This document shows, piece by piece, positions 1-64,000 of a stretch of DNA of 64,000 nucleotides; position 1 is the stretch's first letter; each line of letters starts with the position of its first letter. A program made the translations under genes and the position numbers. Origin of the DNA: an uncultured Gammaproteobacteria bacterium (GTDB lineage Bacteria; Pseudomonadota; Gammaproteobacteria; Pseudomonadales; JAHEGP01). The notes below the pieces were generated by a model that was given only the letters and a program-made list of their open reading frames with translations, had not been told where the DNA came from and made no database searches. The stretch lies in NCBI GenBank assembly GCA_963722805.1, contig CAVROQ010000008.1, positions 1,160-65,159 on the forward strand, read 5' to 3'.

Positions 1-898
1 TCCCGAGCAGGCCGTGACGGTGAAAGAAGAACCGGGGCAGAGCGTTCGCATCCAGCGAGTCGTCAATACCGGGACCGGCGAGGTGGAGCTCTACTGTCAC
101 TCGCAGGCCCGCGAATTAAAAGAACAGGCCATGCAGGATCAATCTGGCAAACGTTTTGAAGCTGCCCTGCAGGGCCTCCATGAAGGGCTATCCAAAAAGG
201 GTACCACCAAGCGCTATGACAAAATCCTGGAGCGCATCGGGCGATTGAAAGAAAAGTACCGCCGTGTGGCTCAACACTACACCATCCGGGTTGAGCACGA
301 TGATGCCAACAATAAAGCCACCGCGATCCACTGGGAACGTTCAGAAAAACCCCACTCCCAGGCGACGCACCCCGGCGTCTATTGCCTGCGCACTAACCTC
401 GTCGACTGGGATGAAACCGCGTTATGGAACACCTACACCATGCTGACCGATCTGGAGGCCGTTTTCCGTAGCCTCAAGAGCGAACTGGGGATGCGCCCCA
501 ACTTCCACCAGAAGGAAGCCCGTATCGAAGGACATCTGTTCATTACCTTGCTGGCCTATCACCTGGTGCATACGATCCGCACCCAACTGAAGTCTCAAGG
601 CATTCACGATAGCTGGGAGACGATACGCCGCAAGCTGGAAAACCAGCAGCGGATCACGGTAAGCCTCAAGCGAGAGGATGGTAAAACCGTTCACGTCCGC
701 AAAACGACCCGCGCGGAACCCCACCAGAAAGCGATATACGATGCCCTGGGCATTTCTGCCAGACCGGGGAATGTCGAAAAAACCATCATCTGATGCCAAG
801 CCACAAAAAAACAAATATGTAATGCCATAACGGACTTGATCCGAAAGCTATCTATTTGTTTTTTATCATATTGTTGTCAGTGAAATCGAAAGATGGGT
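1..898 (+). mobile_element. Right-hand part of an IS4/IS1634-family insertion sequence. The left part lies outside the window and the right boundary is approximate.
   Basis: The transposase ORF runs in from the window edge. Homology of the neighbouring integrase pseudogene stops abruptly near 899-902, which suggests the IS end sits there. The terminal IR was not verified because the other end is not in the window. Confidence 0.45.
2..793 (+). CDS. IS4/IS1634-family DDE transposase, C-terminal ~263 aa (5' end outside window)
   Basis: The frame is open from base 2. The C-terminal region (YTMLTDLEAVFRSLKSELGMRPNFHQKEARIEGHLFITLLAYHL) resembles the Y-R-E-K region of IS4-type DDE transposases. 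Confidence 0.7.
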   Translation, partial: PEQAVTVKEEPGQSVRIQRVVNTGTGEVELYCHSQARELKEQAMQDQSGKRFEAALQGLHEGLSKKGTTKRYDKILERIGRLKEKYRRVAQHYTIRVEHDDANNKATAIHWERSEKPHSQATHPGVYCLRTNLVDWDETALWNTYTMLTDLEAVFRSLKSELGMRPNFHQKEARIEGHLFITLLAYHLVHTIRTQLKSQGIHDSWETIRRKLENQQRITVSLKREDGKTVHVRKTTRAEPHQKAIYDALGISARPGNVEKTII

Positions 899-2100
899 TA
901 GTGCCAGCGTACGCAGTGCCTCGAGATCAACCTTGGTATAAATCATTGTGGTCTGCGGATGGCGATGACCCAAAACATCACCGATTTCTCCCAGCGAGGC
1001 GCCTTGGCGCAACATCTCGGTGGCCAGTCCATGCCGAAACTGATGTGCTCCGTACGTCGGCGCCTTGATGCCAGCGCGCTTGAGCGAATGACGGACGATT
1101 GATCCAACGCCACTGGCACCTCGAAAGCCGCGGATAGGGGCCTTGGCGCGCAGAAAGACGCGTCGATTGGTGCTGGGTGGTCGTCCATCCGCAATACGCG
1201 ACTATCGCCTTACCAACCTCAAGAGGTAGGGAAACTCGTTGCGCAGGCCGCTCTTACCGCGCACCTCAACGTGCCGGCATTCCAGTCGATGTCCTCGAGT
1301 AAGAAATGCCACTTCACTCGAACGTAAGCCCAGTCGTGCAAGCAGCAGTAAAATGGCATAGTCGCGACGTCCTATCGCAGTTTGTGGATTGATGCTCACC
1401 AACAGCTGATGGACTTGATCCGTCGGAATTGCCCGGGGGATCGATGACATCGACCAGTTGGCTACCGTAGGAACGGCAGCGGCCAGATCCAGCGTCACCT
1501 CACCGCGATAACGGGCGTACTTCAGGAAAGAGCGCAATGCAGTGGTCATGACGCTCGCTGCCTGTGTAAACGCGGCGCCTGGCGCTGTACAAATCGCCAC
1601 GACATCACGGGCACACAAGCGTGAGAGCGTCACGGGTCCGTCTCCCAAACGATTGTTAAGAAAACTACGGATGAACGGTACATAGTTGACAATCGTGGCT
1701 TTGGTCAATTGCGTACCTCGCGCAGGTGTTGCTCATACGCCTGCGTACAGCACTCCGCCGGGGTTACTCGTCCTACTGATAGCTTCTCGGTGGGAACCAA
1801 GCCCTCAGCGCGTAAGAAGTCAATGAGATACCTGAGTGCGGCAGCATCTCCCAGGCAAGGATGTACCCGCCTGCGCGATATCGTAAATACTGTCTCGAAT
1901 GATCGGAGGTAATGCGGTGTAGTTCGACTCCCTCTTGCTTAAGCCACCGACTAAAGCTCGCGGCGAGACGAACCTGCGGAGAATTGAATTCGGCGCATAT
2001 CCCTGGGCGCTGACGAATCCTGTAGACGAGCGATATGAGCCACGAGAGGACCTTCTGGTACTTGCGACAGAACTACTTGGCTATTGATAACATACTTCAT
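899..2100 (-). pseudogene. Degraded tyrosine recombinase (phage-integrase family) with multiple frameshifts and a clipped 3' end
   Basis: Integrase-like sequence is spread over three frames. The N-terminus, from the ATG at 2100, reads MKYVINSQVVLSQVPEGPLVAHI. ORF 1202..1708 carries RRDYAILLLLARLGLRSSEV. A third frame, about 902-1050, reads HQFRHGLATEMLRQGASLGEIGDVLGHRHPQTTMIYTKVDLEALRTLA (the H-x-x-R and H..Y catalytic region). Confidence 0.75.
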
Positions 2101-2228
2101 GATGGACTCCTCCCCGTAAGCGGGGCTGATGGAGGGATTCCGGACTATATCGTTATAGCTACGCTCTTTTACCGAGAAAATCAGGGTGACGTGGCGTTAC
2201 AAGACATAGTCAAGAAGGGTACATGGAC

Positions 2229-2257
2229 CAATATCCCGAGCCGGAATTTATCTTGAG
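2229..2257. repeat. RIT terminal inverted repeat, left copy (29 bp perfect, extendable to 31 bp)
   Basis: Read directly: caatatcccgagccggaatttatcttgag is the reverse complement of 5743-5771. Confidence 0.95.
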
Positions 2258-2347
2258 CAGCCGGTCGGTATGTTCTCCAACTCCATAGGACCGCCTGTAA
2301 TTCATGGATAAATGTTGATCTGATCTAGGTTTCTGGCTTTGGTTTAA

Positions 2348-2357
2348 TCCAGATAAA
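2348..2357. repeat. RIT subterminal 10-bp repeat (tccagataaa), inverted partner at 5685-5694
   Basis: tccagataaa at 2348-2357 and tttatctgga at 5685-5694 are reverse complements. The left copy continues as agataaatccggct, which resembles the core of the terminal IR (agataaattccggct). Confidence 0.5.
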
Positions 2358-2366
2358 TCCGGCTTA

Positions 2367-3383
2367 CTATAGGGATTCTAAGAACGCCAACAAGTTCGGT
2401 TTGGGCTCCCAGCTTGAACCACGCCGGGGAGTCAGACCGGATCGTTCCCAGAAGGCCTCCAGTGCATCGCGCTTCATTTGGAGATTCGTCGTAATATAAC
2501 GGCTGGTGGTGGCGATGCTCGCATGGCCGAGATAATCCCGGATTACGGTGACGTCAACACCTGCTTGCAAAAGCGCAACGGCACAACTATGCCGCAAACA
2601 ATGCGGCGTGATATGCCGACGATGCAAGGCGGGTGCCTGGCGAGCTGCCGCGGCCACGTGCTTGTTCAAAATATAGGCAATACCATCGCGCGTGATCGGT
2701 TGGCCGTTCCGGTTGTGGAAGATTGGATCATTTCGACCTCCATCACGCACGCTGGGCAGCCGCTGCAAGGCATCGACAGTCTCACGCCACAAGGGACAGT
2801 GGCGGACTTTATTGCCCTTTCCCTGAAGACGGACGTGAGTTGGCTTGATCAGGCACAGATCTTGAACACGAACGGCAATTGCTTCACTGACCCGTGCGCC
2901 GGTGTTATATAGAAAGAGCAGTAATACGTGGTCTCGACGCCCGAAAATAGTGCGGCAATCGGGTTGTCGCAGGATCAACCGGATATCTTCGGGTTCAAGG
3001 TAGTGCGCGGGGGATGTGCGTGTCCGCTTTGAAGGAATCGCCAGTACACGGTGATACTGATTTGCACGCGAGAGATCTTGGCGAATCAGGTGCCTGAAGA
3101 AGCTGCGAACTGCGGTGAGTCGATAATTGCGGGTGGCGGCGGAGTTGACTCGCTCATTCTCGAGGTACACTAAGAATGCTTTGATAGCTTCGACGTTCAG
3201 ATCATCTGGCTGAAGGTCACTGATGGCACATCCCAATCGATCGGCTAGGAAGCGGAAGAGAAGTTTCAAGGTATCACGATAGGCCCGAACGGTGTGGTGA
3301 CTGGCACCGCAGTGGCGCTCCATATGGTCCTCGAAGAATGACTGTACCAGAGGCAGCAGCTCTGGTGATTTAGAACGAGCCAT
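2367..3383 (-). CDS. Tyrosine recombinase, third gene of the trio (RitC-like), ~338 aa
   Basis: Signature NTGARVSEAIAVRVQDL, HCLRHSCAVALL, LGHASIATTSRYI. The ATG at 3383 shares one base with the upstream TGA. Confidence 0.85.
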   Translation of the reverse strand: MARSKSPELLPLVQSFFEDHMERHCGASHHTVRAYRDTLKLLFRFLADRLGCAISDLQPDDLNVEAIKAFLVYLENERVNSAATRNYRLTAVRSFFRHLIRQDLSRANQYHRVLAIPSKRTRTSPAHYLEPEDIRLILRQPDCRTIFGRRDHVLLLFLYNTGARVSEAIAVRVQDLCLIKPTHVRLQGKGNKVRHCPLWRETVDALQRLPSVRDGGRNDPIFHNRNGQPITRDGIAYILNKHVAAAARQAPALHRRHITPHCLRHSCAVALLQAGVDVTVIRDYLGHASIATTSRYITTNLQMKRDALEAFWERSGLTPRRGSSWEPKPNLLAFLESL

Positions 3384-4360
3384 CAACTCGAGCCCCTTTG
3401 ATAGACCCGATGTGCGAACCGGTCACTTGCCAGCTGCAGCAACTCGGGTGTGGCGTGCAGGTAAACTTCCGTACCGAGTACGTTGACATGCCCCATGTAG
3501 GCCGATAGCCAGGGCAGCTGCGAGTGAACATCAACACCACCGTGATACCAGTCGGTGAGGCGGTGAACGGCATACGCATGTCGAAAGTCATATGGCCGCG
3601 GTCCCCTTCGGCCCCGTGCGGGCTTTAACCCCAGCTTGCGCAGGAGTAGTCTGACCGCTTCGGATGCCGATTTGACTGTCAATGGCGTTCCATCCCGACG
3701 GATGAAAAATGCGTCGCTCTCGGAGCAATCCGTCGCACTCTCTATGTGGGCTCGTTCCTCCATATAGGCCTCCATTTGTTCTGCAAGGTCGGCACCAAAC
3801 GGTACGAACCGAGTCCTGCCCTTGCTCGCGCGGATCAGAAACAGGGCCTGACTAAGATCCACATCTGCAATGCGCAGTCGTACCGCCTCGCCGAAGCGGA
3901 GCCCGGTGCAGTACAGAATCAGAATCAGCGTGTGGAGCATTCTTGACCAGATATTGCGTCCTTGATGTGCCCTGGCTGCTGTCAGAAGTTGATGAACCTC
4001 CTCTTGCGAGAAGATATATGGAAAATAGCTGGACTCTGACTGTGGTGCCAAAGCATGATCCGGAACAAAGGAGTCGGGGTCACGGCGTTGCCGATAAAGG
4101 CAAAGCTGGCGCACGACCCCCAAGTAGAGCGAGGCAGTGACTGCTTTGCGACCATCGACGCAGGAAAGCCAGGCGTTGATAGTCGGTTCGAGCTCGATCA
4201 CCGCGCATTTTGATCCGTCGTTACCAACGTAACGCTCGGCAAACCGTTGAAAATTACATAATGTGGCCTCGCTACGTTGATACGTATAACCCAAGGCGCG
4301 TTTGAACTCGAGGAATTCCGCAATATCACGTGACAGTTCTTCCGGCGTAATCCTGGTCAT
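3383..4360 (-). CDS. Tyrosine recombinase, second gene of the trio (RitB-like), ~325 aa
   Basis: Signature CTGLRFGEAVRLRIADVD, YDFRHAYAVHRL, MGHVNVLGTEVYLH. Start re-called to the ATG at 4360 (MTRITPEEL), which overlaps the upstream stop as ATGA. The 404-aa track ORF is an over-extension. Confidence 0.85.
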   Translation of the reverse strand: MTRITPEELSRDIAEFLEFKRALGYTYQRSEATLCNFQRFAERYVGNDGSKCAVIELEPTINAWLSCVDGRKAVTASLYLGVVRQLCLYRQRRDPDSFVPDHALAPQSESSYFPYIFSQEEVHQLLTAARAHQGRNIWSRMLHTLILILYCTGLRFGEAVRLRIADVDLSQALFLIRASKGRTRFVPFGADLAEQMEAYMEERAHIESATDCSESDAFFIRRDGTPLTVKSASEAVRLLLRKLGLKPARGRRGPRPYDFRHAYAVHRLTDWYHGGVDVHSQLPWLSAYMGHVNVLGTEVYLHATPELLQLASDRFAHRVYQRGSS

Positions 4361-5580
4361 GCCGGCGGTACCGGTAATGCCAGATGCCGCAGGCTCTCTG
4401 TTGCTACGCGCAGGTAGGCCGAGGTCGATTCCGGGTTCCGATGGCCCAGGATATCGCCAATGAGTTTCGGTTGGATGCCGAGTTCCATCTGCCGGCAGGC
4501 TTGAGTATGGCGCAACACATGAGTACCGAGGTAGGTAGCAGTCACGCCGGCACGTTGTGCATGGGTGTGGAGGATGTGCCTGATTGTGACCGAGCAAGCT
4601 AACTGCTTATGTGGAGCTCTCATGGTGATGAACAAATGCCGGCTCTGGGCATGCGGTGGCCGGCCATGCTGCAAATAATCGGCTAAGGCCCGTGCGATAG
4701 CGGGCAATAGAGGAAGGATGAAATCGGAACCTGTCTTTGGGCGCACCACGTGGAGAGTGCCAGCCTTCCAGTCAATGTCATCGAGCGTCAGTTGAATCGC
4801 TTCACCAGATCCCAATCCATAAGTGCTCATCATCAGCAGCAATGCGTAATCGCGTTTTCCACACGGGGTACGGCGATTGACAGCCCGCAATATACGTTGC
4901 ACGTCCTCCCAGGCAATCGTTCTATGTGGGCGTTCATGAGGGCGCGTTTTGGGTGCCATGATCGACGATGAAAAATCAGCTGGCAGGCGCTCGGTCATAT
5001 ACAGAAACCGGACAAATACGCGCAAGGTCGAGCAAATATCAGCGACAGTGGCACGAGCATAGCGCCTACGGAGAACAATCACGAACTCATCGATATCCGG
5101 CAAGCGAGGTTGATGCAGCTTGTGGCCTCGTTCATTAACAAACTTCTTGAACCGAATAACGTGTTGGATCTTCTTATGAATCGTGATTTCCGGGTTGCCG
5201 CGCTCGAGGCGCAGATGCTCTGAAAACTCGCATATCAAAGGTGATGGCGATGGCAATGCTTTCTTTGCGGGAGCCCAGAGAGGCAACGACTCATTCAGCG
5301 TTTGCAGTGCCGTTGCCCAAGCATAGAGCGCGCTGCGTGCACTCTCGAATACCGTGTTGAAATCGATGTGACGCGACCGGGCGTACCACTTGGAGAATTT
5401 GTGAACCCCAACCAGGGAAAGCTGTTCTCTCTCGTCAAGCTGCTTCTCGCAACAGTACGTCGCGAATCGTAGTATCCACAGCCGATAAACGTTGATCGAA
5501 CTACGCTTAAGACATCGATTCTGACGCCATACCTCGGTTACTTCCGCGAATCGATGATTGAATTGTCGGTGTGCAGGCAT
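4357..5580 (-). CDS. Tyrosine recombinase, first gene of the trio (RitA-like), ~407 aa
   Basis: Catalytic signature: YGLGSGEAIQLTLDDID (box I Arg region), HVLRHTQACRQM (H-x-x-R) and LGHRNPESTSAYLR (H..Y). Start taken as the ATG at 5580, since the ORF-track start at 5583 is GTG. Confidence 0.85.
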   Translation of the reverse strand: MPAHRQFNHRFAEVTEVWRQNRCLKRSSINVYRLWILRFATYCCEKQLDEREQLSLVGVHKFSKWYARSRHIDFNTVFESARSALYAWATALQTLNESLPLWAPAKKALPSPSPLICEFSEHLRLERGNPEITIHKKIQHVIRFKKFVNERGHKLHQPRLPDIDEFVIVLRRRYARATVADICSTLRVFVRFLYMTERLPADFSSSIMAPKTRPHERPHRTIAWEDVQRILRAVNRRTPCGKRDYALLLMMSTYGLGSGEAIQLTLDDIDWKAGTLHVVRPKTGSDFILPLLPAIARALADYLQHGRPPHAQSRHLFITMRAPHKQLACSVTIRHILHTHAQRAGVTATYLGTHVLRHTQACRQMELGIQPKLIGDILGHRNPESTSAYLRVATESLRHLALPVPPA

Positions 5581-5742
5581 CACTCGGTCGCCCCCGCCAG
5601 AGATTACAAGCTCCTATGCAACTACTTCGTCTCTGAGGGTGAAAAAGTTACAACATATATGCAAGGCAGTATTTGACGACCAGTTTTATCTGGACAATCC
5701 ATTACGGTAAATCACGCTTTTGGCAGTTCCTAATTGCCTTTG

Positions 5743-5771
5743 CTCAAGATAAATTCCGGCTCGGGATATTG
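5743..5771. repeat. RIT terminal inverted repeat, right copy
   Basis: Read directly: ctcaagataaattccggctcgggatattg is the reverse complement of 2229-2257. Confidence 0.95.
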
Positions 5772-6122
5772 CAGAGCTTTTTAGCGGAGCGATCGCAGGC
5801 CCAGCGGTGGTGGAGGCGAGATACTTTGACTGCGATCGGTTAGTTAAATTGATTGGACTGACGCGGGTGGTTGGCCTGCTATGGGGTTGATCACACAGGT
5901 AGGGCTAGCGGTCTGAGGTGTCGGGTGCGAGACGACGTATCGGGGATTTTGAGTCGCTGCCAGTGATGAACTGGACATTTTTTGATCGACAAGCGCCGTG
6001 CCTGGTCCGGGCTAAGCCAGTGGGGAGTGGAGAAAGGCCTCTGGGGAAATGGGGGGCGAGGTGAATCGACGCACCGGTCGGGGGGCGGGGTAGCACTTAC
6101 CTGTAATGCCTGCGCTGCACTG

Positions 6123-7316
6123 CTATGAGGTATCGATAAAAGCTGGACGCATGGGGCGCAGAAAGGTAGCGACAACGTGCATCTGGCCATTTTCCAAGTG
6201 TGGACACTGACGCAACGAATGGCCGGTGAGCTTTTCGAACAGATCCCGGTAATCGAGAGACTGTGCGGTTTCTGTTGGTACCGGCTTGCTATTGAGAAGC
6301 GTGCGGCACAGGGCGAGTTTTCGAGCGCGGACGCGGTTACCGAGAAATCCGTAATGGCGAATCCGCTGGAGCCTGCTGGGCAGCACATGCAGCAGGAAAC
6401 GGCGGATGAACTCATCGGCACTGAGTGTCATGGTCTTGGGCTGGTTGTGATGCCGGTAATCCTTCCAGCGAAAGGCGACTTGACCGTCATCGGCGCTGAC
6501 CAAGCGATGATTGGCAATAGCCACGCGATGAGTATAACGGCCCAGGTACTCCAGGACCTGCTCGGGGCCACCGAAGGGAGGCTTGGCATAGACGACCCAG
6601 TCGGCGTTGCGCAGCGGCGCGAGGTACTTGGCAAAGGCCTGCGACTCGCGCAGTGCCTCGAGCGTCGAGAAGAACTGGAGTTCGTTCGCCTCGTAGGTTC
6701 GCTGCAGGGCGTTTAGAAAAATTCGCCGAAAGAGTCTTGACAGTACGCGCACGGGGAGAAAGAAGCCAGGCCGACAGGAGACCCAACGCTGCTGATCCGG
6801 CGACGGGCCACCACCAGGGACAATACAGTGTAGATGCGGATGATGGGTGAGATTCTGCCCCCAGGTATGCAATACGGCAATGAGGCCAATATCGGCGCCG
6901 AGGTGCTTTGGATCGGCCGCGATCGTACGCAAGGTCTCCGCTGTCGCGCGAAACAACAGATTGTAGACCACACGCTTATTCTGCAATGCGATGGCAGCGA
7001 TGAGCTTGGGTAGTGTGAACACCACGTGGAAATATTCAGCCTCCAACAATTCCGCACGGCGATCATCAAGCCACTGCGCCCGAGCGAGCGATTGACATTT
7101 TGGACAGTGTCTATTGCGACACGAGTTGTACGCATTGCGCTGATGGGCACAGTGATCGCACTGCTCCAAGTGGCCGCCAAGTGCGCTCGTTCGACACTTT
7201 TCGATGGCACTCATGACCCGAAATTGCTCGCGATGCAAGTTTGGGCCATGGGCATGGCGAAAGTCGCTGCCGTGGCGGTGGAAAATGTCGGCGACCTCCA
7301 GGGCCGGCCTGAGCAT
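6123..7316 (-). CDS. IS91-family HUH (Y2) transposase, ~397 aa
   Basis: Zinc-binding region CDHCAHQRNAYNSCRNRHCPKC, HUH motif HHPHLHCIVPGGG, and tyrosine pair YLGRYTHRVAI. Start re-called to the ATG at 7316 (MLRPALEV). Confidence 0.85.
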   Translation of the reverse strand: MLRPALEVADIFHRHGSDFRHAHGPNLHREQFRVMSAIEKCRTSALGGHLEQCDHCAHQRNAYNSCRNRHCPKCQSLARAQWLDDRRAELLEAEYFHVVFTLPKLIAAIALQNKRVVYNLLFRATAETLRTIAADPKHLGADIGLIAVLHTWGQNLTHHPHLHCIVPGGGPSPDQQRWVSCRPGFFLPVRVLSRLFRRIFLNALQRTYEANELQFFSTLEALRESQAFAKYLAPLRNADWVVYAKPPFGGPEQVLEYLGRYTHRVAIANHRLVSADDGQVAFRWKDYRHHNQPKTMTLSADEFIRRFLLHVLPSRLQRIRHYGFLGNRVRARKLALCRTLLNSKPVPTETAQSLDYRDLFEKLTGHSLRQCPHLENGQMHVVATFLRPMRPAFIDTS

Positions 7317-7326
7317 CGCAGGAGAC

Positions 7327-8095
7327 TCAAAAGTACTGAGGTGGAGTGTCCTTGGGTGTCGGGGACGGTGGGCAACACAGCAGATCAAAAGGGCTCGTTG
7401 TTGCGCAGACCTGCGTGGTGGCCAGTTTCAGGTACCGGGCCGTAGTCGAGAGGCTTCGATGGCCCAGCAGAAGCTGAATGGTGCGCAGTTCCGTACCGCT
7501 CTCCAGAAGGTGTGTGGCAAAAGCGTGGCGCAGACTATGTGGGGTTACGGGCTTTTTGAGGCCGGAGCGCGCGTGCGCTTTACGACAGGCCAACCCCACC
7601 GCATCTCGACTGATTGGCTGATCAAGATGAGGGCTGGAAAACAGCCAAACGGTGGAAGGGCGTGCTTCTTTCCAATACTGGCGCAAGATCTCCAACAACC
7701 GGGGAGAAAGCAGGCTGTAACGGTCCTTTCTCCCCTTACCCTGGTCCACGCGCACTGTCATCCGGTCGCTGTCAATATCGGTGACTTTCAGCTGGCAGGC
7801 CTCGGAGATGCGCAGCCCCGTTGCGTATAAAGTACTCATAATAGCGCGGTGCTTGAGGTTGGGTGCGCCTCAAGAAAGCACTTGACTTCATCGCGACTGA
7901 GGATCACCGGCAAGGTTTGGGGCTTTCTTGGCGCCGGAATTTCATCAATCGACCAAGGCTGCTTGAGTGTCACTTTGTAGAGAAATCGTAGCGCCGACAC
8001 AGTGATACAAAGGCTGCTCGGCGCCAATTTTTTCACCTTGATCAAATGGAGTTGATAGGTGCGAATCTGCTCGGGACCAAGCTCTTCAGGGGATT
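7327..8095 (-). pseudogene. Tyrosine recombinase associated with the IS91-family transposase; frameshifted and N-terminally truncated
   Basis: The C-terminal ORF 7327..7839 carries LYATGLRISEA, HSLRHAFATHLL and LGHRSLSTTARYL. The N-terminal SAM-like domain lies in another frame (up to about 8095). The frames join if CCAACC near 7858-7862 is read as CCAAACC (HP-NLKHRAII). About 40-50 N-terminal residues are missing. Confidence 0.75.
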
Positions 8096-8212
8096 CCGAA
8101 AGAATCGGGCGAAGCAGAAACTGCAAAGATAAGGCTGGGTACGAAGAGCGAAGCAGAAGGGTGAGAGAGGTGAGGGAGAGGGAGGGAGAGGAGGAGAAGA
8201 TTGGTCGAAGCA
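8096..8212. repeat. Filler between two truncated mobile elements: a polypurine tract (about 8143-8200) with three copies of CGAAGCAG
   Basis: Read directly: the tract is gaagcagaagggtgagagaggtgagggagagggagggagaggaggagaaga, and cgaagcag occurs at about 8108, 8148 and 8205. No coding similarity was recognised in any frame. Confidence 0.6.
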
Positions 8213-9247
8213 GCCAATCCGGGTGATACCCGCTGCCTGGCACACCTGGCTGTAGCCGGAATAGCCATCGGCCTGCAATACACCACCAAATCCATCCAGC
8301 AGGCGTTCTGCCACCGCGCCGGCACGTGAAGGGTCGTATTCAAACAGGACTGCCGGCTTATCCGGGGGGCCACCGCGTATCACCCACATCCATTTATCGG
8401 ATTGGGCTGTTTTACCGGTTTCCTTCAGCACTTGCAGGCGTGTCTCATCGGCCTGCAGGTAATTCCCCTCCAGCTGAACTTCCCGCATCAAATTGATCAG
8501 GGGCTGGAATACACCCTGGAGCCGTATGATCCAGTGGGCCATATTGGCACGGCTGATATCACCACCGTAACGCTTGAGCATGCCCTCAAGACGATACAGC
8601 GGCAGTCCATCGGCGTATTTGGAGGCAATGATGTAGGCCAGTAATGTGGTGCTGGCGAAGCACTTCCCCAGGGGGTGGGCCGGGCGCCGTGCGGCAACAA
8701 TGATTTCTTCGCCATCGGTATTGAAGATCGCTTTCTCCTGCCAGTATTCCAGCACCTTGAGCTGGGCGGGAATAAACTCCAGCTCTTCCTTGACCTTGGT
8801 AAAGAAGGTCTTGGTCGCGCCCTCTTTTTCCTCATCGCTCAGGGTGATCTGTATCTGCACCCGCAGAAGCTTGTCGCTAAACCCGCGCTTTCTTTTCTTC
8901 TTTTGCGGCCGAACTCGATCCTCTTCCGGCAGTTGCGCTTCGAGCTCACCCAGGGCGACTTCGATTTCAGCCTCATCGAAAAAATCAGACTGGAACGCCA
9001 GCTTCTCACTACTGGCGCCGAATTTCCGTACGGTGGCCAGGCGCAAGTATTCTTCGAGCAGGTTGATTCGTTTCGCCTGCGCAAGAATAACGTCAGCCTT
9101 GTCGTCGAGATGTTTTTGGTGGGCCTGAAGAAGTTCGTGTTTTTCCTCAAGAAGTTGGTCTTTCTCGGCGAGAGCAGCAATCAGTTCCGAGGCGTCGAGC
9201 CCCTCGTAACGGCCTTGTTTTTGTTGCTTTTTTATCGCTGATTGCAT
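8213..9247 (-). pseudogene. tnpC: IS66-family transposase TnpC, C-terminally truncated
   Basis: N-terminal coiled-coil region and central region present (...YIIASKYADGLPLYRLEGMLKRYGGDISRANMAHW...YLQADETRLQVL...QADGYSGY...). Homology ends at RIGC and the frame then reads through the polypurine filler. Confidence 0.8.
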
Positions 9248-9281
9248 GGCGTCATTGTAACATTCACACTTGGAAAAAGCC

Positions 9282-9650
9282 TTAAAATACAGACTCATAA
9301 TGCAATTTCTTATGGCCGTTCATTAGTGAAATATCATACCCTTCGAGCAACCAGTTGATCTGTTGCCCGGTCAGTGAAACCACCTCTTCACCACGGCGTG
9401 GCCAGCGGAATTTCTCTTCGGCCAGGGCCTTGTAGTAGAGTACAAAGCCATTATCTTCCCAGTACAGGCACTTGATCTTGTTGCGACGCCGGTTGGTGAA
9501 AGCGTACAAGCCGCCGTCGAAAGGATTGTGGCCAATTTCCCGTTCGACAATGGCTGCCAGACCGGTGCTGGCTTTCCTGAAATCTACCGGGTCCCGGTAC
9601 AGGTAGATCCGCGGCATGTCGTCGGCAGGACGGAAGTAGCGGACAGTCAC
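9282..9650 (-). CDS. tnpB: IS66-family Orf2 protein TnpB
   Basis: 122 aa. The sequence IYLYRDPVDFRKASTGLAAIV...NRRRNKIKCLYWEDNGFVLYYKALAEEKFRWP is characteristic of IS66 Orf2. Confidence 0.85.
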   Translation of the reverse strand: MTVRYFRPADDMPRIYLYRDPVDFRKASTGLAAIVEREIGHNPFDGGLYAFTNRRRNKIKCLYWEDNGFVLYYKALAEEKFRWPRRGEEVVSLTGQQINWLLEGYDISLMNGHKKLHYESVF

Positions 9651-9967
9651 AGGTGCTCCAGTAACTGGCGCACGACCAGGATGTTGTCGGAGCGAATACC
9701 GCGTAGCACCAGTCCATTGGGCAAGGACAGTGTCAGCCCGTTATTGACGTCAGGGCGATAATCGAGAGTGGCGAAACCGCCACTCTCGCGCTCTGCCTGG
9801 TCACCACCCGGGCCACGCTCAAACTTACGGCGCCAATACACAAACCGGTGATAGGTCAGATCATTGGCCTGGCAAAACTTTGGCTGCGACAGGCCCGAAT
9901 CCTTCCACTGGTCAATGTGCTGTTGCCAGTACGCCGCCAAATCTGTCGGGGTTGCTGGATCGCTCAT
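9647..9967 (-). CDS. tnpA: IS66-family accessory protein TnpA
   Basis: 106 aa, first gene of the IS66 module (..LSQPKFCQANDLTYHRFVYWRRKF..). Its stop overlaps the tnpB start. Confidence 0.8.
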   Translation of the reverse strand: MSDPATPTDLAAYWQQHIDQWKDSGLSQPKFCQANDLTYHRFVYWRRKFERGPGGDQAERESGGFATLDYRPDVNNGLTLSLPNGLVLRGIRSDNILVVRQLLEHL

Positions 9968-10075
9968 GGCTCTCTCCTGTTTTTTGATCGTCAGGAGTAA
10001 AGCATGATCAGGGTTGGGTTGAAAAAACAGGTGCAGTTTTAAAAGCGCTTACGTTACTTGCGTATTCCGGCCCAT

Positions 10076-10230
10076 CGTGAACACCCATTCTGGTTTAACG
10101 TGAACACCCATTCTGGTTTAACGTGAACACCTATTCTGGTCGAACGTGAACACCCATTCCGGGTTGAACGTGAACACTTTTCGGGTATTTTCCGGAATGG
10201 GTGTTCACCATCCCGGAATCACTGTTCACG
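10076..10230. repeat. IS21 left-end repeat array: five tandem ~23-bp direct repeats (cgtgaacacccattctggtttaa and variants) followed by two inverted copies
   Basis: Read directly: direct units start at 10076, 10099, 10122, 10145 and 10169. Inverted ggtgttcac / ctgttcacg copies lie at about 10199-10230. Matching ggtgttcacgttc units occur twice at the right end (about 12648-12683). Confidence 0.85.
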
Positions 10231-10303
10231 TTAAACCGGAATCCCTCTCAACGCATTGATCTTTAAACGGTTTGGTAAGCTCCCCGGCTTTTTGGGAGCG
10301 ACC

Positions 10304-11845
10304 ATGTCAGGCAAGAGAATCGCAATGCGCAAAATACGAGACGTACTCAGGCTTCGGTTATCCGCCGGCCTGTCCATCCGCGAGATCAGCCGCAGCACCA
10401 AGCTCAGTGTGGGCGGCATCCAGAAGCTGCTCAGCCGGGCCCAAGCCCTGGATCTGGGCTGGCCCCTAGCCGATAACCTGGATGACAATCGACTGGCACA
10501 GCTGTTCTATCCCAGTGCCGATACCCGCACCTCCCGCCGCTACCAGATGCCGGATTGGTCAGTCATCCACCAGGAACTCAAGCGGCCCCACATGACCAAG
10601 CAGTTGCTGTGGGAGGAGTACACCCAGCAATACCCCAATCGCTGTTACAGCTACTCCCAGTTCTGCGAGCGCTTCCGGCGATGGCAGGGCAAACAGAAGC
10701 GCTCCATGCGCCAGCACCACCGGGCCGGCGAGAAGTGCTTTGTGGATTACGGCGGTTCAACCGTGCCGATCATCAATGCCATGACCGGCGAGATCCGCGA
10801 GGCACAGATCTTTGTCGCCACCTTGGGCGCTTCCAACTACACCTTCGCTGAGGCGACCTGGTCTCAGTCGCTCCCCGACTGGCTGGGAAGCCATGTGCGG
10901 ATGCTGGAATTTTATGGCGGCTGTACCGACATGGTCGTCCCCGACAATCTACGCAGCGGTGTCAGCAAGGCCTGTCGCTACGACCCGGACCTCAATCCCA
11001 GTTATCAACAATGGGCCGAACACTACCTGGTCGCCGTGGTCCCGGCGCGGCCCTACAAACCCAAAGACAAAGCCAAGGCAGAGAATGCGGTTTTGGTCGT
11101 CCAGCGCTGGATTCTGGCCCGCCTGCGCCACCACAGCTTCTTCTCCCTGGCGGAGCTGAACCAGTGTATTCGCGCCTTGCTTGAGGACCTCAACAACCGC
11201 CCCTTCAAACAACTGCCCGGCTGCCGCCGCTCGGCGTTTGAGCAGTTGGATAAGCCGGCCCTGAAGCCGCTACCCACCCAGCCCTACCGCTACGTGGCCA
11301 TCAAGCCGGTCAAGGTCAACATCGACTACCACGTCCAGTACAAGGACCACAGCTACTCGGTGCCCCACCAATACGTCGGGGAACGGCTGGAACTGCACGC
11401 CAGTGAAACCCTGGTGGAAGTCTACTTCCGGCGGCAGCTGGTGGCCACGCACCCGCGCAAACACACGCCGGGGTTTACCACCAACCCGGCCCACATGCCC
11501 AAACGCCACCAGGCACAGCAGCAATGGACACCCGGGCGACTGAAGCGTTGGGCCGGCGACATCGGTCCGGATACCGGAGCCTGGGTCAGCGACCAGTTCG
11601 AGCGCCGGGAACACCCGGAGCAGGCCTACAGGGTCTGTCTGGGCCTGCTGAACCTGAGCAAGCAATACCCGGCCACCCGGCTCAATGCCGCCTGCCGCAT
11701 CGCCAACCAGGCTTCCCTGATGCGCCTGAAGCAGGTCAGGGCCATCCTGATGAGCAATCGGGACCAGTTGCCCGAACAACTCAGCCTCGCGGCTGAACTT
11801 CCCCAAGACCACGAGAATATCCGCGGTCCACACAACTTCCACTGA
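10304..11845 (+). CDS. istA: IS21-family transposase IstA, ~513 aa
   Basis: N-terminal HTH (MRKIRDVLRLRLSAGLSIREISRSTKLS) and a DDE core. Start re-called to the ATG at 10304, preceded by gggag. Confidence 0.9.
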   Translation: MSGKRIAMRKIRDVLRLRLSAGLSIREISRSTKLSVGGIQKLLSRAQALDLGWPLADNLDDNRLAQLFYPSADTRTSRRYQMPDWSVIHQELKRPHMTKQLLWEEYTQQYPNRCYSYSQFCERFRRWQGKQKRSMRQHHRAGEKCFVDYGGSTVPIINAMTGEIREAQIFVATLGASNYTFAEATWSQSLPDWLGSHVRMLEFYGGCTDMVVPDNLRSGVSKACRYDPDLNPSYQQWAEHYLVAVVPARPYKPKDKAKAENAVLVVQRWILARLRHHSFFSLAELNQCIRALLEDLNNRPFKQLPGCRRSAFEQLDKPALKPLPTQPYRYVAIKPVKVNIDYHVQYKDHSYSVPHQYVGERLELHASETLVEVYFRRQLVATHPRKHTPGFTTNPAHMPKRHQAQQQWTPGRLKRWAGDIGPDTGAWVSDQFERREHPEQAYRVCLGLLNLSKQYPATRLNAACRIANQASLMRLKQVRAILMSNRDQLPEQLSLAAELPQDHENIRGPHNFH

Positions 11846-11856
11846 AGGAGATACCC

Positions 11857-12615
11857 ATGACAACAGCCATCACACTCGCCCGCCTGCGCGACCTTCGCCT
11901 CGGCGGTATGGCCGATGCACTGGCGCGGCAACTGGAACAGATCGGCACCTACGATGCCCTTCCATTCCTGGAACGGCTTGGCCTGCTGGTTGAGCAGGAA
12001 TGCCTGGAGCGTGAGCACCGCAAGCAGGAGCGGCTAGTGCGCCAGGCACGCTTCAAGCTGCGCGCCACGGTGCAGGACATTGACTACCAGCACCCGCGCA
12101 ACATTCAGAAGGCACAGATCGCCCGGCTGGCACAAGGTGAGTGGATCGACCGTGCCCAGAACCTGCTGATCACTGGCCCCTGTGGGAGTGGCAAGACTTA
12201 CCTGGCCTGCGCGGTGGGTCACAACGCCTGCTTGCAGGGTTATAGCGCGCGTTACTACCGGTTGTCGCGAATGTTGCTGGAATTGACCCAGGCCAAGGCA
12301 GATGGAAGCTATCAAAAGCTGATGGCCCAGATAGCCAAGACGCAAATACTCCTGGTCGACGATTGGGGGCTGGAGAAACTCAACACCGCCCAACGCAATG
12401 ATCTGATGGAGATCATGGACGACCGTCACGGATCAACATCGACGGTGATGATCAGCCAGTTGCCGACGGACCAATGGTACGCCGCCATCGGGGATAACAC
12501 CTTGGCGGATGCCATCCTGGACCGACTGATGCACAACGCACACCGGCTCCCGCTGAAGGGTGAATCGATGAGAAAAATACGGGGGGAATTGACTGAAGGT
12601 GAACACTTGGAGTAA
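11857..12615 (+). CDS. istB: IS21-family helper ATPase IstB
   Basis: Walker A GPCGSGKTYLA, Walker B ILLVDDWG, and a typical IstB length of 252 aa. Confidence 0.9.
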   Translation: MTTAITLARLRDLRLGGMADALARQLEQIGTYDALPFLERLGLLVEQECLEREHRKQERLVRQARFKLRATVQDIDYQHPRNIQKAQIARLAQGEWIDRAQNLLITGPCGSGKTYLACAVGHNACLQGYSARYYRLSRMLLELTQAKADGSYQKLMAQIAKTQILLVDDWGLEKLNTAQRNDLMEIMDDRHGSTSTVMISQLPTDQWYAAIGDNTLADAILDRLMHNAHRLPLKGESMRKIRGELTEGEHLE

Positions 12616-12732
12616 AACGCACACCACGTGATGCGTTGAGAAATCAGGTGTTCACGTTCGTCCGGAATAGGTGTTCACGTTCACCGGAATACGCAGGTTA
12701 CTTGAGCCAGTTAAGCGCGGGAGGCCAATTGC

Positions 12733-14046
12733 TTATGCATCTGCCGGGGCTTTGACTCCCATTAGTAGGTTTGACTCTGCATTTTTCTTCTGTGCCTTGA
12801 CCTCGGTGAATACTGAATTTCTGAGGCTCAGAGAGAACATGATCATAAAGTAGTTGTATGGATACAGAGCTACCGACATGAAAAAGGCTCCCACTACAAA
12901 CAGAATCTGCGTGATGTCTAAGCCAATAGAAAATTGGTAAAGCCACGGTTGTTGTTTGTTCAGTTCCGACCCCCGCAATATCCGCCTACTACCTTTGTTG
13001 ATTTTGAAAACGATAAAGTACATAAGCAGGTAAGCAGCAAGACCCAGATAGCCGGCCTCGCTGGACACTTCGATAAGCGTATTGTGGGCAACTTCTCTTG
13101 TTTTACCGAAAGAGGCCTCTTCCGGTATTTCGTCCGCGTAATTGTCATGGAAATAACTGGGGAAAGCCTGAAATCCCACGCCTAACCACGGATAATTTTC
13201 CGTCATTTCCAGGCCTTTTTCCCAGTAGAGCAGCCGAGATTGCGAGGTTTGGTCTTCGCCAGCCGAGGTGAATCGTGCTTTTTGTTCGTCCGGTAGCAGC
13301 ATGTAGCCGCCGTATAAGACGGCACTGGCAATAAGCAGGTACTTGAAGTTTAACTTGCCTTTAATAAGGAAGAAGATAAAGGAGCCTGTTAGCAAAGCAA
13401 GTTGGGATGCGCGGGAGCTTGCCGCCAGAACGGTCATCACTGTAGTAATAGGGAAAATATAATAGAATTTTTTGATCCGGTCATTACCGAACATGACGGA
13501 AAGGCTCATAATGGTGATCATCGCCATAAGTAGCGACAGCTCGCCGGAATTCTGGAAAAAGCCTGCAGGGCCAGAAATGCCAAAGTCCTGGAAGCCGAAG
13601 CCCCGTTGCACCCAGGTTCTCGCCCCAAAAAAAGAAATCTTGAACAGCACCAAAAAGAACAGTATCAATATTAGCTTCAGTTTTTTGGTGGAATTGATAC
13701 AACTGGTAAAACAAAGAGCTTCCAGCATCCAGATAAAAGGTATATCGATATTCCTGAAGGAAATAGTGGGATAGAGTGAGTTATAAGCTGAGAGCAGACA
13801 AACCGAACCATACAAAAGAATGGTGAAGTGTGGCACCTGAAATCTAAGGGTGCTCTTGGCCCCGGCATAGAGTAGGCCGCCAATGACAAAAAGCTGTGTC
13901 CAAGGTACTACATCGAGAATGGGCAAAAGTGTATGAGGGCGCAGGTATGAAAATATGATGTAGCCGGCCACCATGTAGAATCCTAAATCCTGGTCGCGGC
14001 AATCGAGAAAGTATTGCTTAAAATCCAAGTATAGTTTTTTAATCAT
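12733..14046 (-). CDS. Polytopic membrane protein of the O-antigen ligase/Wzy_C family, possibly the exosortase-system-associated O-glycosylation ligase type
   Basis: 437 aa with about 10 or more hydrophobic segments and a central loop (..SSRASQLALL..) typical of Wzy_C. It lies in a locus that contains prsK, prsR and prsT. Confidence 0.6.
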   Translation of the reverse strand: MIKKLYLDFKQYFLDCRDQDLGFYMVAGYIIFSYLRPHTLLPILDVVPWTQLFVIGGLLYAGAKSTLRFQVPHFTILLYGSVCLLSAYNSLYPTISFRNIDIPFIWMLEALCFTSCINSTKKLKLILILFFLVLFKISFFGARTWVQRGFGFQDFGISGPAGFFQNSGELSLLMAMITIMSLSVMFGNDRIKKFYYIFPITTVMTVLAASSRASQLALLTGSFIFFLIKGKLNFKYLLIASAVLYGGYMLLPDEQKARFTSAGEDQTSQSRLLYWEKGLEMTENYPWLGVGFQAFPSYFHDNYADEIPEEASFGKTREVAHNTLIEVSSEAGYLGLAAYLLMYFIVFKINKGSRRILRGSELNKQQPWLYQFSIGLDITQILFVVGAFFMSVALYPYNYFMIMFSLSLRNSVFTEVKAQKKNAESNLLMGVKAPADA

Positions 14047-14614
14047 AATAGTGACTGGGCGTATTTTTTTTGCATTAATCGCGGCTGTCCGGCGCTGGAA
14101 TACTCCAGTCGGTAATATTGACTATAATTTGTGCCGAACTTTAACCTTGGTACCAACGGTTCTGGCAGTTCAGATACGGGTACAGTTAGAGCATCGTGGA
14201 GGCGGGCAAAAGGCTGCAGTGGCATTAACGTCGATATCAAGGACTTTTCTCTTGGTCTATCTTCACTTTATGGTGTGCTAGACTCAGCAGTTGTTTGACC
14301 GTTCGCCTACGAAGGCTGTCTTACTCGCGGATACCTGAAATTATACTCACAGTGTCACAACCCTTGCGGCTCGAGAGGGGCTCAATGGCGAGCGGCCGGG
14401 CTACCCTTACTGCTACAAGAATGCCTTGGAGTCTGAATCAGGCGATTTGCGCCAAAAAAAACAAATGTCTGAGGCCTATATTGTAGTTCCAATGGTTTGA
14501 TAGTGGAAAAGAAATATACCAGAGGCGATAGCATCGCGTGCCAAGAGCCAAAAAATATCGGAAAGCCGCGAAACACAAAATCCAATTTGGCCTACCAGAG
14601 GATAGTGAAAACTA

Positions 14615-15796
14615 GTGAGAAATGTATTAGTAACAGACGGTAACCAGCGGGCAGCATTGGCAGTAACTCGATCACTGGGCAGTCATGGAATAACCGTTAT
14701 TTCCGCAGATACGGAGGTGCGAACTCTTAGCTCTGCGTCGAAATATGCCCATTCTTCCGACATCTATGTGCCACCTAGTGACGTGCCTGCGTTCATTGCC
14801 TCAATACAGGCCCTGATACAGCGTCATCGAATCGACATTATTATACCCATTACAGAAATCACACTTTTCTCTCTGTTGCAGAATAGAGAAGCACTGGGCG
14901 ACGTGCAGATTCCCTTCGATAGCTACGATAAAGTTTCCCTGCTGTCTGACAAGGCCAAATTGGTGGAGCTTTGCCAAAGCAGCGGGTTTCCCTGCCCTAA
15001 ATCGAGCTACCATGAGGATGGGGCCGCGGCTCTGTCTGCGCCCTTTGACTTCCAGTTTCCGGTGGTTTTAAAGCCCTATAAATCCAGAATATTTGCAAAC
15101 GGCCAATGGGTTTCAACGGCTGTTACCTATGCACATTCTGAACAGCAATTGCGAGAATTGTGCGCCGATAACCCGGTGTTTTCTGCCTATCCATTTATTA
15201 TCCAGGAGTATATCGAGGGCTATGGGCAAGGCGTTTTTTTGCTATGCGATCATGGCAAGCCAATTGCAACATTCTGTCACAAGCGTCTTCGTGAAAAGCC
15301 GCCCTCGGGCGGTGTAAGCGTACTATCCGAGAGCGTGGCGCCTTCGCGGCATATGTTGGACGTAGCTGCCAGTCTACTGGAGTCAGTAGCTTGGCATGGG
15401 GTGGCAATGGTTGAGTTTAAGGTCCATCCCACCAGGGGGCCTTTTATTATGGAAGTTAATACACGCTTTTGGGGTTCGCTCCAGCTCGCTATTGATGCCG
15501 GAGTCGATTTCCCGTATCTGTTGTATCAAATGTGTGTTGGCGAAACTCCTGTCGCGGGCGAAAGTTATCGAACCGGCCAGCGACTGCGTTGGTTAATGGG
15601 CGATTTTGACCGACTTTACCTGGTAATGAAGTCTTCCGAATATAGCGCTTCTCAAAAGCTTAAGGAGTGCCTGGCTTTTCTGGCCCTGGCCGGTAAGGGG
15701 CTGCACTATGAGGTGAACCGTTTGGGAGACTTGTCTCCATTTCGCGAGGAGTTGCGGCAGTACTTCGGGGCCATCTTTGGTCGGCGCCAGCCATAA
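14615..15796 (+). CDS. ATP-grasp domain enzyme (carboxylate-amine ligase type)
   Basis: 393 aa with a GTG start. ATP-grasp hallmarks present: FPVVLKP, IIQEYIEG, HGVAMVEFKV, IMEVNTRFWGS. Confidence 0.7.
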   Translation: MRNVLVTDGNQRAALAVTRSLGSHGITVISADTEVRTLSSASKYAHSSDIYVPPSDVPAFIASIQALIQRHRIDIIIPITEITLFSLLQNREALGDVQIPFDSYDKVSLLSDKAKLVELCQSSGFPCPKSSYHEDGAAALSAPFDFQFPVVLKPYKSRIFANGQWVSTAVTYAHSEQQLRELCADNPVFSAYPFIIQEYIEGYGQGVFLLCDHGKPIATFCHKRLREKPPSGGVSVLSESVAPSRHMLDVAASLLESVAWHGVAMVEFKVHPTRGPFIMEVNTRFWGSLQLAIDAGVDFPYLLYQMCVGETPVAGESYRTGQRLRWLMGDFDRLYLVMKSSEYSASQKLKECLAFLALAGKGLHYEVNRLGDLSPFREELRQYFGAIFGRRQP

Positions 15797-15896
15797 CAAT
15801 TTGGCAAATCCTGCTGTGACGCCATGTTGCAACCGAATGTGGGCGTGATGGACTACAAATGATAGACGAAGAAAAACAATAGTGCGGGTAAAACAT

Positions 15897-16473
15897 TTAT
15901 CGATGTTTTACGTTGGCCTGCTCTATTTCCGCTACTATACGATAGATCGCCTGGTCTATCTTGTTGAAACAACTGTCAAAATAAATATCTGAGCGGCAAA
16001 TTGGGTCTTGCAGGAAAGGGTCAGGCGAACTAGCCCATATTCCTAGCAGGGTTGTTTGAGCGGGTCCTCTGGTCTTTGTTTGCCCTTGCAATTGCGTTTG
16101 CAATCGCTTCAAGGTGATCGGGTTCGACAGCCAAAATCAGGTCTCCTTGCTGCAGCTCAATATTGTTTATTGAGCGACAGTGGTGCGAACTGAGGTCAAT
16201 GCCTCTCGCTCTGCCATTGCGCAGTGCCTCTTCGCTCGCTCCTTTTGATTCGTCGGCATCAATACCATAGGAGGAACTTGCCATCCCCAGAGATTTTGCT
16301 TTAGCCTCGGCATAGGCACTTCGGTTGATATTTCCCATGCAGACAAAAACAAGGCGACGAACCCGCTGCCAATCTGGCTGGGCGTAGTCCACGTAAAAAC
16401 CCAGTCGATAGAGGGCTTTATGGTAAAGCGATTTTATAGCTGCTTGCTTGCCTCCTGCTTTTTCCAGAATCAT
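15897..16473 (-). pseudogene. Low-molecular-weight protein-tyrosine phosphatase (Wzb-like) split by a frameshift
   Basis: The P-loop VFVCMGNINRS (C-X5-R-S) is in ORF 16030..16473. The C-terminal DP-loop part (TTLLGIWASSPDPF...FDSCFNKIDQAI) is in the +1 frame, ORF 15897..16112. The shift lies somewhere in about 16040-16100, for example at the G-run 16062-16064. Confidence 0.7.
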
Positions 16474-17124
16474 TGTTGAAGAAGGGTCCTTGTTAGTTAA
16501 AGAGTCAGCACTTTTTGGCTACAATGCGGCAGCGATCGTTGACACAATTTTCTATTAATCATCTGCATTGTCGGCGCGTCGGGTCCATTCTAAAATAGCA
16601 CAGGACACGGTATCACGCAGCAAGTCAGGCGCTATCAATAGGCCATTGCAGCATGAATTGCTCAGCAGAATGGCCTGAGGCATTGCAGCCTCTTTTTTTA
16701 CCTAAGCTCCGGAGCCAAGTAAGGGTCAGGCTGTCCAGCGGAAGGATGTTTTACCGGAATCACTCTATACAGAGCCAATCAACTGCAGCTACGACGCCTC
16801 TCATTCACACGGTGATACAACCTCAGTGGTGCCATATACGGTGCAGCGAGAGCGCGACTATAGCCAAAATTACAAAGTGGGTAAAGTTATAAGTGCAGTG
16901 ACTATAGCGTGTCCTCAAGGAGGCAACTAGTTGAATTCAGATTGGAAAAAACGAAGCGCATCTAAGATTGGCCGGATTGTAAGCTTGTCAATATCGACAG
17001 GTTGCTAGTGGTTATGTGTGCTATTTTTTTAATACTATATAGCGTAATAATTTCCAATTTTTCTAGGTGGCTTGTGCGAAACAAAAAAATCTTTCATTGC
17101 CGTTTGCTAGATCAGGGATTCTAG

Positions 17125-18279
17125 ATGCCTGATTTCTTGATCGCTTTTCACGTACCTGCCAATGCTGGCTATGCCGTGGAGCCTCTGGAAAGGACATTTT
17201 TTAGCGTAATTTCCCAGTTCCTTTCTGCTGAACCGTCGGGCGGCCGAATTCACCTGGGCTACACCAACTTCAAGGCCGGGAAGCCAAAGTGGCTGGGTAA
17301 CCGCGAGGTTCCGTTGCTGGAACTGGATTTCCGTAAAATGTCTGCGGGGGAAAGGCTGGAGTTAGAAAACTATCTCAAGCGAAATCGTATTAAACATGTA
17401 CTGGCTTTCGATCTGTCGGTGGGTACACCTATCTGTCAGACCTTTCGCAGGGCGGGTGTAGAGGCAATTATAACCTATTGGGGCGCGCCGCTAAGTGCGC
17501 TTAATACCGGTCTCAGGTTGTTAGCCAAGCGCATTGAAGTACTTTGTACTCAAAATAAGCCGAGTCACTTTATTTTCGAGTCTTACGGTATGCAACGCAC
17601 TGCAACGCATGGCCGAGGCGTTTCGAAATGCAAGACCTCTGTGGTAAAGCCAGGTATCGATGTCGGTGCTTTTGCCCGCTACACAGACAAAACTCATATT
17701 TACCAGCAGTTTAATATACCGCCTGAACGAAAAGTGCTGTTTTTTGCCGGTCATATGGAAGAGCGAAAAGGAGTGCACGTAATTGTTACGGCCGCGGCTG
17801 AGTTGATTAACAATCGGCATCGCAGGGACCTTCACTTCGTTTTTTGTGGCGATAGGCCTGGTGAAAAGATCGCATTTGATAGGCTTTATAAAGGTACGGC
17901 TGCTGAGGCTTATATCAGTTTTGGTGGCTATAGGAATGACATTCCGCAGCTGCTGCCGGGGTGCTATGCGGGTATTATTGCTTCCACCGGGTGGGACTCG
18001 TTTACATTTAGCTCAATGGAGATGGCTGCGGCGCGGGTGCCGTTACTGGTATCTGATCTTATAGGTTTGAATGAGGCGATTATTGATCAGGAAACAGGCT
18101 TGTTGTTTACTCCGGGCGACCATTTACAGCTTGCGGATAAGGTAGAATATCTGGTCGCCAATCCGGTAATAAGAGATGAATTTGGCCAAAACGCCTTTGC
18201 CAGAGTCAATCGAGAGTTTACTGTTGAAAAGCAAAAAGCGGCGCTCTTAAAAGTCATTGAATCACAGCTAAAAGAATGA
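17125..18279 (+). CDS. Glycosyltransferase, GT4 (GT-B fold) family
   Basis: 384 aa. The C-terminal Glycos_transf_1-like region reads VLFFAGHMEERKGVHV...STGWDSFTFSSMEMAAARVPLLVSD. Confidence 0.7.
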   Translation: MPDFLIAFHVPANAGYAVEPLERTFFSVISQFLSAEPSGGRIHLGYTNFKAGKPKWLGNREVPLLELDFRKMSAGERLELENYLKRNRIKHVLAFDLSVGTPICQTFRRAGVEAIITYWGAPLSALNTGLRLLAKRIEVLCTQNKPSHFIFESYGMQRTATHGRGVSKCKTSVVKPGIDVGAFARYTDKTHIYQQFNIPPERKVLFFAGHMEERKGVHVIVTAAAELINNRHRRDLHFVFCGDRPGEKIAFDRLYKGTAAEAYISFGGYRNDIPQLLPGCYAGIIASTGWDSFTFSSMEMAAARVPLLVSDLIGLNEAIIDQETGLLFTPGDHLQLADKVEYLVANPVIRDEFGQNAFARVNREFTVEKQKAALLKVIESQLKE

Positions 18280-18353
18280 CCGTCAGTATCTATTCAAGCG
18301 CTGCTTTTTGCTCCTCCTAACTGGTGTGTCTCCGGGCCTTGTTAAGCAATGGC

Positions 18354-19849
18354 TTAATTAGTCGACCCTGAAAAAGCCTAACTGGTCATCACTACATGAC
18401 TGTGATGGGTCGGTTTGATAAAAAGTCCCGTTATGCCGCTCCAGAAGGAAGCCATTTTCGGGGGCAATAAAAACAATCTCATCCATTTCCTAAAGTTGAA
18501 CGCAGCCGCAGCCATCAGTACGTTGATCTGGTCGCCTTCAAATCCTTTAAGATAACTTCTGTTGAGTCGGTGATCTGACTTCAGGTGACCAATCACCGGC
18601 TCAATACCGGCTCGCTTTCGAAATCGTTTCCGCATCAGTGCCTTGTAGGCACCGTTGTTATTCCGGGTGGTTGTACTGGGCCTTATGATCCGCGTGTCAT
18701 TGATCTTACTCTTCCCTTTGTAGCCTCTGTCACATATGCCAACGGCCGGTTTTAGCGCAGTGAGACGCTTTAATTGCAGAAGCACCTCCGGCAAGGTATG
18801 CCCATCAAATTTGTTGGTATCAAAGGCCATAGCACCGACAATGATTTTGGAATCCCGTGTTGTCGCGATAGAAACTTTAGTGCCAAATTCATAGCGCTTA
18901 TGTTCCTTGCCTTTGCTCATGCAGTAAACATGAGGTTCGTGCAGGCTGTACAGCTTGTGCTTATCTCCTCGCTTTTGGTTCAGTCCACGATGGAATAGTG
19001 CGAAGTCCTCTGCCAGATTTTCCAGAATGTCGAGTGGCAGTTTACGCTCTAATTCCCGAACTAAACGACCGGCAATGGTCTTTAGCCGTTTAACGGCTTT
19101 GCGGGCCTTGGCGCGATTCCTGGGGTGTCCTGCAAAACGACATTCCAGCTTTCTTTGTTTGATTTCCTTCGCGTAACTGCGACGAAGTTTTATGTTTTCC
19201 TTCCTGGCCAGTTTCAGGCAATAAACAATAATCTTTCGATACAACTTTGCATCGGTGGGAAAGGTGACATTTTTTTCCTGTACTGTGGTGTCAATACAGA
19301 CTTCCTCTTCGATGGCCTTCTCGCCGTGAATGGTGATGGAGGATGCCAGTATTTTCTCAAATCCTTTCTCACCCACTCGCTTGCGGAAGTACACCAGATC
19401 GGAAGGGTCACAGGGAAATGACCATTGGAATTCGACCTCTCCACAGAACGCCTGGTAATACGGATTCTGTACCCAGTGCCGCACGACAACCTCGTCGCTA
19501 ACGTTTTCCATGTGCTTGAGAATAGACAAGCCCACCATCAAACGTATAGGTTTGGCGGGCCTTCCAATCGGCGCATACAAGGGCGCAAACTCTGACTCAA
19601 AAAAGTCCCAGGGTATGGTTCGTGCAAGCTGTAACAGAGGGTGCTTCGGATTGAGTTGATCCATTAATCCGGCGGCCATAAAACTCATTTGATGGTGATC
19701 GGGGGAAGAATCTTTCATCGAATAGCCACCTCTATTTCGACCAGATTTAGTGTGAAATACGCGTGAAACTGGTTGAAATTATCTCACATATTCCTGGATT
19801 TACATATAGTATTCAATGGGTTATGAGTTTTTCAGGGTCAACTAATTAA
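18354..19849 (-). mobile_element. IS5-family insertion sequence
   Basis: 22-bp IR with one mismatch: ttaattagtcgaccctgaaaaa at 18354-18375 and tttttcagggtcaactaattaa at 19828-19849. The outer TTAA could be either a target duplication or part of the IR. Confidence 0.85.
18378..19718 (-). CDS. IS5-family DDE transposase
   Basis: InsH-like N-terminus (LNPKHPLLQLARTIPWDFFESEFAPLYAPIGRPAKPIRLMVGLSILKHMENVSDEVVV..NPYYQAFCG) and a DDE core with a C-terminal ..IEPVIGHLKSDHRLNRSYLKG.. motif. Confidence 0.85.
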   Translation of the reverse strand: MKDSSPDHHQMSFMAAGLMDQLNPKHPLLQLARTIPWDFFESEFAPLYAPIGRPAKPIRLMVGLSILKHMENVSDEVVVRHWVQNPYYQAFCGEVEFQWSFPCDPSDLVYFRKRVGEKGFEKILASSITIHGEKAIEEEVCIDTTVQEKNVTFPTDAKLYRKIIVYCLKLARKENIKLRRSYAKEIKQRKLECRFAGHPRNRAKARKAVKRLKTIAGRLVRELERKLPLDILENLAEDFALFHRGLNQKRGDKHKLYSLHEPHVYCMSKGKEHKRYEFGTKVSIATTRDSKIIVGAMAFDTNKFDGHTLPEVLLQLKRLTALKPAVGICDRGYKGKSKINDTRIIRPSTTTRNNNGAYKALMRKRFRKRAGIEPVIGHLKSDHRLNRSYLKGFEGDQINVLMAAAAFNFRKWMRLFLLPPKMASFWSGITGLFIKPTHHSHVVMTS

Positions 19850-19851
19850 TA

Positions 19852-21573
19852 TCAATCAGCCAAATAACTCAGTGGATATAAGCTAATATCAGCTCGGTAG
19901 TAATTGCCCAGCGCTATAGGTTCACCCACGGTGACGCCTGGGTTCTCCCTGATGACCTCCAACGACGTTTGGTCATTCCAGATATCGCTGAATAGAAAAT
20001 AATCCGGGCGGACTTTCTCAATGCTCTCGGCTCGGTTAAATACCCAGCTTACGTATAGTGACGGGATATTCGATTCTGCTGCGAAGAAGGCTGCCCAGTC
20101 GCCAGCAATTGATCGCCCATCTTCGACATTCTCCACTAATTTGGTGCGCACAGTTTGTGAGTCGTAGGATGGTGATGCGACATTGAGGCCGGTGATGCCG
20201 ATACTCATTACAACATAGGCAATCAGTGACAGCTTGATCACCGTTTTCAGGTGAACATCAGAAAGTACTAGTCTATAGCGATACAGCATTGCCAGTGTTG
20301 CCGCTGCTACTAAGGGAAAGGTCCACAGCAAGCCAGCTTTGCTAAAGCCCGAGTAGTCGTCTGAGAACGGGGTAACCAGATAACTATTGGCCACATTCAT
20401 CAGCGACAAAATCGTCATTACTATTAAACCAGCGACAAATATCTGCTCTGTCTTTCGCATTTCATGCCAGGACTTAAGCGGCGGGGAAGCTTGTCCTTGC
20501 CGGTAGAGCCAGTCGACAATAATCATGATGGCCGCAGGTACAATCGGAACCGAATAGCGGGGCGGATTGTAGCCAAACAGATTGAGTAAAACAGGTGCCA
20601 GCACCACGGTAGCAGCCATAGCCATCCGAAACAGGTTCCGTCGCAACAGCTGGGAGTTCTCTGCGATGGTGTGGATAATACATAAATAGGCTGTAGTGAG
20701 CAGGAAAGGGGACAGTTCGGCAATGTTGTTCCAGAATATTACCTGGGGGTGAGCGATGATTTCTGATATTCCCCCAGCGACTCTGCGTATCCATATCTCT
20801 CGCGCAAGGAACAGCACCACCAGCAGTGCTAATACCAGCAACGACACAATTATTAAGCTTTTGCGCGTGCGGAACCTGGCGAAGCGCTCATCGAGTACAA
20901 ATGCCAGCGCAATAATGGCGCTGGCGGGCGCTACATAAACCAGCCCCGACATTTTTACTGTAAGGCCTGCCACCAGGCCAGAGACTGCAAGTATGCTTAT
21001 AGCGAGCACATGCTGGTGTGGCTTCACCAGCAGGAGCAGAAAAAAGCCGATAAAGGTAAATACAATCAGATCAATTTCAAATAGTGCCACACGCGAAAAG
21101 CTGAATAGTGCGGGGTCAACGGCAATCATAAACGTTGCAAGCAGGGCCGCGCTCGGCCCCCAAAAGCGGGCCGTTACTGCTGCCACCATGAGTAAAAACG
21201 CCCCAAACATAATGACGCTAACAAGCCTGGCGCTGGCAAGTTCCAGTCCCCAGGCTTTAAAAGCCAGATAGTAACTCTGCTGGGTAAATGGGCTCCCCTT
21301 GCTCCATCCCGGGTAATCGTCGTTGGCGTTCCAGTGGGTATCACCAAACACGATGCGATTCCTGGCATCCAGGGTTTTATAGCCTTCGTCGATTTGCAAG
21401 CCTACATCATGTGGTATGTACCAGCCCGGTGGGTCGGCATCCAGGTTGAGCAGGCGAACGCCAATAGCGGTTAGTATGATAATTAGTAGCATTAGCCAGC
21501 GGCGAGAGCTGCTAAGCGCTGTTGCCGGGTTGGCTTCGGATGGGTAACACTTTTGCAAGCTAGTAGTGTTCAT
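19852..21573 (-). CDS. GT-C fold glycosyltransferase (GT39/GT83, ArnT/PMT-like) that would use a polyprenyl-phosphate sugar donor
   Basis: About 573 aa, with 11 or more TM segments. The first periplasmic loop carries the acidic motif LQIDEGYKT. A soluble C-terminal domain of about 110 aa follows. Start re-called to the ATG at 21573. Confidence 0.65.
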   Translation of the reverse strand: MNTTSLQKCYPSEANPATALSSSRRWLMLLIIILTAIGVRLLNLDADPPGWYIPHDVGLQIDEGYKTLDARNRIVFGDTHWNANDDYPGWSKGSPFTQQSYYLAFKAWGLELASARLVSVIMFGAFLLMVAAVTARFWGPSAALLATFMIAVDPALFSFSRVALFEIDLIVFTFIGFFLLLLVKPHQHVLAISILAVSGLVAGLTVKMSGLVYVAPASAIIALAFVLDERFARFRTRKSLIIVSLLVLALLVVLFLAREIWIRRVAGGISEIIAHPQVIFWNNIAELSPFLLTTAYLCIIHTIAENSQLLRRNLFRMAMAATVVLAPVLLNLFGYNPPRYSVPIVPAAIMIIVDWLYRQGQASPPLKSWHEMRKTEQIFVAGLIVMTILSLMNVANSYLVTPFSDDYSGFSKAGLLWTFPLVAAATLAMLYRYRLVLSDVHLKTVIKLSLIAYVVMSIGITGLNVASPSYDSQTVRTKLVENVEDGRSIAGDWAAFFAAESNIPSLYVSWVFNRAESIEKVRPDYFLFSDIWNDQTSLEVIRENPGVTVGEPIALGNYYRADISLYPLSYLAD

Positions 21574-21815
21574 AGTATCTGTGCATTCGGGGTGGGTCCT
21601 GTAACGCCTAATTCCCATTATAGAATCTTTTAGCGTAAGTACTTATTTTGTAGATGAAAATTGACCCAGCGATAAAAATGCTGCGAGGCAGGATTAACTC
21701 AAGCGGGCGATTATAGCCAAGAGATGCGGCGGTTAATACGTTTTCAGAGCGCTGAGGCAAGTAGCGATAAGTCAGCGCTCAAAGGCAGTAAAAGCCCTGC
21801 TCAGGCTCTAAACTA

Positions 21816-22763
21816 TTAGTTGATAATCTCTCGAATCTTGTATTCCTTAACTTCCTTGGAGTGGGTGAAGATGATGGTCTCTCCCACCAACCCAATGGCA
21901 ACCAATTGAATCCCCAGCACAATAAACAGTGCGCTAATCAATAACAGCGGGCGGTCAGCCGCGCCGACGTCAAAAAATAACCTTTGAACCGTCACTAACA
22001 GCAGGCCAAGACTACCAAACAGCGCTGCGCCGGTGCCAATAAGGCCAAAAAAACGTAGTGGTTTCTTATTGAATTTGGTGAGAAAAACAATAGTTAGCAG
22101 ATCAAGGAAGCGTCGAATATAGATGCCGGGAGAGTATATGCGGCTGTGTGCGTCTGCTTCCGCTTGCGGCAGATCTACCTCTTTAACCCTGAAGCCCTGG
22201 CCGCTGGCGATAACCGGTAAAAAGCGATGCTGGTCCCCGTAAATATTGAGTTCGATAAGGACATCTTTACGTACCAGCCTTACGCCGCATCCAAGGTCGC
22301 CAAACTCAATGTCAGTCAGCATTCGAATGGTTGAATTGAACAAGCCAGCTTGCATCTGGTTTAGGCCAGAGTCGATTCTTGGATTCCTGTTAGCTACCAC
22401 CATGTCACACTCGGCAATGTGGTCGAACAGGCTGCCAAGGCAGTCTGAGCGCACTTGCTCGTAGGGCGGTAGTATTAGTATCAGTTCTCCTTTGGCGGTG
22501 CTGGTGCCCACTTCAATAGCGGTAGCTTCACCAAAGTCCTTGCTCAGCACCAGCATCGATGTGTTGAGGTCCTCGCTCAACAGTGGCCGTAATTGAGCTG
22601 TTATTGGCTCCGAACTGGGTACCAGTACAAAAATATATTCAAAAGTTTTGCCCGTTGATTCAAGCGCACGCCTGTACTTTTGGTAGTTGTTGATTGTCTG
22701 GTCGTGACGTTCGCAGATAGGTATCACAACGCTAACATCAATGGCTGAGGTTTCGCTGGTCAC
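21816..22763 (-). CDS. GT2-like membrane protein: degenerate paralog of the adjacent polyprenyl-phosphate glycosyltransferase, with catalytic acidic motifs replaced
   Basis: Colinear with the neighbouring protein (including ..GDQHRFLPVIAS.. versus ..NEMHRFIPALLS.., and two C-terminal TM helices). The key motifs differ: ICERHDQ for YNEEDS, FVLVPSSEP for FVNDGSSDS, and ILPPYEQ for MDGDLQ. Confidence 0.6.
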   Translation of the reverse strand: MTSETSAIDVSVVIPICERHDQTINNYQKYRRALESTGKTFEYIFVLVPSSEPITAQLRPLLSEDLNTSMLVLSKDFGEATAIEVGTSTAKGELILILPPYEQVRSDCLGSLFDHIAECDMVVANRNPRIDSGLNQMQAGLFNSTIRMLTDIEFGDLGCGVRLVRKDVLIELNIYGDQHRFLPVIASGQGFRVKEVDLPQAEADAHSRIYSPGIYIRRFLDLLTIVFLTKFNKKPLRFFGLIGTGAALFGSLGLLLVTVQRLFFDVGAADRPLLLISALFIVLGIQLVAIGLVGETIIFTHSKEVKEYKIREIIN

Positions 22764-22767
22764 GGGG

Positions 22768-23757
22768 TTAATCCTTATCAGTAGCGGTTTGCGTTAAACG
22801 GTCTTTGCCTTGCGCTGCTTTCGGTTCACGTTTGTATAGCACCAGGTTGGATAGGTGCAGATCACCTTTTTGGTAGGCAAATTCACACAAAAAGCCCAGT
22901 CCCATCAAGAAAAAGGAAAGTGATACCAGAATGACCGACATGGAGCTATAGACAATGGCAGGCTGGTCCATCGCCAGTGTTCTGGCCGCTGCATAAAGGT
23001 AGAACATGGACGCAAGAAAAGGCACCGCTGCCAAACTAGCGAACCACCGCGCCGGGTGTTTCATCAAGGATAAAATGGTCTTGATCATCAGCAGGTCGAT
23101 CAGCACTTTGTAGATTCTCGACAGTCCATACTTGGATTCGCCAAATTGTCGCGCATGGTGCTTAACTTTGACCTGGGCGATTTTGGCGCCAGACAGAGAT
23201 AGCAGTGCCGGAATGAAGCGATGCATCTCATTATAAAATGGCGTGCTCTTCATCACGTTGGCCTGGTAGACCTTGAGCGAGCAGCCATTATCCTTGATGG
23301 GCACGCCGGTGACTTTGCCGATCAGCCAATTGGCTATTTTCGACGGTACTTTACGCGTAATCAACTTATCCTGCCTGTTGTGACGCCATCCCACCACAAT
23401 ATCGTAGCCCTGTGCCAGGGTGTCGAGCATCATCGGGATATCGCTAGGATCATTTTGCAGGTCGCCATCCATAGTAATAAGGATGTCACCGCGAGCATGG
23501 TCGATGCCCGCAGCCATGGCGGGTGTTTGACCGTAATTGCGACGAAAGTCAATAACCCGGAGCCTTGGGTCAGCGTTGGCCAGTTCAGCTGCCCTCTCAA
23601 AAGTGCTATCTGAGCTGCCATCGTTGACGAATAGCAGCTCGTAGCGGTAGGGCCGGCTGGTCATGGCAGCAGTGATTGCCTCATACAGTAGTGCCACGCT
23701 GTCCTCTTCGTTGTATAGAGGAACTATCACCGAGTGAAGGGCTGGTAGAGTATCCAT
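22768..23757 (-). CDS. Polyprenyl-phosphate glycosyltransferase, GT2 (ArnC/GtrB/DPM1-like)
   Basis: Canonical motifs IVPLYNEE, FVNDGSSDST, RRNYGQTPAMAAG and ITMDGDLQNDP, with two C-terminal TM helices. Start is the ATG at 23757 or the GTG at 23772. Confidence 0.8.
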   Translation of the reverse strand: MDTLPALHSVIVPLYNEEDSVALLYEAITAAMTSRPYRYELLFVNDGSSDSTFERAAELANADPRLRVIDFRRNYGQTPAMAAGIDHARGDILITMDGDLQNDPSDIPMMLDTLAQGYDIVVGWRHNRQDKLITRKVPSKIANWLIGKVTGVPIKDNGCSLKVYQANVMKSTPFYNEMHRFIPALLSLSGAKIAQVKVKHHARQFGESKYGLSRIYKVLIDLLMIKTILSLMKHPARWFASLAAVPFLASMFYLYAAARTLAMDQPAIVYSSMSVILVSLSFFLMGLGFLCEFAYQKGDLHLSNLVLYKREPKAAQGKDRLTQTATDKD

Positions 23758-23879
23758 TGGGGAACCGGTCACGGCTGCGGGTGTATATCTGGCTGTGTTT
23801 GCGATGTAGAAAAATCATAGTTCATGGCATTGCCTTCTACAAACCGACAAGTGCGCTGATCACAACGTACTTTACTGCG

Positions 23880-25584
23880 TTACTGTTCATTGCGGCAAAA
23901 GCGGCTGCGTCGATAGTTGGCATCGATCATATGCAGCCCGTCGACAGCATTAAAGGTATGGGTGCCGATAATTCTTGGGTCCCAATGAGGCTCGATACTT
24001 GAAACAACGGCCTCGCAGTAGTCGTCGGTACTTAGTCGTGTTATTTCGTTAATCTGAAAGCCATAACCGTAGCGTCGCGAAGAATTTTGGCCCGGACGGT
24101 AGAGACCTTCACCATGCTTGAAAATCTTGCCCGCTGGCCGTGCTTTGCGACAGTCTGAGATTATCGGGTTTTTTGGGTGCGGCTGCCATTCATTGCTAAG
24201 CAGATTCTCAGAGCTAAAAATGCACAGCTCATCCGCCAGCGACGCGCCTCTGGTTTCGGTAACGTTAGCAAACATCCACCACCGGCCATCCTGGTAGTGC
24301 AGGGTGGCATCACCGGCACGAATATCTTCCATCAAGTTCATAGCAAATTCCCAACGGTAAGGGAATTCAACGCATTTATACAGCTCGACGGTGCGGTTGC
24401 TCTGGGTCTCTGGAATCATATAGAAATTGTTTTCGTGTTCGAACACGAACGGGTAAGACAAATGGTAAGGCCGCTCCAACACGCGCTTAGGAGCTCCGTA
24501 TTGGCCGGTCTCGTCCATTTCAATGACGGATATGAATCCTCTATCGGTGCCAAAAATAAACTCTTCGATAAAAATATAGTAGCAACCGTCTTTGTGGATA
24601 ATATGCGGGTCGGCATAGAAGCGATCTTTAGGGGGCATGATTTTTTTATAGCGCCACAGTGAAGACGAAAAGCTATCCTTTAGGTCGTACATCAAGATCC
24701 ACTGATTGATGTAAAGGTTGTTGAAGTAAAGGTCAATGATTTTTTCAATAACCTTGCTCGATAGCAATTTGGCCATTTCATAGTTGGTCGGCATGACATA
24801 AAGGCGCTCAGAGTAAAGCTCTGGGTGGCGGTTGTCATGCTGGACCTGCCTGAAGAATTCGTCTGGGCCAGCTTCATACAGCTCCTGCATTTTTCGGGTC
24901 ATAAATGACAAGGTCTTCCATTTGTTGCGGCTGCGGTTATCCTTGACCGACATTGAGCTGGTGCTTGAGTAAGAGCGGTAGAGCACCATGCCATTGTCCA
25001 GATCTTCGTTGAGAATTTGCAGGATTGAGCCATTTACCGGCCAGCTCTCCATACTCTCCCAAAAACCTGCCGGGCCACCGCGATTAATCCGGTTGTCGCC
25101 ATGATGAAACGACCATACGCCATACCTGGCAATGGTTAGTATGTCGCCGCGCAGAATACGAAAACCGCAACGAATCAGAATGTCCAGTTTGTAGGATTCG
25201 ATATGGCTGATATCAGTGCTCTCGAAGCGATCCGACCACCGGGTTTTGATTGGCTTGCACTTTATGATCGGGATATTTGAAAGCAGAGCCTCGGCGTTGA
25301 CTTTCTCGCTGGCATCTGGGACCGAGTGTTTGCGTTCAATCAAAAGATAATAAAGGGCATTGAGCAGGCGCCCGATGCCTATGGATGGCAGACGCTTGTA
25401 GTTCCGCCTGAGCTTTTGGGAGCAGACTGCTATTTCCCTGCTTCATGGCAGTTTCGTTCAGGATGACAAGCTTTACTTCGGCAAAATCAGATTCCAGGAT
25501 GTCCTTTATCATCTTATGCTGCCAAGCTGACATCCGCTGGTTATCGTCAAGCAGTAAGCCGATTCGAAGTTTAGCTTTGGTCAT
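23880..25584 (-). pseudogene. Two-domain protein split by a 1-nt frameshift: a formyltransferase-like N-terminal domain and a C-terminal domain of unknown function that may be propeller-like
   Basis: The N-terminal 82-aa ORF (MTKAKLRIGLLLDD..) and the 487-aa ORF join if the T4 run at 25414-25417 is read as T3 (..SSLLPKLRRNYKRLPSIGIGRLLNALYY..). The Fmt-like core is DILIRCGFRILRGDILTIARYGVWSFHHGDNRINRGGPAGFWE. The C-terminal half reads FYADPHIIHKDGCYYIFIEEF. Confidence 0.6.
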
Positions 25585-25802
25585 TAAGGCAGCGAGTCCG
25601 GATTAATTTGATTTCTTCCAGTCCTGTTTCGGAGGGTTTGCGACAATGATTTCGACATTTTAGCTACCGGCGCAGCAAGGCCTGCCCTTTGATTATGGTA
25701 TTAGCATAAATCGCTAAGTTAGTAGGGAATTATAGACAAGATAGCACTTTGCCGGGAGTAATATAATGGTTTTTCCGCGCGGATATCTTTGTAAGTGTGC
25801 GA

Positions 25803-26909
25803 TCATTCAGTGGCCGCAGCGTGTTGGTATACCACTAGATGCTGCTGCGCCATAGCTTGTGAAGAATAGTGATCCAGCAGCTGTTGTCGAGCTATTTCAG
25901 TGAGTTGTGCTGCATCGGTGGGCCGTTCAATGATGTTGTTTAGCACCTCGGCAAACCCCTCTACCCGCTGCGTTTCCAGTACATAACCACACCGGCCGTG
26001 TCCCAGCAATTCGGGTAGGCCGCCAATACTGTGGGTGACAATAAGGGTGTTATGTTTCATGGCTTCCAGCGCTACCATTGGCAGTCCTTCGTGGTCGGAA
26101 CATATTACCAGTGCATCGAGTTTACCGATATACGCTTCGGCATTTTCGACGTGACCGACAAAGGTCACTTGTTCATCGACACCAAGGTCTGTTGCTAGCT
26201 GTTCAAGCTCTTGGCGCAAAGGGCCATCGCCGATGACGCTGAAAGCTGGCCTGCTTTCAGGAGATTGTGTGGCCAACACTTTTTGCGCAATCTGCAGGAA
26301 CAAATCTAGGCGTTTTACCGGTACAAGCCTCCCGACAATACCGATTTTAAGTGGTGGCTTGAATTTGTTCTGCAGGCCGAGCGAAGCCTCATCCAACTCT
26401 ATACCATTGGCAATGACACAGACCTTTTTTTGGCCATAACTGCCCCGCAGTTCTAATGCCAAAGGCTCCGATACCGAGATGACTTTTTTTTGCAACAATC
26501 TGCCGGTCAAAAAATCGGCATCGTGAATTAGTCTTTTTCTCAGGTTGAGCTTCCCGAACGCATGTTCGTTGGCGCCATGCTGGGTTCGAACACTGGGTAT
26601 CCGGTGCCGTGCTGCAACCAGGCCACCAATAATGTTTTCCTTTAAACGGTGGGTATGAATAATGTCGGGTTGAATTTTTTTAACCCACTGGTTCACCGCG
26701 TGAGCCAGTTGCACTATATTCTGGCGACTTTCGTCCAGTACCAGCAGTTCTACGCCCGCCGATCGGAGGCGTTCTGCCAGTGTTCCTGGGTTAAGGATGA
26801 CAGCAGCTACGCGAGTCTGTTGCGTTTTCTGCAATTCTACAGCCAGGGTGTAAAGTGCCTTCTCGGCGCCGGCCCATAGGTCGCCAGAAGCAATATGGAG
26901 TACTTTCAT
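25803..26909 (-). CDS. Glycosyltransferase, GT4 family
   Basis: 368 aa. N-terminus MKVLHIASGDLWAGAEK. E-X7-E region SDHEGLPMVALEAMKHNTLIV. Confidence 0.8.
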   Translation of the reverse strand: MKVLHIASGDLWAGAEKALYTLAVELQKTQQTRVAAVILNPGTLAERLRSAGVELLVLDESRQNIVQLAHAVNQWVKKIQPDIIHTHRLKENIIGGLVAARHRIPSVRTQHGANEHAFGKLNLRKRLIHDADFLTGRLLQKKVISVSEPLALELRGSYGQKKVCVIANGIELDEASLGLQNKFKPPLKIGIVGRLVPVKRLDLFLQIAQKVLATQSPESRPAFSVIGDGPLRQELEQLATDLGVDEQVTFVGHVENAEAYIGKLDALVICSDHEGLPMVALEAMKHNTLIVTHSIGGLPELLGHGRCGYVLETQRVEGFAEVLNNIIERPTDAAQLTEIARQQLLDHYSSQAMAQQHLVVYQHAAATE

Positions 26910-27056
26910 AAAAGCCAGAAGAAATCCACCGAGTAAATATAAGCTGCTATGTTACATGCATGTGGTCAAATTAATGCCATAATTAGGGCCGTAGTATAGC
27001 CCTATTACGTATCTAAAGCCGGCTTTCTTGTTGAATCGATTACCTTGAGAAACCGT

Positions 27057-28190
27057 ATGAAACTGGTGTTTTGGCTGTTAGCTGCTGCTGCGGCCTACAG
27101 CTACTTTATCTACGCTGCCTTGCTGCAAGTGCTGCCTAAGCGCCGCGCCTTTGTGGCGTTGGATAGTGGCGCCGAATTGCCCAAGGTAAGCCTGATTATT
27201 ACCGCCTATAACGAAGCCCGCCGCCTTGAGGAAAAACTGGAGAACTCGCTGGCCCTGGATTACCCAGAGGAGCTGTTGGAGATTATCGTTGCTTCTGATT
27301 GCTCTGAAGACGAAACCGACAGCATTGCCGAGAACTTTGCGCCGGGTCGAGTTCGGCTGGTCCGGGCAGACCAACGCAAAGGTAAGGAATATGCCCAGTA
27401 CTGTGCGATTCAGCAGGCCAGTGGCGAGATATTGGTTTTCTCGGACGTCGCGACCAGTATTTGCGCGGGCGCAATTCGTAACCTGGTCGACTATTTTCGT
27501 GACCCACGCATTGGTGCCATCTCCAGCGAAGATCATTTCGTTAGCCAGGATGGGACGGTTGTAGGAGAGGGTGCCTACGTCAGGTATGAAATGTGGTTGC
27601 GGCGGCTAGAGTCCGACTGTGCTGGGCTGGTCGGTCTTAGTGGATCGTTTTTTGCGGCACGAGCTTCGGTTTGCCAGCAATGGGATATCTACTCCCCCAG
27701 TGATTTCAATACCGCCCTGAGTTGTGTGCAGCAGGACCTGATCGCCATAACCGCTCCAGACGTGCAGGGGCACTATAAGGATATTGTAGATAGCAAGCGA
27801 GAGTACCAGCGTAAGGTGAGAACCGTGCTGCGGGGCATGACGGCTCTTGTGCGCCACCCGGAAGTACTGAGTTATCGGCGCTACGGCCTATTTTCAGTGC
27901 AACTGTGGAGCCATAAGATAATGCGTTGGGCGGTACCCTGGTTGCTGCTGGCACTTTTTTTGGTGTCATGTTTCTTATGGAATGAAGGAACGGTATATCG
28001 ACTCGCATTAATTGCTCAGCTGGTATTCTATGTCGTCGGGCTTGTAGGCTGGTTGTTGCCAGTCAGTCGAGAAATTGGCATGGTGAGGATGGTTTTTTTC
28101 TTCCAACTGGTGAACGTTGCCCTGGCGGAAGCTTTTATCAAGCTGGTAAAAGGCGATCGTATTTACGTTTGGAAACCCTCGCAGCGATGA
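27057..28190 (+). CDS. Glycosyltransferase, GT2 family, membrane-anchored
   Basis: Motifs VSLIITAYNE, IVASDCSEDETD and VFSDVAT, with an N-terminal TM helix and C-terminal TM helices. Start re-called to the ATG at 27057. Confidence 0.75.
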   Translation: MKLVFWLLAAAAAYSYFIYAALLQVLPKRRAFVALDSGAELPKVSLIITAYNEARRLEEKLENSLALDYPEELLEIIVASDCSEDETDSIAENFAPGRVRLVRADQRKGKEYAQYCAIQQASGEILVFSDVATSICAGAIRNLVDYFRDPRIGAISSEDHFVSQDGTVVGEGAYVRYEMWLRRLESDCAGLVGLSGSFFAARASVCQQWDIYSPSDFNTALSCVQQDLIAITAPDVQGHYKDIVDSKREYQRKVRTVLRGMTALVRHPEVLSYRRYGLFSVQLWSHKIMRWAVPWLLLALFLVSCFLWNEGTVYRLALIAQLVFYVVGLVGWLLPVSREIGMVRMVFFFQLVNVALAEAFIKLVKGDRIYVWKPSQR

Positions 28191-29356
28191 GGGCGTCCAG
28201 CTTCCCCGGCGAGCTTTTTCACGGGCGCTTATCGCCCGTCGGTGAGCCGATTGAGCTGCGCACTTTACCGTATGCTAACACCGAGCTGTTTCCCGAGAGC
28301 TACCGCGCATTGTTGCTGAACAGCGGCACTGCCGCGCTGTCCTTAGCTATGTCCATAGCCGCTAGCACAGCAAAATCCAGGTCGCCGGAAGTTATTCTGC
28401 CTGCCTATGGCTGCCCGGACCTATTGGCTGCAGCCTATGCCGCCGGGCTGCAGCCGGTACTGGTGGATATTCAAGCCGATAGCCCACGCTACCAGGAAGG
28501 CGGCCTCGGCGCTGCAATCACTGCGAACACCGTAGCGATTGTTGCCGTAAATTTTCTTGGTATTGCCGAAGACCTGCCGAGCCTGCGTATCCTTTGCGAT
28601 ACCAATGGACTGGTTTTGATAGAGGACAATGCCCAATATTTTCCTCTTGAAAATGCAAATTCCAGTTACAGTGGTGACCTGGTGGTGCATAGTTTTGGCC
28701 GGGGCAAGCCGGTAAGCCAGGTAGGCGGTGGGGCGCTTTTACTTCGGCCGTCAATAGCAAGTGCCGCCGGGGATATTATTGATTCTCTGCCGCTGCAGCA
28801 GCTGACAGAGCGCAGCTGGCGGCTGAAAGCCCGCCTGTTTAACCTGGTGTTGCAGCCGCATGTTTATCGGTTGCTCTCGCTGCTGCCGTTTCTGCACATT
28901 GGCGTCACACGCTACCATGCCTTGCAAGTCATCGAGCGCATGGATTTTTGGCGGGACGACTATATAAAGCGTAACGTCGAACTTTTTCGCAAGCGTTCTC
29001 GGCAGTTGCAACAACAAGTAGACGCCAAGCTTGAAGCAATAAATACGGCAGCTTACATCAATTTGCCGCGTCTGCTGCAAAGCCTGCAACAGCCGCTGCT
29101 GCGCTATCCAATAGTGTGTCGTAACAAAGCCCATTGCGATGGACTGTTTGCCGAGTTGGAAGGCAACGGACTGGGAGCTTCACGGATGTACCAGTTGCCG
29201 CTGCCGTCGATAGACAGCATCCCCCACCCGATTTCAGGGACATTTGCGGGAGCTGAGGTGTTCTCCGGCCGCTTGCTGACGCTGCCGCTCACCAGTTTTG
29301 TCGATCGGCCTCGGCTGGAAAAAATGTTTGAAATATTAGAAGCTGGCGCTGGCTAG
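28187..29356 (+). CDS. DegT/DnrJ/EryC1/StrS-family (sugar) aminotransferase-like protein
   Basis: Motifs NSGTAALSLAM, VLIEDNAQ and SFGRGKPVSQVGGGALLL (candidate PLP lysine). The ATG at 28187 overlaps the upstream stop as ATGA. Confidence 0.65.
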   Translation: MRASSFPGELFHGRLSPVGEPIELRTLPYANTELFPESYRALLLNSGTAALSLAMSIAASTAKSRSPEVILPAYGCPDLLAAAYAAGLQPVLVDIQADSPRYQEGGLGAAITANTVAIVAVNFLGIAEDLPSLRILCDTNGLVLIEDNAQYFPLENANSSYSGDLVVHSFGRGKPVSQVGGGALLLRPSIASAAGDIIDSLPLQQLTERSWRLKARLFNLVLQPHVYRLLSLLPFLHIGVTRYHALQVIERMDFWRDDYIKRNVELFRKRSRQLQQQVDAKLEAINTAAYINLPRLLQSLQQPLLRYPIVCRNKAHCDGLFAELEGNGLGASRMYQLPLPSIDSIPHPISGTFAGAEVFSGRLLTLPLTSFVDRPRLEKMFEILEAGAG

Positions 29357-29406
29357 ACTAAAAATCCGTTGCAGCGAGGTGTGATGGCGCTCCTTTGCAT
29401 CGCAAG

Positions 29407-32052
29407 TCAGTGGCTTTTCGCTTGTTGTAAATGCTGCTTTATTTCGGCCGAATCCGGCGCCAGCTGCAAGGCTTTTTCAAGCCATCGAATCCCCTGATCG
29501 GTCTCACCTTGAGTCAAGAAAACCATGCCAAGGGTATCCAGTACTGCCGGGTCTTCAGGGCGAATTTGCTGTGCCATCTGAGCGTGCTTCAATGCCTCAT
29601 CTCCGGCATTGGCTTGGCTCAAGTAGAGCCAAGCCAGGTTGTTCAGAGCAGTCACATTTTCAGGGTCAGCTTCCAGCAGTTGTTGGTAGAGCCGTATAGC
29701 AGACTCTGGGTTCGGCGATTGTTGCGCCTGGATCGCTTTAACTAATAGCAGCTGGCTATCGCCGGGGAGCTGGGTAGCCCAGTCTTTGGTAAATGCTTCG
29801 GCTTGCGCAGGATCGTTTACTCGGAGCAGCCCATAAATTTTACCTGCAATCATCGGGCTGGGTTGTATATTCCAGGCGTCGAGATAGGCAGCTAAAGCCT
29901 TTGCGTGATCTTGCTGGCCCTGGATATCGCCCAAAACCTCGTAGCCCTTTGCGGGAGCAAGTTGTAACAGCAGTTCAACCACCTCGTTCGCTGCAACGGG
30001 GTTACCGTCACGGACTTCGGTTGTGGCCAGCAGTTCCAGCAGAGGAATCGAATTGGGGAGCTGCGCCAGACCCTGCGACAGTTGCTTGCGTGCGAGTGAT
30101 AGCTTGCTGTCGGCAAGGGATTTTCTAGCAAGCTGCCGGTAAGCGTCCAGCGCGACACTCTCTATATAAGGACTATTCTCCTGGCGTTGCAAAGCCTGTT
30201 CAATCGCAGAGATAGCGGGCTGTAACCGCTGGTTGCGTAAGTGGTACTGTGCAGTAACGGCCAGTGCCAATCCATTTTGGGGGTTGTCGTCGCTAAAGCG
30301 ATGCAGTATCGCCAATCCGTGGGCCACATTATGTTGCGCTTCGTTAGTGCTGATGATTCCTTTGAGTGCATCGATAGAACTCGGAACAATATTTAACACA
30401 TTACAAAAGTAAGTTTCGGCGGTGGCGTATTGCTGTTCGCTGTATGCGAGCCGCGCCAGCGCCATCCAGGCTCGAGCGTTATCCGGTGCAATTTCTATTG
30501 CACGCTGTAAATGTTTGGTTGCACTGGTAGCGTCATCGGCCATCAAATATGCAATGCCTGCAAGTGTCAGGGCATTGCTGTCATTAGGGCTGCTACTGGC
30601 AATATCAGTCGCCAGGGCTATGGTTTCCTCGGTTTTATCACTGCTGATCAGTAGCTGGATCAGCGCCTCCTGGGCAGCGGGGTCGGCCGGGTTCGAGCGA
30701 TAGGCCTGGCGAGCTTGTTCCAGCGCCTGGGGCAGCAAGCCCTGCCGTCGGTAAAAAGTGAGCATTGCAAGCCGCAGTCGATTGTTGTCTGGATCCAGCA
30801 CCAACGACTGTTCTATGTAACCGATTCCCGTCAAATCCTGGCGAGCGAGTTTGGCAAGGCCGTAGAGGCCTAAAAGGTTGGCATTGCTACTGCGAGTCTG
30901 CAGCTCGGTCTCGAGAATATCCAGCACCTGGTCAATATCATTGAGTTGAAATTTTGCACTTAACAGCAACTCAAGTGCAGCACTATTCGCTGTTTCTGGA
31001 TCGATATGAGCAGTTAGCATGTCGGCAGCCTGGGATAGGTTACCCTGCAAATAACTGACAATACCCAGCAAGGTGCCGGCGAAACTGTCGCCGCCATTTT
31101 CAAGGGTCTGGGTCAGGATTTCGCTGGCCTCTTGCAGCTGATTGTCTCTAATTAGGTCAATGCTTTTCTCGATCAGTCTCTTGTTGGCAGAGTAGTCGGG
31201 TAACTGCTCGTTCAGCACGCGATCGTAGACCATGGCTTCATCAATGCGTCCATGCAAAGTCAGGGTCCGACTCATCAGTTGCAAAGCGTTAATTCGCTCG
31301 GGCAACATGATGTCGGTTACCGGTAGCTGGCCCAGCACGTCAGTCAAATAGTCTTCAGCGCGCGAGTATTTACCGCGCTGGATAGCGATTTCTGCTGCCA
31401 AAAGGCGTGCAGCACTATTTGGCTTTTTCGAATCAAGTAGCGGTTCCAGCGCAGCAAGAGCGGAATTGGACTTTCCCTCCAGAAGATCAATACGCGCCAA
31501 TTCGACGATTGCATTATCGCGGCTTGGTTCTTGAACAGCTTTTTGCAAAGCTAAGCGGGCGCTCTCCATCTCACCCAGGCCTGCCAGTGCCTGGCCGAGG
31601 TACAAGTGGCAGTAAAATTGCTGCTCGTTGCCCAGCGCGCAATTACTGTCCAGCAACAAATTCTTTGCCGAGCGATACTTTTTAAGGCCATTCAGGGCCC
31701 TGGCCTTTTCCAATATAAGGGCCGGATCGCTCTGGTCTGGCGCGATTGCTGCTGCATCGATGGCACTGCGAAAATAGCCCAGTTCGTTATAGAGGGAAAC
31801 GATCTGCAGGTGAGGCGCCATTTGTCCTGGGGCGAGGCGCACGGCGTTCTGCGCTTCAATCAATGCTGCCTTGAATTGGCCCTGTTGCTGGTAAGTTTGC
31901 GCACTTTTGACTTGAGGTGGCGCTTGGTCGAGTGGGCCGGATTTGTCGGATGGGCCGCATGCTGCCAGTAGGACAGCAATGGTAGCCCCAAGCATTGTTC
32001 TAATGCACGATGGCAGGTTGTATCGCGGAATACTGGGCCGGTAAAAGCGCAT
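29407..32052 (-). CDS. prsT: PEP-CTERM system TPR-repeat lipoprotein PrsT
   Basis: About 880 aa composed almost entirely of TPR repeats. Lipobox AVLLAAC-G near the N-terminus. It lies directly downstream of prsK-prsR. The start is ambiguous (32085, 32052 or 31995). Confidence 0.75.
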   Translation of the reverse strand: MRFYRPSIPRYNLPSCIRTMLGATIAVLLAACGPSDKSGPLDQAPPQVKSAQTYQQQGQFKAALIEAQNAVRLAPGQMAPHLQIVSLYNELGYFRSAIDAAAIAPDQSDPALILEKARALNGLKKYRSAKNLLLDSNCALGNEQQFYCHLYLGQALAGLGEMESARLALQKAVQEPSRDNAIVELARIDLLEGKSNSALAALEPLLDSKKPNSAARLLAAEIAIQRGKYSRAEDYLTDVLGQLPVTDIMLPERINALQLMSRTLTLHGRIDEAMVYDRVLNEQLPDYSANKRLIEKSIDLIRDNQLQEASEILTQTLENGGDSFAGTLLGIVSYLQGNLSQAADMLTAHIDPETANSAALELLLSAKFQLNDIDQVLDILETELQTRSSNANLLGLYGLAKLARQDLTGIGYIEQSLVLDPDNNRLRLAMLTFYRRQGLLPQALEQARQAYRSNPADPAAQEALIQLLISSDKTEETIALATDIASSSPNDSNALTLAGIAYLMADDATSATKHLQRAIEIAPDNARAWMALARLAYSEQQYATAETYFCNVLNIVPSSIDALKGIISTNEAQHNVAHGLAILHRFSDDNPQNGLALAVTAQYHLRNQRLQPAISAIEQALQRQENSPYIESVALDAYRQLARKSLADSKLSLARKQLSQGLAQLPNSIPLLELLATTEVRDGNPVAANEVVELLLQLAPAKGYEVLGDIQGQQDHAKALAAYLDAWNIQPSPMIAGKIYGLLRVNDPAQAEAFTKDWATQLPGDSQLLLVKAIQAQQSPNPESAIRLYQQLLEADPENVTALNNLAWLYLSQANAGDEALKHAQMAQQIRPEDPAVLDTLGMVFLTQGETDQGIRWLEKALQLAPDSAEIKQHLQQAKSH

Positions 32053-32107
32053 CGTTTTCCTTGCTTGGCTTTTGGAAGATGTCACATAACTCGCTGCAAA
32101 CGGCTGT

Positions 32108-33478
32108 TTACTCGGTGTCGAGTTGGATGTCGTATTTTTTCACCAGGTCGTACAGGGTTGGCCGGGTGATGCCGAGCAATTTTGCGGCAACAGTGATGTT
32201 GCCATCAGAAAAAGCCAGGGCTTTGTTGATTGCTGATTTTTCTGCGTCGAAGCGCACTTGTCGAAGGTTTATAGAAAGACCATCAGATTCTGCAAGACCA
32301 AGATCCGCTGCCGTTACCATTTTGTCATTGCACATGATCACAGCGCGACGAATTTTGTTCTCCATTTCCCGTATATTGCCCGGCCATGAATAGGCCTCAA
32401 TAGCCGTCGCGGCTTCCGGGGTAAATCCGGTCAAGGCCTTCGCATGCTCGGTACAGAATTTCTGTAATAAGTGGCGTGACAATAAAGTGCGATCGCCCTC
32501 ACGCTCTCGCAGCGGGGGGATGTTGATAACGATTTCGCTGATACGATAGAAAAGGTCCTCACGAAAGGTTCCCTCTGCGACCATCTCCTCAAGATTCTTG
32601 TTGGTGGCGCAGATAACCCTGACGTCGACCGAGATTAATTCCCGGCCACCCAGTCGTTCAATTTCTCTCTCTTGTAAGAACCGCAGCAACTTAGCCTGCA
32701 GTGTCAGCGGCATGTCGCCAATTTCATCAAGGAGTAGGGTGCCTCCGTCAGCGGACTCGATTTTGCCTATGGTGCGCTTGTTGGCGCCGGTAAACGCGCC
32801 GCGTTCATAGCCAAACAATTCGCTTTCCATGAGGTTTTCCGGCACCGCGGCACAGTTGATGGCGACAAACCTCTTGTCGACCCGCGGGCTCAGGCGATGG
32901 ATTGCCTTTGACAACACTTCTTTACCGGTTCCGCTGTCTCCCAGCAGCAGGCAGGTCACACTGGTAGGAGCAATTTTCTCAAGAGTGGCACAGATGCGTA
33001 TCATCGCGCCATCCGACGCAATAATCCCCTCTAACGGAGACTTTTGTTCTGACTGCATCCGCCGGTTTTGTTGTTCGAGCTGGTAGATGCGAAAGGCGCG
33101 CTGTACCAGCAAATCCAGAGTCGCGGTGTTGACAGGCTTTTCGTAAAAATCGTAGGCGCCCATGGCGATGGCACGAATCGCATTTTCGGTCTCATGGTGC
33201 CCGGTCACGACCACTATTTTGGTGTTAGGAGCCAGTTCAAGAATCTCGCGGACGGTGGCAAAACCTTCCTCAACGCCTTCCTCATCGGGCGGCAACCCGA
33301 GATCCTGCAATACCACACAGGGCTCCTCGCGCCTCACTGCCGCGATGGCGGTGATCCGATCCTCTGCCAGTGCAACATCGTACTGCTCGAAGTGCCAGCG
33401 CAATTGGCTTTGCAGACCGGTGTCGTCTTCAACGATTAGCAATTTCGGTTTGTTGTTGGTATTCGATGGGTTCGTCAT
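32108..33478 (-). CDS. prsR: PEP-CTERM-box sigma-54-dependent response regulator PrsR
   Basis: REC domain with LLIVEDDTGLQSQLRW...LQDLGLPPDEEG..GAYDFYEKP, an AAA+ sigma-54 interaction domain (GDSGTGKE, ESELFGYERGAFTGA), and a C-terminal Fis-type HTH. Start re-called to the ATG at 33478. Confidence 0.8.
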   Translation of the reverse strand: MTNPSNTNNKPKLLIVEDDTGLQSQLRWHFEQYDVALAEDRITAIAAVRREEPCVVLQDLGLPPDEEGVEEGFATVREILELAPNTKIVVVTGHHETENAIRAIAMGAYDFYEKPVNTATLDLLVQRAFRIYQLEQQNRRMQSEQKSPLEGIIASDGAMIRICATLEKIAPTSVTCLLLGDSGTGKEVLSKAIHRLSPRVDKRFVAINCAAVPENLMESELFGYERGAFTGANKRTIGKIESADGGTLLLDEIGDMPLTLQAKLLRFLQEREIERLGGRELISVDVRVICATNKNLEEMVAEGTFREDLFYRISEIVINIPPLREREGDRTLLSRHLLQKFCTEHAKALTGFTPEAATAIEAYSWPGNIREMENKIRRAVIMCNDKMVTAADLGLAESDGLSINLRQVRFDAEKSAINKALAFSDGNITVAAKLLGITRPTLYDLVKKYDIQLDTE

Positions 33479-33483
33479 ATGAA

Positions 33484-35526
33484 CTAGGCTGCTTCCTGCT
33501 TTGATGCGACCAGTGGGATGGTGATGCAAATTGTTGTACCAATATCCGGTTCGCTAGTGACCTTAATGTCTCCGCCGATGGCTTGTACGTATTCCCTTGC
33601 TTGGTAGACACCTATGCCCATACCCTTGCCGGATTTGGTGGTATCAAAAGGTTTGAAGAGCCGCCCCTTGACGAACTCCGCACTCATGCCCTCCCCATTG
33701 TCTTCGACCTCAATAATGGCCAGCTCTCCGCGCTGTTCCAGTCGCACATCGATAAACCCACTGTCTGCGGTTGCATCCTGCGCGTTTTTAATCAGGTGGG
33801 AAAGTATCATCACCAGATTGTCACGGTCGGCCTTGGCTTTCAAGCCCCTGGCCTCGAGTCGCAGGGTGGGAGCTGGCTTAAGATCGCTGCATTTTTTGAT
33901 GACTTCGATCAGCGCCTGCTCCAGATCCATAGATTTTGCTTGCAAAGGCTCCTTGCGTTGCATCTTGCTGAGCAGGTTGTTCATCCTATTGACTGAATTA
34001 TCAATGGTGTTGATCATGTCTTCAATAAATGCCGGGTTTTCCTTGTGCTTGGCGGCATTTTCAACCACCAGTGCCTGCTGTGCGATCAGATTTTTCAAGT
34101 CATGCATGATGAAGGCGGTCAACTTATTATAGGCTTCAAACTGGCGGGATTGTGCGAGCAATTCACCGGCTTGGTGTCGAGCCAAATAGCTTGCCAATTG
34201 TCGGCCAACCGTTTTTAGCAGGTCGAGATCCTCCCACGTCAGCTCGCCTGCATCGCTGCCCCTGACTAAGCCGATAAATCCGAGCAGGTGGTCCTCGTTA
34301 AACAGTGGCACGATAATCCATAGATTGTCTATCTGGCCGGCCCATTCAGGTAAATGCTGATCTTCTGGAAAGCGGCCATCCGATTCAAATATCCACTCCT
34401 GCTCGATCATAGTAGCGATAAATGCGGAGTCTGCGGGCTCTGTGGCATCCTCTGGCAGGGCCATTGGATACGATGCCTCGGCCTCAAAACGGTTGTCATG
34501 GCGTACCCATAGTATGCCGCCCGGGCTATTAAAAACTGCGCACATCGCTTTGATGGCTTGTTGCTGTGTATCGCTGTCACCATAGGGTTGTGACAACATG
34601 TCGATTAAGTTCAGCCACTCCGCACGGTAGTCGTACTTATGGCTGAAAAAATTCTTGTTAATATAAACCAATGCTGAAGATCGCAAGCGGGGAACGGTGC
34701 TGATGATCACCAGCCCTGCGATACCCGTGAAGGTAAGCACCTGCTGGAATGCCGCTCCCCAGTGTTCACCGTAAACCTTGATGTAGTAGCCGATAGTTGA
34801 CATCAAAAACAGCAAAACTCCGGCACCGAGCAAGCCGGTGGTATAAAACACCATATTGCGAGACAAACTGACCTGGGGAGCACTATCAGTTTTCGCCAGT
34901 GTAACGATCAAAAATACTCCCGCTATGCTGTAGATTGCGCCACGCGCATTCCAGCTGTCATAAGGGATACTCTGGAATACCAGAATCTGGGAAAACAGGT
35001 ATAGCTCATAGATGAACAGTGCTCCCAGCCCGAGCGAGAAGAACTTTATGGCGTGGCGGGTCTTAACGCTGACATTGCGGTATAGCTGCTCCAGCAGAAC
35101 GACTCCGAGTACCGCCAGCAGCAGGTTGGACCAAGTGATCATCATACTGGCATAGATGACGGTCATCGGCTTGTGCATGGCACTTCCCAGCGCCGACAGC
35201 GTGCCGATAATCAGAATAAGGCCCGTACAGGTAATCGCCATCCACTTGGGCAAATGGGTGCCGGTGAATTTATAGACCATGCCAAAAATCGCCCAGTACC
35301 AAAAGGTGTAGAACAGCAAGTCAAAGCAGAACAGCAGGAGGGGCGATGAGTCAAAGCGTGCCTGAAGCACAACCACAAGCATGCGCAGCGCTGTGACCAA
35401 CGCGGCAATAGCCAGGGTAAGGGGGTAGTGGCGCCGGTAGCGGGGTGATGCGAGCAGCCAGAACAAGATAAAAAACGCGATGGCACCAGCCAACGAGTTG
35501 AGAAAATTAACGTCGTAGTCCCACAT
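33484..35526 (-). CDS. prsK: XrtA/PEP-CTERM system histidine kinase PrsK
   Basis: 680 aa. The N-terminal half is polytopic, followed by a GAF-like segment, an H-box FIMHDLKNLIAQQ, and an HATPase domain (IEVEDNGEGM, GKGMGIGVYQ). It sits 5 bp upstream of prsR. Confidence 0.8.
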   Translation of the reverse strand: MWDYDVNFLNSLAGAIAFFILFWLLASPRYRRHYPLTLAIAALVTALRMLVVVLQARFDSSPLLLFCFDLLFYTFWYWAIFGMVYKFTGTHLPKWMAITCTGLILIIGTLSALGSAMHKPMTVIYASMMITWSNLLLAVLGVVLLEQLYRNVSVKTRHAIKFFSLGLGALFIYELYLFSQILVFQSIPYDSWNARGAIYSIAGVFLIVTLAKTDSAPQVSLSRNMVFYTTGLLGAGVLLFLMSTIGYYIKVYGEHWGAAFQQVLTFTGIAGLVIISTVPRLRSSALVYINKNFFSHKYDYRAEWLNLIDMLSQPYGDSDTQQQAIKAMCAVFNSPGGILWVRHDNRFEAEASYPMALPEDATEPADSAFIATMIEQEWIFESDGRFPEDQHLPEWAGQIDNLWIIVPLFNEDHLLGFIGLVRGSDAGELTWEDLDLLKTVGRQLASYLARHQAGELLAQSRQFEAYNKLTAFIMHDLKNLIAQQALVVENAAKHKENPAFIEDMINTIDNSVNRMNNLLSKMQRKEPLQAKSMDLEQALIEVIKKCSDLKPAPTLRLEARGLKAKADRDNLVMILSHLIKNAQDATADSGFIDVRLEQRGELAIIEVEDNGEGMSAEFVKGRLFKPFDTTKSGKGMGIGVYQAREYVQAIGGDIKVTSEPDIGTTICITIPLVASKQEAA

Positions 35527-35563
35527 AGATTAACCGGTGATTTTTGCGAAAGCCATTGCAGCG

Positions 35564-37825
35564 TTAGCTGGCGGCGGGCCCCAGTTCTTTGAGGCTGCCA
35601 GCGATCTTGTTAAGTGCCCGGTCAAATAATGGACCATTGTCCAAAACATACGCTCGTTTGTGTTGCAGATCCAGAGCGACATCCTTGCGCTTCTTCGCCA
35701 GGCACTTAAAGCCGAAGCGATTGACGAAAACATAGGTATCCGTTTCTTGCAGTTTAGTCGCCAGCTTGCAGCGCAGGCTTTTTCCCGCGGTGTCATCGGT
35801 AAACACCAGCCAGTGCCCGGGCTGCAGGGCATCGGCCTTACGGATACAGTCGTATGTGATGCGTTTAAGCTTGGCCTGCTGGCGTTCAAGCGCAGACATT
35901 TCCTTCCAGCTCTTTTGTTCTTCGGCTTCGGCCAGCGCGGCTTGCTGTTCTGGCTTAAGAGAGTCGTATTGCACATCTTCGACCCTTCCGCGCGTTAGCG
36001 CGTCGTGAATCTGATCCACCGCCGCAATGATAGCTTCCATATCGGCGTCATCGGCCACGGTTTTAGCCAGCCCTTTACGCAGCTTGGTCCGCAGGGTCGG
36101 CAGCAGCTTGATGCGCCTGTTTTTCGACTTTTCATCCGTGTGATTGCGCACACTCCAGATCAGGTCATCTATCAGTTGCAGCGACTCCAGCCATTCAGCA
36201 CTATTTTCGCCATGATTCAGGTAGGTTAGCAACATAACCTTCTGCCACTCTTTCACCAGGAATCGACTGATGGGTTCTGGCAGCAGCGCATCTTTCAGGC
36301 GTTTACGTAATTCGAGCTGTACCTTGGAACGCGCTGCCTGGGTTCTTGCCTGGCCTGAGGCCATTTCTTTTGCTCGCTTCTCGACCCGCTGGGCTTTCTG
36401 CTGTTGCTTGCTGGCAATTTCCTGCAGTTTGACTCGCATTGACTCGAACAAAGCCTTGTCCGCATGCGGTTGGTCATGAACGATCTGGATGATTTCTTCA
36501 ATGGTCGCAACAATCGAATCTTTATGATCGGGATGGTTTTCGTCAAAACCCACCCCCAGGCGGGCAATTTCGTTGATTAGCATCCTCGCTGGGTGGCGCT
36601 GCGTATTAAAAAATTCGGCATCGCGCAATGCTAACTTCAATATGGGCAGCTGGAGTTTGGCGATTAATGCCTGGAACGACACCGGCATCGTAGGATCGCT
36701 GAGTGCGAAGTCAAAAAACATGGCCACCAGGTTGATGATATCTTCATCAGGCGTTTCCAGTGCATGATCCGGCGTGCCTGACGCATCCATAGAGGCCATG
36801 ATGCTATCGATTGAACTACGTATATCCAGAGTCTGTTGATGTAAAATCTCTTCGTAACTGATTGATGCTTGCAGCTCTGCCAACAAGCGCACCAATTCAT
36901 CCTGGCTGACTACCGGCCCTGAGCGAGCGCTGTAGCGGGGGATAAAGCCCGGGGGCCTTATGTTCATGCGCCGGAGGCCGCTGAGTAGCGAACTGAACTC
37001 CGGCAGGCCATACCCATAAGCGGCGTTTCCGGCACCGTGGTCAGTGAAACCCACGCCGCTTTCCGGTTCGGGCTGGTCTGGCTCGCGGTAATCTGCCTGT
37101 GGCTTTTGAGTTGGCTGCTTGCGTTCGGCAGAAGCTTGCTTCTTGATGGTGCTTCTAATCTCAGGCAGCACCCCGTTTTTGATCAGCAGTTCATTGACGC
37201 CTGCGTAAGTGTTGGACAGCTGGTTGACCACTTCGCGATCGAAAGCTTTCAACAACACGATGCGTGCTTTGATATTCAATTCAAGTTGCGCCGTTGCGAG
37301 CTTAAACGCATTGCAGATGGCATCCGGGCCCAACGGGTTGTTCTGGTCGGTAATGTCGCGACCCGGCAACAGTTTGTCGAAACGGCACTTGAGGTGGTAC
37401 AGCGCCTCCTGGTTGTGTGCTCGCGACTTGGTCACCATCGACGACAGGGCGACATCCTGCTCGACTTCATCAGTTTCAACCAAGCTAAAATTTTCGCGGC
37501 TCAGGTTTTCTGTTGTCGGTGCACGTGAAAGGCGCGACAGCAGCTGGTTGAACATATCAATGATGTTTTCACGAAAACGGTCAACGATAAGCTGCTTAGC
37601 GCTGCGGATTTCCCGCATCGAGTCAAAATAGAGGGTTTGCTCACTATTCGAGTTGGCGCTGATTGAGAGGTCATAGAGGGCGTCGTCGCAATGAGTAAGC
37701 GCCCTGTCTATCTGGGATTCGAACTCGGCCAGGGCATAATCCCGCGCTTGTTGCATCAGCGTGGGCATAACTCGTCGCGCTGTTTTCAGCGTCGATGGTT
37801 GATTGGCTTTGAACTCGCGACTCAT
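35564..37825 (-). CDS. DUF1631-family protein
   Basis: 753 aa. The N-terminal signature CDDALYDLSISANSNSEQTLYFDSMREIRSAKQ and the overall length and architecture match my recollection of DUF1631. Confidence 0.65.
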   Translation of the reverse strand: MSREFKANQPSTLKTARRVMPTLMQQARDYALAEFESQIDRALTHCDDALYDLSISANSNSEQTLYFDSMREIRSAKQLIVDRFRENIIDMFNQLLSRLSRAPTTENLSRENFSLVETDEVEQDVALSSMVTKSRAHNQEALYHLKCRFDKLLPGRDITDQNNPLGPDAICNAFKLATAQLELNIKARIVLLKAFDREVVNQLSNTYAGVNELLIKNGVLPEIRSTIKKQASAERKQPTQKPQADYREPDQPEPESGVGFTDHGAGNAAYGYGLPEFSSLLSGLRRMNIRPPGFIPRYSARSGPVVSQDELVRLLAELQASISYEEILHQQTLDIRSSIDSIMASMDASGTPDHALETPDEDIINLVAMFFDFALSDPTMPVSFQALIAKLQLPILKLALRDAEFFNTQRHPARMLINEIARLGVGFDENHPDHKDSIVATIEEIIQIVHDQPHADKALFESMRVKLQEIASKQQQKAQRVEKRAKEMASGQARTQAARSKVQLELRKRLKDALLPEPISRFLVKEWQKVMLLTYLNHGENSAEWLESLQLIDDLIWSVRNHTDEKSKNRRIKLLPTLRTKLRKGLAKTVADDADMEAIIAAVDQIHDALTRGRVEDVQYDSLKPEQQAALAEAEEQKSWKEMSALERQQAKLKRITYDCIRKADALQPGHWLVFTDDTAGKSLRCKLATKLQETDTYVFVNRFGFKCLAKKRKDVALDLQHKRAYVLDNGPLFDRALNKIAGSLKELGPAAS

Positions 37826-38014
37826 CGCACCAGCCCTATATTGGGTTTGGGTTCAGAATTGATATGTAGCTTATTGATTTATAATAGAATATTAGCCACG
37901 ATGCCGGAGCTGAACCAGTGCGCGACATTCTAGCAAGTTTAACCGATTAGTAAAATGTGAATTGTGGCGCAGTCTGTTGGGGCCGACGGCTGCCGGCCCC
38001 GGGGGGAGGATGGA

Positions 38015-38597
38015 TCAGGACAGGGTAACGCCTACCCAATTCGAGGGGTTGCTGGTAAGCCCCTGGGTATCTACTGCAATAACACGAAAACTATAGTAAC
38101 CGGGTGGTAGCTCCAAAGAGTGATTGTCTATCTGGCCGCCTTCCACATATTGTTGTTCAACTCACGCCCGGTGCCCTCTTCCGGGTGTACTCGATAATGT
38201 AACCATCCAGCTCATTGGCCCCGAGTAGCTGGCCGTTTTCGCGTTGCATCGGGATGGTCCACTCGAGAGTGACCGACTGGTAGCGTACCGGATCTGCTGG
38301 TTCAGGGCGCGACTCCGGTTGGGCCGAATACATGGTTTCCTTCGCGGGCGGCTGTTTGACCGGCTGGGTCGGAGCGGGCTGTTGTACTACCCGCTGTTCT
38401 GTCGGTTGCTTGGCAATCTCCTTTTTGGCTGGCTCGATAGGCGCGGGCTCTGGCAAAGCTTGCAAGCTTTCCGTTGGCTGGGTCCACCCGGCGAGTAAAT
38501 TGCTGTTGCTGCTGGTTGTGGTGCTCGCGGCGTCGCTATTGGTGCGACAGGCCGACAGTGAAAAGGCGATCGATAAAATGATTAAGGTTCTTAGCAT
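38015..38597 (-). pseudogene. Proline-rich lipoprotein with a C-terminal fibronectin-type-III-like domain, split by a single extra base
   Basis: Lipobox FSLSAC. The FN3-like sequence LEWTIPMQRENG..LDGYIIEYTRK stops at the TGA at 38157-38159. It continues in the +1 frame as VEQQYVEGGQIDNHSLELPPGYYSFRVIAVDTQGLTSNPSNWVGVTLS, ending at 38015. Removing T38162 fuses the two frames. Confidence 0.6.
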
Positions 38598-38755
38598 GAT
38601 TGCGCTTCCTGGCATGAAATAGTGCGGCTTTGACCAAGAGTCTAGATAAGCGCGAATCGCCTTACACGGAGTTATCGGTATGGGGTTTTGATACTGTGAT
38701 CAAATTCTCGGCGTCTATGCAATGCTGTGATCAATGTCACAGGTGCGGGCTGAGT

Positions 38756-39718
38756 TCAGGCGTTGCGATCAATCGCCATTTCAAGCAGACGTCGTAGTTC
38801 ATTTTGCAGGCCAGTGCGGGGCAGTTGCTGTAGTGTTTCTAACGCTGCGCTACGATGGCGCAGGGCGGCGGCCCGGGTGTAATCCAGCGCGTCGCACTGC
38901 TTGATCAGCGCCGAGATTTTATCGATATTAGCCGCGCTTTTCTGGCTGATAGCCTGGCGTACCAGCGCGCCATCGCTGTCGCTAGCCACTTGCATAACCC
39001 GTATTAATGGCAATGTGGGTTTACCCTCTGCCAGGTCATCGCCAATATGTTTGCCCATTTGCTCTGGCTGGCCGCTGTAATCGAGCATATCGTCGATCAG
39101 TTGGAAGGCCATGCCCAGGTGATAGCCATAGTTTTTACAGGCGGCGACGCCTTCGGGATTTAGTCCGGAGAGCAGTGCCGCCCCTTCGGTGGCAGCCTGG
39201 AATAGGGCCGCGGTTTTGCGTTTGATCACTTCGAAATAGGCATTCTCAGTGGTGCCAGGGTTGCCAGCATTTTCCAGTTGCAGTACTTCGCCCTCTGCCA
39301 CCAGGTTTGTGGTGTCTGCCATTAGCCGCATGATATCCATGTTGCCCATACGCACCATTAGCTGGAACGCGCGTGAGTAGATGAAATCGCCGACCAGCAC
39401 GCTCGGCGCATTGCCCCACTTGGCATTGGCGGTTTCCCGGCCCCGGCGCAGTGTCGAGACATCGACGACGTCGTCGTGCAGCAGGGTAGCGGTGTGTATA
39501 AACTCGACCACTGCCGAGAATTGCCGGTGGCTATTATTGATTTTGCCAATCGCACCAGCCATCAGGAGCACCAGCAGTGGGCGAATGCGTTTGCCGCCGG
39601 CATCAACGATGTAGTGGCCGATGCTTTCAACCAACCCGACATCGGAGTGCAACTCCCGAATGATGAGTGCGTTGACAGCCTCGAAGTCGTCGGCGACAGA
39701 TTGGCGGATAGCTTGCAT
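38756..39718 (-). CDS. ispB: Octaprenyl-diphosphate synthase
   Basis: Asp-rich motifs LLHDDVVDVSTLRRG and FQLIDDMLDY. 320 aa. Divergent from rplU, as in many gammaproteobacteria. Confidence 0.9.
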   Translation of the reverse strand: MQAIRQSVADDFEAVNALIIRELHSDVGLVESIGHYIVDAGGKRIRPLLVLLMAGAIGKINNSHRQFSAVVEFIHTATLLHDDVVDVSTLRRGRETANAKWGNAPSVLVGDFIYSRAFQLMVRMGNMDIMRLMADTTNLVAEGEVLQLENAGNPGTTENAYFEVIKRKTAALFQAATEGAALLSGLNPEGVAACKNYGYHLGMAFQLIDDMLDYSGQPEQMGKHIGDDLAEGKPTLPLIRVMQVASDSDGALVRQAISQKSAANIDKISALIKQCDALDYTRAAALRHRSAALETLQQLPRTGLQNELRRLLEMAIDRNA

Positions 39719-39826
39719 GGGTAAATGCCGGGTCCTGGATTGCAGCGGGCATCCTAGGTGGGGTGTCGCGGAGTGTCAAGGTTGTGACGCCGCTTTGGTG
39801 CACCTAAAATGTGTGGCGTTGCAGGC

Positions 39827-39855
39827 TTGCTCCGCTGAGAGTATTTCATTATAAT
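39827..39855 (+). promoter_or_regulatory. Candidate sigma-70 promoter for rplU-rpmA-obg
   Basis: TTGCTC at 39827-39832, a 17-nt spacer, then TATAAT at 39850-39855, about 100 nt upstream of rplU. Confidence 0.5.
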
Positions 39856-39958
39856 TCGCGCCCCTGGTAAAGGGTAGTGCTTTCCCCCCGGGCGCGGCTT
39901 GCGGGCTGGATAGACAGAAAGTAGAAAAGCGAGCCGGGTAAGGCAATTGGAGAAATGT

Positions 39959-40270
39959 ATGTACGCTGTAATCGAAAGTGGTGGTAAGCAACACCGGGTT
40001 CAGGAAGGCGAAATCCTGAAATTGGAAAAGATTGAACTGGGCGCCGGTGAGAAAGTAGAATTTGATAAGGTGATGATGCTGGGGGAGGGCGACAGCGTGA
40101 AAGTCGGCCAACCGCTGGTTGAAGGCGCTGTTGTGACAGGCGAAGTGGTTTCTCAGGGTCGCCACGACAAGATAAGCATCATCAAGTTTCGGCGTCGCAA
40201 GCACCATATGAAGCGCGCCGGGCATCGTCAGTGGTATACCGAAGTAAAAATCACCGGTATTAGTGGTTAA
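39959..40270 (+). CDS. rplU: 50S ribosomal protein L21
   Basis: Begins [17 protein letters not shown], 103 aa. Start re-called to the ATG at 39959. Confidence 0.95.
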
Positions 40271-40288
40271 CAGGCGGGAGATTAAACA

Positions 40289-40546
40289 ATGGCTCACAAG
40301 AAAGCAGGCGGTAGTACCCGCAATGGACGCGATTCAGAATCCAAACGATTGGGAGTGAAGCGCTACGGCGGCCAGCAAGTGGCAGCGGGCTCTATCATCG
40401 TGCGTCAGCGCGGTACCCATTTCCACCCCGGTGACAATGTGGGTTGTGGCAAAGACCATACCCTTTTCGCCAAATCTGATGGCGTGGTTGAGTTTACGGT
40501 CAAGGGTCCCAAAAAGCGCAAGTTTGTCAATATTGTTGCGGCCTGA
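40289..40546 (+). CDS. rpmA: 50S ribosomal protein L27
   Basis: Begins [24 protein letters not shown], 85 aa. Confidence 0.95.
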
Positions 40547-40598
40547 AACCCGTTCGGGTAGTGCCCAGGCGCTGAGGCTATACCCGTAAGATCGAAAA

Positions 40599-40625
40599 GC
40601 CCCGTCATATGACGGGGCTTTTTTA
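40599..40625 (+). terminator. Rho-independent terminator or attenuator after rpmA
   Basis: The hairpin gccccgtc-atat-gacggggc is followed by tttttt. Confidence 0.7.
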
Positions 40626-40767
40626 ATTCGGTAGTATTAATGTGGTTTCGAGTCATTTGCTGCTGACCGTGGCGCGCATTTCAAGCCCTGTCTCTTCGTT
40701 GCTATGCGGGTGTTAAGTGCATTAGATCTTCATTCTCGGTGTAGGAGTGTCCAGTAAGTGCTTGTAA

Positions 40768-42075
<1,308 letters not shown>

Positions 42076-42078
42076 GCA

Positions 42079-43206
42079 ATGCAGGCTGGCCGCGACTATT
42101 TGCAGAAAACCCGTCGCTGGGTCATCAAAATTGGTAGTGCCCTGCTCACTGCCGATGGCCAGGGTTTAGATAAGCACGCCATTGCTACCTGGGTGGCGCA
42201 AATTGCCAACTTGCGGCAGCAGGGCATAGAAGTGGTGCTAGTGTCATCGGGGGCAGTGGCTGCTGGCCTGTCGCGCCTCGGTTGGTCAAAGCGGCCGCAA
42301 GCGATTCACGACCTGCAGGCCGCCGCCGCGGTTGGGCAAATGGGGTTGATCCAAACCTGGGAAGCGGCTTTTGCCCAGCACCAGTTGCATACTGCGCAGA
42401 TATTGCTGGTGCACGACGATCTGTCTAATCGCCAGCGTTACCTGAATGCCCGGCGCACCTTGCAAACGCTATTGGCGCTGGGCGTGATTCCAGTCGTCAA
42501 TGAGAACGACACCGTCGCCACCGACGAGATTCGCTTTGGCGACAACGATACCCTCGGGGGCGTGGTCGCCAACCTGATTGACGCTGATCTGCTGACGATT
42601 CTAACCGACCAGTCTGGCTTATATGAGCAAGATCCCCGTCAATTTCCCGCTGCGAAGCTGATTGTGCAGACAGAGGCCAGTGATTCCCGGCTGGATGAAT
42701 ACGCGCGCGGTCCAGCGGGTTCGTTAGGGCGGGGCGGTATGTTGACCAAGTTGAAAGCCGCAAGATTGGCAGCCCGCTCGGGGGCGCATACCGTTATTGC
42801 CGGCGGTCGCGAGGCGAATGTGCTACTGGATATTGCTGCGGGCGCCAAGGTGGGCAGCTGGTTGCAGGCCGAACAGCGTCCGATTGCGGCGCGCAAACGC
42901 TGGTTAGAAAGCCATCTCAAGATACGCGGTGTATTACACCTCGATGTTGGCGCGGCGAAAGTTGTGCAACAGTCAGGCCGCAGCCTGTTACCGGTTGGGG
43001 TGGTAAAAGTCGAGGGCAAGTTTGGCCGCGGCGAGATGGTGTCTTGCGTCGACCCCTCGGGTGTCGAAATTGCCCGTGGCCTGGTAAACTACGACGCCGA
43101 TGAGGCGCGGCGGATTACAGGTGTAAGCAGTGAGCGCATCGCTGCGGTGTTAGGCTATCACGACGACGACGAGCTGATACACCGCGACAACCTGGTGGTG
43201 TTGTAG
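42079..43206 (+). CDS. proB: Glutamate 5-kinase
   Basis: Motifs [10 protein letters not shown] and [20 protein letters not shown], with a C-terminal PUA domain. 375 aa. Confidence 0.9.
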
Positions 43207-43222
43207 TTGTAGGCCGCCATAG

Positions 43223-43253
43223 AAAAAGCCGCGTTTGAGATCGCGGCTTTTTC
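43223..43253. terminator. Bidirectional rho-independent terminator between proB and rpsT
   Basis: Read directly: aaaaagccgcg-tttgagat-cgcggcttttt, with A/T runs on both sides. Confidence 0.75.
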
Positions 43254-43343
43254 TATGCGGGGTAGGGCGAAAGCAGTGGGCAGGCATCTCGGGTGCCGGC
43301 AGTTGCAGTACTCGCGACTACCGTGACCGAAGCAGGCTGTAAA

Positions 43344-43607
43344 TCAGGCCATTGCCTTAACTTGCGCGTTCAGGCGGCTCTTGTGCCGCGATGCTTTATT
43401 CTTGTGCAGTATGCCCTTGTCGGCCATGCGATCAATGACTGGCACGGCTTCTGCGTAAGCTTTTTGCGCTGCTGCCTTGTCGCCGCTGGCGGTAGCCGCA
43501 TTCACTTTTTTGATGTAGGTACGCACCATGGAGCTCAAGCTCGCATTATGGCGGCGACGAACTTCTGTCTGGCGTGCGCGCTTTTTTGCCTGGGGTGAGT
43601 TTGCCAC
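43344..43607 (-). CDS. rpsT: 30S ribosomal protein S20
   Basis: Begins [21 protein letters not shown], 87 aa. Confidence 0.95.
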
Positions 43608-43747
43608 GGGTATTCCTCGGTCAATAAATTGGAGGGCGGATTATTCCGATTTGGCCCCTACTTGTCAATATTTCTGGGCTATTCCTTGAAAATAGAGCGG
43701 CTGAGCCTGTTCTCAAGAGCAGATGCGCTTTAAAGGTGGCTCTTTAG

Positions 43748-44122
43748 CTACCCGCACCAGCGCTGCCAGGCGATCATGCCCCAAACCAGCAACACAGTCA
43801 TGTTGCTGACAAATACCAGCGCAGAACCAAGGTCTTTGGCCTGCCCTGAAAGCGGGTGATGTTCGGCCCCAATCCTGTCGACGATGGATTCGATGGCGGT
43901 ATTGGTCAGCTCGGCAAAGATGACCATGATGCAACTGAGCAGTAGCAGTAGGGTCTCCACCGTAGTCTGACCCAACCAGAAGGCGGCAGGAAATAGTACC
44001 AGCGCCAGCAGCATCTCCTGGCGAAAGGCCTCTTCCTGCTGCCAGGCTGCGCGAAAGCCCTTGAAGGAGAAGGCTGTGGCGGCTGCCAGGCGCTTTATGC
44101 CGCGGTTGCCGGGTTTGCTCAT
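43748..44122 (-). CDS. dgkA: Diacylglycerol kinase
   Basis: Motifs GIKRLAAATAFSFKGFRAAWQQEEAFRQE and AELTNTAIESIVDRIG. The start at M25 of the track ORF gives about 124 aa. Confidence 0.85.
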   Translation of the reverse strand: MSKPGNRGIKRLAAATAFSFKGFRAAWQQEEAFRQEMLLALVLFPAAFWLGQTTVETLLLLLSCIMVIFAELTNTAIESIVDRIGAEHHPLSGQAKDLGSALVFVSNMTVLLVWGMIAWQRWCG

Positions 44123-44309
44123 GTTGGCTTTATTGGGATCGTGGTTCTGATCAGGGCCGTTATCGCTGTTAGTTTGATGGTGGCTAAGGTCCATGGGGGT
44201 GTGCGGCTCCGGTATGCTCAGGGCTTGTGCGTGACGGCGATGATTGTATCAGGCTTCAAGCGGGCGCAGGGTGACGTTTGCCCCTCTGCCGTGACATAGA
44301 GCTTGAATA

Positions 44310-44768
44310 TCAGGGTTGCAGCTTGGTGTCGGCAAGCAATAAATGCTGGTTCAGTTCGCCCACGAGCTCGGTGGTCATATGACGCTCGCTAAACCACCAT
44401 TGGCCGTCGATTTTTTGCAATTTGTCGTGATAGCGACCGCAAATGATGGCTTGTAATGTCAGTCCGGGCACCGCTTGCAGTACCGTAAAGCGGCTGCGAC
44501 ACTGGGCGCTCGTGCCGTCCGGGTCGAGCTCGATAATCGGGTTGGCCACCAGATGCTGGGTATGGGGTGTGCCGTTGTCCGGGTAGATGCGGGTAGCGGC
44601 GCGGTACATCGCCAGCACCGCGGCCTCGCCTGCGGCGGCGTCGGGCATGCCTGCAGCGCTGATGCGGCCGTGGGTAAATAGCAAAGCCAGCTGCTCCAGA
44701 TTGCCGTCATCAATGCACTCGGCGTAGCGGTAGAGCAATTGCTCGATGGCGCGATAGTCGTATTCCAC
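44310..44768 (-). CDS. SnoaL-like / NTF2-fold protein
   Basis: 152 aa. The N-terminal IEQLLYRYAECIDDGNLEQLALLF pattern is typical of SnoaL_4/NTF2-like proteins. Confidence 0.55.
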   Translation of the reverse strand: MEYDYRAIEQLLYRYAECIDDGNLEQLALLFTHGRISAAGMPDAAAGEAAVLAMYRAATRIYPDNGTPHTQHLVANPIIELDPDGTSAQCRSRFTVLQAVPGLTLQAIICGRYHDKLQKIDGQWWFSERHMTTELVGELNQHLLLADTKLQP

Positions 44769-44787
44769 AGGGTCTAATCCCGCACTG

Positions 44788-46329
44788 TTACGACAACCAT
44801 TTGCCCAGCGGCGTGCCCCACAGCAAGCGCATAAATTTCTTCATGCCTTCAATCTTCTTGGCGGTGTAGGGGTAGCCCGAGGGCAGGTTTTTACCGCCGA
44901 AGCGTTCGATCAGAACCGGCACCGCATGACAGTAGCCGCGTATACCTACCTCGCCGTTGACCCGGCCGACGCCGCTTTCCTTAACCCCACCAAAAGGCGC
45001 CGCGGGTATGCCGTAGGTCATCGCCATATCGTTAACGCTGATGCCGCCAGTTTCAACCTGCTCGGCTAGTTCAACGGCATGGCGGGTATTTTTACTCCAG
45101 ACATTACCATTGAGACCATAGCGGGAGTCGTTGGCCAGCCGCAGCGCCTCGTGCTCGTCCTTGACTCGCTGAACGCAAACAATGGGGCCGAAAGTTTCAT
45201 CGGTCATGATTTTCATGCCGTGATCGACCTCAGTCATTACCGTGGGCTGGTAGTAGAGGCCGGCAAGGTCCGGGTTGCGTGCTCCTCCGACCAGAATGCG
45301 GGCGCCTTTGGCCACGGCGTCTTGCACGTGATCTTCAATAATACTCATCTGGCGATCCCAGAATACCGCACCCACATCCTCCTCGTAGCCCAGGTCACTA
45401 CCCTGACGCAGTGTTTTCACCAGCGCCACAACCTTGGCGAGAAATTCGTCGTAGACGTGCTCGACCACGTAAATGCGCTCGGTGCCACAGCAATAATGGC
45501 CAGTATTCATGCATGAACCGATCACGGCTCCGGCGGCCGCGCGGTCGAGGTCGGCGTCATCACAGACAATCATTGCGTCTTTGCCACCCAGTTCCAGGGT
45601 GCAGGGAATCAGCTGGCGGCCGCAGGCCTCGGCTACTTTCCGGCCGGTATTGACGCTGCCGGTAAAGGCAATTTTATCGACCCTCGCCTCGCATAGCCGG
45701 GCACCGGTCTCACCGTCGCCAAGCAGCACTTGCAGCACGCCCTCGGGTAGGCCCGCCTCGGTAAAAATTTCTTCAACCAACTTGGTGGAGTAGGGCGTCA
45801 CTTCCGAGGCCTTAATAAGCACGGTGTTGCCGGCCATCAGCGCCTGTACCGCCGGGTTCATTCCCAGCACCACGGGTCCATTCCACGGCACGATAATGCC
45901 GGCGACGCCCAGCGGCTTGTAGTTAATCTTCACCTTCTTGGTAATGCCAAGTACGCCGTGTACCCGTTTAAACTGCGGTTTGAGAAATTTTTTCGCATTT
46001 TTGGCGTAGTAGCACAGCGAGTCGCAGCAGGACCAGACTTCCATGCTGAAGGCGTCGGCCCGGGCCTTGCCGGTTTCTGCTACGACGCGTTCAACGATGT
46101 CGTCGGCTCGGTCCATCATGACCTGCAGCGCTGCATCCATGTAGGCAGCACGTTGTGCAAACGACAGCGCGGCCCAGGCCGGCTGGGCCTGGCGGGCCCT
46201 GCTGACGGCAGTGGCTACATCTTCCCGGTTGGCGCATACCAGGGTGCCGGTTGGCTCGAGAGTGATGGGGCTGCGAAGCTGCAACACCCGTCTACCGTGC
46301 TCGGTTTCCAGTAGTTCATAAATTGACAT
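44788..46329 (-). CDS. NAD(P)-dependent aldehyde dehydrogenase family protein
   Basis: Motifs FTGSVNTGRKV and LELGGKDAMIV, a catalytic-Cys region NTGHYCCGTERIYV, and PFGGVKESG. Start re-called to the ATG at 46329 (MSIYELL). Confidence 0.85.
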   Translation of the reverse strand: MSIYELLETEHGRRVLQLRSPITLEPTGTLVCANREDVATAVSRARQAQPAWAALSFAQRAAYMDAALQVMMDRADDIVERVVAETGKARADAFSMEVWSCCDSLCYYAKNAKKFLKPQFKRVHGVLGITKKVKINYKPLGVAGIIVPWNGPVVLGMNPAVQALMAGNTVLIKASEVTPYSTKLVEEIFTEAGLPEGVLQVLLGDGETGARLCEARVDKIAFTGSVNTGRKVAEACGRQLIPCTLELGGKDAMIVCDDADLDRAAAGAVIGSCMNTGHYCCGTERIYVVEHVYDEFLAKVVALVKTLRQGSDLGYEEDVGAVFWDRQMSIIEDHVQDAVAKGARILVGGARNPDLAGLYYQPTVMTEVDHGMKIMTDETFGPIVCVQRVKDEHEALRLANDSRYGLNGNVWSKNTRHAVELAEQVETGGISVNDMAMTYGIPAAPFGGVKESGVGRVNGEVGIRGYCHAVPVLIERFGGKNLPSGYPYTAKKIEGMKKFMRLLWGTPLGKWLS

Positions 46330-46421
46330 TTTTTGACTCCCGGGCAAGGTGCTGTCGTTGTCACGGATGCAAGTAAGCTGGCTTGCGCGCCACCCCTGCA
46401 GCGTCTGCTGCCCCATTGTTA

Positions 46422-46826
46422 TTATTGATCGCCACACGCCTGCCTGGCGGCTGCCAGTTGCCAGCGGTGACAAGCATCGCGGGATTGATGACTAACACAC
46501 CAATCCCTGCGGTTGTCCCAAGCCGTAATCATGTGAGCCTCGCCGTTCGAGCATTGCACTGTATATAGAGCGTATTTTTTGCCTTCCTCGGTACTGGCAT
46601 AGCGTTCAAAGTTGATTTTGGTTGGCGTTGCTCCCTGCGCCACGCCGGTGCAAAGCGTGCCCAGCATAATGCCAAGGTAGGTCAGCCTTGCTGTCAGAGA
46701 CCGGTATCTTGTGTGCCGTGCCGGGGTTGCACTCGTCAGGCTCGACACCTGTACTTGGGTCTGGATAATATGTGGTGGCATTGGGTTGTGCGGTCTCGAT
46801 GCAATGAAATCTGAGAGTGCGGCCAT
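46422..46826 (-). CDS. Hypothetical small secreted Cys-containing protein (start uncertain)
   Basis: Signal-like segment LTYLGIMLGTLCTGVAQG followed by about 70 aa containing 4 Cys. No family recognised. Confidence 0.3.
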   Translation of the reverse strand: MAALSDFIASRPHNPMPPHIIQTQVQVSSLTSATPARHTRYRSLTARLTYLGIMLGTLCTGVAQGATPTKINFERYASTEEGKKYALYTVQCSNGEAHMITAWDNRRDWCVSHQSRDACHRWQLAAARQACGDQ

Positions 46827-46945
46827 AGCGTCATCTCTCGAGGAGTCTACTGCCTGCAGGGAATCGATTCGCTTAATTATTGGTCATGGATGCGAAGCCC
46901 GGGCTGAACGCACAACAGTAGGGTGCAGCGCCGGGCTATAGGGTT

Positions 46946-47536
46946 TTACCGGGGTGGAGCTATCGGCGGGAAATTTTCAAACATTTTGGACAAGGCCTGG
47001 CGCAGTTCCTGCTCTTTCTGGGTGGGGCTTGCCGATTGGTCCAGTATACTGTCGGCGGTCCCCCGCCACACCAGTTGGTTGCTGGCGGCGTCGACAATAT
47101 CGATCACAATCGCTCCCTCGGTATAATAACTCACCGAGGTTTGCGAGCCGCCCACGCCCCAGGCTCCGTAGCCATAACCGTAGTAGCCCCAGCCCGGGCC
47201 GTAGCCACCGTAGGTGTTATAAGTGTTGATCGACACGCGCTCTTCCGTAATCACCGAATAATTGACGTAGAAGTCGGGGTCGGGACCCGGGAGCATGCCC
47301 CTGGAGGCAAGGGTTTCCTCGGTGACCCGTTTAATCCGTGCGGCGAAAATGTCGCCCCCCATGGCATCCAGCGCCGCATTTTTCTGGACCCCGTCGGGGT
47401 GCCACTGATAGCTGCGATACTGGCTAAAATCCTGTTCCAGCGCGTAGTCGGTGCTGACATCAATAGTGGTGCAGCCTGTAATCGTCACTACCATACACAG
47501 TAGTGTTGACAGCGACATTAATGGCAAACCTTTCAT
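46946..47536 (-). CDS. DUF4136-family lipoprotein
   Basis: Lipobox VTITGC. C-terminal LVWRGTA...FENFPP pattern. Internal Gly/Tyr-rich segment YNTYGGYGPGWGYYGYGYGAWGVGG. Confidence 0.65.
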   Translation of the reverse strand: MKGLPLMSLSTLLCMVVTITGCTTIDVSTDYALEQDFSQYRSYQWHPDGVQKNAALDAMGGDIFAARIKRVTEETLASRGMLPGPDPDFYVNYSVITEERVSINTYNTYGGYGPGWGYYGYGYGAWGVGGSQTSVSYYTEGAIVIDIVDAASNQLVWRGTADSILDQSASPTQKEQELRQALSKMFENFPPIAPPR

Positions 47537-47563
47537 CCTATCTATCCCCGATCTTGCATTGAG

Positions 47564-48196
47564 TTACTGTGGTTTGGGCGGAAAATTGGCCAGGATTTTC
47601 GCGATCAGCTCCTGGGTGCCCTTTTCCCGCTGTTCAGGCTTGGCGTTCTTCGGTATTCGTCCCTCGGCGGTCCCGCGCCACACCAGGGTGTCATTCTCGG
47701 GAAGTACGATGTCGACAATTAATTGGCCCTGTTTGTAGTTGACGACCTGGGTAGTGGTGGTGCCCATACCCATACCCATACCGCCATAGCCATAGTGACC
47801 ATAGTAGCCGAAGCCCGGAGCCATTCCGCCATAGGTATTGTAGGTATTGATGTCTTGCCGATCCTGTGTCAGCACATCGTAGTTGACCTTGAAATCTACC
47901 GGCCCTTCGCTCTTCAGGACAAAGCCCTTGGCCTGTAACTGGGCATCGATATTGTAGCGCACGCGCTTGTCAAAAATGTCGCCGCCCAGGTAATCGAGTG
48001 ATCTCGGGTCGCGCAGCGCGATATCATACCAGCTGTAGGTTTTAAAGGCGCTGAAGTCGGTTTCCGGGGTGTAGTCCGACTCTACCTTGACGGGATTGGA
48101 GCATCCGGCCAAAAACAGTAGTGCAAGCAGCGCTGGTAGTGTTCGAGCGGTTAACATTGACATCTCCATCGGGTTACTAAGCATATGATTTGACAA
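47564..48196 (-). CDS. DUF4136-family lipoprotein (paralog of the preceding gene)
   Basis: Lipobox LFLAGC. TLVWRGTAEG...ILANFPP. Gly/Tyr/Met-rich segment YNTYGGMAPGFGYYGHYGYGGMGMGMG. The true start is probably one of the internal Met codons. Confidence 0.65.
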   Translation of the reverse strand: MSNHMLSNPMEMSMLTARTLPALLALLFLAGCSNPVKVESDYTPETDFSAFKTYSWYDIALRDPRSLDYLGGDIFDKRVRYNIDAQLQAKGFVLKSEGPVDFKVNYDVLTQDRQDINTYNTYGGMAPGFGYYGHYGYGGMGMGMGTTTTQVVNYKQGQLIVDIVLPENDTLVWRGTAEGRIPKNAKPEQREKGTQELIAKILANFPPKPQ

Positions 48197-48369
48197 TCAT
48201 ACCTGCTAAAAAGTTGCGGCGGAAATAGTTTGCGTTGACCGGTGTGCGGTAATTTTCGCTATTCAGTGGTCCGGATGACCGTCGCTGCGGGTGCTAAATG
48301 GATGACGCGAGAGCCGCTATCGGTTAAGGTTCGCGTCCTTGATCTCATTTCATAATCGACGTTCACAGC

Positions 48370-49530
48370 ATGGATACCTATAGCGATATTCGTCCCTATA
48401 ACGACAGCGAAGTAAGGCCGGTCCTCGAGCGCTTGCTGTCACATCCCGAATTTCCGGGGGCGATATGTCGCCTCAAGTTTCCGCAATTGGCAGGTCCGCT
48501 GGGCTGGCTGCTGGAACCGATCGTGGTGCGAGTATTGCGCTGGCAATTGCGCCAGGTAATCGACGTCCAATCTATGCAGCTCGTGGTCAAGCGCTACATG
48601 GATGCGATGATCGAGCAGACCACGGCCGGCTTCACCGTCTCCGGTATCGAAAGCTTGCAAGCGGGAAAGGCCTACTTGTTTATGAGCAATCACCGGGACA
48701 TCGCACTCGACCCGGCATTTATCAATTATTCGCTGTATCGCAACGGGCACGACACAGTGCGCATTGCGATTGGTGACAACCTGTTGACCAAAGATTACGC
48801 CTCTGACCTGATGCGTTTGAACAAGAGCTTTATTGTGCGGCGCTCAGCCAAGGGTGCACGACAGGTGCTGGCCGCCTACCGCCAGCTGTCCAGCTACGTG
48901 CGCATGTCGCTGACCGAAGAGCAAAAGCCGGTGTGGATTGCCCAGCGGGAGGGCAGGGCCAAAGATGGTTTCGATGAGACTGACCCGACCATTATCAAAA
49001 TGTTGGCGATGAGCCAGGTGAAAAATGAAGAGAGTTTCGCAGACTTTGTTCGTCTGTTGCATATTGTGCCGGTGTCGATATCTTATCAATACGATCCGCT
49101 GGATGAGGCTAAAGCCGTCGAGCTTTATACCCGCGACAAGCAGGGCAAATATGAAAAAGGCGAGCAGGAGGACGTCCAGAATATTGCGCGGGGTATCACC
49201 GGTCACAAAGGCGCGGTGCATGTGGCCTACGGCACGCCCATTGATCATGACTGCAATGACCCCAACCAAGTCGCCGCTGCCATCGACCATCAGGTGATTG
49301 CCAACTACGTATTGCACCCAAGCAACTATTTTGCCTACCAGCGCTTGTACGGTCACTATCCTGAAGGGTTTTGCGGCGGCGCACAGCGGCCCTTTGTCGC
49401 CAGCCAATACCCTGAGGACGAGGAGAAGTTCAGTGCCCGCCTGGCCGCCATGCCCGAGTATTTGCGTCCTTATGTGCTCAAGATGTACGCCAACTGTATC
49501 CTGCGCAAGCAGGAACTGGGCATGATGTAA
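48370..49530 (+). CDS. Glycerolipid acyltransferase family protein (PlsC-like domain)
   Basis: H-X4-D motif SNHRDIALDP and a downstream AQREGRAKDG block. 386 aa. Confidence 0.65.
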   Translation: MDTYSDIRPYNDSEVRPVLERLLSHPEFPGAICRLKFPQLAGPLGWLLEPIVVRVLRWQLRQVIDVQSMQLVVKRYMDAMIEQTTAGFTVSGIESLQAGKAYLFMSNHRDIALDPAFINYSLYRNGHDTVRIAIGDNLLTKDYASDLMRLNKSFIVRRSAKGARQVLAAYRQLSSYVRMSLTEEQKPVWIAQREGRAKDGFDETDPTIIKMLAMSQVKNEESFADFVRLLHIVPVSISYQYDPLDEAKAVELYTRDKQGKYEKGEQEDVQNIARGITGHKGAVHVAYGTPIDHDCNDPNQVAAAIDHQVIANYVLHPSNYFAYQRLYGHYPEGFCGGAQRPFVASQYPEDEEKFSARLAAMPEYLRPYVLKMYANCILRKQELGMM

Positions 49531-49603
49531 GGCCGCTAATCTTTTAATTTCTCTCGCAGGATCACTTCCATTGAACGACGACGATGATTGGCAGGAACAG
49601 GCA

Positions 49604-50101
49604 ATGACAGATCCCTCCAGCGAGGGTTCGCACACAGCGGTACAGCTGGTGTGTTTTTTCGACAGCACCCCGGAACTACGTGGCAGGATTGAAGAATGCT
49701 GGCAGGATTTTCACGCGGGGTTTGAAGACTCTAAAGCGGTGGTCGAGCCCCAGTCACTGGCCTTTTGCAGGCAGAACATCGGGCTTCGGATCGACATTGA
49801 TAACGGCCTGGAAATTACCCTCCAGCTGTTCCCGGTAATTGCCGGCGAACCCCGGGAGGATTTACCTGGGAGCGTATCCGAAGTGTTATTGCAATTACAC
49901 GATGATGGCGCAGGTAGTCCCGATCCGGTGCAGCTGAATGAGCTGCTGGAATGGCTGCTTGAAGATTTACTGCCCGGCGCGGGTCACGTCGATCTGGAGT
50001 GTGTCGCCGAGCGTTTTGACGGCGGCGAGCGCCCAGTGCTGTTGACCGATACTACCGGGCAATTGTTGGAAATGCCCCCGGGTATGGCGGAATTCGGCTA
50101 G
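49604..50101 (+). CDS. Hypothetical acidic protein, translationally coupled to dinG
   Basis: About 165 aa, rich in Asp and Glu, with no recognised family. Its TAG stop (50099-50101) shares a base with the dinG GTG start. Confidence 0.4.
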   Translation: MTDPSSEGSHTAVQLVCFFDSTPELRGRIEECWQDFHAGFEDSKAVVEPQSLAFCRQNIGLRIDIDNGLEITLQLFPVIAGEPREDLPGSVSEVLLQLHDDGAGSPDPVQLNELLEWLLEDLLPGAGHVDLECVAERFDGGERPVLLTDTTGQLLEMPPGMAEFG

Positions 50102-52218
50102 TGCTGGCTGAGAGCGAAAAGGACCAGATCCAGCAAAGCTACCGTGACTGGCTGGCGTCGAAACAACTCAACCCGCGCCATGGCCAGCGCCACATGATTG
50201 CCGAGGTGGCCAGGGTGTTGGCCAATGCACGTTTTGGCAACGCCGATCGCGATAAGCTGATCGCTGCCATTGAAGCTGGTACCGGTACCGGTAAAACCGT
50301 AGCTTACTTGTTGCCGGCCCTGGTGCTAACCCGGGCCATGGAGCGGCAGCTGGTCATAGCAACGGCAACGGTAGCGCTGCAAGAACAATTGATTCACAAA
50401 GACTTGCCAGACCTGCTGAATAACGCCGGTCTGGACTTCGACTTTGCACTGGTCAAAGGGCGTGGGCGCTACGTCTGCCATGCCAAGCTGGTGTCCTTTG
50501 CCGAAGATTTTGTCGACCCCTCCCTGAGCCTGGGCCTCTATCCCGACGAACAAATGCCGCTGCTTAGCGGCGATGCCCAGCGCCTGTATGACGAGATGAT
50601 GCGGGCGTTGGAAAGCCGCAGCTGGGATGGTGACCGAGATAATTGGGATTCCATTATCGATAACCGGCTATGGGCACCACTCACCTCAGACCATATGCAG
50701 TGCACCGGGCGCAAGTGTGCCTACGTCAAACAATGTGCGTATTTCTCGGCTCGTGATCGCCTGGAGGGGGTCGACGTTATTGTCGCCAACCACGACCTCG
50801 TGTTATCAGATCTCAGCCTTGGGGGCGGTGTGATTCTGCCGCCGCCTGAAGAAACGGTGTATATATTCGACGAGGCCCACCAGCTGGCGGACAAAGCCCA
50901 GCAACATTTCGGCCATCGTCTGCGCCTCGGCGCCACCCTGCGCTGGTTGGAACAGATAGAAAAAGGCTTGCCTGCTCTGGCGAGGGTAGTAGCCCAGGAC
51001 AGCCTCTGCACCACGACCCTAGGACGTCTTGCGCCGTTACTGGCGCAATTGCAGGAACACATGCGCGACGCCCAGGAGATAAGCCGGGGATTGGTTGGTA
51101 CAATCAGGCCGGGCGAAAACGAAGCCATGTTGCGTTTTCCCATTGCTGAGGCGCCGGAGTCGCTGGCAGAGCAGGCTCAGGCTATGGGCTTTTGCGCTGA
51201 CCGTATGGGTCAGTTAATCGCTACCCTGACAGGCCGTCTCGACGATGCCATGAACGGTGAAGTGGCCGCGATCCCGAGGGATGATGCCGAGCAATGGTAC
51301 GCGGCACTGGGCCAGATGAAGGGTCGGCTGCGGCCCGTTTGTGGCATTGCGGAAGCCTATGGGCCTGCCAATGCTGATCCCGAGCTGCCCTATGCTCGCT
51401 GGCTCAGTGGCAGGGAGTTTAGCAGCGGCTTTGAACTCGAGATGGCTGCGTTGCCGGTATTGCCGCGGCGCTTGCTGCAGGAGCTGCTGTGGCAACGCTG
51501 CGCGGCTGCGATCCTGACATCGGCCAGCATGACGGCGCTGGGAAGTTTTGATCGGCTGCTGGAGCAAACCGGCATACCTCAGGACAGTCGCTGTTTGCAA
51601 TTGCCGAGCCCGTTTAATCACCACGAGGCGGCGGACTTACGGGTGCCCACCCAGGCACTTGATCCCTCCGACAAGGAACGCTATACCGCGATGCTGATTG
51701 AGCAGGTCGCCGCCACCGTCACCCCGGGCGAGGGCACCCTGGTATTGTTTACCGCGCGCCGGCAGATGCAGGCGGTTTATGCCGGTATTGAGGATGAGCT
51801 GCGGCGCCAGGTTCTGAACCAGGATGAGCTGGGTAAACAGGAAATAATGCGACGCCACCGCGCCGCCGTCGATGCCGGCAAAGCCAGCGTCATCTTTGGT
51901 CTTGCCAGCTTTGCCGAGGGCATCGATTTGCCCGGCAATTACTGTACCCATGTGGTCATCACCCGGCTACCCTTCGCGGTGCCGGACGACCCGGTGGAAG
52001 CGACCCTGGCCGAATGGGTCCGCTCCCGAGGAGGCCAACCGTTTCGGGATATTGCACTGCCGGATGCCGCGCGCCGCCTGATGCAGGCGACCGGTCGACT
52101 GTTACGTACCGAGCAGGATCACGGCAGGATCACGGTCCTCGATCGACGTTTGTTGAGCAAACAATACGGCCGCGCACTTTTGCAATCGTTACCGGATTAT
52201 CGTTTGCTCACCGAATAG
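50101..52218 (+). CDS. dinG: ATP-dependent DNA helicase DinG (Fe-S, XPD-like superfamily 2)
   Basis: Walker A EAGTGTGKT, DEAH box IFDEAHQL, and a Cys cluster (VCHAK...MQCTGRKCAYVKQCAY). 705 aa. Confidence 0.85.
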   Translation: MLAESEKDQIQQSYRDWLASKQLNPRHGQRHMIAEVARVLANARFGNADRDKLIAAIEAGTGTGKTVAYLLPALVLTRAMERQLVIATATVALQEQLIHKDLPDLLNNAGLDFDFALVKGRGRYVCHAKLVSFAEDFVDPSLSLGLYPDEQMPLLSGDAQRLYDEMMRALESRSWDGDRDNWDSIIDNRLWAPLTSDHMQCTGRKCAYVKQCAYFSARDRLEGVDVIVANHDLVLSDLSLGGGVILPPPEETVYIFDEAHQLADKAQQHFGHRLRLGATLRWLEQIEKGLPALARVVAQDSLCTTTLGRLAPLLAQLQEHMRDAQEISRGLVGTIRPGENEAMLRFPIAEAPESLAEQAQAMGFCADRMGQLIATLTGRLDDAMNGEVAAIPRDDAEQWYAALGQMKGRLRPVCGIAEAYGPANADPELPYARWLSGREFSSGFELEMAALPVLPRRLLQELLWQRCAAAILTSASMTALGSFDRLLEQTGIPQDSRCLQLPSPFNHHEAADLRVPTQALDPSDKERYTAMLIEQVAATVTPGEGTLVLFTARRQMQAVYAGIEDELRRQVLNQDELGKQEIMRRHRAAVDAGKASVIFGLASFAEGIDLPGNYCTHVVITRLPFAVPDDPVEATLAEWVRSRGGQPFRDIALPDAARRLMQATGRLLRTEQDHGRITVLDRRLLSKQYGRALLQSLPDYRLLTE

Positions 52219-52246
52219 CTTGCGTGCGACAGAATAGCGATTTTAG

Positions 52247-52618
52247 ATGGGCGGCAACAAAAACCCGGGAGCAGACGTGCAGGGACTTTATCGGGATGTA
52301 AGCGACAGGCTATTGCAACTGGAGCAGGAAATGCAGCGCCTGCAACTGTGGGGCGCGCAGACTCCGGACCCGCAGGCCCTGGCCAGCCAGCAACCCTTTT
52401 GTGTCGATACCCTGAGCTTGCCAGAATGGTTGCAACACGTGTTTCTGCCAACTCTTCGCAACAGCATCGAGCGAGGCTACGCCCTGCCGGAAAAATGCCA
52501 GGTCGCACCCATGGCCGAGATGTATTGCCAGCAGTTACGACTGCAACAGGATATTGATGGGGCAAATCTTATCGCCATCCTGGAAGGCATTGATCTTGCC
52601 CTTAACGCCCCGCGCTAG
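52247..52618 (+). CDS. yqcC: YqcC-family protein (DUF446)
   Basis: 123 aa. The sequence LEQEMQRLQLWGAQTPDPQALASQQPFCVDTLSLPEWLQHVFLP is typical of YqcC. Confidence 0.7.
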   Translation: MGGNKNPGADVQGLYRDVSDRLLQLEQEMQRLQLWGAQTPDPQALASQQPFCVDTLSLPEWLQHVFLPTLRNSIERGYALPEKCQVAPMAEMYCQQLRLQQDIDGANLIAILEGIDLALNAPR

Positions 52619-52725
52619 ATCCTGGTTGCGCTTGGGCGTCGGCGTTGTTGCGGTAAAAAATCCGGTCGAATAGGCGATCACACGTTTGGTGCCCGGGATT
52701 CGGCCGAGGCTTCATCCTTGTTAGT

Positions 52726-53340
52726 TCAGCTTTCCCTCGCAGCCAGCACCATCCGAACCAGATGCGCCAGGGAATGGGTGTTCATCTTTTCCATGACCCG
52801 CGAGCGGTGTATTTCTACGGTGCGTTGACTGATGCCAAGATCGATGGCGATTACCTTGTTGGCGTTGCCGTCGATCATCATATCCATGACCTCGAACTCA
52901 CGTGGGGTCAGGGTGTCGATGCGCTTAATGATCTGTTGCTTTTCGCGCAAGCTGGCGCGCTGCTGCTCGTCGAGATTAAGGGCCTGGTTGATTTTGTCGA
53001 GCAGGTCCTGTTCACGGTAGGGCTTTTGGATAAAGTCGACGGCGCCATGCTGCATCGCCTCGACCGCCATCGGCACATCGCCGTGACCGGTAACAAATAT
53101 AATCGGCAGGATTGAGTTGGCTTCGTTGAGTTTTTTTTGTAGTTCCATGCCATTCATGCCGGGCATGCGAATATCCAGCACAATACAGCCGGCCATGTCA
53201 TCGCTGTAGGCTTCGAGGAACTCGGTACCCGAGGCAAAGCATTTAGAGCCCTGGTCAACCGACTCCAGCAACAGGCCGAGCGACTCGCGTACGGCTTCAT
53301 CATCGTCAACAATAAATACTGTGGGTGCCTGGTCTGCCAT
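52726..53340 (-). CDS. FixJ/LuxR-family response regulator
   Basis: REC domain (VFIVDDDEAVRESL...IVLDIRMPGMNG) and a C-terminal LuxR HTH (LTPREFEVMDMMIDGNANKVIAIDLGISQRTVEIHR). Start re-called to the ATG at 53340. Confidence 0.9.
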   Translation of the reverse strand: MADQAPTVFIVDDDEAVRESLGLLLESVDQGSKCFASGTEFLEAYSDDMAGCIVLDIRMPGMNGMELQKKLNEANSILPIIFVTGHGDVPMAVEAMQHGAVDFIQKPYREQDLLDKINQALNLDEQQRASLREKQQIIKRIDTLTPREFEVMDMMIDGNANKVIAIDLGISQRTVEIHRSRVMEKMNTHSLAHLVRMVLAARES

Positions 53341-53516
53341 GGATAATCCCTTACTAGGTTGGCCCAAAAAATCAACAGGTACTATACCGTAATTCAGACT
53401 AATGTCATTAGTCGCCGGTGCTCTTCCTGTCCACAGGGATAGGGCGGCATGGTAGTATGGCGACAGTCGTTTGGGGAGATGCTGTACGCGTCACTATGGC
53501 AGTCAAATCAGGTTAT

Positions 53517-56192
53517 ATGCGGTTTCGGCACCAGATCCTGTTGCTGCTATTGTCGATTATTTTAATCATGATGGTAGCGGCGGTGCTGGTGGCTGTGCCG
53601 GCTGCCTTTACCGCCCAGCAGCGCATTACCTTCGACCGTCTCAACTCTGTTAGCAATCTCAAAACCCTCTGGGTAATGCGCGAGTTTAACGAATTGCGAC
53701 GCGGCCTGGTGGCCCTGGCTGACAACGTCTCGGTAGTTGATGAAGTGCGTTTCATCAACAAGTTGCTGCCTCGGCCCGGGGCCGATCAGCGCCTGATTGC
53801 CCGGCTCCGGCAAATGGACCAGGATGCCGACTTGCTGGCAGGCGATCGGCTGAGTCTTTATTGGCAGTCGTATCGCCGTCTGTACGCTAACTTTCGCTAT
53901 ATCGAAAACAGCTTTCCCGGCAGTGAAGTATTGTTGGTGCGCCCCGACGATGCGCTGGTCATTTTTAATCTGTTGGGCGGCGAGCGCTTTATGGAGCGTC
54001 TTGTGCCTCCCGATCAGGGCAGACTGCCGTTGTACAATTGCTACCTCCGCGCCCTCGAGTTTCCTGACGATGTGGTGTTCGAAGATTTCGAAGTGAGCCC
54101 CGACGCAACTGCCCAGCGCGCCTGTGCTGCAAAAGCGCTGCTGGTCGATGAAGAAGTGATCGCGATATTGATACAAGAATTTTCCGGCGACCTGATCAAC
54201 AATATCATGGCACTGCGGCCGGGGCTGGGCGAGACCGGCGAGACCTACCTGGTAGGCCCGGACAAGCTTATGCGCACCGAGTCGCGGTTTGGCGGTGCGG
54301 CCAGTATTCTCAATCAGTTTGTCGACAGCCGCGCTGTGCGTGAAGGGCTTTCGGGCTTTGCCGGCAGCAGCATTACCACCAACTATCGTGGCTCCCAGGT
54401 GTTTTCGGTGTGGCAGCCGATCGAGTTGGATGCGATTCGCTGGTCGTTGATTTCAGAAATTGAGGAAGACGAATCCTATCGCGGTATGCGCACTACGATA
54501 TCGCAATTACTGTTGGTCTGGTGGGTAGGGTTCATGGTGCTGGTGTTTATCGCCTACGCTTTTGCACGCCGCACCGAAAAGCCCTTGCTGGCGCTGGTCC
54601 GCAACGCCCGACGCCTGGCTGACGGCAATTTTTCCGGGAGTATTCGCGAGGGTGCAGGGTCCCGCGAGATTCGCGACCTGGTGCGATCCTTTAACAACAT
54701 GGCGGCGCAGATCAGGGAGCGTGCCGGCGCCCTGGAGTCGGCCCGTAACCGCGCTGAGCAGGCTTCCTGGCAGGCCGATCAGGCCAGTCGCGCCAAGAGT
54801 GACTTTCTTTCCAAGATGAGCCACGAGTTGCGCACTCCGCTAAATGGGGTGCTGGGCTATGCGCAGATACTCAAACGCGACCACAACATCAATGAAAGTC
54901 AGCGGGATACCCTTGACGCTATTGAAAACTGCGGTCAGCACCTGTTGGAGCTGATCAATGACGTGCTCGACATCGCGCGTATTGAAAGCGGCAAGCTGGA
55001 CCTCAATATTCGCCCAGCCAATATGCATCAGTTGGTGCAGCGCGTGGTAGATGTGGTGAAGCCCCGGGCTCTGGAAAAGGGCCTGGATTTTGAGGTCGAC
55101 ACTAGCGGCCTGCCCTACGCAATTTTTACCGACGCGATGCGCCTGCGTCAGATACTGATAAATCTGCTCGGTAACGCCATCAAATTTACCGATGAGGGCT
55201 ATGTCCGGCTGCGGGTCGAAAACGATGTCGATACCAGTATATTGACGATTTATGTTGAAGATAGTGGTGCCGGCATTCCCGAGCATCGGCTTGATGAAAT
55301 ATTCGGTCCCTTTGCCCAGACCATTTCCGGCAAGCGGGCCGGAGGTGCCGGTCTCGGCCTGGCCATTTCCAAGCAATTGGCAGTAGCCCTTGGTGGCGAG
55401 CTTCAGGCAGATAGCAAGGCGGGTGAGGGCAGCGTGTTCTCGATCAACTTGCCTTATACCCTGGCGGAAGACCAGATGTCGACCCAGCCTCTGCCGACCC
55501 GCGACGTGCCAAGCCTGCCAATGGGTACCAGCTTCCGGGTGCTGGTTGCTGACGACAATGCCACCAACCGCGACATCATGGTGCATTTGTTAAAGGACGC
55601 AGGCTTTGAGACTTTCCAGGCTGATGATGGTGAAGAAGTGCTGGAGATTGTTCATTCCCAGCCGCTAGATCTGATTTTGATGGACATTCGGATGCCAGTG
55701 ATCGATGGCTTGACCGCATCGAGCAAGATCCGCGAAAACTCCGCATACAACAGTATTCGGATTATTGCTGTGTCGGCCACGGTGTTACCGGAAATGCAAG
55801 AAGAGATCATGCGTTGTGGGTGCGATGCCTTTATTGCCAAACCGGTAGATGCGCGGGTTCTGTTCGAGGAAATAGAAATCCAACTCGGAGTGCAAATGGT
55901 GGCGAGTTTGGGCGATAAGGATCAAGCGGCCAAGCCTGCTCAGGCTGATAGTGTCGACCTGGAGCTAGAGCCGAGCGAGGCATCGCTTGAATTGCTGCGG
56001 CAGATCGCCAGGGCTGCTGGTCTTGGCGATATTGCTGCTGTCAGGCGCTCTCTGGGAGAACTCCAGACCTTATTGGGCACAGACCATAAGCTGGTATTAA
56101 AGTTGCTGCGCATGAGCGATTCTTTTGAAATGGAGGCGCTTGGTCGGATGGTGCGGCAAACTCTGGAAACAATTGACGAGGGTCAATCTTGA
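53517..56192 (+). CDS. Hybrid sensor histidine kinase: periplasmic Cache-like sensor, HAMP, HisKA, HATPase, REC and a C-terminal helical tail
   Basis: Two TM segments flank a periplasmic domain of about 330 aa. HAMP region (RRLADGNF..FNNMAAQI), H-box KMSHELRTPLNG, HATPase VEDSGAGIP, and REC VLVADDNATNRDI..LILMDIRMPVIDG. Start probably the ATG at 53517 (MRFRHQ). Confidence 0.85.
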   Translation: MRFRHQILLLLLSIILIMMVAAVLVAVPAAFTAQQRITFDRLNSVSNLKTLWVMREFNELRRGLVALADNVSVVDEVRFINKLLPRPGADQRLIARLRQMDQDADLLAGDRLSLYWQSYRRLYANFRYIENSFPGSEVLLVRPDDALVIFNLLGGERFMERLVPPDQGRLPLYNCYLRALEFPDDVVFEDFEVSPDATAQRACAAKALLVDEEVIAILIQEFSGDLINNIMALRPGLGETGETYLVGPDKLMRTESRFGGAASILNQFVDSRAVREGLSGFAGSSITTNYRGSQVFSVWQPIELDAIRWSLISEIEEDESYRGMRTTISQLLLVWWVGFMVLVFIAYAFARRTEKPLLALVRNARRLADGNFSGSIREGAGSREIRDLVRSFNNMAAQIRERAGALESARNRAEQASWQADQASRAKSDFLSKMSHELRTPLNGVLGYAQILKRDHNINESQRDTLDAIENCGQHLLELINDVLDIARIESGKLDLNIRPANMHQLVQRVVDVVKPRALEKGLDFEVDTSGLPYAIFTDAMRLRQILINLLGNAIKFTDEGYVRLRVENDVDTSILTIYVEDSGAGIPEHRLDEIFGPFAQTISGKRAGGAGLGLAISKQLAVALGGELQADSKAGEGSVFSINLPYTLAEDQMSTQPLPTRDVPSLPMGTSFRVLVADDNATNRDIMVHLLKDAGFETFQADDGEEVLEIVHSQPLDLILMDIRMPVIDGLTASSKIRENSAYNSIRIIAVSATVLPEMQEEIMRCGCDAFIAKPVDARVLFEEIEIQLGVQMVASLGDKDQAAKPAQADSVDLELEPSEASLELLRQIARAAGLGDIAAVRRSLGELQTLLGTDHKLVLKLLRMSDSFEMEALGRMVRQTLETIDEGQS

Positions 56193-57757
56193 GCCAATCT
56201 GAAGACATTGTGTTGCTGGTCGATGACAACCCGACCAATCTCGAGGTTTTATACCAGACCCTGGACGGGGAGGGGTACCGCCTGCTCGCCGCACGAGGGG
56301 GTGAAGCGGCGCTGGCCATTATTCATGAAGCCAATCCAACCCTTATTCTGCTGGATATCATGATGCCGGGGATGGACGGTTTTCAGGTGTGCGAGCGACT
56401 CAAGTCTAACCCCGCAACGGCTGATATCGCGGTCATTTTTCTCTCGGCACTGGGAGATACCGACACCAAGGTGAAAGGTTTTGAGCTGGGTGCGGTCGAC
56501 TATATATCCAAACCATTCCAGGCGGCGGAAATCGTAGCGCGGGTAGCGACTCACATTAAGATCCAACGCCTCGAACGACAGCTATCCCATCGCAATATCG
56601 AACTTGAGCAGGAGATTACGCGTATTCTTGCGACCATGCAGGAAGGCGTATTTGGTGTCGACCTGAATGCTTATATTACCTACGCCAATCGTGCAGCGGC
56701 ACATCTCAGCGGCTGGGAACAGAATGAGCTTGTCGGCCAGGCTGCACTCACTGGCCATCTGCGGGCCGCCGATGGTTCACCGAGATCGACTCAGTCTGCA
56801 CCCTACGATCAGGTGTTTCGAGAAGGCCGCAGGATTGAGCTGGAGTGCGAGACTATCTGGCGCAAGGATCAAACGTATTTTCGCGCGTCACTCAATTGCA
56901 CACCGGTACTGGAGAACGGGCAGGTACGTGGCGCAGTCATCGTGTTCCGTGATATTACCCAGCGCCTCCAGGCCGAGCTGGAATTGCAGGAAACCCGCAT
57001 GGAATTGCAAAAGCAACGTCAGCGACTCGCCCATATTGAGCGCTTGAGTACCATGGGTGAAATGGCTGCGGGCTTTGCCCATGAAGTCAACCAGCCTTTA
57101 ACGGCAATCGCCAACTATGCCAGTGTTAGCCGACGGTTAGCAGAAAAGGAATCTATTGATCGGGAAAAACTCAGTTCGGCACTCGAAAAAATGCAGACTC
57201 AGGCTTTGCGCGCGAGCGAGGTTATCCAGCGCCTGCGCAGCTTTGTCAGGAAGCCGAAAACAGGCAGGGATATGCGCGATCCCAACGCGGTGGTCGAAGA
57301 GGTGATACAGCTGGCTGAAGTAGACAGTCGCTACAACAAAGTACCGATTCATTTCACCCCGGGCGTTGAGGGAATGAGTGTGTGTATCGACGATGTGCAA
57401 ATACAACAGGTTCTGTTAAACCTGGTGCGTAATGCGATGGAGGCAATGGGGACTACGGTTTATCGCGACGAAGGGGTAAAAATTTCCACCGGCTCCCCCG
57501 TTCCCCAGGTGGTTCGTTTTAGCGTGGTGGATCACGGTGAGGGCTTGGCAGATGATGCCGAGGATCGGCTGTTTCATCCTTTTTATACGACTAAAGATGA
57601 CGGCATGGGTATTGGTTTATCGGTTTGCGCGTCGATCATGCAAGATCATGGCGGTGAAATTGGCTTCCGGAGAAACGAAAATGGCGGCGCGACCTTTTAC
57701 ATAGATCTCGCCGCCAAACCCTGCCCCGACAGTGGCAACTCACCGGCAGGGCCCTGA
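56189..57757 (+). CDS. REC-PAS-histidine kinase (FixL-like kinase with an N-terminal receiver)
   Basis: REC domain IVLLVDDNPTNLEV..LILLDIMMPGMDG, a PAS segment, H-box MAAGFAHEVNQPLTAI, and HATPase VVDHGEGL..GMGIGLSV. The TTG start overlaps the upstream TGA. Confidence 0.85.
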   Translation: MSQSEDIVLLVDDNPTNLEVLYQTLDGEGYRLLAARGGEAALAIIHEANPTLILLDIMMPGMDGFQVCERLKSNPATADIAVIFLSALGDTDTKVKGFELGAVDYISKPFQAAEIVARVATHIKIQRLERQLSHRNIELEQEITRILATMQEGVFGVDLNAYITYANRAAAHLSGWEQNELVGQAALTGHLRAADGSPRSTQSAPYDQVFREGRRIELECETIWRKDQTYFRASLNCTPVLENGQVRGAVIVFRDITQRLQAELELQETRMELQKQRQRLAHIERLSTMGEMAAGFAHEVNQPLTAIANYASVSRRLAEKESIDREKLSSALEKMQTQALRASEVIQRLRSFVRKPKTGRDMRDPNAVVEEVIQLAEVDSRYNKVPIHFTPGVEGMSVCIDDVQIQQVLLNLVRNAMEAMGTTVYRDEGVKISTGSPVPQVVRFSVVDHGEGLADDAEDRLFHPFYTTKDDGMGIGLSVCASIMQDHGGEIGFRRNENGGATFYIDLAAKPCPDSGNSPAGP

Positions 57758-57777
57758 AGGTTTAAGGATTCGCCTTA

Positions 57778-57957
57778 TCAAGCCTCGCTGACTTGCTCCT
57801 GGCGTATTTTCTCGTGGATTTCCTCACGATGCACGCTGACCTCCCTGGGAGCCTCAATGCCGATCCTAACCTGGCCGCCGCTCACACCCAAAACTGTCAG
57901 CTTTATGTTGCCGCCAATAACCAGTGCTTCGCCCATCCGTCTAGAAAGTACTAACAT
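57778..57957 (-). CDS. csrA: Carbon storage regulator CsrA (59 aa, below the ORF-track length cutoff)
   Basis: Manual translation of the minus strand gives [59 protein letters not shown]. The ATG is at 57955-57957 and the TGA at 57778-57780. Confidence 0.9.
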
Positions 57958-58143
57958 GCTGATAACTCCTGTATCGTCCTCGAAATATTCAGGGTAAAGT
58001 CTATGGTTTTAGGCATCCCTAGAGGTATTCGGTTTTGTGCTTAGGGCTTTTTACTTATGAGTATTGCAGGCTGGGCAGCCTCTACATGAGCACTGGATAT
58101 TGGCGTACACTTGTTACAACGAAGACACGTAAAGGAAAGGCAT

Positions 58144-58914
58144 ATGCCTGGGAAAAGCCTTAAACTGCCGCTGCATTTAATCATTCTGATCTGGTTTGGA
58201 CTGCTTTCCTGCTGGACCGTGGCAGAGACCTTGGTGGTGGGTATGTCTGCCGATTACGAACCTCTGGTATTTCTTAAAGAGGGCAAGCTGGCGGGGATTG
58301 AGCCTGACAATGCCGCCGAAGTGGCATCGTCGTTAGGCATGAAGTTACGCTTGGTCGAGCTACCCTTTGCCCAGCTGTTGCCGGCGCTGGAAGCCGGAAA
58401 AGTCGATGTCCTTATGTCGGGCTTGAGTATTACTGAACAGCGCAAGACCAAAGTTGACTTTGTTAAACCGTTTATGGATATAGGCCAAATGGCCATTATC
58501 CGCAGCAGCGATATCGCGCGCTTTGGCTATCCGCGGGCAATCTACGGGCCCGGGGTAAAGGTGGGAGTGGAGCCACAAACCACCGGGGCAAAGTTTGTGA
58601 GTGAGTCCATGCCCGAGGCCATTGTGTTGGACTATGTTCGCCCTGAAGAAGCGTTTGCAGCTCTACGGGCGCGCAAGATCGACGTTTATATTCACGATGC
58701 GCCCACCAGTTGGGGCTTGGCCAATTCCGGCGCAGATGACGATTTATTCAGCCTCTATCGACTGCTAACTCGTGAACAACTGGCCTGGGCTGTGGCAAAG
58801 AATAACAAGGGCTTGCTTAACAAGCTTGAAAAAGCGCGAGATGAGCTGGAGCAGAGCGGCAAGTTAACGGCGATCCAGGATTTCTGGATACCGGTTAAAG
58901 TTGAGGTAAACTAA
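58144..58914 (+). CDS. Periplasmic solute-binding protein, family 3 (amino-acid ABC type fold)
   Basis: Signal peptide followed by LVVGMSADYEPLVF, and DVLMSGLSITEQRKTKVDF. The ATG at 58144 is preceded by aaggaaagg. Confidence 0.75.
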   Translation: MPGKSLKLPLHLIILIWFGLLSCWTVAETLVVGMSADYEPLVFLKEGKLAGIEPDNAAEVASSLGMKLRLVELPFAQLLPALEAGKVDVLMSGLSITEQRKTKVDFVKPFMDIGQMAIIRSSDIARFGYPRAIYGPGVKVGVEPQTTGAKFVSESMPEAIVLDYVRPEEAFAALRARKIDVYIHDAPTSWGLANSGADDDLFSLYRLLTREQLAWAVAKNNKGLLNKLEKARDELEQSGKLTAIQDFWIPVKVEVN

Positions 58915-58977
58915 ATTCTGGTGCGGGTGGAGGCAACAAGAACCAGGGTGGATGGTTTACTGCGAATGCTCAGGTAG

Positions 58978-59196
58978 TTAATGGATTGAATCGCTTTTCA
59001 GTGTCTGGCCGTGGTTAGGAGATTTAACTTTTTCGGTAGGAACTCGATCGTTTTTTTCAGTTCGGTCGAGGGATGCATGAATGCGGAGCTTGAGGCGATC
59101 TATAACAATGGTCATGACATCTATAGTCTGGCTGACTTGATCTAACGCTATCATAATGGTTTCAGCGTCATTCTGTGAGATGTTGGTTTTCTTCAT
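58978..59196 (-). CDS. Hypothetical small protein
   Basis: 72-aa ORF in an AT-rich intergenic island. No family recognised, and coding status is uncertain. Confidence 0.25.
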   Translation of the reverse strand: MKKTNISQNDAETIMIALDQVSQTIDVMTIVIDRLKLRIHASLDRTEKNDRVPTEKVKSPNHGQTLKSDSIH

Positions 59197-59340
59197 TGTG
59201 ATGGCTTGCTCCGGTGAAGATCAGGTGTTGCAAAAAAGTATAGCAATGATAAAAATCGCTTATTCGAATAATTAGGCATCGATTTCCGAAACTGTGAACT
59301 CGGCGCTGTGGCACTACCTATCTGGCTGAGGGGAGAAAAA

Positions 59341-60813
59341 ATGTATTTATTAGCGATTGATCAGGGAACCACTTCGTCAAGGGCAATTGTATTCAGTCGC
59401 AATGCCGAAATACTCGGGGTAGGGCAACAGGAGTTTCGCCAGTACTATCCCAAGGATGGCTGGGTGGAACATGACCCCGAGGAAATTTGGCAGACGACAC
59501 TTGAGTCTATTACGGCTGCTATAGCCAAGGCGGCGATCAACCCCGGCGATATCGCGTCGATTGGCATTACCAACCAAAGAGAAACGACCCTGGTGTGGGA
59601 TCGCGTTACCGGCGAGCCGATTTATCCCGCTATAGTCTGGCAAGACCGGCGCACCTCCGCGTATTGTGCACAATTGCGCGATGCCGGAGCCGAACCCGAG
59701 GTGCAGGCTGCAACCGGCTTGCTACTCGATCCGTATTTCTCGGCAACCAAAATCAATTGGATACTTGAAAACGTGAGCGGAGCCAGGCGCCGTGCCGAGC
59801 AGGGTGAGTTGGCTTTTGGCACGATTGATAGTTTTTTGTTGTGGCGTTTAACTGACGGTCGTGAACATAGTACCGATGCCAGTAATGCCAGCCGGACATT
59901 GCTTTTCGATCTGGAGAAGCAGTGCTGGAGTGAAGAAATGCTGCGTCTTTTCGATATCCCCGCTGCATTGCTGCCGCGGGTCAAAGACAGTAGTGACAGT
60001 TTTGGCGTCACTCGCAATTCGTCGATCGGTGCCGACGTGGCTATTGGTGGCGTGGCAGGCGACCAGCATGCTGCGATAGTTGGCGAAGCGTGTTTTTCAG
60101 TGGGGCAGGGTAAGAGCACGTATGGTACCGGTTGCTTTATGTTGCTCAATACCGGGGGTGAACTGATTCGCTCTCAAAACCGGCTGCTGACGACAATGGC
60201 CTATCGCATAAACGGTGTGCCGACCTACGCTTTGGAAGGATCGATATTTATCGCCGGTGCCGCGATTCAATGGCTGCGAGATGGCCTTGGTATTGTGCAA
60301 AGCTCAGCGGACACCGAGGCTATCGCCCGCAAGCGACCACATGCCCGGGGGGTCTACATGGTGCCGGCGTTTACCGGGCTCGGGGCGCCACATTGGGATG
60401 CCGATGCGCGCGGTGCATTGCTTGGCTTGACTCGTGACAGTGACGTGACCGACATTGTGATCGCTGCCATTGAAGCGGTCTGTTACCAGTCGCGAGATTT
60501 GCTTGAGGCAATGAAAGCGGATAACTGCCATCCGGCGGAGTTGCGGATCGACGGTGGTATGGCGTCGAATGATGTGTTTATTCAGCGGCTCGCGGATATT
60601 ACCGGTTTGCCTGCCTGCCGCCCGCGGGTTACCGAAACCACGGCACTTGGGGCTGCTTTTCTTGCCGGCCTGCAAGCCGGGGTATACCAGGACCTGGAAC
60701 AAATCAGTGAGTTATGGCAGGAGGATGGGCGCTTCACCCCGGCGATGCCCGAACCGGAGCGAGAGCAATACTACCAGGGTTGGTTGCGTGCTCTCGAACG
60801 GGTAAAAAGCTGA
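59341..60813 (+). CDS. glpK: Glycerol kinase
   Basis: Begins [19 protein letters not shown], with [13 protein letters not shown] and DGGMASN. Start re-called to the ATG at 59341, preceded by gaggggag. Confidence 0.95.
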
Positions 60814-60873
60814 TAGACACCCTACTGCACCATGCCCACTGTTAGCGCGCCGCAGATGTGCCTGGGGTGTGTT

Positions 60874-61785
60874 TTACTTGCTGTGGTTCAACAAAAATTC
60901 AATCAGGGCTTTTTGGGCATGCAAGCGGTTTTCAGCTTCGTTCCAGATGACGCTGGTATCACTGTCCATCAGCCCGGCAGAAATTTCTTCACCACGATGG
61001 GCGGGTAGGCAGTGCATATAGAGTGCGTCAGTGGCGGCGACCGCGAGCAGGTCTTCATTCAGCTGATAGCCTGCAAGCTCTTCCAGGCGCTGCTTCGATT
61101 CGGCTTCCTGGCCCATCGACGCCCACACATCGGTTACCAGTAAATTTGCATCCCGCGCGGCAGCGGCGGGTTTGCGCAGCACGCTAACCCGGTCTGCATT
61201 GTCCTTTAACAGCTGGGCATCGGGTTCATAGCCTTCCGGGCAGGCAATTTTCAGCTCAAAATCAAACTGTCGTGCGGCCTTGATGTAGGATTGGCACATG
61301 TTGTTGCCGTCGCCAATCCAGGCCACGGTTTTGCCCTTGATAGCGCCGCGATGCTCGACATAGGTCTGGATGTCAGCGAGCAACTGGCAGGGATGATAGC
61401 TATCGGTCAGGGCATTGATAACTGGCACCGACGAAAACCGGGCAAAGCGTTCGATCTGCTCGTGGCCAAAGGTTCGTACCATCAGGATATCAACCATTGA
61501 CGATAACACCCGGGCGCTGTCTTCAACCGGTTCACCGCGACCGAGTTGGGTATCTCTCGAAGACAAGAACAGGGCGTGTCCCCCTAGCTGTGCCATACCG
61601 GCCTCGAAAGAGACCCTGGTGCGGGTAGAGGACTTTTCAAACACCATTCCCATTACGTAGCCAACGAAGGGTTGAAAAAGTTCGCGGCGTTTTTGCATCG
61701 CCTTCAGTTCTATGGCCCGGTTTATCAGGGATTGCAGTTCCTGCGGACTTAAGTCCGTCAGTGTGAGGAAATGTCTGGGATTCAT
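60874..61785 (-). CDS. argF: Ornithine carbamoyltransferase (anabolic)
   Basis: Motifs STRTR, HPCQ, DVWASMG and HCLPA. 303 aa. Confidence 0.9.
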
Positions 61786-61833
61786 GTCACTACAACACCT
61801 GTCCTTGATAAAAAATGCCAGCGGTTTTGCCGT

Positions 61834-63027
61834 TCAGCCGGTCCGGGTTTGCATGCTGGAACTATGGTTGATGATGGCAGCGCCCACACGCTCCACCAGG
61901 GTGTCGGCCTGCTCGTCGCTGAGTATGAGGGGCGGCAGCAAGCGCACTGTGTTGTTGCCGGCGACGTTAATGATCACGCCCTGGGCTAGGGCGGCTGCTA
62001 TCAGGCCACTGCAGTCGCAGGTCAGCTCGATGCCTATCATCAGGCCCGCGCCGCGAATTTCTTTCAGTGTCGGCAGATTCGCCAGTACTTGCCGCAGGCC
62101 TTTTTTAATGTGTTCGCCCAGCTCGGCAGAGCGCTGTGCCAAACCGCCTTGCTCGATGATGTCCAGCACGGTGAGCGCGGTGCGGCAGGCCAGTGGGTTG
62201 CCGCCAAAAGTGGAGCCATGATTGCCCGGCTGCAATACGCTGGCGGCAGCGCCTCTGGCAAGGCAAGCCCCAATCGGCACGCCGTTGCCCAGGCCTTTGG
62301 CGGTGGTGACTACATCGGGGAGGATGCCTTCCAGTTGATAGTTGAAGTAGGCCCCGGTGCGCGCATTTCCGGTTTGTACTTCGTCGAGAATCAGCAACCA
62401 CTGCTGATGGTCGCACAGCTCACGCAGTGACTTCAGGAAGCCTGCGGGAGGCACGATGACACCCGCTTCGCCCTGGATCGGCTCCAGCATTACCGCGACT
62501 ACCTGACTATTGTTGCGGGCGATCGTTTGCAAGGCTTTGATGTCGCCATAAGGCGCGCGAATGAAACCTTTCAGTAGCGGTTCGAAGCCGGCCTGAATCT
62601 TGCGGTTGCCAGACGCAGACAGGGTGGCCATGGTGCGGCCGTGAAAGGCCGCTTCCATGACGATGATGGCGGGTGCAGACACGCCGGCCTTGTGCCCATG
62701 CAGGCGTGCCAGTTTTATCGCCGCCTCGTTGGCCTCGGCCCCGGAGTTGCAGAAGAACACCTTATCCATCTCTGCCCGTTGGCAAAGTTTTTTTGCCAGT
62801 TCGGTCTGCAGGCTGGACTGAAACAGGTTGGAAACATGCAGCAGCTTGCCGGCCTGGTCTGAGATGGCAGCTGTGACCGCCGGGTGGGCATGGCCGAGAC
62901 CGCAGACCGCAATCCCCGACAAGGCATCCAGATAAGCGTTGCCCTGGTTATCGAAGAGCCAGGGCCCCTCGCCGTGACTGAACTCGATATCCAACCGAGC
63001 GTAGGTATCCATAACTGCGGTGTTCAT
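61834..63027 (-). CDS. argD: Acetylornithine/succinylornithine aminotransferase
   Basis: Class-III aminotransferase: FCNSGAEANEAAIKLAR, ILDEVQTGNARTG and DVVTTAKGLGNG (PLP Lys). Start re-called to the ATG at 63027. It lies upstream of argF on the same strand. Confidence 0.9.
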   Translation of the reverse strand: MNTAVMDTYARLDIEFSHGEGPWLFDNQGNAYLDALSGIAVCGLGHAHPAVTAAISDQAGKLLHVSNLFQSSLQTELAKKLCQRAEMDKVFFCNSGAEANEAAIKLARLHGHKAGVSAPAIIVMEAAFHGRTMATLSASGNRKIQAGFEPLLKGFIRAPYGDIKALQTIARNNSQVVAVMLEPIQGEAGVIVPPAGFLKSLRELCDHQQWLLILDEVQTGNARTGAYFNYQLEGILPDVVTTAKGLGNGVPIGACLARGAAASVLQPGNHGSTFGGNPLACRTALTVLDIIEQGGLAQRSAELGEHIKKGLRQVLANLPTLKEIRGAGLMIGIELTCDCSGLIAAALAQGVIINVAGNNTVRLLPPLILSDEQADTLVERVGAAIINHSSSMQTRTG

Positions 63028-63136
63028 TGTCTTGCCTGCCGTATAAACGCAAAAAGGCAGCCACTCGCTGCCCAAGAAAAACGGGAAACTATAAAGGCAT
63101 TGACAGCATTTGGCAAACGATTAATGTAGGGCGCAA

Positions 63137-64000
63137 ATGGCTGCGGTAAGGGAAATCCTCGCAGCCTTGACTTGAACGGGACAAGCAGAGATCGACGCAA
63201 TAGAGCTAGGAATATTTTCCAGTCGGCTTGGGGCCGTCTGCGATGAGATGGGCGCGGTGCTGCGGCGGGCGGCTTTCTCTCCCAACATCAAGGACCGGCT
63301 CGACTATTCCTGCGCTATTTTTGATGCCAGCGGCGAGCTTTGTGCGCAGGCCGCGCACATCCCGGTTCACCTTGGCAGCATGGCCTTTGCCATGGCTGAT
63401 ATTGTGGGTGGCATAGAATGGCAGGCCGGCGACATGGTGGTGCTCAATGATCCCTTCCTGGGCGGCACCCATCTGCCTGATGTAACCATGGTAGCCCCGT
63501 TGTTTGCAGCAGGGCAGCTGCAGGGCTTTGTCGCGAACCGCGCGCATCATGCGAATATTGGTGCCGACTCTCCCGGCTCGATGCCGCTGTCCCGGCATAT
63601 CGATCAGGAAGGCGTGCTGCTTTCTCCGCAGCATTTGCTGCGCGAGGATGTCTATCAACCCGACGTGGTGGCGCGCCTCGCCGCGATCGAGGGGGTTGCC
63701 GGTGGTGGATTAAGCGGCGATTTCCAGGCGCAGATTAGTGCTAATCGCACCGGAGTCGAACGTTTGGGGCAGTTGCTCGACGGGTTCGGTGCGACTGCCT
63801 TCAGCACCTCGCTGCAAGCTTTGAATGCTTATGCCGAGCGTTTGGCCAGAGCCGAGTATGCGCGGATACCGGATGGAACGTGGTGCTTCAGCGATGTGAT
63901 GGACGACGATGGCGCCGGCACTCGTGACGTCGTTATTGCACTTGCTGTTATGGTATCCGGCAGTGATATCAGCGTTGATTTCACCGGTACTTCTGCCCAG
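63137..64000 (+). pseudogene. Hydantoinase B/oxoprolinase-family gene (HyuB-like), interrupted by an in-frame TGA at codon 13; 3' end outside the window
   Basis: The frame is open from 63176 to the window end and reads EIDAIELGIFSSRLGAVCDEMGAVLRRAAFSPNIKDRLDYSCAIFD..HIPVHLGSM..DPFLGGTHLPD. There is no ATG, GTG or TTG between the TGA at 63173-63175 and this homology. The only in-frame ATG (63137) lies 12 codons upstream of that TGA. This frame is absent from the supplied ORF track. Confidence 0.65.

Follow-up and report, generated by a model that had tools for sequence, protein, structure and literature searches.

Recombinase-in-trio (RIT) elements are defined by three recombinase genes and terminal repeats (PMC10214605). 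The known examples include ritA1B1C1 of Cupriavidus metallidurans CH34, the trios of C. necator H16 on pHG1, a plasmid named as rich in RITs (PMC3414803), and ritABC of Sphingobium herbicidovorans MH, on pSHV1 (PMC5737581) (Van Houdt, 2009, 2012; Ricker, 2013; Nielsen, 2017). The first protein, RitA, has as its characteristic trait two sequential core-binding (SAM-like) domains, and RitC an extra conserved C-terminal helix (PMC8138268). Movement of these elements is listed as not tested (PMC10214605, Table 1). The region 2229-5771 of the 64,000-nucleotide stretch of DNA analysed here (the window) is an intact, cargo-free RIT element of 3,543 bp, of a kind already described.

The recombinase trio

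Three genes run on the minus strand in the order ritA (4357-5580, 407 aa counted from the ATG), ritB (3383-4360, 325 aa) and ritC (2367-3383, 338 aa), all encoding tyrosine recombinases, an order also found in six reference trios that include those of pHG1 and pSHV1. A sequence-only reading of this DNA had proposed genes of about these three lengths with overlapping stop and start codons, and both proposals were borne out by the ORFs (5580 to 4357, 4360 to 3383 and 3383 to 2367). The plus-strand TCAT at 4357-4360 is ATGA on the coding strand (a ritA/ritB overlap of 4 nt, in the ATGA form usual for RITs) and CATCA at 3381-3385 is TGATG (a ritB/ritC overlap of 1 nt, below the published RIT range of 4-8 bp). 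ORF calling found no fourth gene inside 2229-5771.

All three proteins matched Pfam PF00589 (E 1e-21 to 1e-30). In RitA this match covers residues 224-394, with PF02899 at 118-194 and a weak match to PF13495 at 20-79 (E 1e-4, under the gathering score). A profile-profile comparison (hhalign) of RitA residues 1-111 with 112-207 gave a probability of 84% and an E value of 8e-6 over 84 columns, and the protein has the two sequential core-binding domains expected of a RitA. RitC has, besides PF00589, matches to three SAM-like N-terminal models and a tail of about 38 aa past the Pfam catalytic domain and the catalytic Tyr, conserved among RitC proteins (NLxMKRxALExFW...WKPKxxLLxFLxSL). The R..H-x-x-R..H..Y signature that had been read in all three proteins holds for RitA (R243, K282, H354-x-x-R357, H380 and Y389, all of them invariant) and for RitC (R164, H261-x-x-R264, then ..LGH..RY), but not strictly for RitB. 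There R155, K180, R260, H291 and Y300 are invariant and, throughout the IS66-targeting clade described below, Y-D-F-R260 replaces H-x-x-R, with a Tyr at the first His.

In BLASTP comparisons each of the three proteins matched the gene at the same position in the six other trios (133-423 bits for the first gene, 129-346 for the second and 164-410 for the third), while pairs across positions gave only 20-66 bits. We assign the element to the RITs because its proteins sort into the three distinct subfamilies, as had been predicted, and because homologous terminal repeats bound homologous trios (see below). Other families were considered and rejected. Scores against the XerC/XerD equivalogs (RitA 120.5, RitB 101.7 and RitC 176.1 bits) stay well below the NCBIfam cut-offs of 329.6-335. 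Those against GmtY of the gamma-mobile-trio elements reach 16-27 bits for a cut-off of 340 (NCBIfam), and a fourth gene (GinD/Srap) is absent. Membership of the Tn554 family does not fit three recombinases, perfect terminal repeats and the lack of a TnpC-like ORF here.

Terminal repeats and internal motifs

The element is bounded by a terminal inverted repeat (CAATATCCCGAGCCGGAATTTATCTTGAGCA at the ritC end, 2229-2259, and its counterpart at the ritA end, 5741-5771), first described as perfect and 29 bp long. Perfect it is, and its length is 31 nt, to be set beside reported RIT repeats of '34 bp' and '28-9 bp' (PMC10214605, PMC3414803). The sequence has just these two matches in the 64 kb at up to three mismatches, with 0 expected (100 shuffles). 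At 5771 the edge of the element coincides exactly with the point where the flank of another copy (locus L008) diverges. Repeats of this kind had been expected on homologous trios, and homologous ones do flank those of Marinobacter, Rhizobium, Mesorhizobium, Sphingobium and Cupriavidus, as well as trios in many metagenome contigs. Logan contigs ending at 2230 and 5770 were discarded as a sign of multiple copies, since a k=31 graph gives the same result for any perfect 31-nt inverted repeat.

Each terminal repeat consists of two direct motifs of about 15 nt, S1 (2229-2242 and 5758-5771) and S2 (2245-2259 and 5741-5755), with TTATC..GAG at offsets 3 and 20, a pattern recurrent throughout the clade. 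A third, inverted copy (S3) corresponds to the inner 10-bp pair that had been noticed at 2348-2357 and 5685-5694. The pair is present, extends to 15 nt at 87% identity and resembles the repeat core as had been said (TTTATCTGGA vs TTTATCTTGA). At the ritA end S3 (CCAGATAA on the minus strand) lies 79 nt from the tip, and at the ritC end its offset is 121, about 42 nt off the clade norm of 79; a degenerate copy, ATGGATAAA, is found at 2304-2312, near the canonical offset for that end. Among 16 related elements S3 sits at offset 77-79 at most ends. That relatives keep an inverted motif some 79 nt inside the tip supports the suggestion that each end may hold several binding sites, and S1, S2 and S3 are likely candidates for the sites bound by the recombinases.

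The IS66 target site and the palindrome beside the repeat

As shown by comparison of loci, the clade to which the element belongs (RitA at least 39% identical) inserts at one specific codon position of IS66 tnpC. We have used tblastn with an intact IS66 TnpC, scoring a break at residues 336-338 that adjoins the element. The C-(W/M)-A-H codons hold the element in 15 of the 21 metagenome loci of the clade and in 0 of 58 of other clades (Fisher p = 1e-11). An identical break is present in the plasmid loci L001, L002, L004 and L007, plus L008 and L018; L003, a member of the clade too, is not inside IS66. The insertion point falls between the Cys-(Trp/Met)-Ala and His-x-Arg-Arg codons of a conserved TnpC motif. 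On the N side native IS66 sequence (..TGC WGG GCN CA) abuts the repeat tip (CAT TATCC..GAG) directly, and on the C side the other repeat is followed by 0-3 nt, a palindrome of 20-28 bp and then GCN CAY. About 6 bp (GGCNCA) occur on both sides of the insertion. Intact IS66 relatives read ..TGC ATG GCG CAT GTG.. or ..TGC TGG GCT CAT TGG.., with the palindrome absent, and when element and palindrome were deleted in silico, the tnpC frame became open again and contained the C(W/M)AH.RR motif in all seven cases (7/7).

In 14 insertions the palindrome has a terminal repeat on one side and the IS66 C-part on the other, and all 14 of the IS66 C-side junctions seen carry it. Eight elements have it on the ritA side and six on the ritC side, always towards the IS66 C-part. 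Its arms resemble the repeat motif, with which they covary (L007 has GTATC, L036 TGGAGC and L024 CCGAGC in both). Because of this covariation, and of the C-side placement whichever way the genes point, the palindrome probably belongs to the element. Among the matches listed for the C-part of L002 (40 of 144 records matched), all except the two L002-type records start no earlier than the final base of the palindrome. Seven of 12 insertions have, between repeat and palindrome, 6 nt that exactly mirror the 6 nt derived from the target on the far side of the palindrome, and these include L008 and L018, where one element occupies different IS66 hosts.

Two IS66 N-parts in inverted orientation flank the element in L037, L040 and perhaps L009, which requires a secondary rearrangement and counts against the model presented below. 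Part of the present findings may be in the main survey of RITs, Ricker et al. (2013); what we present as new is the layout of S1, S2 and S3, the IS66 tnpC site of this clade, the C-side palindrome and the restoration of the frame in silico. The specificity for an IS66 codon offers a testable handle on the mechanism of RITs.

Mobility, probable history of the window copy and comparison with known systems

Elements of the window type, 99.5-100% identical, are found in differing contexts (the window, L008, L009 and L018), and there is a near-identical copy in another genome, a Gammaproteobacteria MAG. Differences among the near-identical copies amount to 13 synonymous and 8 nonsynonymous changes (5 and 0 in ritC), and every indel is in frame. 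This pattern suggests purifying selection on the genes, and the near-identical copies in differing contexts point to recent mobility of the element.

The genes and ends of the window copy are intact; both the palindrome and the IS66 C-part are absent from it. The element had been called complete, which is true of genes and terminal repeats and fails for the palindromic site of the canonical insertions of the clade. The flank abutting the ritC-side tip (GGGTACATGGAC, 2217-2228) mimics the IS66 N-side junction; it is identical at 10 of 12 positions to the L009 junction (GGTTGCATGGAC/CAATATCC), the final 7 nt (CATGGAC) all being the same. The remainder of that flank contains neither IS66 sequence nor an ORF in the junction frame. 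On the ritA side the flank (..GCTCTG/CAAT) is the end of a unit on the minus strand (5772-8206) made of a frameshifted integrase and an IS91-family Y2 transposase (Pfam Y2_Tnp, Zn_Tnp_IS91 and Phage_integrase). This unit is outside the RIT and has CAAT at both edges; in a 99% identical contig (L103) the 30-nt ends are the same and finish in ..GCTCTGCAAT. It lies between the RIT tip and, 2.4 kb away, the N-terminal portion of an IS66-family tnpC (8207-9298, minus strand). The tnpC part ends in ..ATT GGC TGC TTC GAC, stopping exactly at the insertion codon of the clade, and CAAT follows. The tblastn match with intact TnpC spans residues 40-338 and ends there, and the match to DDE_Tnp_IS66 breaks off at position 152 of the 284 in the profile. 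The element (2229/5771) is not flanked by a target duplication. The neighbours had been described as decayed, and so they are: besides the integrase (frameshifted, 7327-8243) and the tnpC cut at 8207, this applies to a recombinase (899-2100) and to an IS1634-like transposase (14-793), which is truncated.

Since CAAT follows the IS66 N-part, which stops at the canonical codon, and also bounds the integrase-IS91 unit, we infer that the window copy is a rearranged canonical IS66 insertion, its history being a reconstruction. The copy would first have been located at the canonical IS66 site, adjoining the N-part now at 8207-9298; the integrase-IS91 unit would then have entered at the repeat tip (CAAT), and recombination at the other end may have swapped the palindrome and the IS66 C-part for the mimic of the N-side junction. 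The window copy would thus combine three apparently functional recombinases with the loss of one canonical excision site. Continued activity, as had been suggested, is plausible as far as the proteins go (intact ORFs, mostly synonymous variation among the near-identical copies), but this particular copy may be unable to excise.

As to the mechanism, the mobile unit would comprise repeat, genes, repeat and palindrome, moving by conservative site-specific recombination and not by DDE-type transposition. Excision between attL and attR would yield a circle joined through a long palindrome, in the order repeat - O' - palindrome - O - repeat, containing two mirror-image core sites, each with inverted TTATC..GAG arms of about 10 bp around a 6-bp overlap. 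Recombination of either core with an IS66 site that is itself partly symmetric would account for the two gene orientations observed and for the constant C-side position of the palindrome. A circle junction was not seen in the data of the present analysis, and one crossover from a double-stranded circle would not be expected to produce the mirrored 6 nt; both points count against this model. Taken jointly, the RIT identity, an IS66-targeting clade, conservative site-specific movement and a rearranged window copy make up the reading that we consider probable.

The region 2229-5771 from repeat to repeat could instead be the whole transposon, the window copy being a primary insertion at a target-like site outside IS66 and the palindrome an optional feature or by-product. 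Such a unit matches the published RIT definition (PMC10214605), the window, L004 and L003 keep intact repeats without a palindrome, and the CATGGAC shared by the ritC-side flank with the L009 junction is what a target preference would give. We regard this as rather unlikely in view of the palindrome at all 14 C-side junctions, with arms that covary with the repeats of the same element, and of the lack of a target duplication; the CAAT-bounded flank and the IS66 end at the canonical codon also fit a disrupted insertion better than a fresh one. Doubts of another kind concern the intermediate, which might be a folded single strand or hairpin and not a double-stranded circle, with the site formed by intrastrand pairing and one strand exchange resolved by replication, as with XerCD in CTX phage or attC in integrons. 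Long perfect inverted repeats form the ends, a palindrome of about 90 nt is predicted for the joint, and hairpin-templated copying would explain why, in 7 of 12 insertions, the palindrome takes in bases derived from the target. Moreover, in the S. herbicidovorans mobilome RIT DNA was protected from exonuclease while circle junctions went undetected, and hairpins were proposed there (PMC5737581). That IS66 is cleanly restored, with about 6 bp identical on both sides, is typical of classic double-strand att recombination, and we consider a hairpin route improbable.

Hardly credible is an immobile resident module for inversion or resolution (an invertase-like switch or Xer-like dimer resolution), even if tyrosine recombinases do invert perfect inverted repeats, both gene orientations exist at the identical IS66 site and sub-threshold NCBIfam matches to XerC/XerD and tyrosine-type invertases were obtained. 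Those scores are 34-176 bits for cut-offs of 220-371, the element interrupts the transposase gene of another element of which intact copies exist, and the 3.5-kb unit recurs at 99.5-100% identity in several contexts and at least one other genome; the differing insertion contexts largely refute such a module.

Returning to the preferred reading of a mobile, IS66-targeting RIT, the element shares with the known RITs the overlapping A-B-C genes, one from each subfamily, a size of about 3.5 kb and the absence of cargo, and its clade shares with them terminal inverted repeats of about 30 bp and a palindromic sequence nearby. The archetype RIT of CH34 likewise interrupts an IS66 tnpA (PMC2864759, PMC3414803, PMC10214605). 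Identity of the window RitA to those of pHG1 and S. herbicidovorans is 31-35%, and the 1-nt ritB/ritC overlap (not 4-8) and the Tyr for the first His of RitB set the element apart from the known RITs. The closest annotated relative is the RIT carried by plasmid pMAQU02 of Marinobacter nauticus VT8 (WP_011783476/75/74), with 56, 54 and 62% identity for RitA, RitB and RitC and a homologous terminal repeat (CATTATCCCGAGTCGGTTTTTATCTGGAGTA). It lies in IS66 tnpC at ..IGC MA/H.., where a perfect palindrome of 28 bp precedes HARRKF. It is thus a canonical insertion in a single IS66, with its palindrome, on a conjugative plasmid, whereas the window copy, unlike canonical insertions of the clade, is without palindrome and IS66 C-part and lies rearranged on a chromosomal-looking metagenome contig.

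More distant systems share single aspects. Tn554 is also a tyrosine-recombinase transposon with strong target-site specificity, no target duplication and a 6-bp core derived from the flank (PMC10214605), but it has two recombinases (TnpA and TnpB) plus an unrelated TnpC, resistance cargo and no terminal inverted repeats. The GInt/SE elements, which have three or four conserved genes of integrase type, also bring several tyrosine recombinases together and integrate site-specifically (PMC5385486, PMC10214605); they differ in requiring a fourth protein (GinD/Srap) and a Tfp/GinC homologue, in cargo of tens of kb and in the lack of inverted-repeat ends. XerC and XerD are likewise 'simple' recombinases with a SAM-like core-binding domain, acting on inverted arms of about 10 bp around a 6-bp overlap, and CTX phage, which like IMEX elements exploits dif, relies on inverted sites that a single strand forms by folding. 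Compared with these Xer/dif elements, the RIT has sub-cut-off Xer scores, brings three recombinases of its own and targets a transposase gene instead of dif.

The recombinase trio and its ends

The element (2229-5771) contains the three minus-strand genes proposed in the sequence-only reading, ritA (5580..4357, 407 aa from the ATG), ritB (4360..3383, 325 aa) and ritC (3383..2367, 338 aa), with the described coding-strand overlaps ATGA (4357-4360) and TGATG (3381-3385). All three products match the Pfam family PF00589 (Phage_integrase; E values 4e-25, 2e-21 and 1e-30 for RitA, RitB and RitC). The catalytic signature R..H-x-x-R..H..Y, previously read in all three, is complete in RitA and RitC; in RitB a Tyr replaces the first His, and the RitB of the clade (RIT elements whose RitA is at least 39% identical to that of the window) reads P-Y-D-F-R-H at the H-x-x-R position. 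A sigma-70 promoter scan 5' of ritA gave nothing over background.

RIT (recombinase in trio) elements are defined by three adjacent, overlapping tyrosine recombinase genes ritA-ritB-ritC that belong to separate families and span ~3.5 kb, and by ends consisting of a ~28-34-bp inverted repeat plus a palindromic sequence (PMC3414803; PMC10214605, note to Table 1). As a reference set we have used six annotated plasmid trios, including those of pHG1 (C. necator H16) and pSHV1 (S. herbicidovorans MH), two RIT carriers named in the literature. RitA, RitB and RitC of the window matched only gene 1, 2 and 3, respectively, of each of the six trios (129-423 bits), with cross-position pairs at 20-66 bits, and the terminal repeats of related trios are clearly homologous to that of the window (window, CAATATCCCGAGCCGGAATTTATCTTGAGCA; Cupriavidus P-10, CAGTATCCCGAGTACCGTTTTATG; Sphingobium, CATTATCCAGAGCATGGTTTTATCTGGGG). 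Both comparisons favour a RIT element; this interpretation is supported, and the original observation is confirmed. RitA proteins have been described with a pair of core-binding domains, and RitC proteins with an additional helix at the C-terminus (PMC8138268). The N-terminus of the window RitA gave two SAM-like Pfam matches, a profile-profile comparison of its residues 1-111 with 112-207 gave a probability of 84% (E 8e-6), and RitC has a conserved 38-aa tail past the catalytic Tyr. Models of Xer, integron integrases, invertases and GmtY all scored far under their curated cut-offs against the Rit proteins.

The terminal inverted repeat is perfect, as had been noted, and its length is 31 nt (2229-2259 vs 5741-5771) instead of 29. 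It is found at these two sites only within the window, even allowing 3 mismatches (chance expectation, none), and the exact repeat had no match in JGI metagenome contigs. It is made of a ~15-nt motif that appears twice in direct orientation, S1 (AATATCCCGAGCC) at the tip and S2 (ATTTATCTTGAGCA) inward, and the inner inverted pair recognized earlier (2348-2357 and 5685-5694) does exist and is a third copy of the motif, S3, in inverted orientation. At most ends of 16 related elements S3 (CCAGATAA or CCGGATAA) has an offset of 77-79 nt, within subterminal sequences that have otherwise diverged. In the window its offset is 79 at the ritA end and 121 at the ritC end, the latter having also a degenerate copy near offset 76. 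Because the position is kept while the surroundings diverged, we infer that the end motifs are candidate protein-binding sites.

Insertion within IS66 transposase genes

A scan of metagenome contigs with a RitA alignment provided 80 loci for a survey of targets, in all of which IS66 was searched with an intact TnpC of A. vitis (521 aa, motif A333-C-M-A-H337-V-R-R-K). Pieces of IS66 tnpC adjoin the element in 15 of the 21 loci of the clade (L023-L043) vs 0 of 58 in the more distant RitA clades (Fisher p = 1e-11). In 14 of these 15 loci the end or start of the tnpC piece falls within residues 329-346, in most cases 336-338; the exception is L026, where it stops at residue 297. An identical break is seen in plasmid loci of Marinobacter (pMAQU02, L001), R. 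leguminosarum (L002), Sphingobium (L004) and Cupriavidus (L007). Intact IS66 relatives read ..GCC TGC ATG GCG CAT GTG CGC CGC AAG.. (L021, L022) or ..GCC TGC TGG GCT CAT TGG CGA.. (L104) at this point.

The junction with the N-terminal half of tnpC (N-part) is uniform, native IS66 sequence running directly into the repeat tip (..TGC WGG GCN CAT/TATCC.GAG), whose CAT is the His codon. At the side of the C-terminal half (C-part) the other repeat (..GGATAATG) is separated by 0-3 nt from a palindrome of 20-28 bp, after which comes GCN CAY. About six bases, GGCNCA, are found at both junctions. When the stretch from the tip through the palindrome end was deleted in silico, the IS66 frame was open again and included C(W/M)AH.RR in 7/7 cases (e.g., ORFs of 578 and 543 aa). 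We infer from these features that the junctions are those of conservative site-specific integration.

The same gene harbors a second, unrelated site-specific insertion, a large-serine-recombinase element found in L002 (6957-7678) and L022 (6450-6870). It interrupts two different IS66 types at the same codon, after ..ERA(L/M)RP(I/L) (intact reference, L021), and both insertions continue ..PESLCTP.LS.CKHWKRLRV.

The palindrome (e.g., GGCCTTATGTGGAGCTCCACATAAGGCC in pMAQU02 and CGCCTTATCTTGAGCGCAAGATAAGGCG in L018) was present at 14/14 C-side junctions seen. In 8 elements it adjoins the repeat on the ritA side and in 6 that on the ritC side, but its place is invariably the C-side of IS66. It could be a native feature of IS66 or a common excision footprint. 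We have rejected both options, since the intact IS66 copies examined lack it and, among the 40 listed of 144 matches to the L002 C-part, all start at or after its last base, with the exception of two L002-type records. Besides, its arms covary with the repeat motif of their own element (GTATC in both in L007, TGGAGC in L036, CCGAGC in L024), and together with the absence from intact IS66 this argues that the palindrome belongs to the element and not to IS66. In 7/12 insertions the target-derived 6 nt past the palindrome are mirrored exactly by the 6 nt that separate it from the repeat, including the same element in two IS66 hosts (the near-identical copies L008, TGGACC/GGTCCA, and L018, TGCGCC/GGCGCA). 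Between integration in either orientation and in-situ inversion, the orientation of the palindrome center fits the former in L008/L018 and L023/L024 and does not in L025 and L027, so that neither is favored.

Taken jointly, we lean, with modest confidence, toward a reading of the clade as a dedicated parasite of IS66 tnpC. Its attachment site would be the stretch of tnpC that codes for the conserved C-(W/M)-A-H-x-R-R motif, and the full mobile unit would include the palindromic site outside one terminal repeat. The predicted attB is a partly symmetric IS66 sequence around GGCGCA; attL would consist of IS66 arm, overlap and repeat site S1, and attR of right palindrome arm, overlap and IS66 arm. 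Excision would produce a circle. The joint of this circle (repeat - O' - palindrome - O - repeat) would itself be a long palindrome, with two cores that mirror each other and in which inverted TTATC..GAG arms of ~10 bp enclose 6 bp. Recombination at either core would account for insertion of the genes in both orientations while the palindrome stays on the C-side, and in-situ inversion, by recombination of the N-side core with the internal core, is likewise expected. The mirrored 6 nt are not explained by a simple circle, and RIT movement may instead involve a hairpin or a single strand, as suggested from mobilome data (PMC5737581), or be followed by hairpin-templated repair.

Under site-specific integration through a circle, the same recombination would also fuse different IS66 copies, giving rise to chimeric and double-N-part structures, the window copy among them. 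On the Vaf-108 plasmid of R. leguminosarum (L002) the N-part (1826-2842) is 99.6% identical to the IS66 copy of pRiA4 and the C-part (6980-7321) 99.7% identical to an intact IS66 of the sister strain Vaf10, which places the RIT at a chimeric junction of two different IS66 elements. In L037 (21-165/4075-4219) and L040 (916-1436/4784-5304) the RIT lies between two diverged N-parts in inverted orientation, and the palindrome is absent from both. Their inverted arms are about 80% (L037) and about 95% (L040) identical, and thus an assembly artifact is not the explanation. The Sphingobium locus (L004), where the palindrome is absent too, has a true N-part at one end of the RIT, and the opposite flank imitates it over 10 nt only. 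All four structures fit recombination between the internal core of an inserted element and a second IS66 site.

Other copies and the state of the window copy

Sixteen metagenome contigs encode a RitC identical to that of the window, and their DNA is 99.5-100% identical to the window element. Several Logan contigs spanning exactly 2230-5770 were rejected as proof of multiple copies, because a k=31 de Bruijn graph breaks at any perfect 31-nt inverted repeat. As far as sequence can tell, the real evidence of mobility is the different flanks of three copies. In L008 an IS66 fragment adjoins the ritA-side repeat, in L009 the flank is an IS66 N-part, and L018 (contig_3838 of the Gammaproteobacteria MAG MFD09779.bin.1.234) carries the same RIT at 99.8% identity next to an IS66 C-part different from the flanks of the other two. 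The L018 RIT (4142-10813) is truncated at its ritA end and pierced by IS110-family and IS630-family elements and an IS66 fragment; it was the sole true relative retrieved by a RitA scan of genome contigs, and lies in a genome other than that of the window. The copies differ by 13 synonymous and 8 nonsynonymous substitutions, 4 of the latter in the decayed L018 copy, all indels are of 3 nt and in frame, and ritC shows 5 synonymous and 0 nonsynonymous changes, all of which points to purifying selection on the rit genes. A cyanobacterial origin, prompted by GCGATCGC motifs near the element, was rejected (HIP1 sites, only 2 in 64 kb).

In the window an IS66-family tnpC N-part (8207-9298, minus strand) breaks off at the C-x-x codons that correspond to residues 334-336 of intact TnpC. 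It ends ..ATT GGC TGC TTC GAC, the exact insertion codon of the clade, and the next four bases, CAAT, are those with which the RIT repeat begins. Wedged between this N-part and the RIT tip, with CAAT on both sides, is a 2.4-kb unit (5772-8206, minus strand) composed of a frameshifted tyrosine integrase (ORFs 7836-8243 and 7327-7839) and an IS91-family Y2 transposase (6123-7316); in minus-strand reading it ends ..GCTCTG, after which the RIT starts (CAATATCCCGAG..). A Logan contig of 2,637 nt (L103) is 99% identical to this unit, its first 239 nt differing from the CT-rich stretch 8142-8202 of the window, and its identical 30-nt ends, including ..GCTCTGCAAT, suggest a circular or tandem form. 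In the simplest reading the RIT would have inserted first at the canonical IS66 site and the integrase-IS91 unit later at the CAAT tip. Such a pair also directly adjoins a RIT of the clade located outside IS66 in pMLa of Mesorhizobium japonicum (L003, 1061-7455), so that both units co-occur in two unrelated replicons.

The other RIT end adjoins GGGTACATGGAC, which coincides at 10/12 positions with the N-side junction of L009 (GGTTGCATGGAC); the remaining flank is not IS66. Neither the palindrome nor an IS66 C-part was found anywhere in the 64-kb window. Given the disrupted IS66 junction, the N-side mimic and these two absences, we regard the window copy as a palindrome-less, rearranged derivative with intact genes and repeats. 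Its Rit proteins may act in trans and the repeat-bounded segment could invert, but excision of the canonical type is doubtful.

Insertion sequences form a dense nest over the first 12.6 kb of the window. About 130 nt past the ritC-side repeat starts a decayed tyrosine recombinase gene (899-2100, minus strand) with stops and frameshifts, ~29% identical to RitA residues 131-402. A C-terminal fragment of an IS1634/IS4-like transposase (14-793, plus strand) has no Pfam match and is 55% identical to a full-length ORF of 640 aa beside the RIT copy of L018 (2131-4053). A pair of IS21 type, istB and an istA that has rve and Mu-transposase C domains, and a DDE transposase of IS5/DUF772 type are located at 10256-12615 and 18378-19718. 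From 12733 to 37825 there is a polysaccharide/PEP-CTERM-like neighborhood (O-antigen-ligase-like protein, glycosyltransferase, ATP-grasp, an 892-aa TPR protein, a GAF histidine kinase and a 753-aa DUF1631 protein), which indicates a chromosomal context, probably proteobacterial.

Relation to known RIT elements

RIT elements, their gene order, subfamilies, ~30-bp repeats and 'palindromic sequence' at one end have already been published, as has one interruption of an IS66 tnpA by a RIT (PMC2864759, PMC3414803), and thus the window element itself is nothing new in kind. In full-text literature only the CH34 genome paper was found to combine RIT and IS66. A systematic, codon-precise targeting of IS66 by one RIT clade, the palindrome as part of the mobile unit, the three-motif ends and the att-site model were not found in the literature searched; they are probably, although not certainly, new, the literature covered being without Ricker et al. 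2013. The base finding is ordinary for a specialist, and the added value is the defined target and sites.

RIT elements are widespread, and a published account lists as 'not tested' how three tyrosine recombinases move a 3.5-kb RIT, the sites and the target specificity (PMC10214605). What the window element and its relatives contribute is a defined target of about 30 bp inside IS66 transposase genes, the junctions to its left and right, ends that each have three motifs in a conserved arrangement, and an extra palindromic site, all of which make the mechanism testable by simple plasmid-based means. By specifically inactivating the transposase of another element and recombining different IS66 copies, such a RIT could drive rearrangements in regions rich in insertion sequences, among them the first 12 kb of the window. 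If the joint reading is true, these would be the first concrete attB, attL and attR of RIT elements, along with a predicted attP, for a question of mechanism that dates back to 2009, and the palindromic site, omitted as part of the unit in the published definitions, would have to be counted within it.

Follow-up and report, generated by a model that had tools for sequence, protein, structure and literature searches.

Introduction

Gtr-type glycosylation of O-antigens is carried out by three components, the Und-P-glucose synthase GtrB, the flippase GtrA and a serotype-specific GT-C (PMC11127046). The Arn pathway (ArnB, ArnA, ArnC, ArnD, ArnE/F and ArnT) modifies lipid A with L-Ara4N, and proteins are O-glycosylated by PgfS/PgfM in streptococci and by PMT/Ppm in actinobacteria. 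Here, we describe a polysaccharide locus of an uncultured gammaproteobacterium within a window of 64,000 nucleotides (the whole stretch of DNA that was analysed). A first-pass annotation had proposed an Arn-like module of four genes, encoding a GT-C protein, a polyprenyl-phosphate GT2, a formyltransferase-like protein and a DegT-like protein. The conserved functional unit is a different one. It consists of an ArnC-like glycosyltransferase (GT2a), its DXD-less paralogue (GT2b) and the GT-C protein, encoded on the minus strand from 19852 to 23772 (Table 1), and probably glycosylates a surface polymer outside the cytoplasm. With a probability of roughly 0.6, the unit represents a variant of the 'three-component' systems by which bacteria glycosylate extracytoplasmic targets (Gtr, Arn, CsbB/YfhO, Pgf), namely a Gtr/Arn-type periplasmic module whose acceptor would be the XrtA-associated exopolysaccharide (EPS) or another surface glycan. 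The four-gene Arn-like pathway is only partly supported: its lipid-carrier half, the ArnC-like GT2 with the GT-C, recurs in relatives, but the four-gene analogy does not stand.

Table 1 Features of the glycosylation locus and its neighbourhood (positions in the window).
Feature	Position	Strand	Remark
IS5-type insertion sequence, DDE transposase 18378-19718, 22-nt terminal inverted repeats	18354-19849	-	context, not module
GT-C-fold membrane glycosyltransferase, unmodelled family	19852-21573	-	AF2 model, conserved residues
GT2b, full-length ArnC-like paralogue, two C-terminal TM helices	21816-22763	-	DXD-less
GT2a, polyprenyl-phosphate glycosyltransferase, ArnC/GtrB/PgfS type	22768-23772	-	DXD intact, two C-terminal TM helices
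Formyltransferase-fold domain and GINT1_N five-bladed beta-propeller	23880-25584	-	frameshifted; module neighbour, not conserved part
GT4 glycosyltransferase, stp2-similar below cut-off	25803-26909	-	first gene of minus-strand run
Multi-TM GT2, PgaC/NodC-like N-terminal half, 4 TM segments	27045-28190	+	first gene, divergent operon
DegT/DnrJ/EryC1-family PLP enzyme	28169-29356	+	Pfam E 1.1e-24; alternative start 28187

Results

A pair of ArnC-like glycosyltransferases

The polyprenyl-phosphate GT2 of the first-pass annotation is confirmed. GT2a, which starts at 23757 or 23772, has an intact DXD motif (MDGDLQNDP), and its best solved relatives are the ArnC structures 8vxh, 9hwj and 9bhc, matched over the full length (E 5e-46). 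GtrB (5ekp) comes behind them with E 1e-34, and PgfS from the streptococcal protein glycosylation system is matched as well (NCBIfam, E 2.9e-42).

The paralogue GT2b had been overlooked. Its gene starts 4 nt past the stop codon of GT2a, and the best solved relative is again ArnC. Where the DXD motif is expected, GT2b has LPPYEQ, and motifs of the LP[AP]YxQ type replace DXD in all 120 best homologues; the nucleotide-binding Asp is lost in this clade (VLVPSSE). GT2b lies directly after GT2a, without exception, in 10 independent loci. Judged from sequence, GT2b is presumably a non-catalytic partner of GT2a. The pair has more than 4000 homologues, compared to about 180 clusters for this GT-C family, and also occupies conserved chromosomal neighbourhoods that lack a GT-C within 8 kb. 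The pair therefore has a role independent of this GT-C.

The GT-C protein and its possible acceptors

The ORF of the GT-C protein extends from 19852 to 21618 (588 aa) with an alternative ATG at 21573 (573 aa), and encodes at least 11 hydrophobic segments. A search of NCBIfam gave no match and Pfam PMT_2 was sub-threshold (E 1e-3, 19.6 bits versus a cut-off of 26.1). Remote links by sequence exist within the family, since 9 of 18 members match PMT_2 and 5 of 18 match Pfam PMT. In Foldseek, the AF2 model (pLDDT 87.3, pTM 0.89) matched ArnT best (5f15/5ezm, E 1.8e-8, TM 0.51-0.53), in line with the earlier assignment, followed by STT3/PglB/AglB, ALG9/12, AftA and EmbC; down to an E of about 1e-2 all matches were GT-C enzymes. 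LDADP and (I/V)DEGYKT are located in the first periplasmic loop, which is conserved. Residues D47, D62, E63, D85 (loop after TM1), R116, K207 and R339 are conserved to 98-100% in 103 representatives clustered at 50%. On the basis of the model and these residues, the protein is a predicted periplasmic glycosyltransferase with an ArnT-like fold.

Could the GT-C protein be a true functional analogue of ArnT that attaches a GT2a-supplied sugar to phosphates of lipid A or the LPS core, and is merely parked in an EPS locus? The best matches of the GT-C model and of GT2a, ArnT and ArnC, point in this direction, as do the housekeeping contexts of the GT2a/GT2b pair elsewhere, which would be expected for envelope-lipid modification. 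However, identity to ArnT is only 13-14% and the GT-C profile retrieves no ArnT by sequence. Moreover, family members are without exception encoded amid polysaccharide genes, and neither PmrA/PhoP-type regulation nor other Arn genes are present. We regard an ArnT analogue as very unlikely.

The same chemistry of GT2a/GT2b and GT-C could also serve a protein acceptor, in which case PEP-CTERM proteins rich in Ser/Thr, or other such secreted proteins, would be O-glycosylated as by PMT or PgfS/PgfM. The match of 5 of 18 family members to Pfam PMT (protein O-mannosyltransferase, best E 1.7e-8) is consistent with such a function, as are the similarity of GT2a to PgfS and the PEP-CTERM system genes of the locus (PrsK/R/T). 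In two relatives, L003 and L004, large secreted PKD/F5-F8/beta-helix proteins are encoded beside the module. Yet the GT-C structure is far nearer to ArnT than to Pmt1/Pmt4 (E 5.6e-2 and 0.28), a MIR domain is missing and the C-terminal periplasmic domain is small. In most GT-C loci, GT4, Wzx and Wzy genes for polysaccharides predominate, and a gene for a PEP-CTERM substrate was not found in the window. A protein acceptor is thus unlikely, and a surface glycan is the preferred one.

Conservation of the unit in related loci

Co-occurrence of GT-C and GT2 had been set in advance as a test of the module, and both were found together even in relatives with no more than 29-39% identity. Among about 15 non-redundant GT-C loci flanked on either side by 2.5 kb or more, 11 have an ArnC-like GT2 within about 3.2 kb of the GT-C gene, down to 29% GT-C identity, and eight or nine have the GT2a/GT2b pair. 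Four or five of these well-covered loci (L098, L102, L103, L120) have no ArnC-like GT2 nearby. Two distant members, L007 and L008, carry a classical set of GT2, GtrA and GT-C.

The two other genes of the proposed module behave differently. A formyltransferase-like and a DegT-like gene accompany the GT-C gene only in the clade of the present locus, with a GT-C identity of at least 67% (L001, L002/L009, L010, L011 and L032), and the four genes are not one conserved module. None of the 45 metagenome GT-C loci has the formyltransferase-like gene, nor has any of L003-L008. A DegT-like ORF occurs in 2 of the 45 (L120 and L132, 24-26% identity) and is likewise missing from L003-L008.

The formyltransferase-like and DegT-like genes

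The formyltransferase-like gene, described before as a single one, is here split into two ORFs, 25336-25584 and 23880-25343, that differ in frame, because one extra base at 25421 causes a +1 frameshift relative to its orthologues, which are intact in L001 and L002 (566 and 565 aa). The formyltransferase fold of the N-terminal domain is real but weak, as seen from its matches to Met-tRNA formyltransferase 4iqf (profile E 1.3e-3) and to FDH/FMT (Foldseek E of about 4e-7). Inspection of the catalytic and folate-binding residues spoke against the proposed activity: the catalytic Asn is an invariant Ser, HGDNxxN is found instead of the SLLP loop, and Pfam Formyl_trans_N gave a weak match in only 3 of 27 family members. 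The C-terminal domain is not uncharacterised, as stated before, but is Pfam GINT1_N (E 6.6e-37), a five-bladed propeller of the GH117/GH43 type. The family, annotated only as 'glucosamine inositolphosphorylceramide transferase family protein' or as hypothetical, is large (520 species genomes from many phyla) and independent of the GT-C: of 80 loci fetched, four have the GT-C and six a DegT-like gene. A GT4 gene is often its upstream neighbour in other genomes.

The DegT-like gene was correctly recognised. It overlaps the preceding GT2 gene by 22 nt, and the PLP lysine aligns (SFGRGK versus SFYPGK in DesV), so loss of this lysine does not count against the proposal. That it sits with the multi-TM GT2 in a separate, divergent plus-strand operon had been overlooked; as a partner of the GT-C it is not conserved.

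If the four genes formed one Arn-like route, the DegT-like enzyme would produce an amino sugar nucleotide, the formyltransferase-like protein would N-formylate or N-acylate it, GT2a would load it onto Und-P and the GT-C would pass it on, on the periplasmic side, to EPS or PEP-CTERM proteins. The four gene types are indeed clustered within 9.5 kb and occur together in the five closest loci, GT2a is nearer to ArnC than to GtrB, and the PLP lysine is kept. In Woeseia (L052), the GT2a/GT2b pair is directly upstream of a formyltransferase-like/propeller gene, and in seven other loci a CE4 deacetylase (ArnD-type fold) adjoins this gene. Against this stand the restricted occurrence, the altered active site and the frameshift of the formyltransferase-like gene, as well as the separate operon of the DegT-like gene. 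The equivalog cut-offs of NCBIfam for ArnA, ArnB and ArnC are missed by a wide margin (ArnC 172 versus 529 bits, ArnB 35 versus 631 bits). As stated in the first-pass annotation, the locus has no deformylase/CE4, UDP-sugar dehydrogenase/decarboxylase or small flippase; 4,6-dehydratase, UDP-GlcA dehydrogenase/decarboxylase and deformylase genes were not found anywhere in the window. Such a four-gene route is therefore unlikely, and we consider the formyltransferase-fold/beta-propeller gene and the GT2-DegT operon as parts of the surrounding polysaccharide locus, not as fixed parts of the module.

Integrity of the locus

The module is flanked by genes for PrsK/PrsR/PrsT, GT4s, a Wzy/O-ligase-like protein and a Wzb-like phosphatase. 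An IS5-type element, not mentioned before, lies 2 nt past the stop codon of the GT-C gene in the spacer towards a convergent GT4 gene; the equivalent spacer in L001 is uninterrupted and has 116 nt. The left side of the locus is cut short by IS91, IS66 and IS21 elements together with three recombinases. Considering the IS beside the GT-C gene, the neighbouring frameshift and the left IS cluster, the locus is eroded and may not be fully functional here. Since exosortase, Wzx and initiating transferase genes are also missing from the window, one might even suspect a decaying remnant that is inactive in this organism. This we consider highly improbable: the ORFs of GT-C, GT2a and GT2b are intact and full-length with every family-invariant residue kept, and the single-base indel may stem from faulty assembly, many genes being fragmented in the related assembly L002.

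Discussion

A mechanism can be proposed for the three-gene unit. GT2a would load undecaprenyl phosphate with one sugar, taken from a nucleotide sugar, at the cytoplasmic face of the membrane, as suggested by its similarity to ArnC/GtrB and its intact DXD motif. GT2b, which keeps the membrane and interface helices and appears to be translationally coupled to GT2a, may be the non-catalytic subunit of a hetero-oligomer with GT2a. The best-matching ArnC entries have four chains each, which fits an oligomeric enzyme. The Und-P-linked sugar would then be flipped across the membrane; a gene for GtrA, an ArnE/F-like protein or another small flippase is absent from the locus. Finally, judging from fold and conserved residues, the GT-C would glycosylate a periplasmic acceptor from the lipid-linked sugar. 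The most probable acceptor is the exopolysaccharide associated with XrtA/PEP-CTERM, or else a different surface glycan synthesised by the flanking GT4, GT2 and Wzy-like genes.

How does the locus compare with known systems? With the sugar N-formyltransferases and the ArnA N-domain (Formyl_trans_N), the neighbouring protein shares the fold, the His, the Asp and the RG of the loop, but the Asn of the Asn-His-Asp triad and the SLLP loop are replaced and the C terminus is a GINT1_N propeller. The O-glycosylation systems PgfS/PgfM and PMT/Ppm also combine an ArnC/PgfS-like GT2 with a GT-C of the PMT superfamily; here, the structural similarity to Pmt is weak, and the module belongs to an EPS locus of a Gram-negative organism. 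The likeness to Arn lies in ArnC and ArnT as closest structures and in a DegT-family enzyme and a formyltransferase-fold domain nearby. Unlike Arn, there is no ArnA dehydrogenase/decarboxylase, ArnD or ArnE/F, no equivalog cut-off is reached, neither the DegT-like nor the formyltransferase-like gene is a conserved partner, and the formyltransferase-like domain has no catalytic Asn and continues into a GH43/GH117-like propeller. The EPS locus also sets it apart from lipid A modification. From Gtr the module differs in the missing GtrA, in the second, DXD-less GT2 that follows the active one, in a GT-C that belongs to no named Gtr family and in a GT2a that is nearer to ArnC than to GtrB. Common to both is a polyprenyl-phosphate GT2 with two C-terminal TM helices beside a multi-TM GT-C in a surface-polysaccharide locus, and in L007 and L008 the likeness extends to GtrA.

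Architecture of the locus

The flagged 9.5 kb hold seven genes, versus the four listed in the first-pass annotation, which had seen in a GT-C transferase, a GT2, a formyltransferase-like protein and a DegT-like protein a mirror of the Arn pathway for amino-sugar modification of lipid A. That observation was largely correct and needs two corrections: the formyltransferase-like gene is frameshifted, and a second ArnC-like GT2 was overlooked. The interpretation fares differently in its two halves. A conserved lipid-carrier module of GT2 and GT-C is real, but the four-enzyme amino-sugar route is not borne out.

Features of the flagged region and its flanks, in window positions
Feature	Position	Strand	Remarks
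Left block	2367-12615		Three consecutive tyrosine recombinase genes (2367-5583), then IS91, IS66 and IS21 (istA/istB)
GT4, Wzb-like phosphatase, ATP-grasp protein, Wzy/O-ligase-like gene			Further left than the IS5-type element
IS5-type element	18354-19849		Left flank; DDE transposase 18378-19718; 22-nt terminal inverted repeats, 95% complementary
GT-C, multi-TM protein	19852-21573 (or 21618)	minus	Fifth in transcription order
GT2b, DXD-less ArnC-like paralogue	21816-22763	minus	Fourth
GT2a, ArnC/GtrB-like GT2	22768-23772	minus	Third
Formyltransferase-fold/GINT1_N gene	23880-25584	minus	Second; two ORFs, 25336-25584 and 23880-25343
GT4	25803-26909	minus	First
Multi-TM GT2	27045-28190	plus	Divergent from the minus-strand run
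DegT-like gene	28169-29356	plus	Divergent; 22-nt overlap with the multi-TM GT2
PrsT, PrsR, PrsK	29407-35526		Right flank; followed by DUF1631 and housekeeping genes
Two adjacent DUF4136 paralogues	46946-48196		Far outside the EPS locus, apparently unrelated

Recombinase genes and IS91/IS66/IS21 elements have taken the place of what would be the left end of the EPS locus. The IS5-type element sits 2 nt past the stop codon of the GT-C gene; in L001, a homologous locus of the closest clade, the spacer is 116 nt long and uninterrupted. On the right, PrsT reached 292 bits against a cut-off of 312 and is the only Prs protein scanned against the family library, the labels of PrsR and PrsK having been read from the translated sequences; orthologues of both are syntenic in L011 and L032, two further loci of that clade. 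An XrtA/PEP-CTERM EPS locus is expected to combine PrsK, PrsR and PrsT with the exosortase XrtA and PEP-CTERM substrates. Neither an exosortase or PEP-CTERM protein nor a Wzx or initiating transferase was found in the window.

A GT2a/GT2b pair and its GT-C partner

In polyprenyl-phosphate GT2 enzymes of the ArnC/GtrB/DPM1 type, a DXD-bearing GT-A domain is combined with amphipathic interface helices and with two TM helices at the C-terminus. GT2a aligns over its whole length with ArnC structures (5e-46) and also matches GtrB (1e-34); it carries the DXD in MDGDLQ as well as 2 TM segments and is, judged by its sequence, a canonical member of this type. GT2b, which aligns with ArnC over its full length (2e-23), has the same architecture and lacks the DXD: LPPYEQ stands at the position of MDGDLQ of GT2a, and VLVPSSE at that of VNDGSSD. 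Neither protein reaches the cut-off of the ArnC equivalog NF007986 (529 bits; GT2a 172, GT2b 96.6), and the two are 22-23% identical to each other. The loss of the DXD is shared by the GT2b orthologues of L003, L004, L006 and L052, and LP[AP]YxQ-type motifs replace it in 120 of the 120 best database homologues of GT2b, a family with more than 4000 members. Literature searches found nothing relevant on inactive ArnC/GtrB paralogues and no described function for the GT2b family.

GT2b is encoded immediately downstream of an active GT2a in all loci that we examined, and the stop and start codons usually overlap. Because its gene is so tightly coupled to that of GT2a, the simplest reading is that GT2b may be a non-catalytic subunit of a hetero-oligomer; the best-matching ArnC entries have four chains each, which fits an oligomeric enzyme. 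The pair often lies in housekeeping neighbourhoods (serB, glucosaminidase, AI-2E transporter, parC), including those of Ketobacter-like genomes. Since it is far commoner than the GT-C family of the window and also occurs with no GT-C within 8 kb (L134 7031-8963, L135 7043-8948, L136 7037-8981), its role must be broader than that of a partner of this GT-C.

The GT-C protein has at least 11 hydrophobic segments. It stayed below the threshold of Pfam PMT_2 (PF13231, used as the ArnT/GT83 test; E 1e-3, 19.6 bits, cut-off 26.1), had no match in NCBIfam, and a sequence profile of its family found no relative in the PDB; the fold search alone worked. An exact look-up of the 588-aa protein of the window gave no match, and homologues were used instead. 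The AlphaFold2 model built on 18 of them is confident (pLDDT 87.3, pTM 0.89) and has ArnT (5f15/5ezm; E 1.8e-8, TM 0.51-0.53) as its top PDB matches, followed by 16 further structures, all of them GT-C enzymes (STT3, PglB, AglB, ALG9/12, AftA, EmbC, PimE). On this model the protein belongs to the GT-C fold superfamily, GT-C_A type (ArnT, STT3/PglB, PMT).

In GT-C enzymes, acidic residues are expected in the loop after TM1. Here D47, D62, E63 and D85 of that loop, together with R116, K207 and R339, are 98-100% conserved in 103 representatives, which is consistent with a role in periplasmic transfer. The positive charges ahead of TM1 (SSSRRW) suggest that the loop is periplasmic, and R116, K207 and R339 are candidates for lipid-phosphate binding. 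The family is small: a word-indexed search gave 22 clusters, and a full HMM search, which covered 1.84 billion representatives, gave 182 clusters at E <=1e-30 and 716 at <=1e-10.

Linkage of GT-C and GT2 in other genomes

We examined 8 GT-C loci obtained by exact protein look-up and 45 metagenome loci. About 15 non-redundant loci extend 2.5 kb or more on each side of the GT-C gene; in 11 of them an ArnC-like GT2 lies within about 3.2 kb of it. The two types of gene also occur together in L007, L008, L099, L105 and L119; four to five GT-C loci have no ArnC-like GT2 nearby. The proposal that GT-C and GT2 form a module, which would have failed had they not co-occurred elsewhere, thus passes its main test. 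The complete GT2a/GT2b pair is found in eight to nine GT-C loci (L001-L004, L006, L092, L106, L109/L119 and, partially, L105). In a sub-clade comprising L003 (12580-14375), L004, L005 and L007, the GT-C gene is followed by three small conserved genes, which are absent from the window and encode products of 150 and 318 aa (no Pfam match) and a 127-aa DCC1-like thiol-disulfide oxidoreductase.

A GtrA/ArnEF-like flippase was sought in the window and not found: there is no small ORF with 3-4 TM segments in 12-40.5 kb, and GtrA of L008, a locus with a distant member of the GT-C family, has no tblastn match in the window. A complementary pattern, in which GT2a/GT2b loci lack GtrA and single-GT2 loci have it, was considered and is not established, because among the loci compared GtrA was seen only in L007, L008 and L129; the remaining single-GT2 loci have no small 4-TM ORF.

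The formyltransferase-like and DegT-like genes

In the window the formyltransferase-like gene is split into two ORFs in different frames. A DNA-level comparison with L001 and L002, whose orthologues are intact (566 and 565 aa), shows one extra base at 25421, a minus-strand T within CTGCTCCCAAAAG. This single-base insertion may have made the gene a real pseudogene, or it may be an indel that arose in assembly. Gene fragmentation is common in the related assembly L002; in L002/L009 the DegT, GT4 and PrsT genes are broken into short ORFs.

A confident AlphaFold2 model of the protein (pLDDT 85.7) has a C-terminal 5-bladed propeller with GH117, GH43, GH159, GH62 and GH32 as top matches (from E 3e-9). 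The N-terminal domain has a formyltransferase fold, as the first-pass annotation had supposed, and is similar in structure to Met-tRNA formyltransferase and to 10-formyl-THF dehydrogenase in its hydrolase domain (about 4e-7). Pfam Formyl_trans_N did not match the window protein and matched 3 of 27 relatives weakly. Sugar N-formyltransferases and the ArnA N-domain have a catalytic Asn-His-Asp triad and a folate loop of the form SLLP(x)xRG. A profile search aligned WSFHHGD...NRGGP...LDNG to INVHASLLP..RGGAP...LDAG of 4iqf: an invariant Ser158 stands in place of the catalytic Asn, whereas His160, Asp196 and the RG are preserved, and HHGDNxxNRGGP takes the place of the SLLP loop. The catalytic and folate-binding residues are thus not retained as a set, and the protein is not a canonical sugar N-formyltransferase. 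By inspection its N-terminus, MTKAKLRIGLLLDD, has no obvious hydrophobic signal sequence, which suggests that it is probably cytoplasmic.

The family is large (more than 4500 matches; 520 GTDB species genomes) and spans Proteobacteria, Bacteroidota, Planctomycetota, Acidobacteriota, Chloroflexota and some archaeal MAGs, with cross-phylum identities of 43-60%; a literature search on the bacterial role of GINT1_N proteins found nothing relevant. De novo clustering of the neighbours in 80 fetched loci revealed no fixed partner. The GT-C is present only in four loci of the window's clade, the DegT-like gene in six, the GT2a/GT2b pair in the same four and in L052, and a GT4 neighbour in 44. In L052, from a Woeseia sp. 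MAG, the formyltransferase-like/propeller gene forms an uninterrupted same-strand run with GT2a and GT2b (7963-11677), followed by a WbaP-type initiating transferase, and the GT-C family of the window has no member within 10 kb; this is the only case outside the clade in which the pair adjoins this gene. Seven of the 80 loci, from unrelated genomes (L030, L031, L036, L039, L041, L042, L044; match at about 10 kb in each), share a sub-pattern with an upstream GT4, the formyltransferase-like gene, a CE4 polysaccharide deacetylase (TFDDG...HSHSHP) and a GT2 like the multi-TM GT2 of the window. The combination of a formyltransferase fold with a neighbouring CE4 protein is reminiscent of ArnA-N/ArnD. 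Of this sub-pattern, the window contains the GT4 and the multi-TM GT2 and no CE4 gene.

The DegT-like protein is a member of the DegT family (Pfam E 1.1e-24) with an EDNAQ motif and a divergent C-terminal half. The family is marked by the PLP lysine and the Asp of ED(A/N)AQ, and the Lys of SFGRGK aligns with the PLP lysine of DesV. DesV, not ArnB, is the closest solved relative of the protein (2.5e-10), and its 35 bits fall short of the 631 required for the ArnB equivalog NF008658.

It is only within the closest clade, uncultured Gammaproteobacteria MAGs with a GT-C identity of at least 67% (L001, L002/L009, L010, L011, L032), that the formyltransferase-like and DegT-like genes go together with the GT-C. 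The former is in none of the 45 metagenome GT-C loci, and a DegT-like ORF of 24-26% identity is in two (L120, L132); neither is found in L003-L008. L009, L010 and L032 are three contigs of one MAG (MFD09779.bin.1.234) that carry the same locus at similar identity, which suggests several strains binned together and not three paralogous loci.

Family scans found no ArnA C-domain (UDP-GlcA dehydrogenase/decarboxylase), ArnD (CE4 deformylase) or ArnE/F among the ORFs of the locus, and CE4 queries had no match in the window; the absence of a deformylase, a UDP-sugar dehydrogenase/decarboxylase and a small flippase had already been remarked from the sequence. Components of the whole pathway are thus missing. 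Both the Arn-pathway label for the locus and the ArnT/GT83 label for the GT-C were rejected because their defining features were looked for and not found.

Proposed function and comparison with known systems

In the mechanism that we propose, GT2a would charge undecaprenyl phosphate with a sugar, and the GT-C would transfer this sugar in the periplasm after a flipping step. From its context, the acceptor would be a surface glycan of this putative XrtA/PEP-CTERM locus, its EPS or another one; a protein or lipid A is a possible acceptor instead. Taking the glycan as acceptor, it is tempting to speculate that GT2a and GT2b are an obligate heteromeric polyprenyl-phosphate sugar synthase, in which the non-catalytic GT2b, acting for example in donor hand-off or scrambling, replaces the missing GtrA-type flippase, and that this synthase feeds an unclassified family of ArnT-fold GT-C enzymes decorating an XrtA-type exopolysaccharide. 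We give this joint reading a probability of about one in five. If it is true, the GT-C family would found a new CAZy family.

The novelty is moderate and lies in this unclassified, unmodelled GT-C family, about 180 clusters at 50% identity, and in a very widespread, undescribed pair of active and inactive ArnC-like proteins; both are easily testable. Decoration in the periplasm by way of a lipid carrier is one of the main sources of diversity in surface glycans (seroconversion, phage resistance, antimicrobial-peptide resistance). It has hardly been studied in floc-forming PEP-CTERM bacteria of the environment and their exopolysaccharides. The analysis also warns against reading the co-location of domains as an 'Arn pathway'.

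Three-component extracytoplasmic glycosylation systems consist of a lipid-phosphate-sugar synthase, a flippase and a GT-C (PMC11127046). We propose that GT2a, GT2b and the GT-C are a conserved unit that is a variant of these systems. The distant members of the GT-C family in L007 (4678-7362) and L008 (4514-9198) lie beside a single GT2, to which GtrA is fused or which a free-standing GtrA follows, and beside another GT-C, PMT_2-like and about 490 aa long; their layout is the classical three-component one with two GT-Cs.
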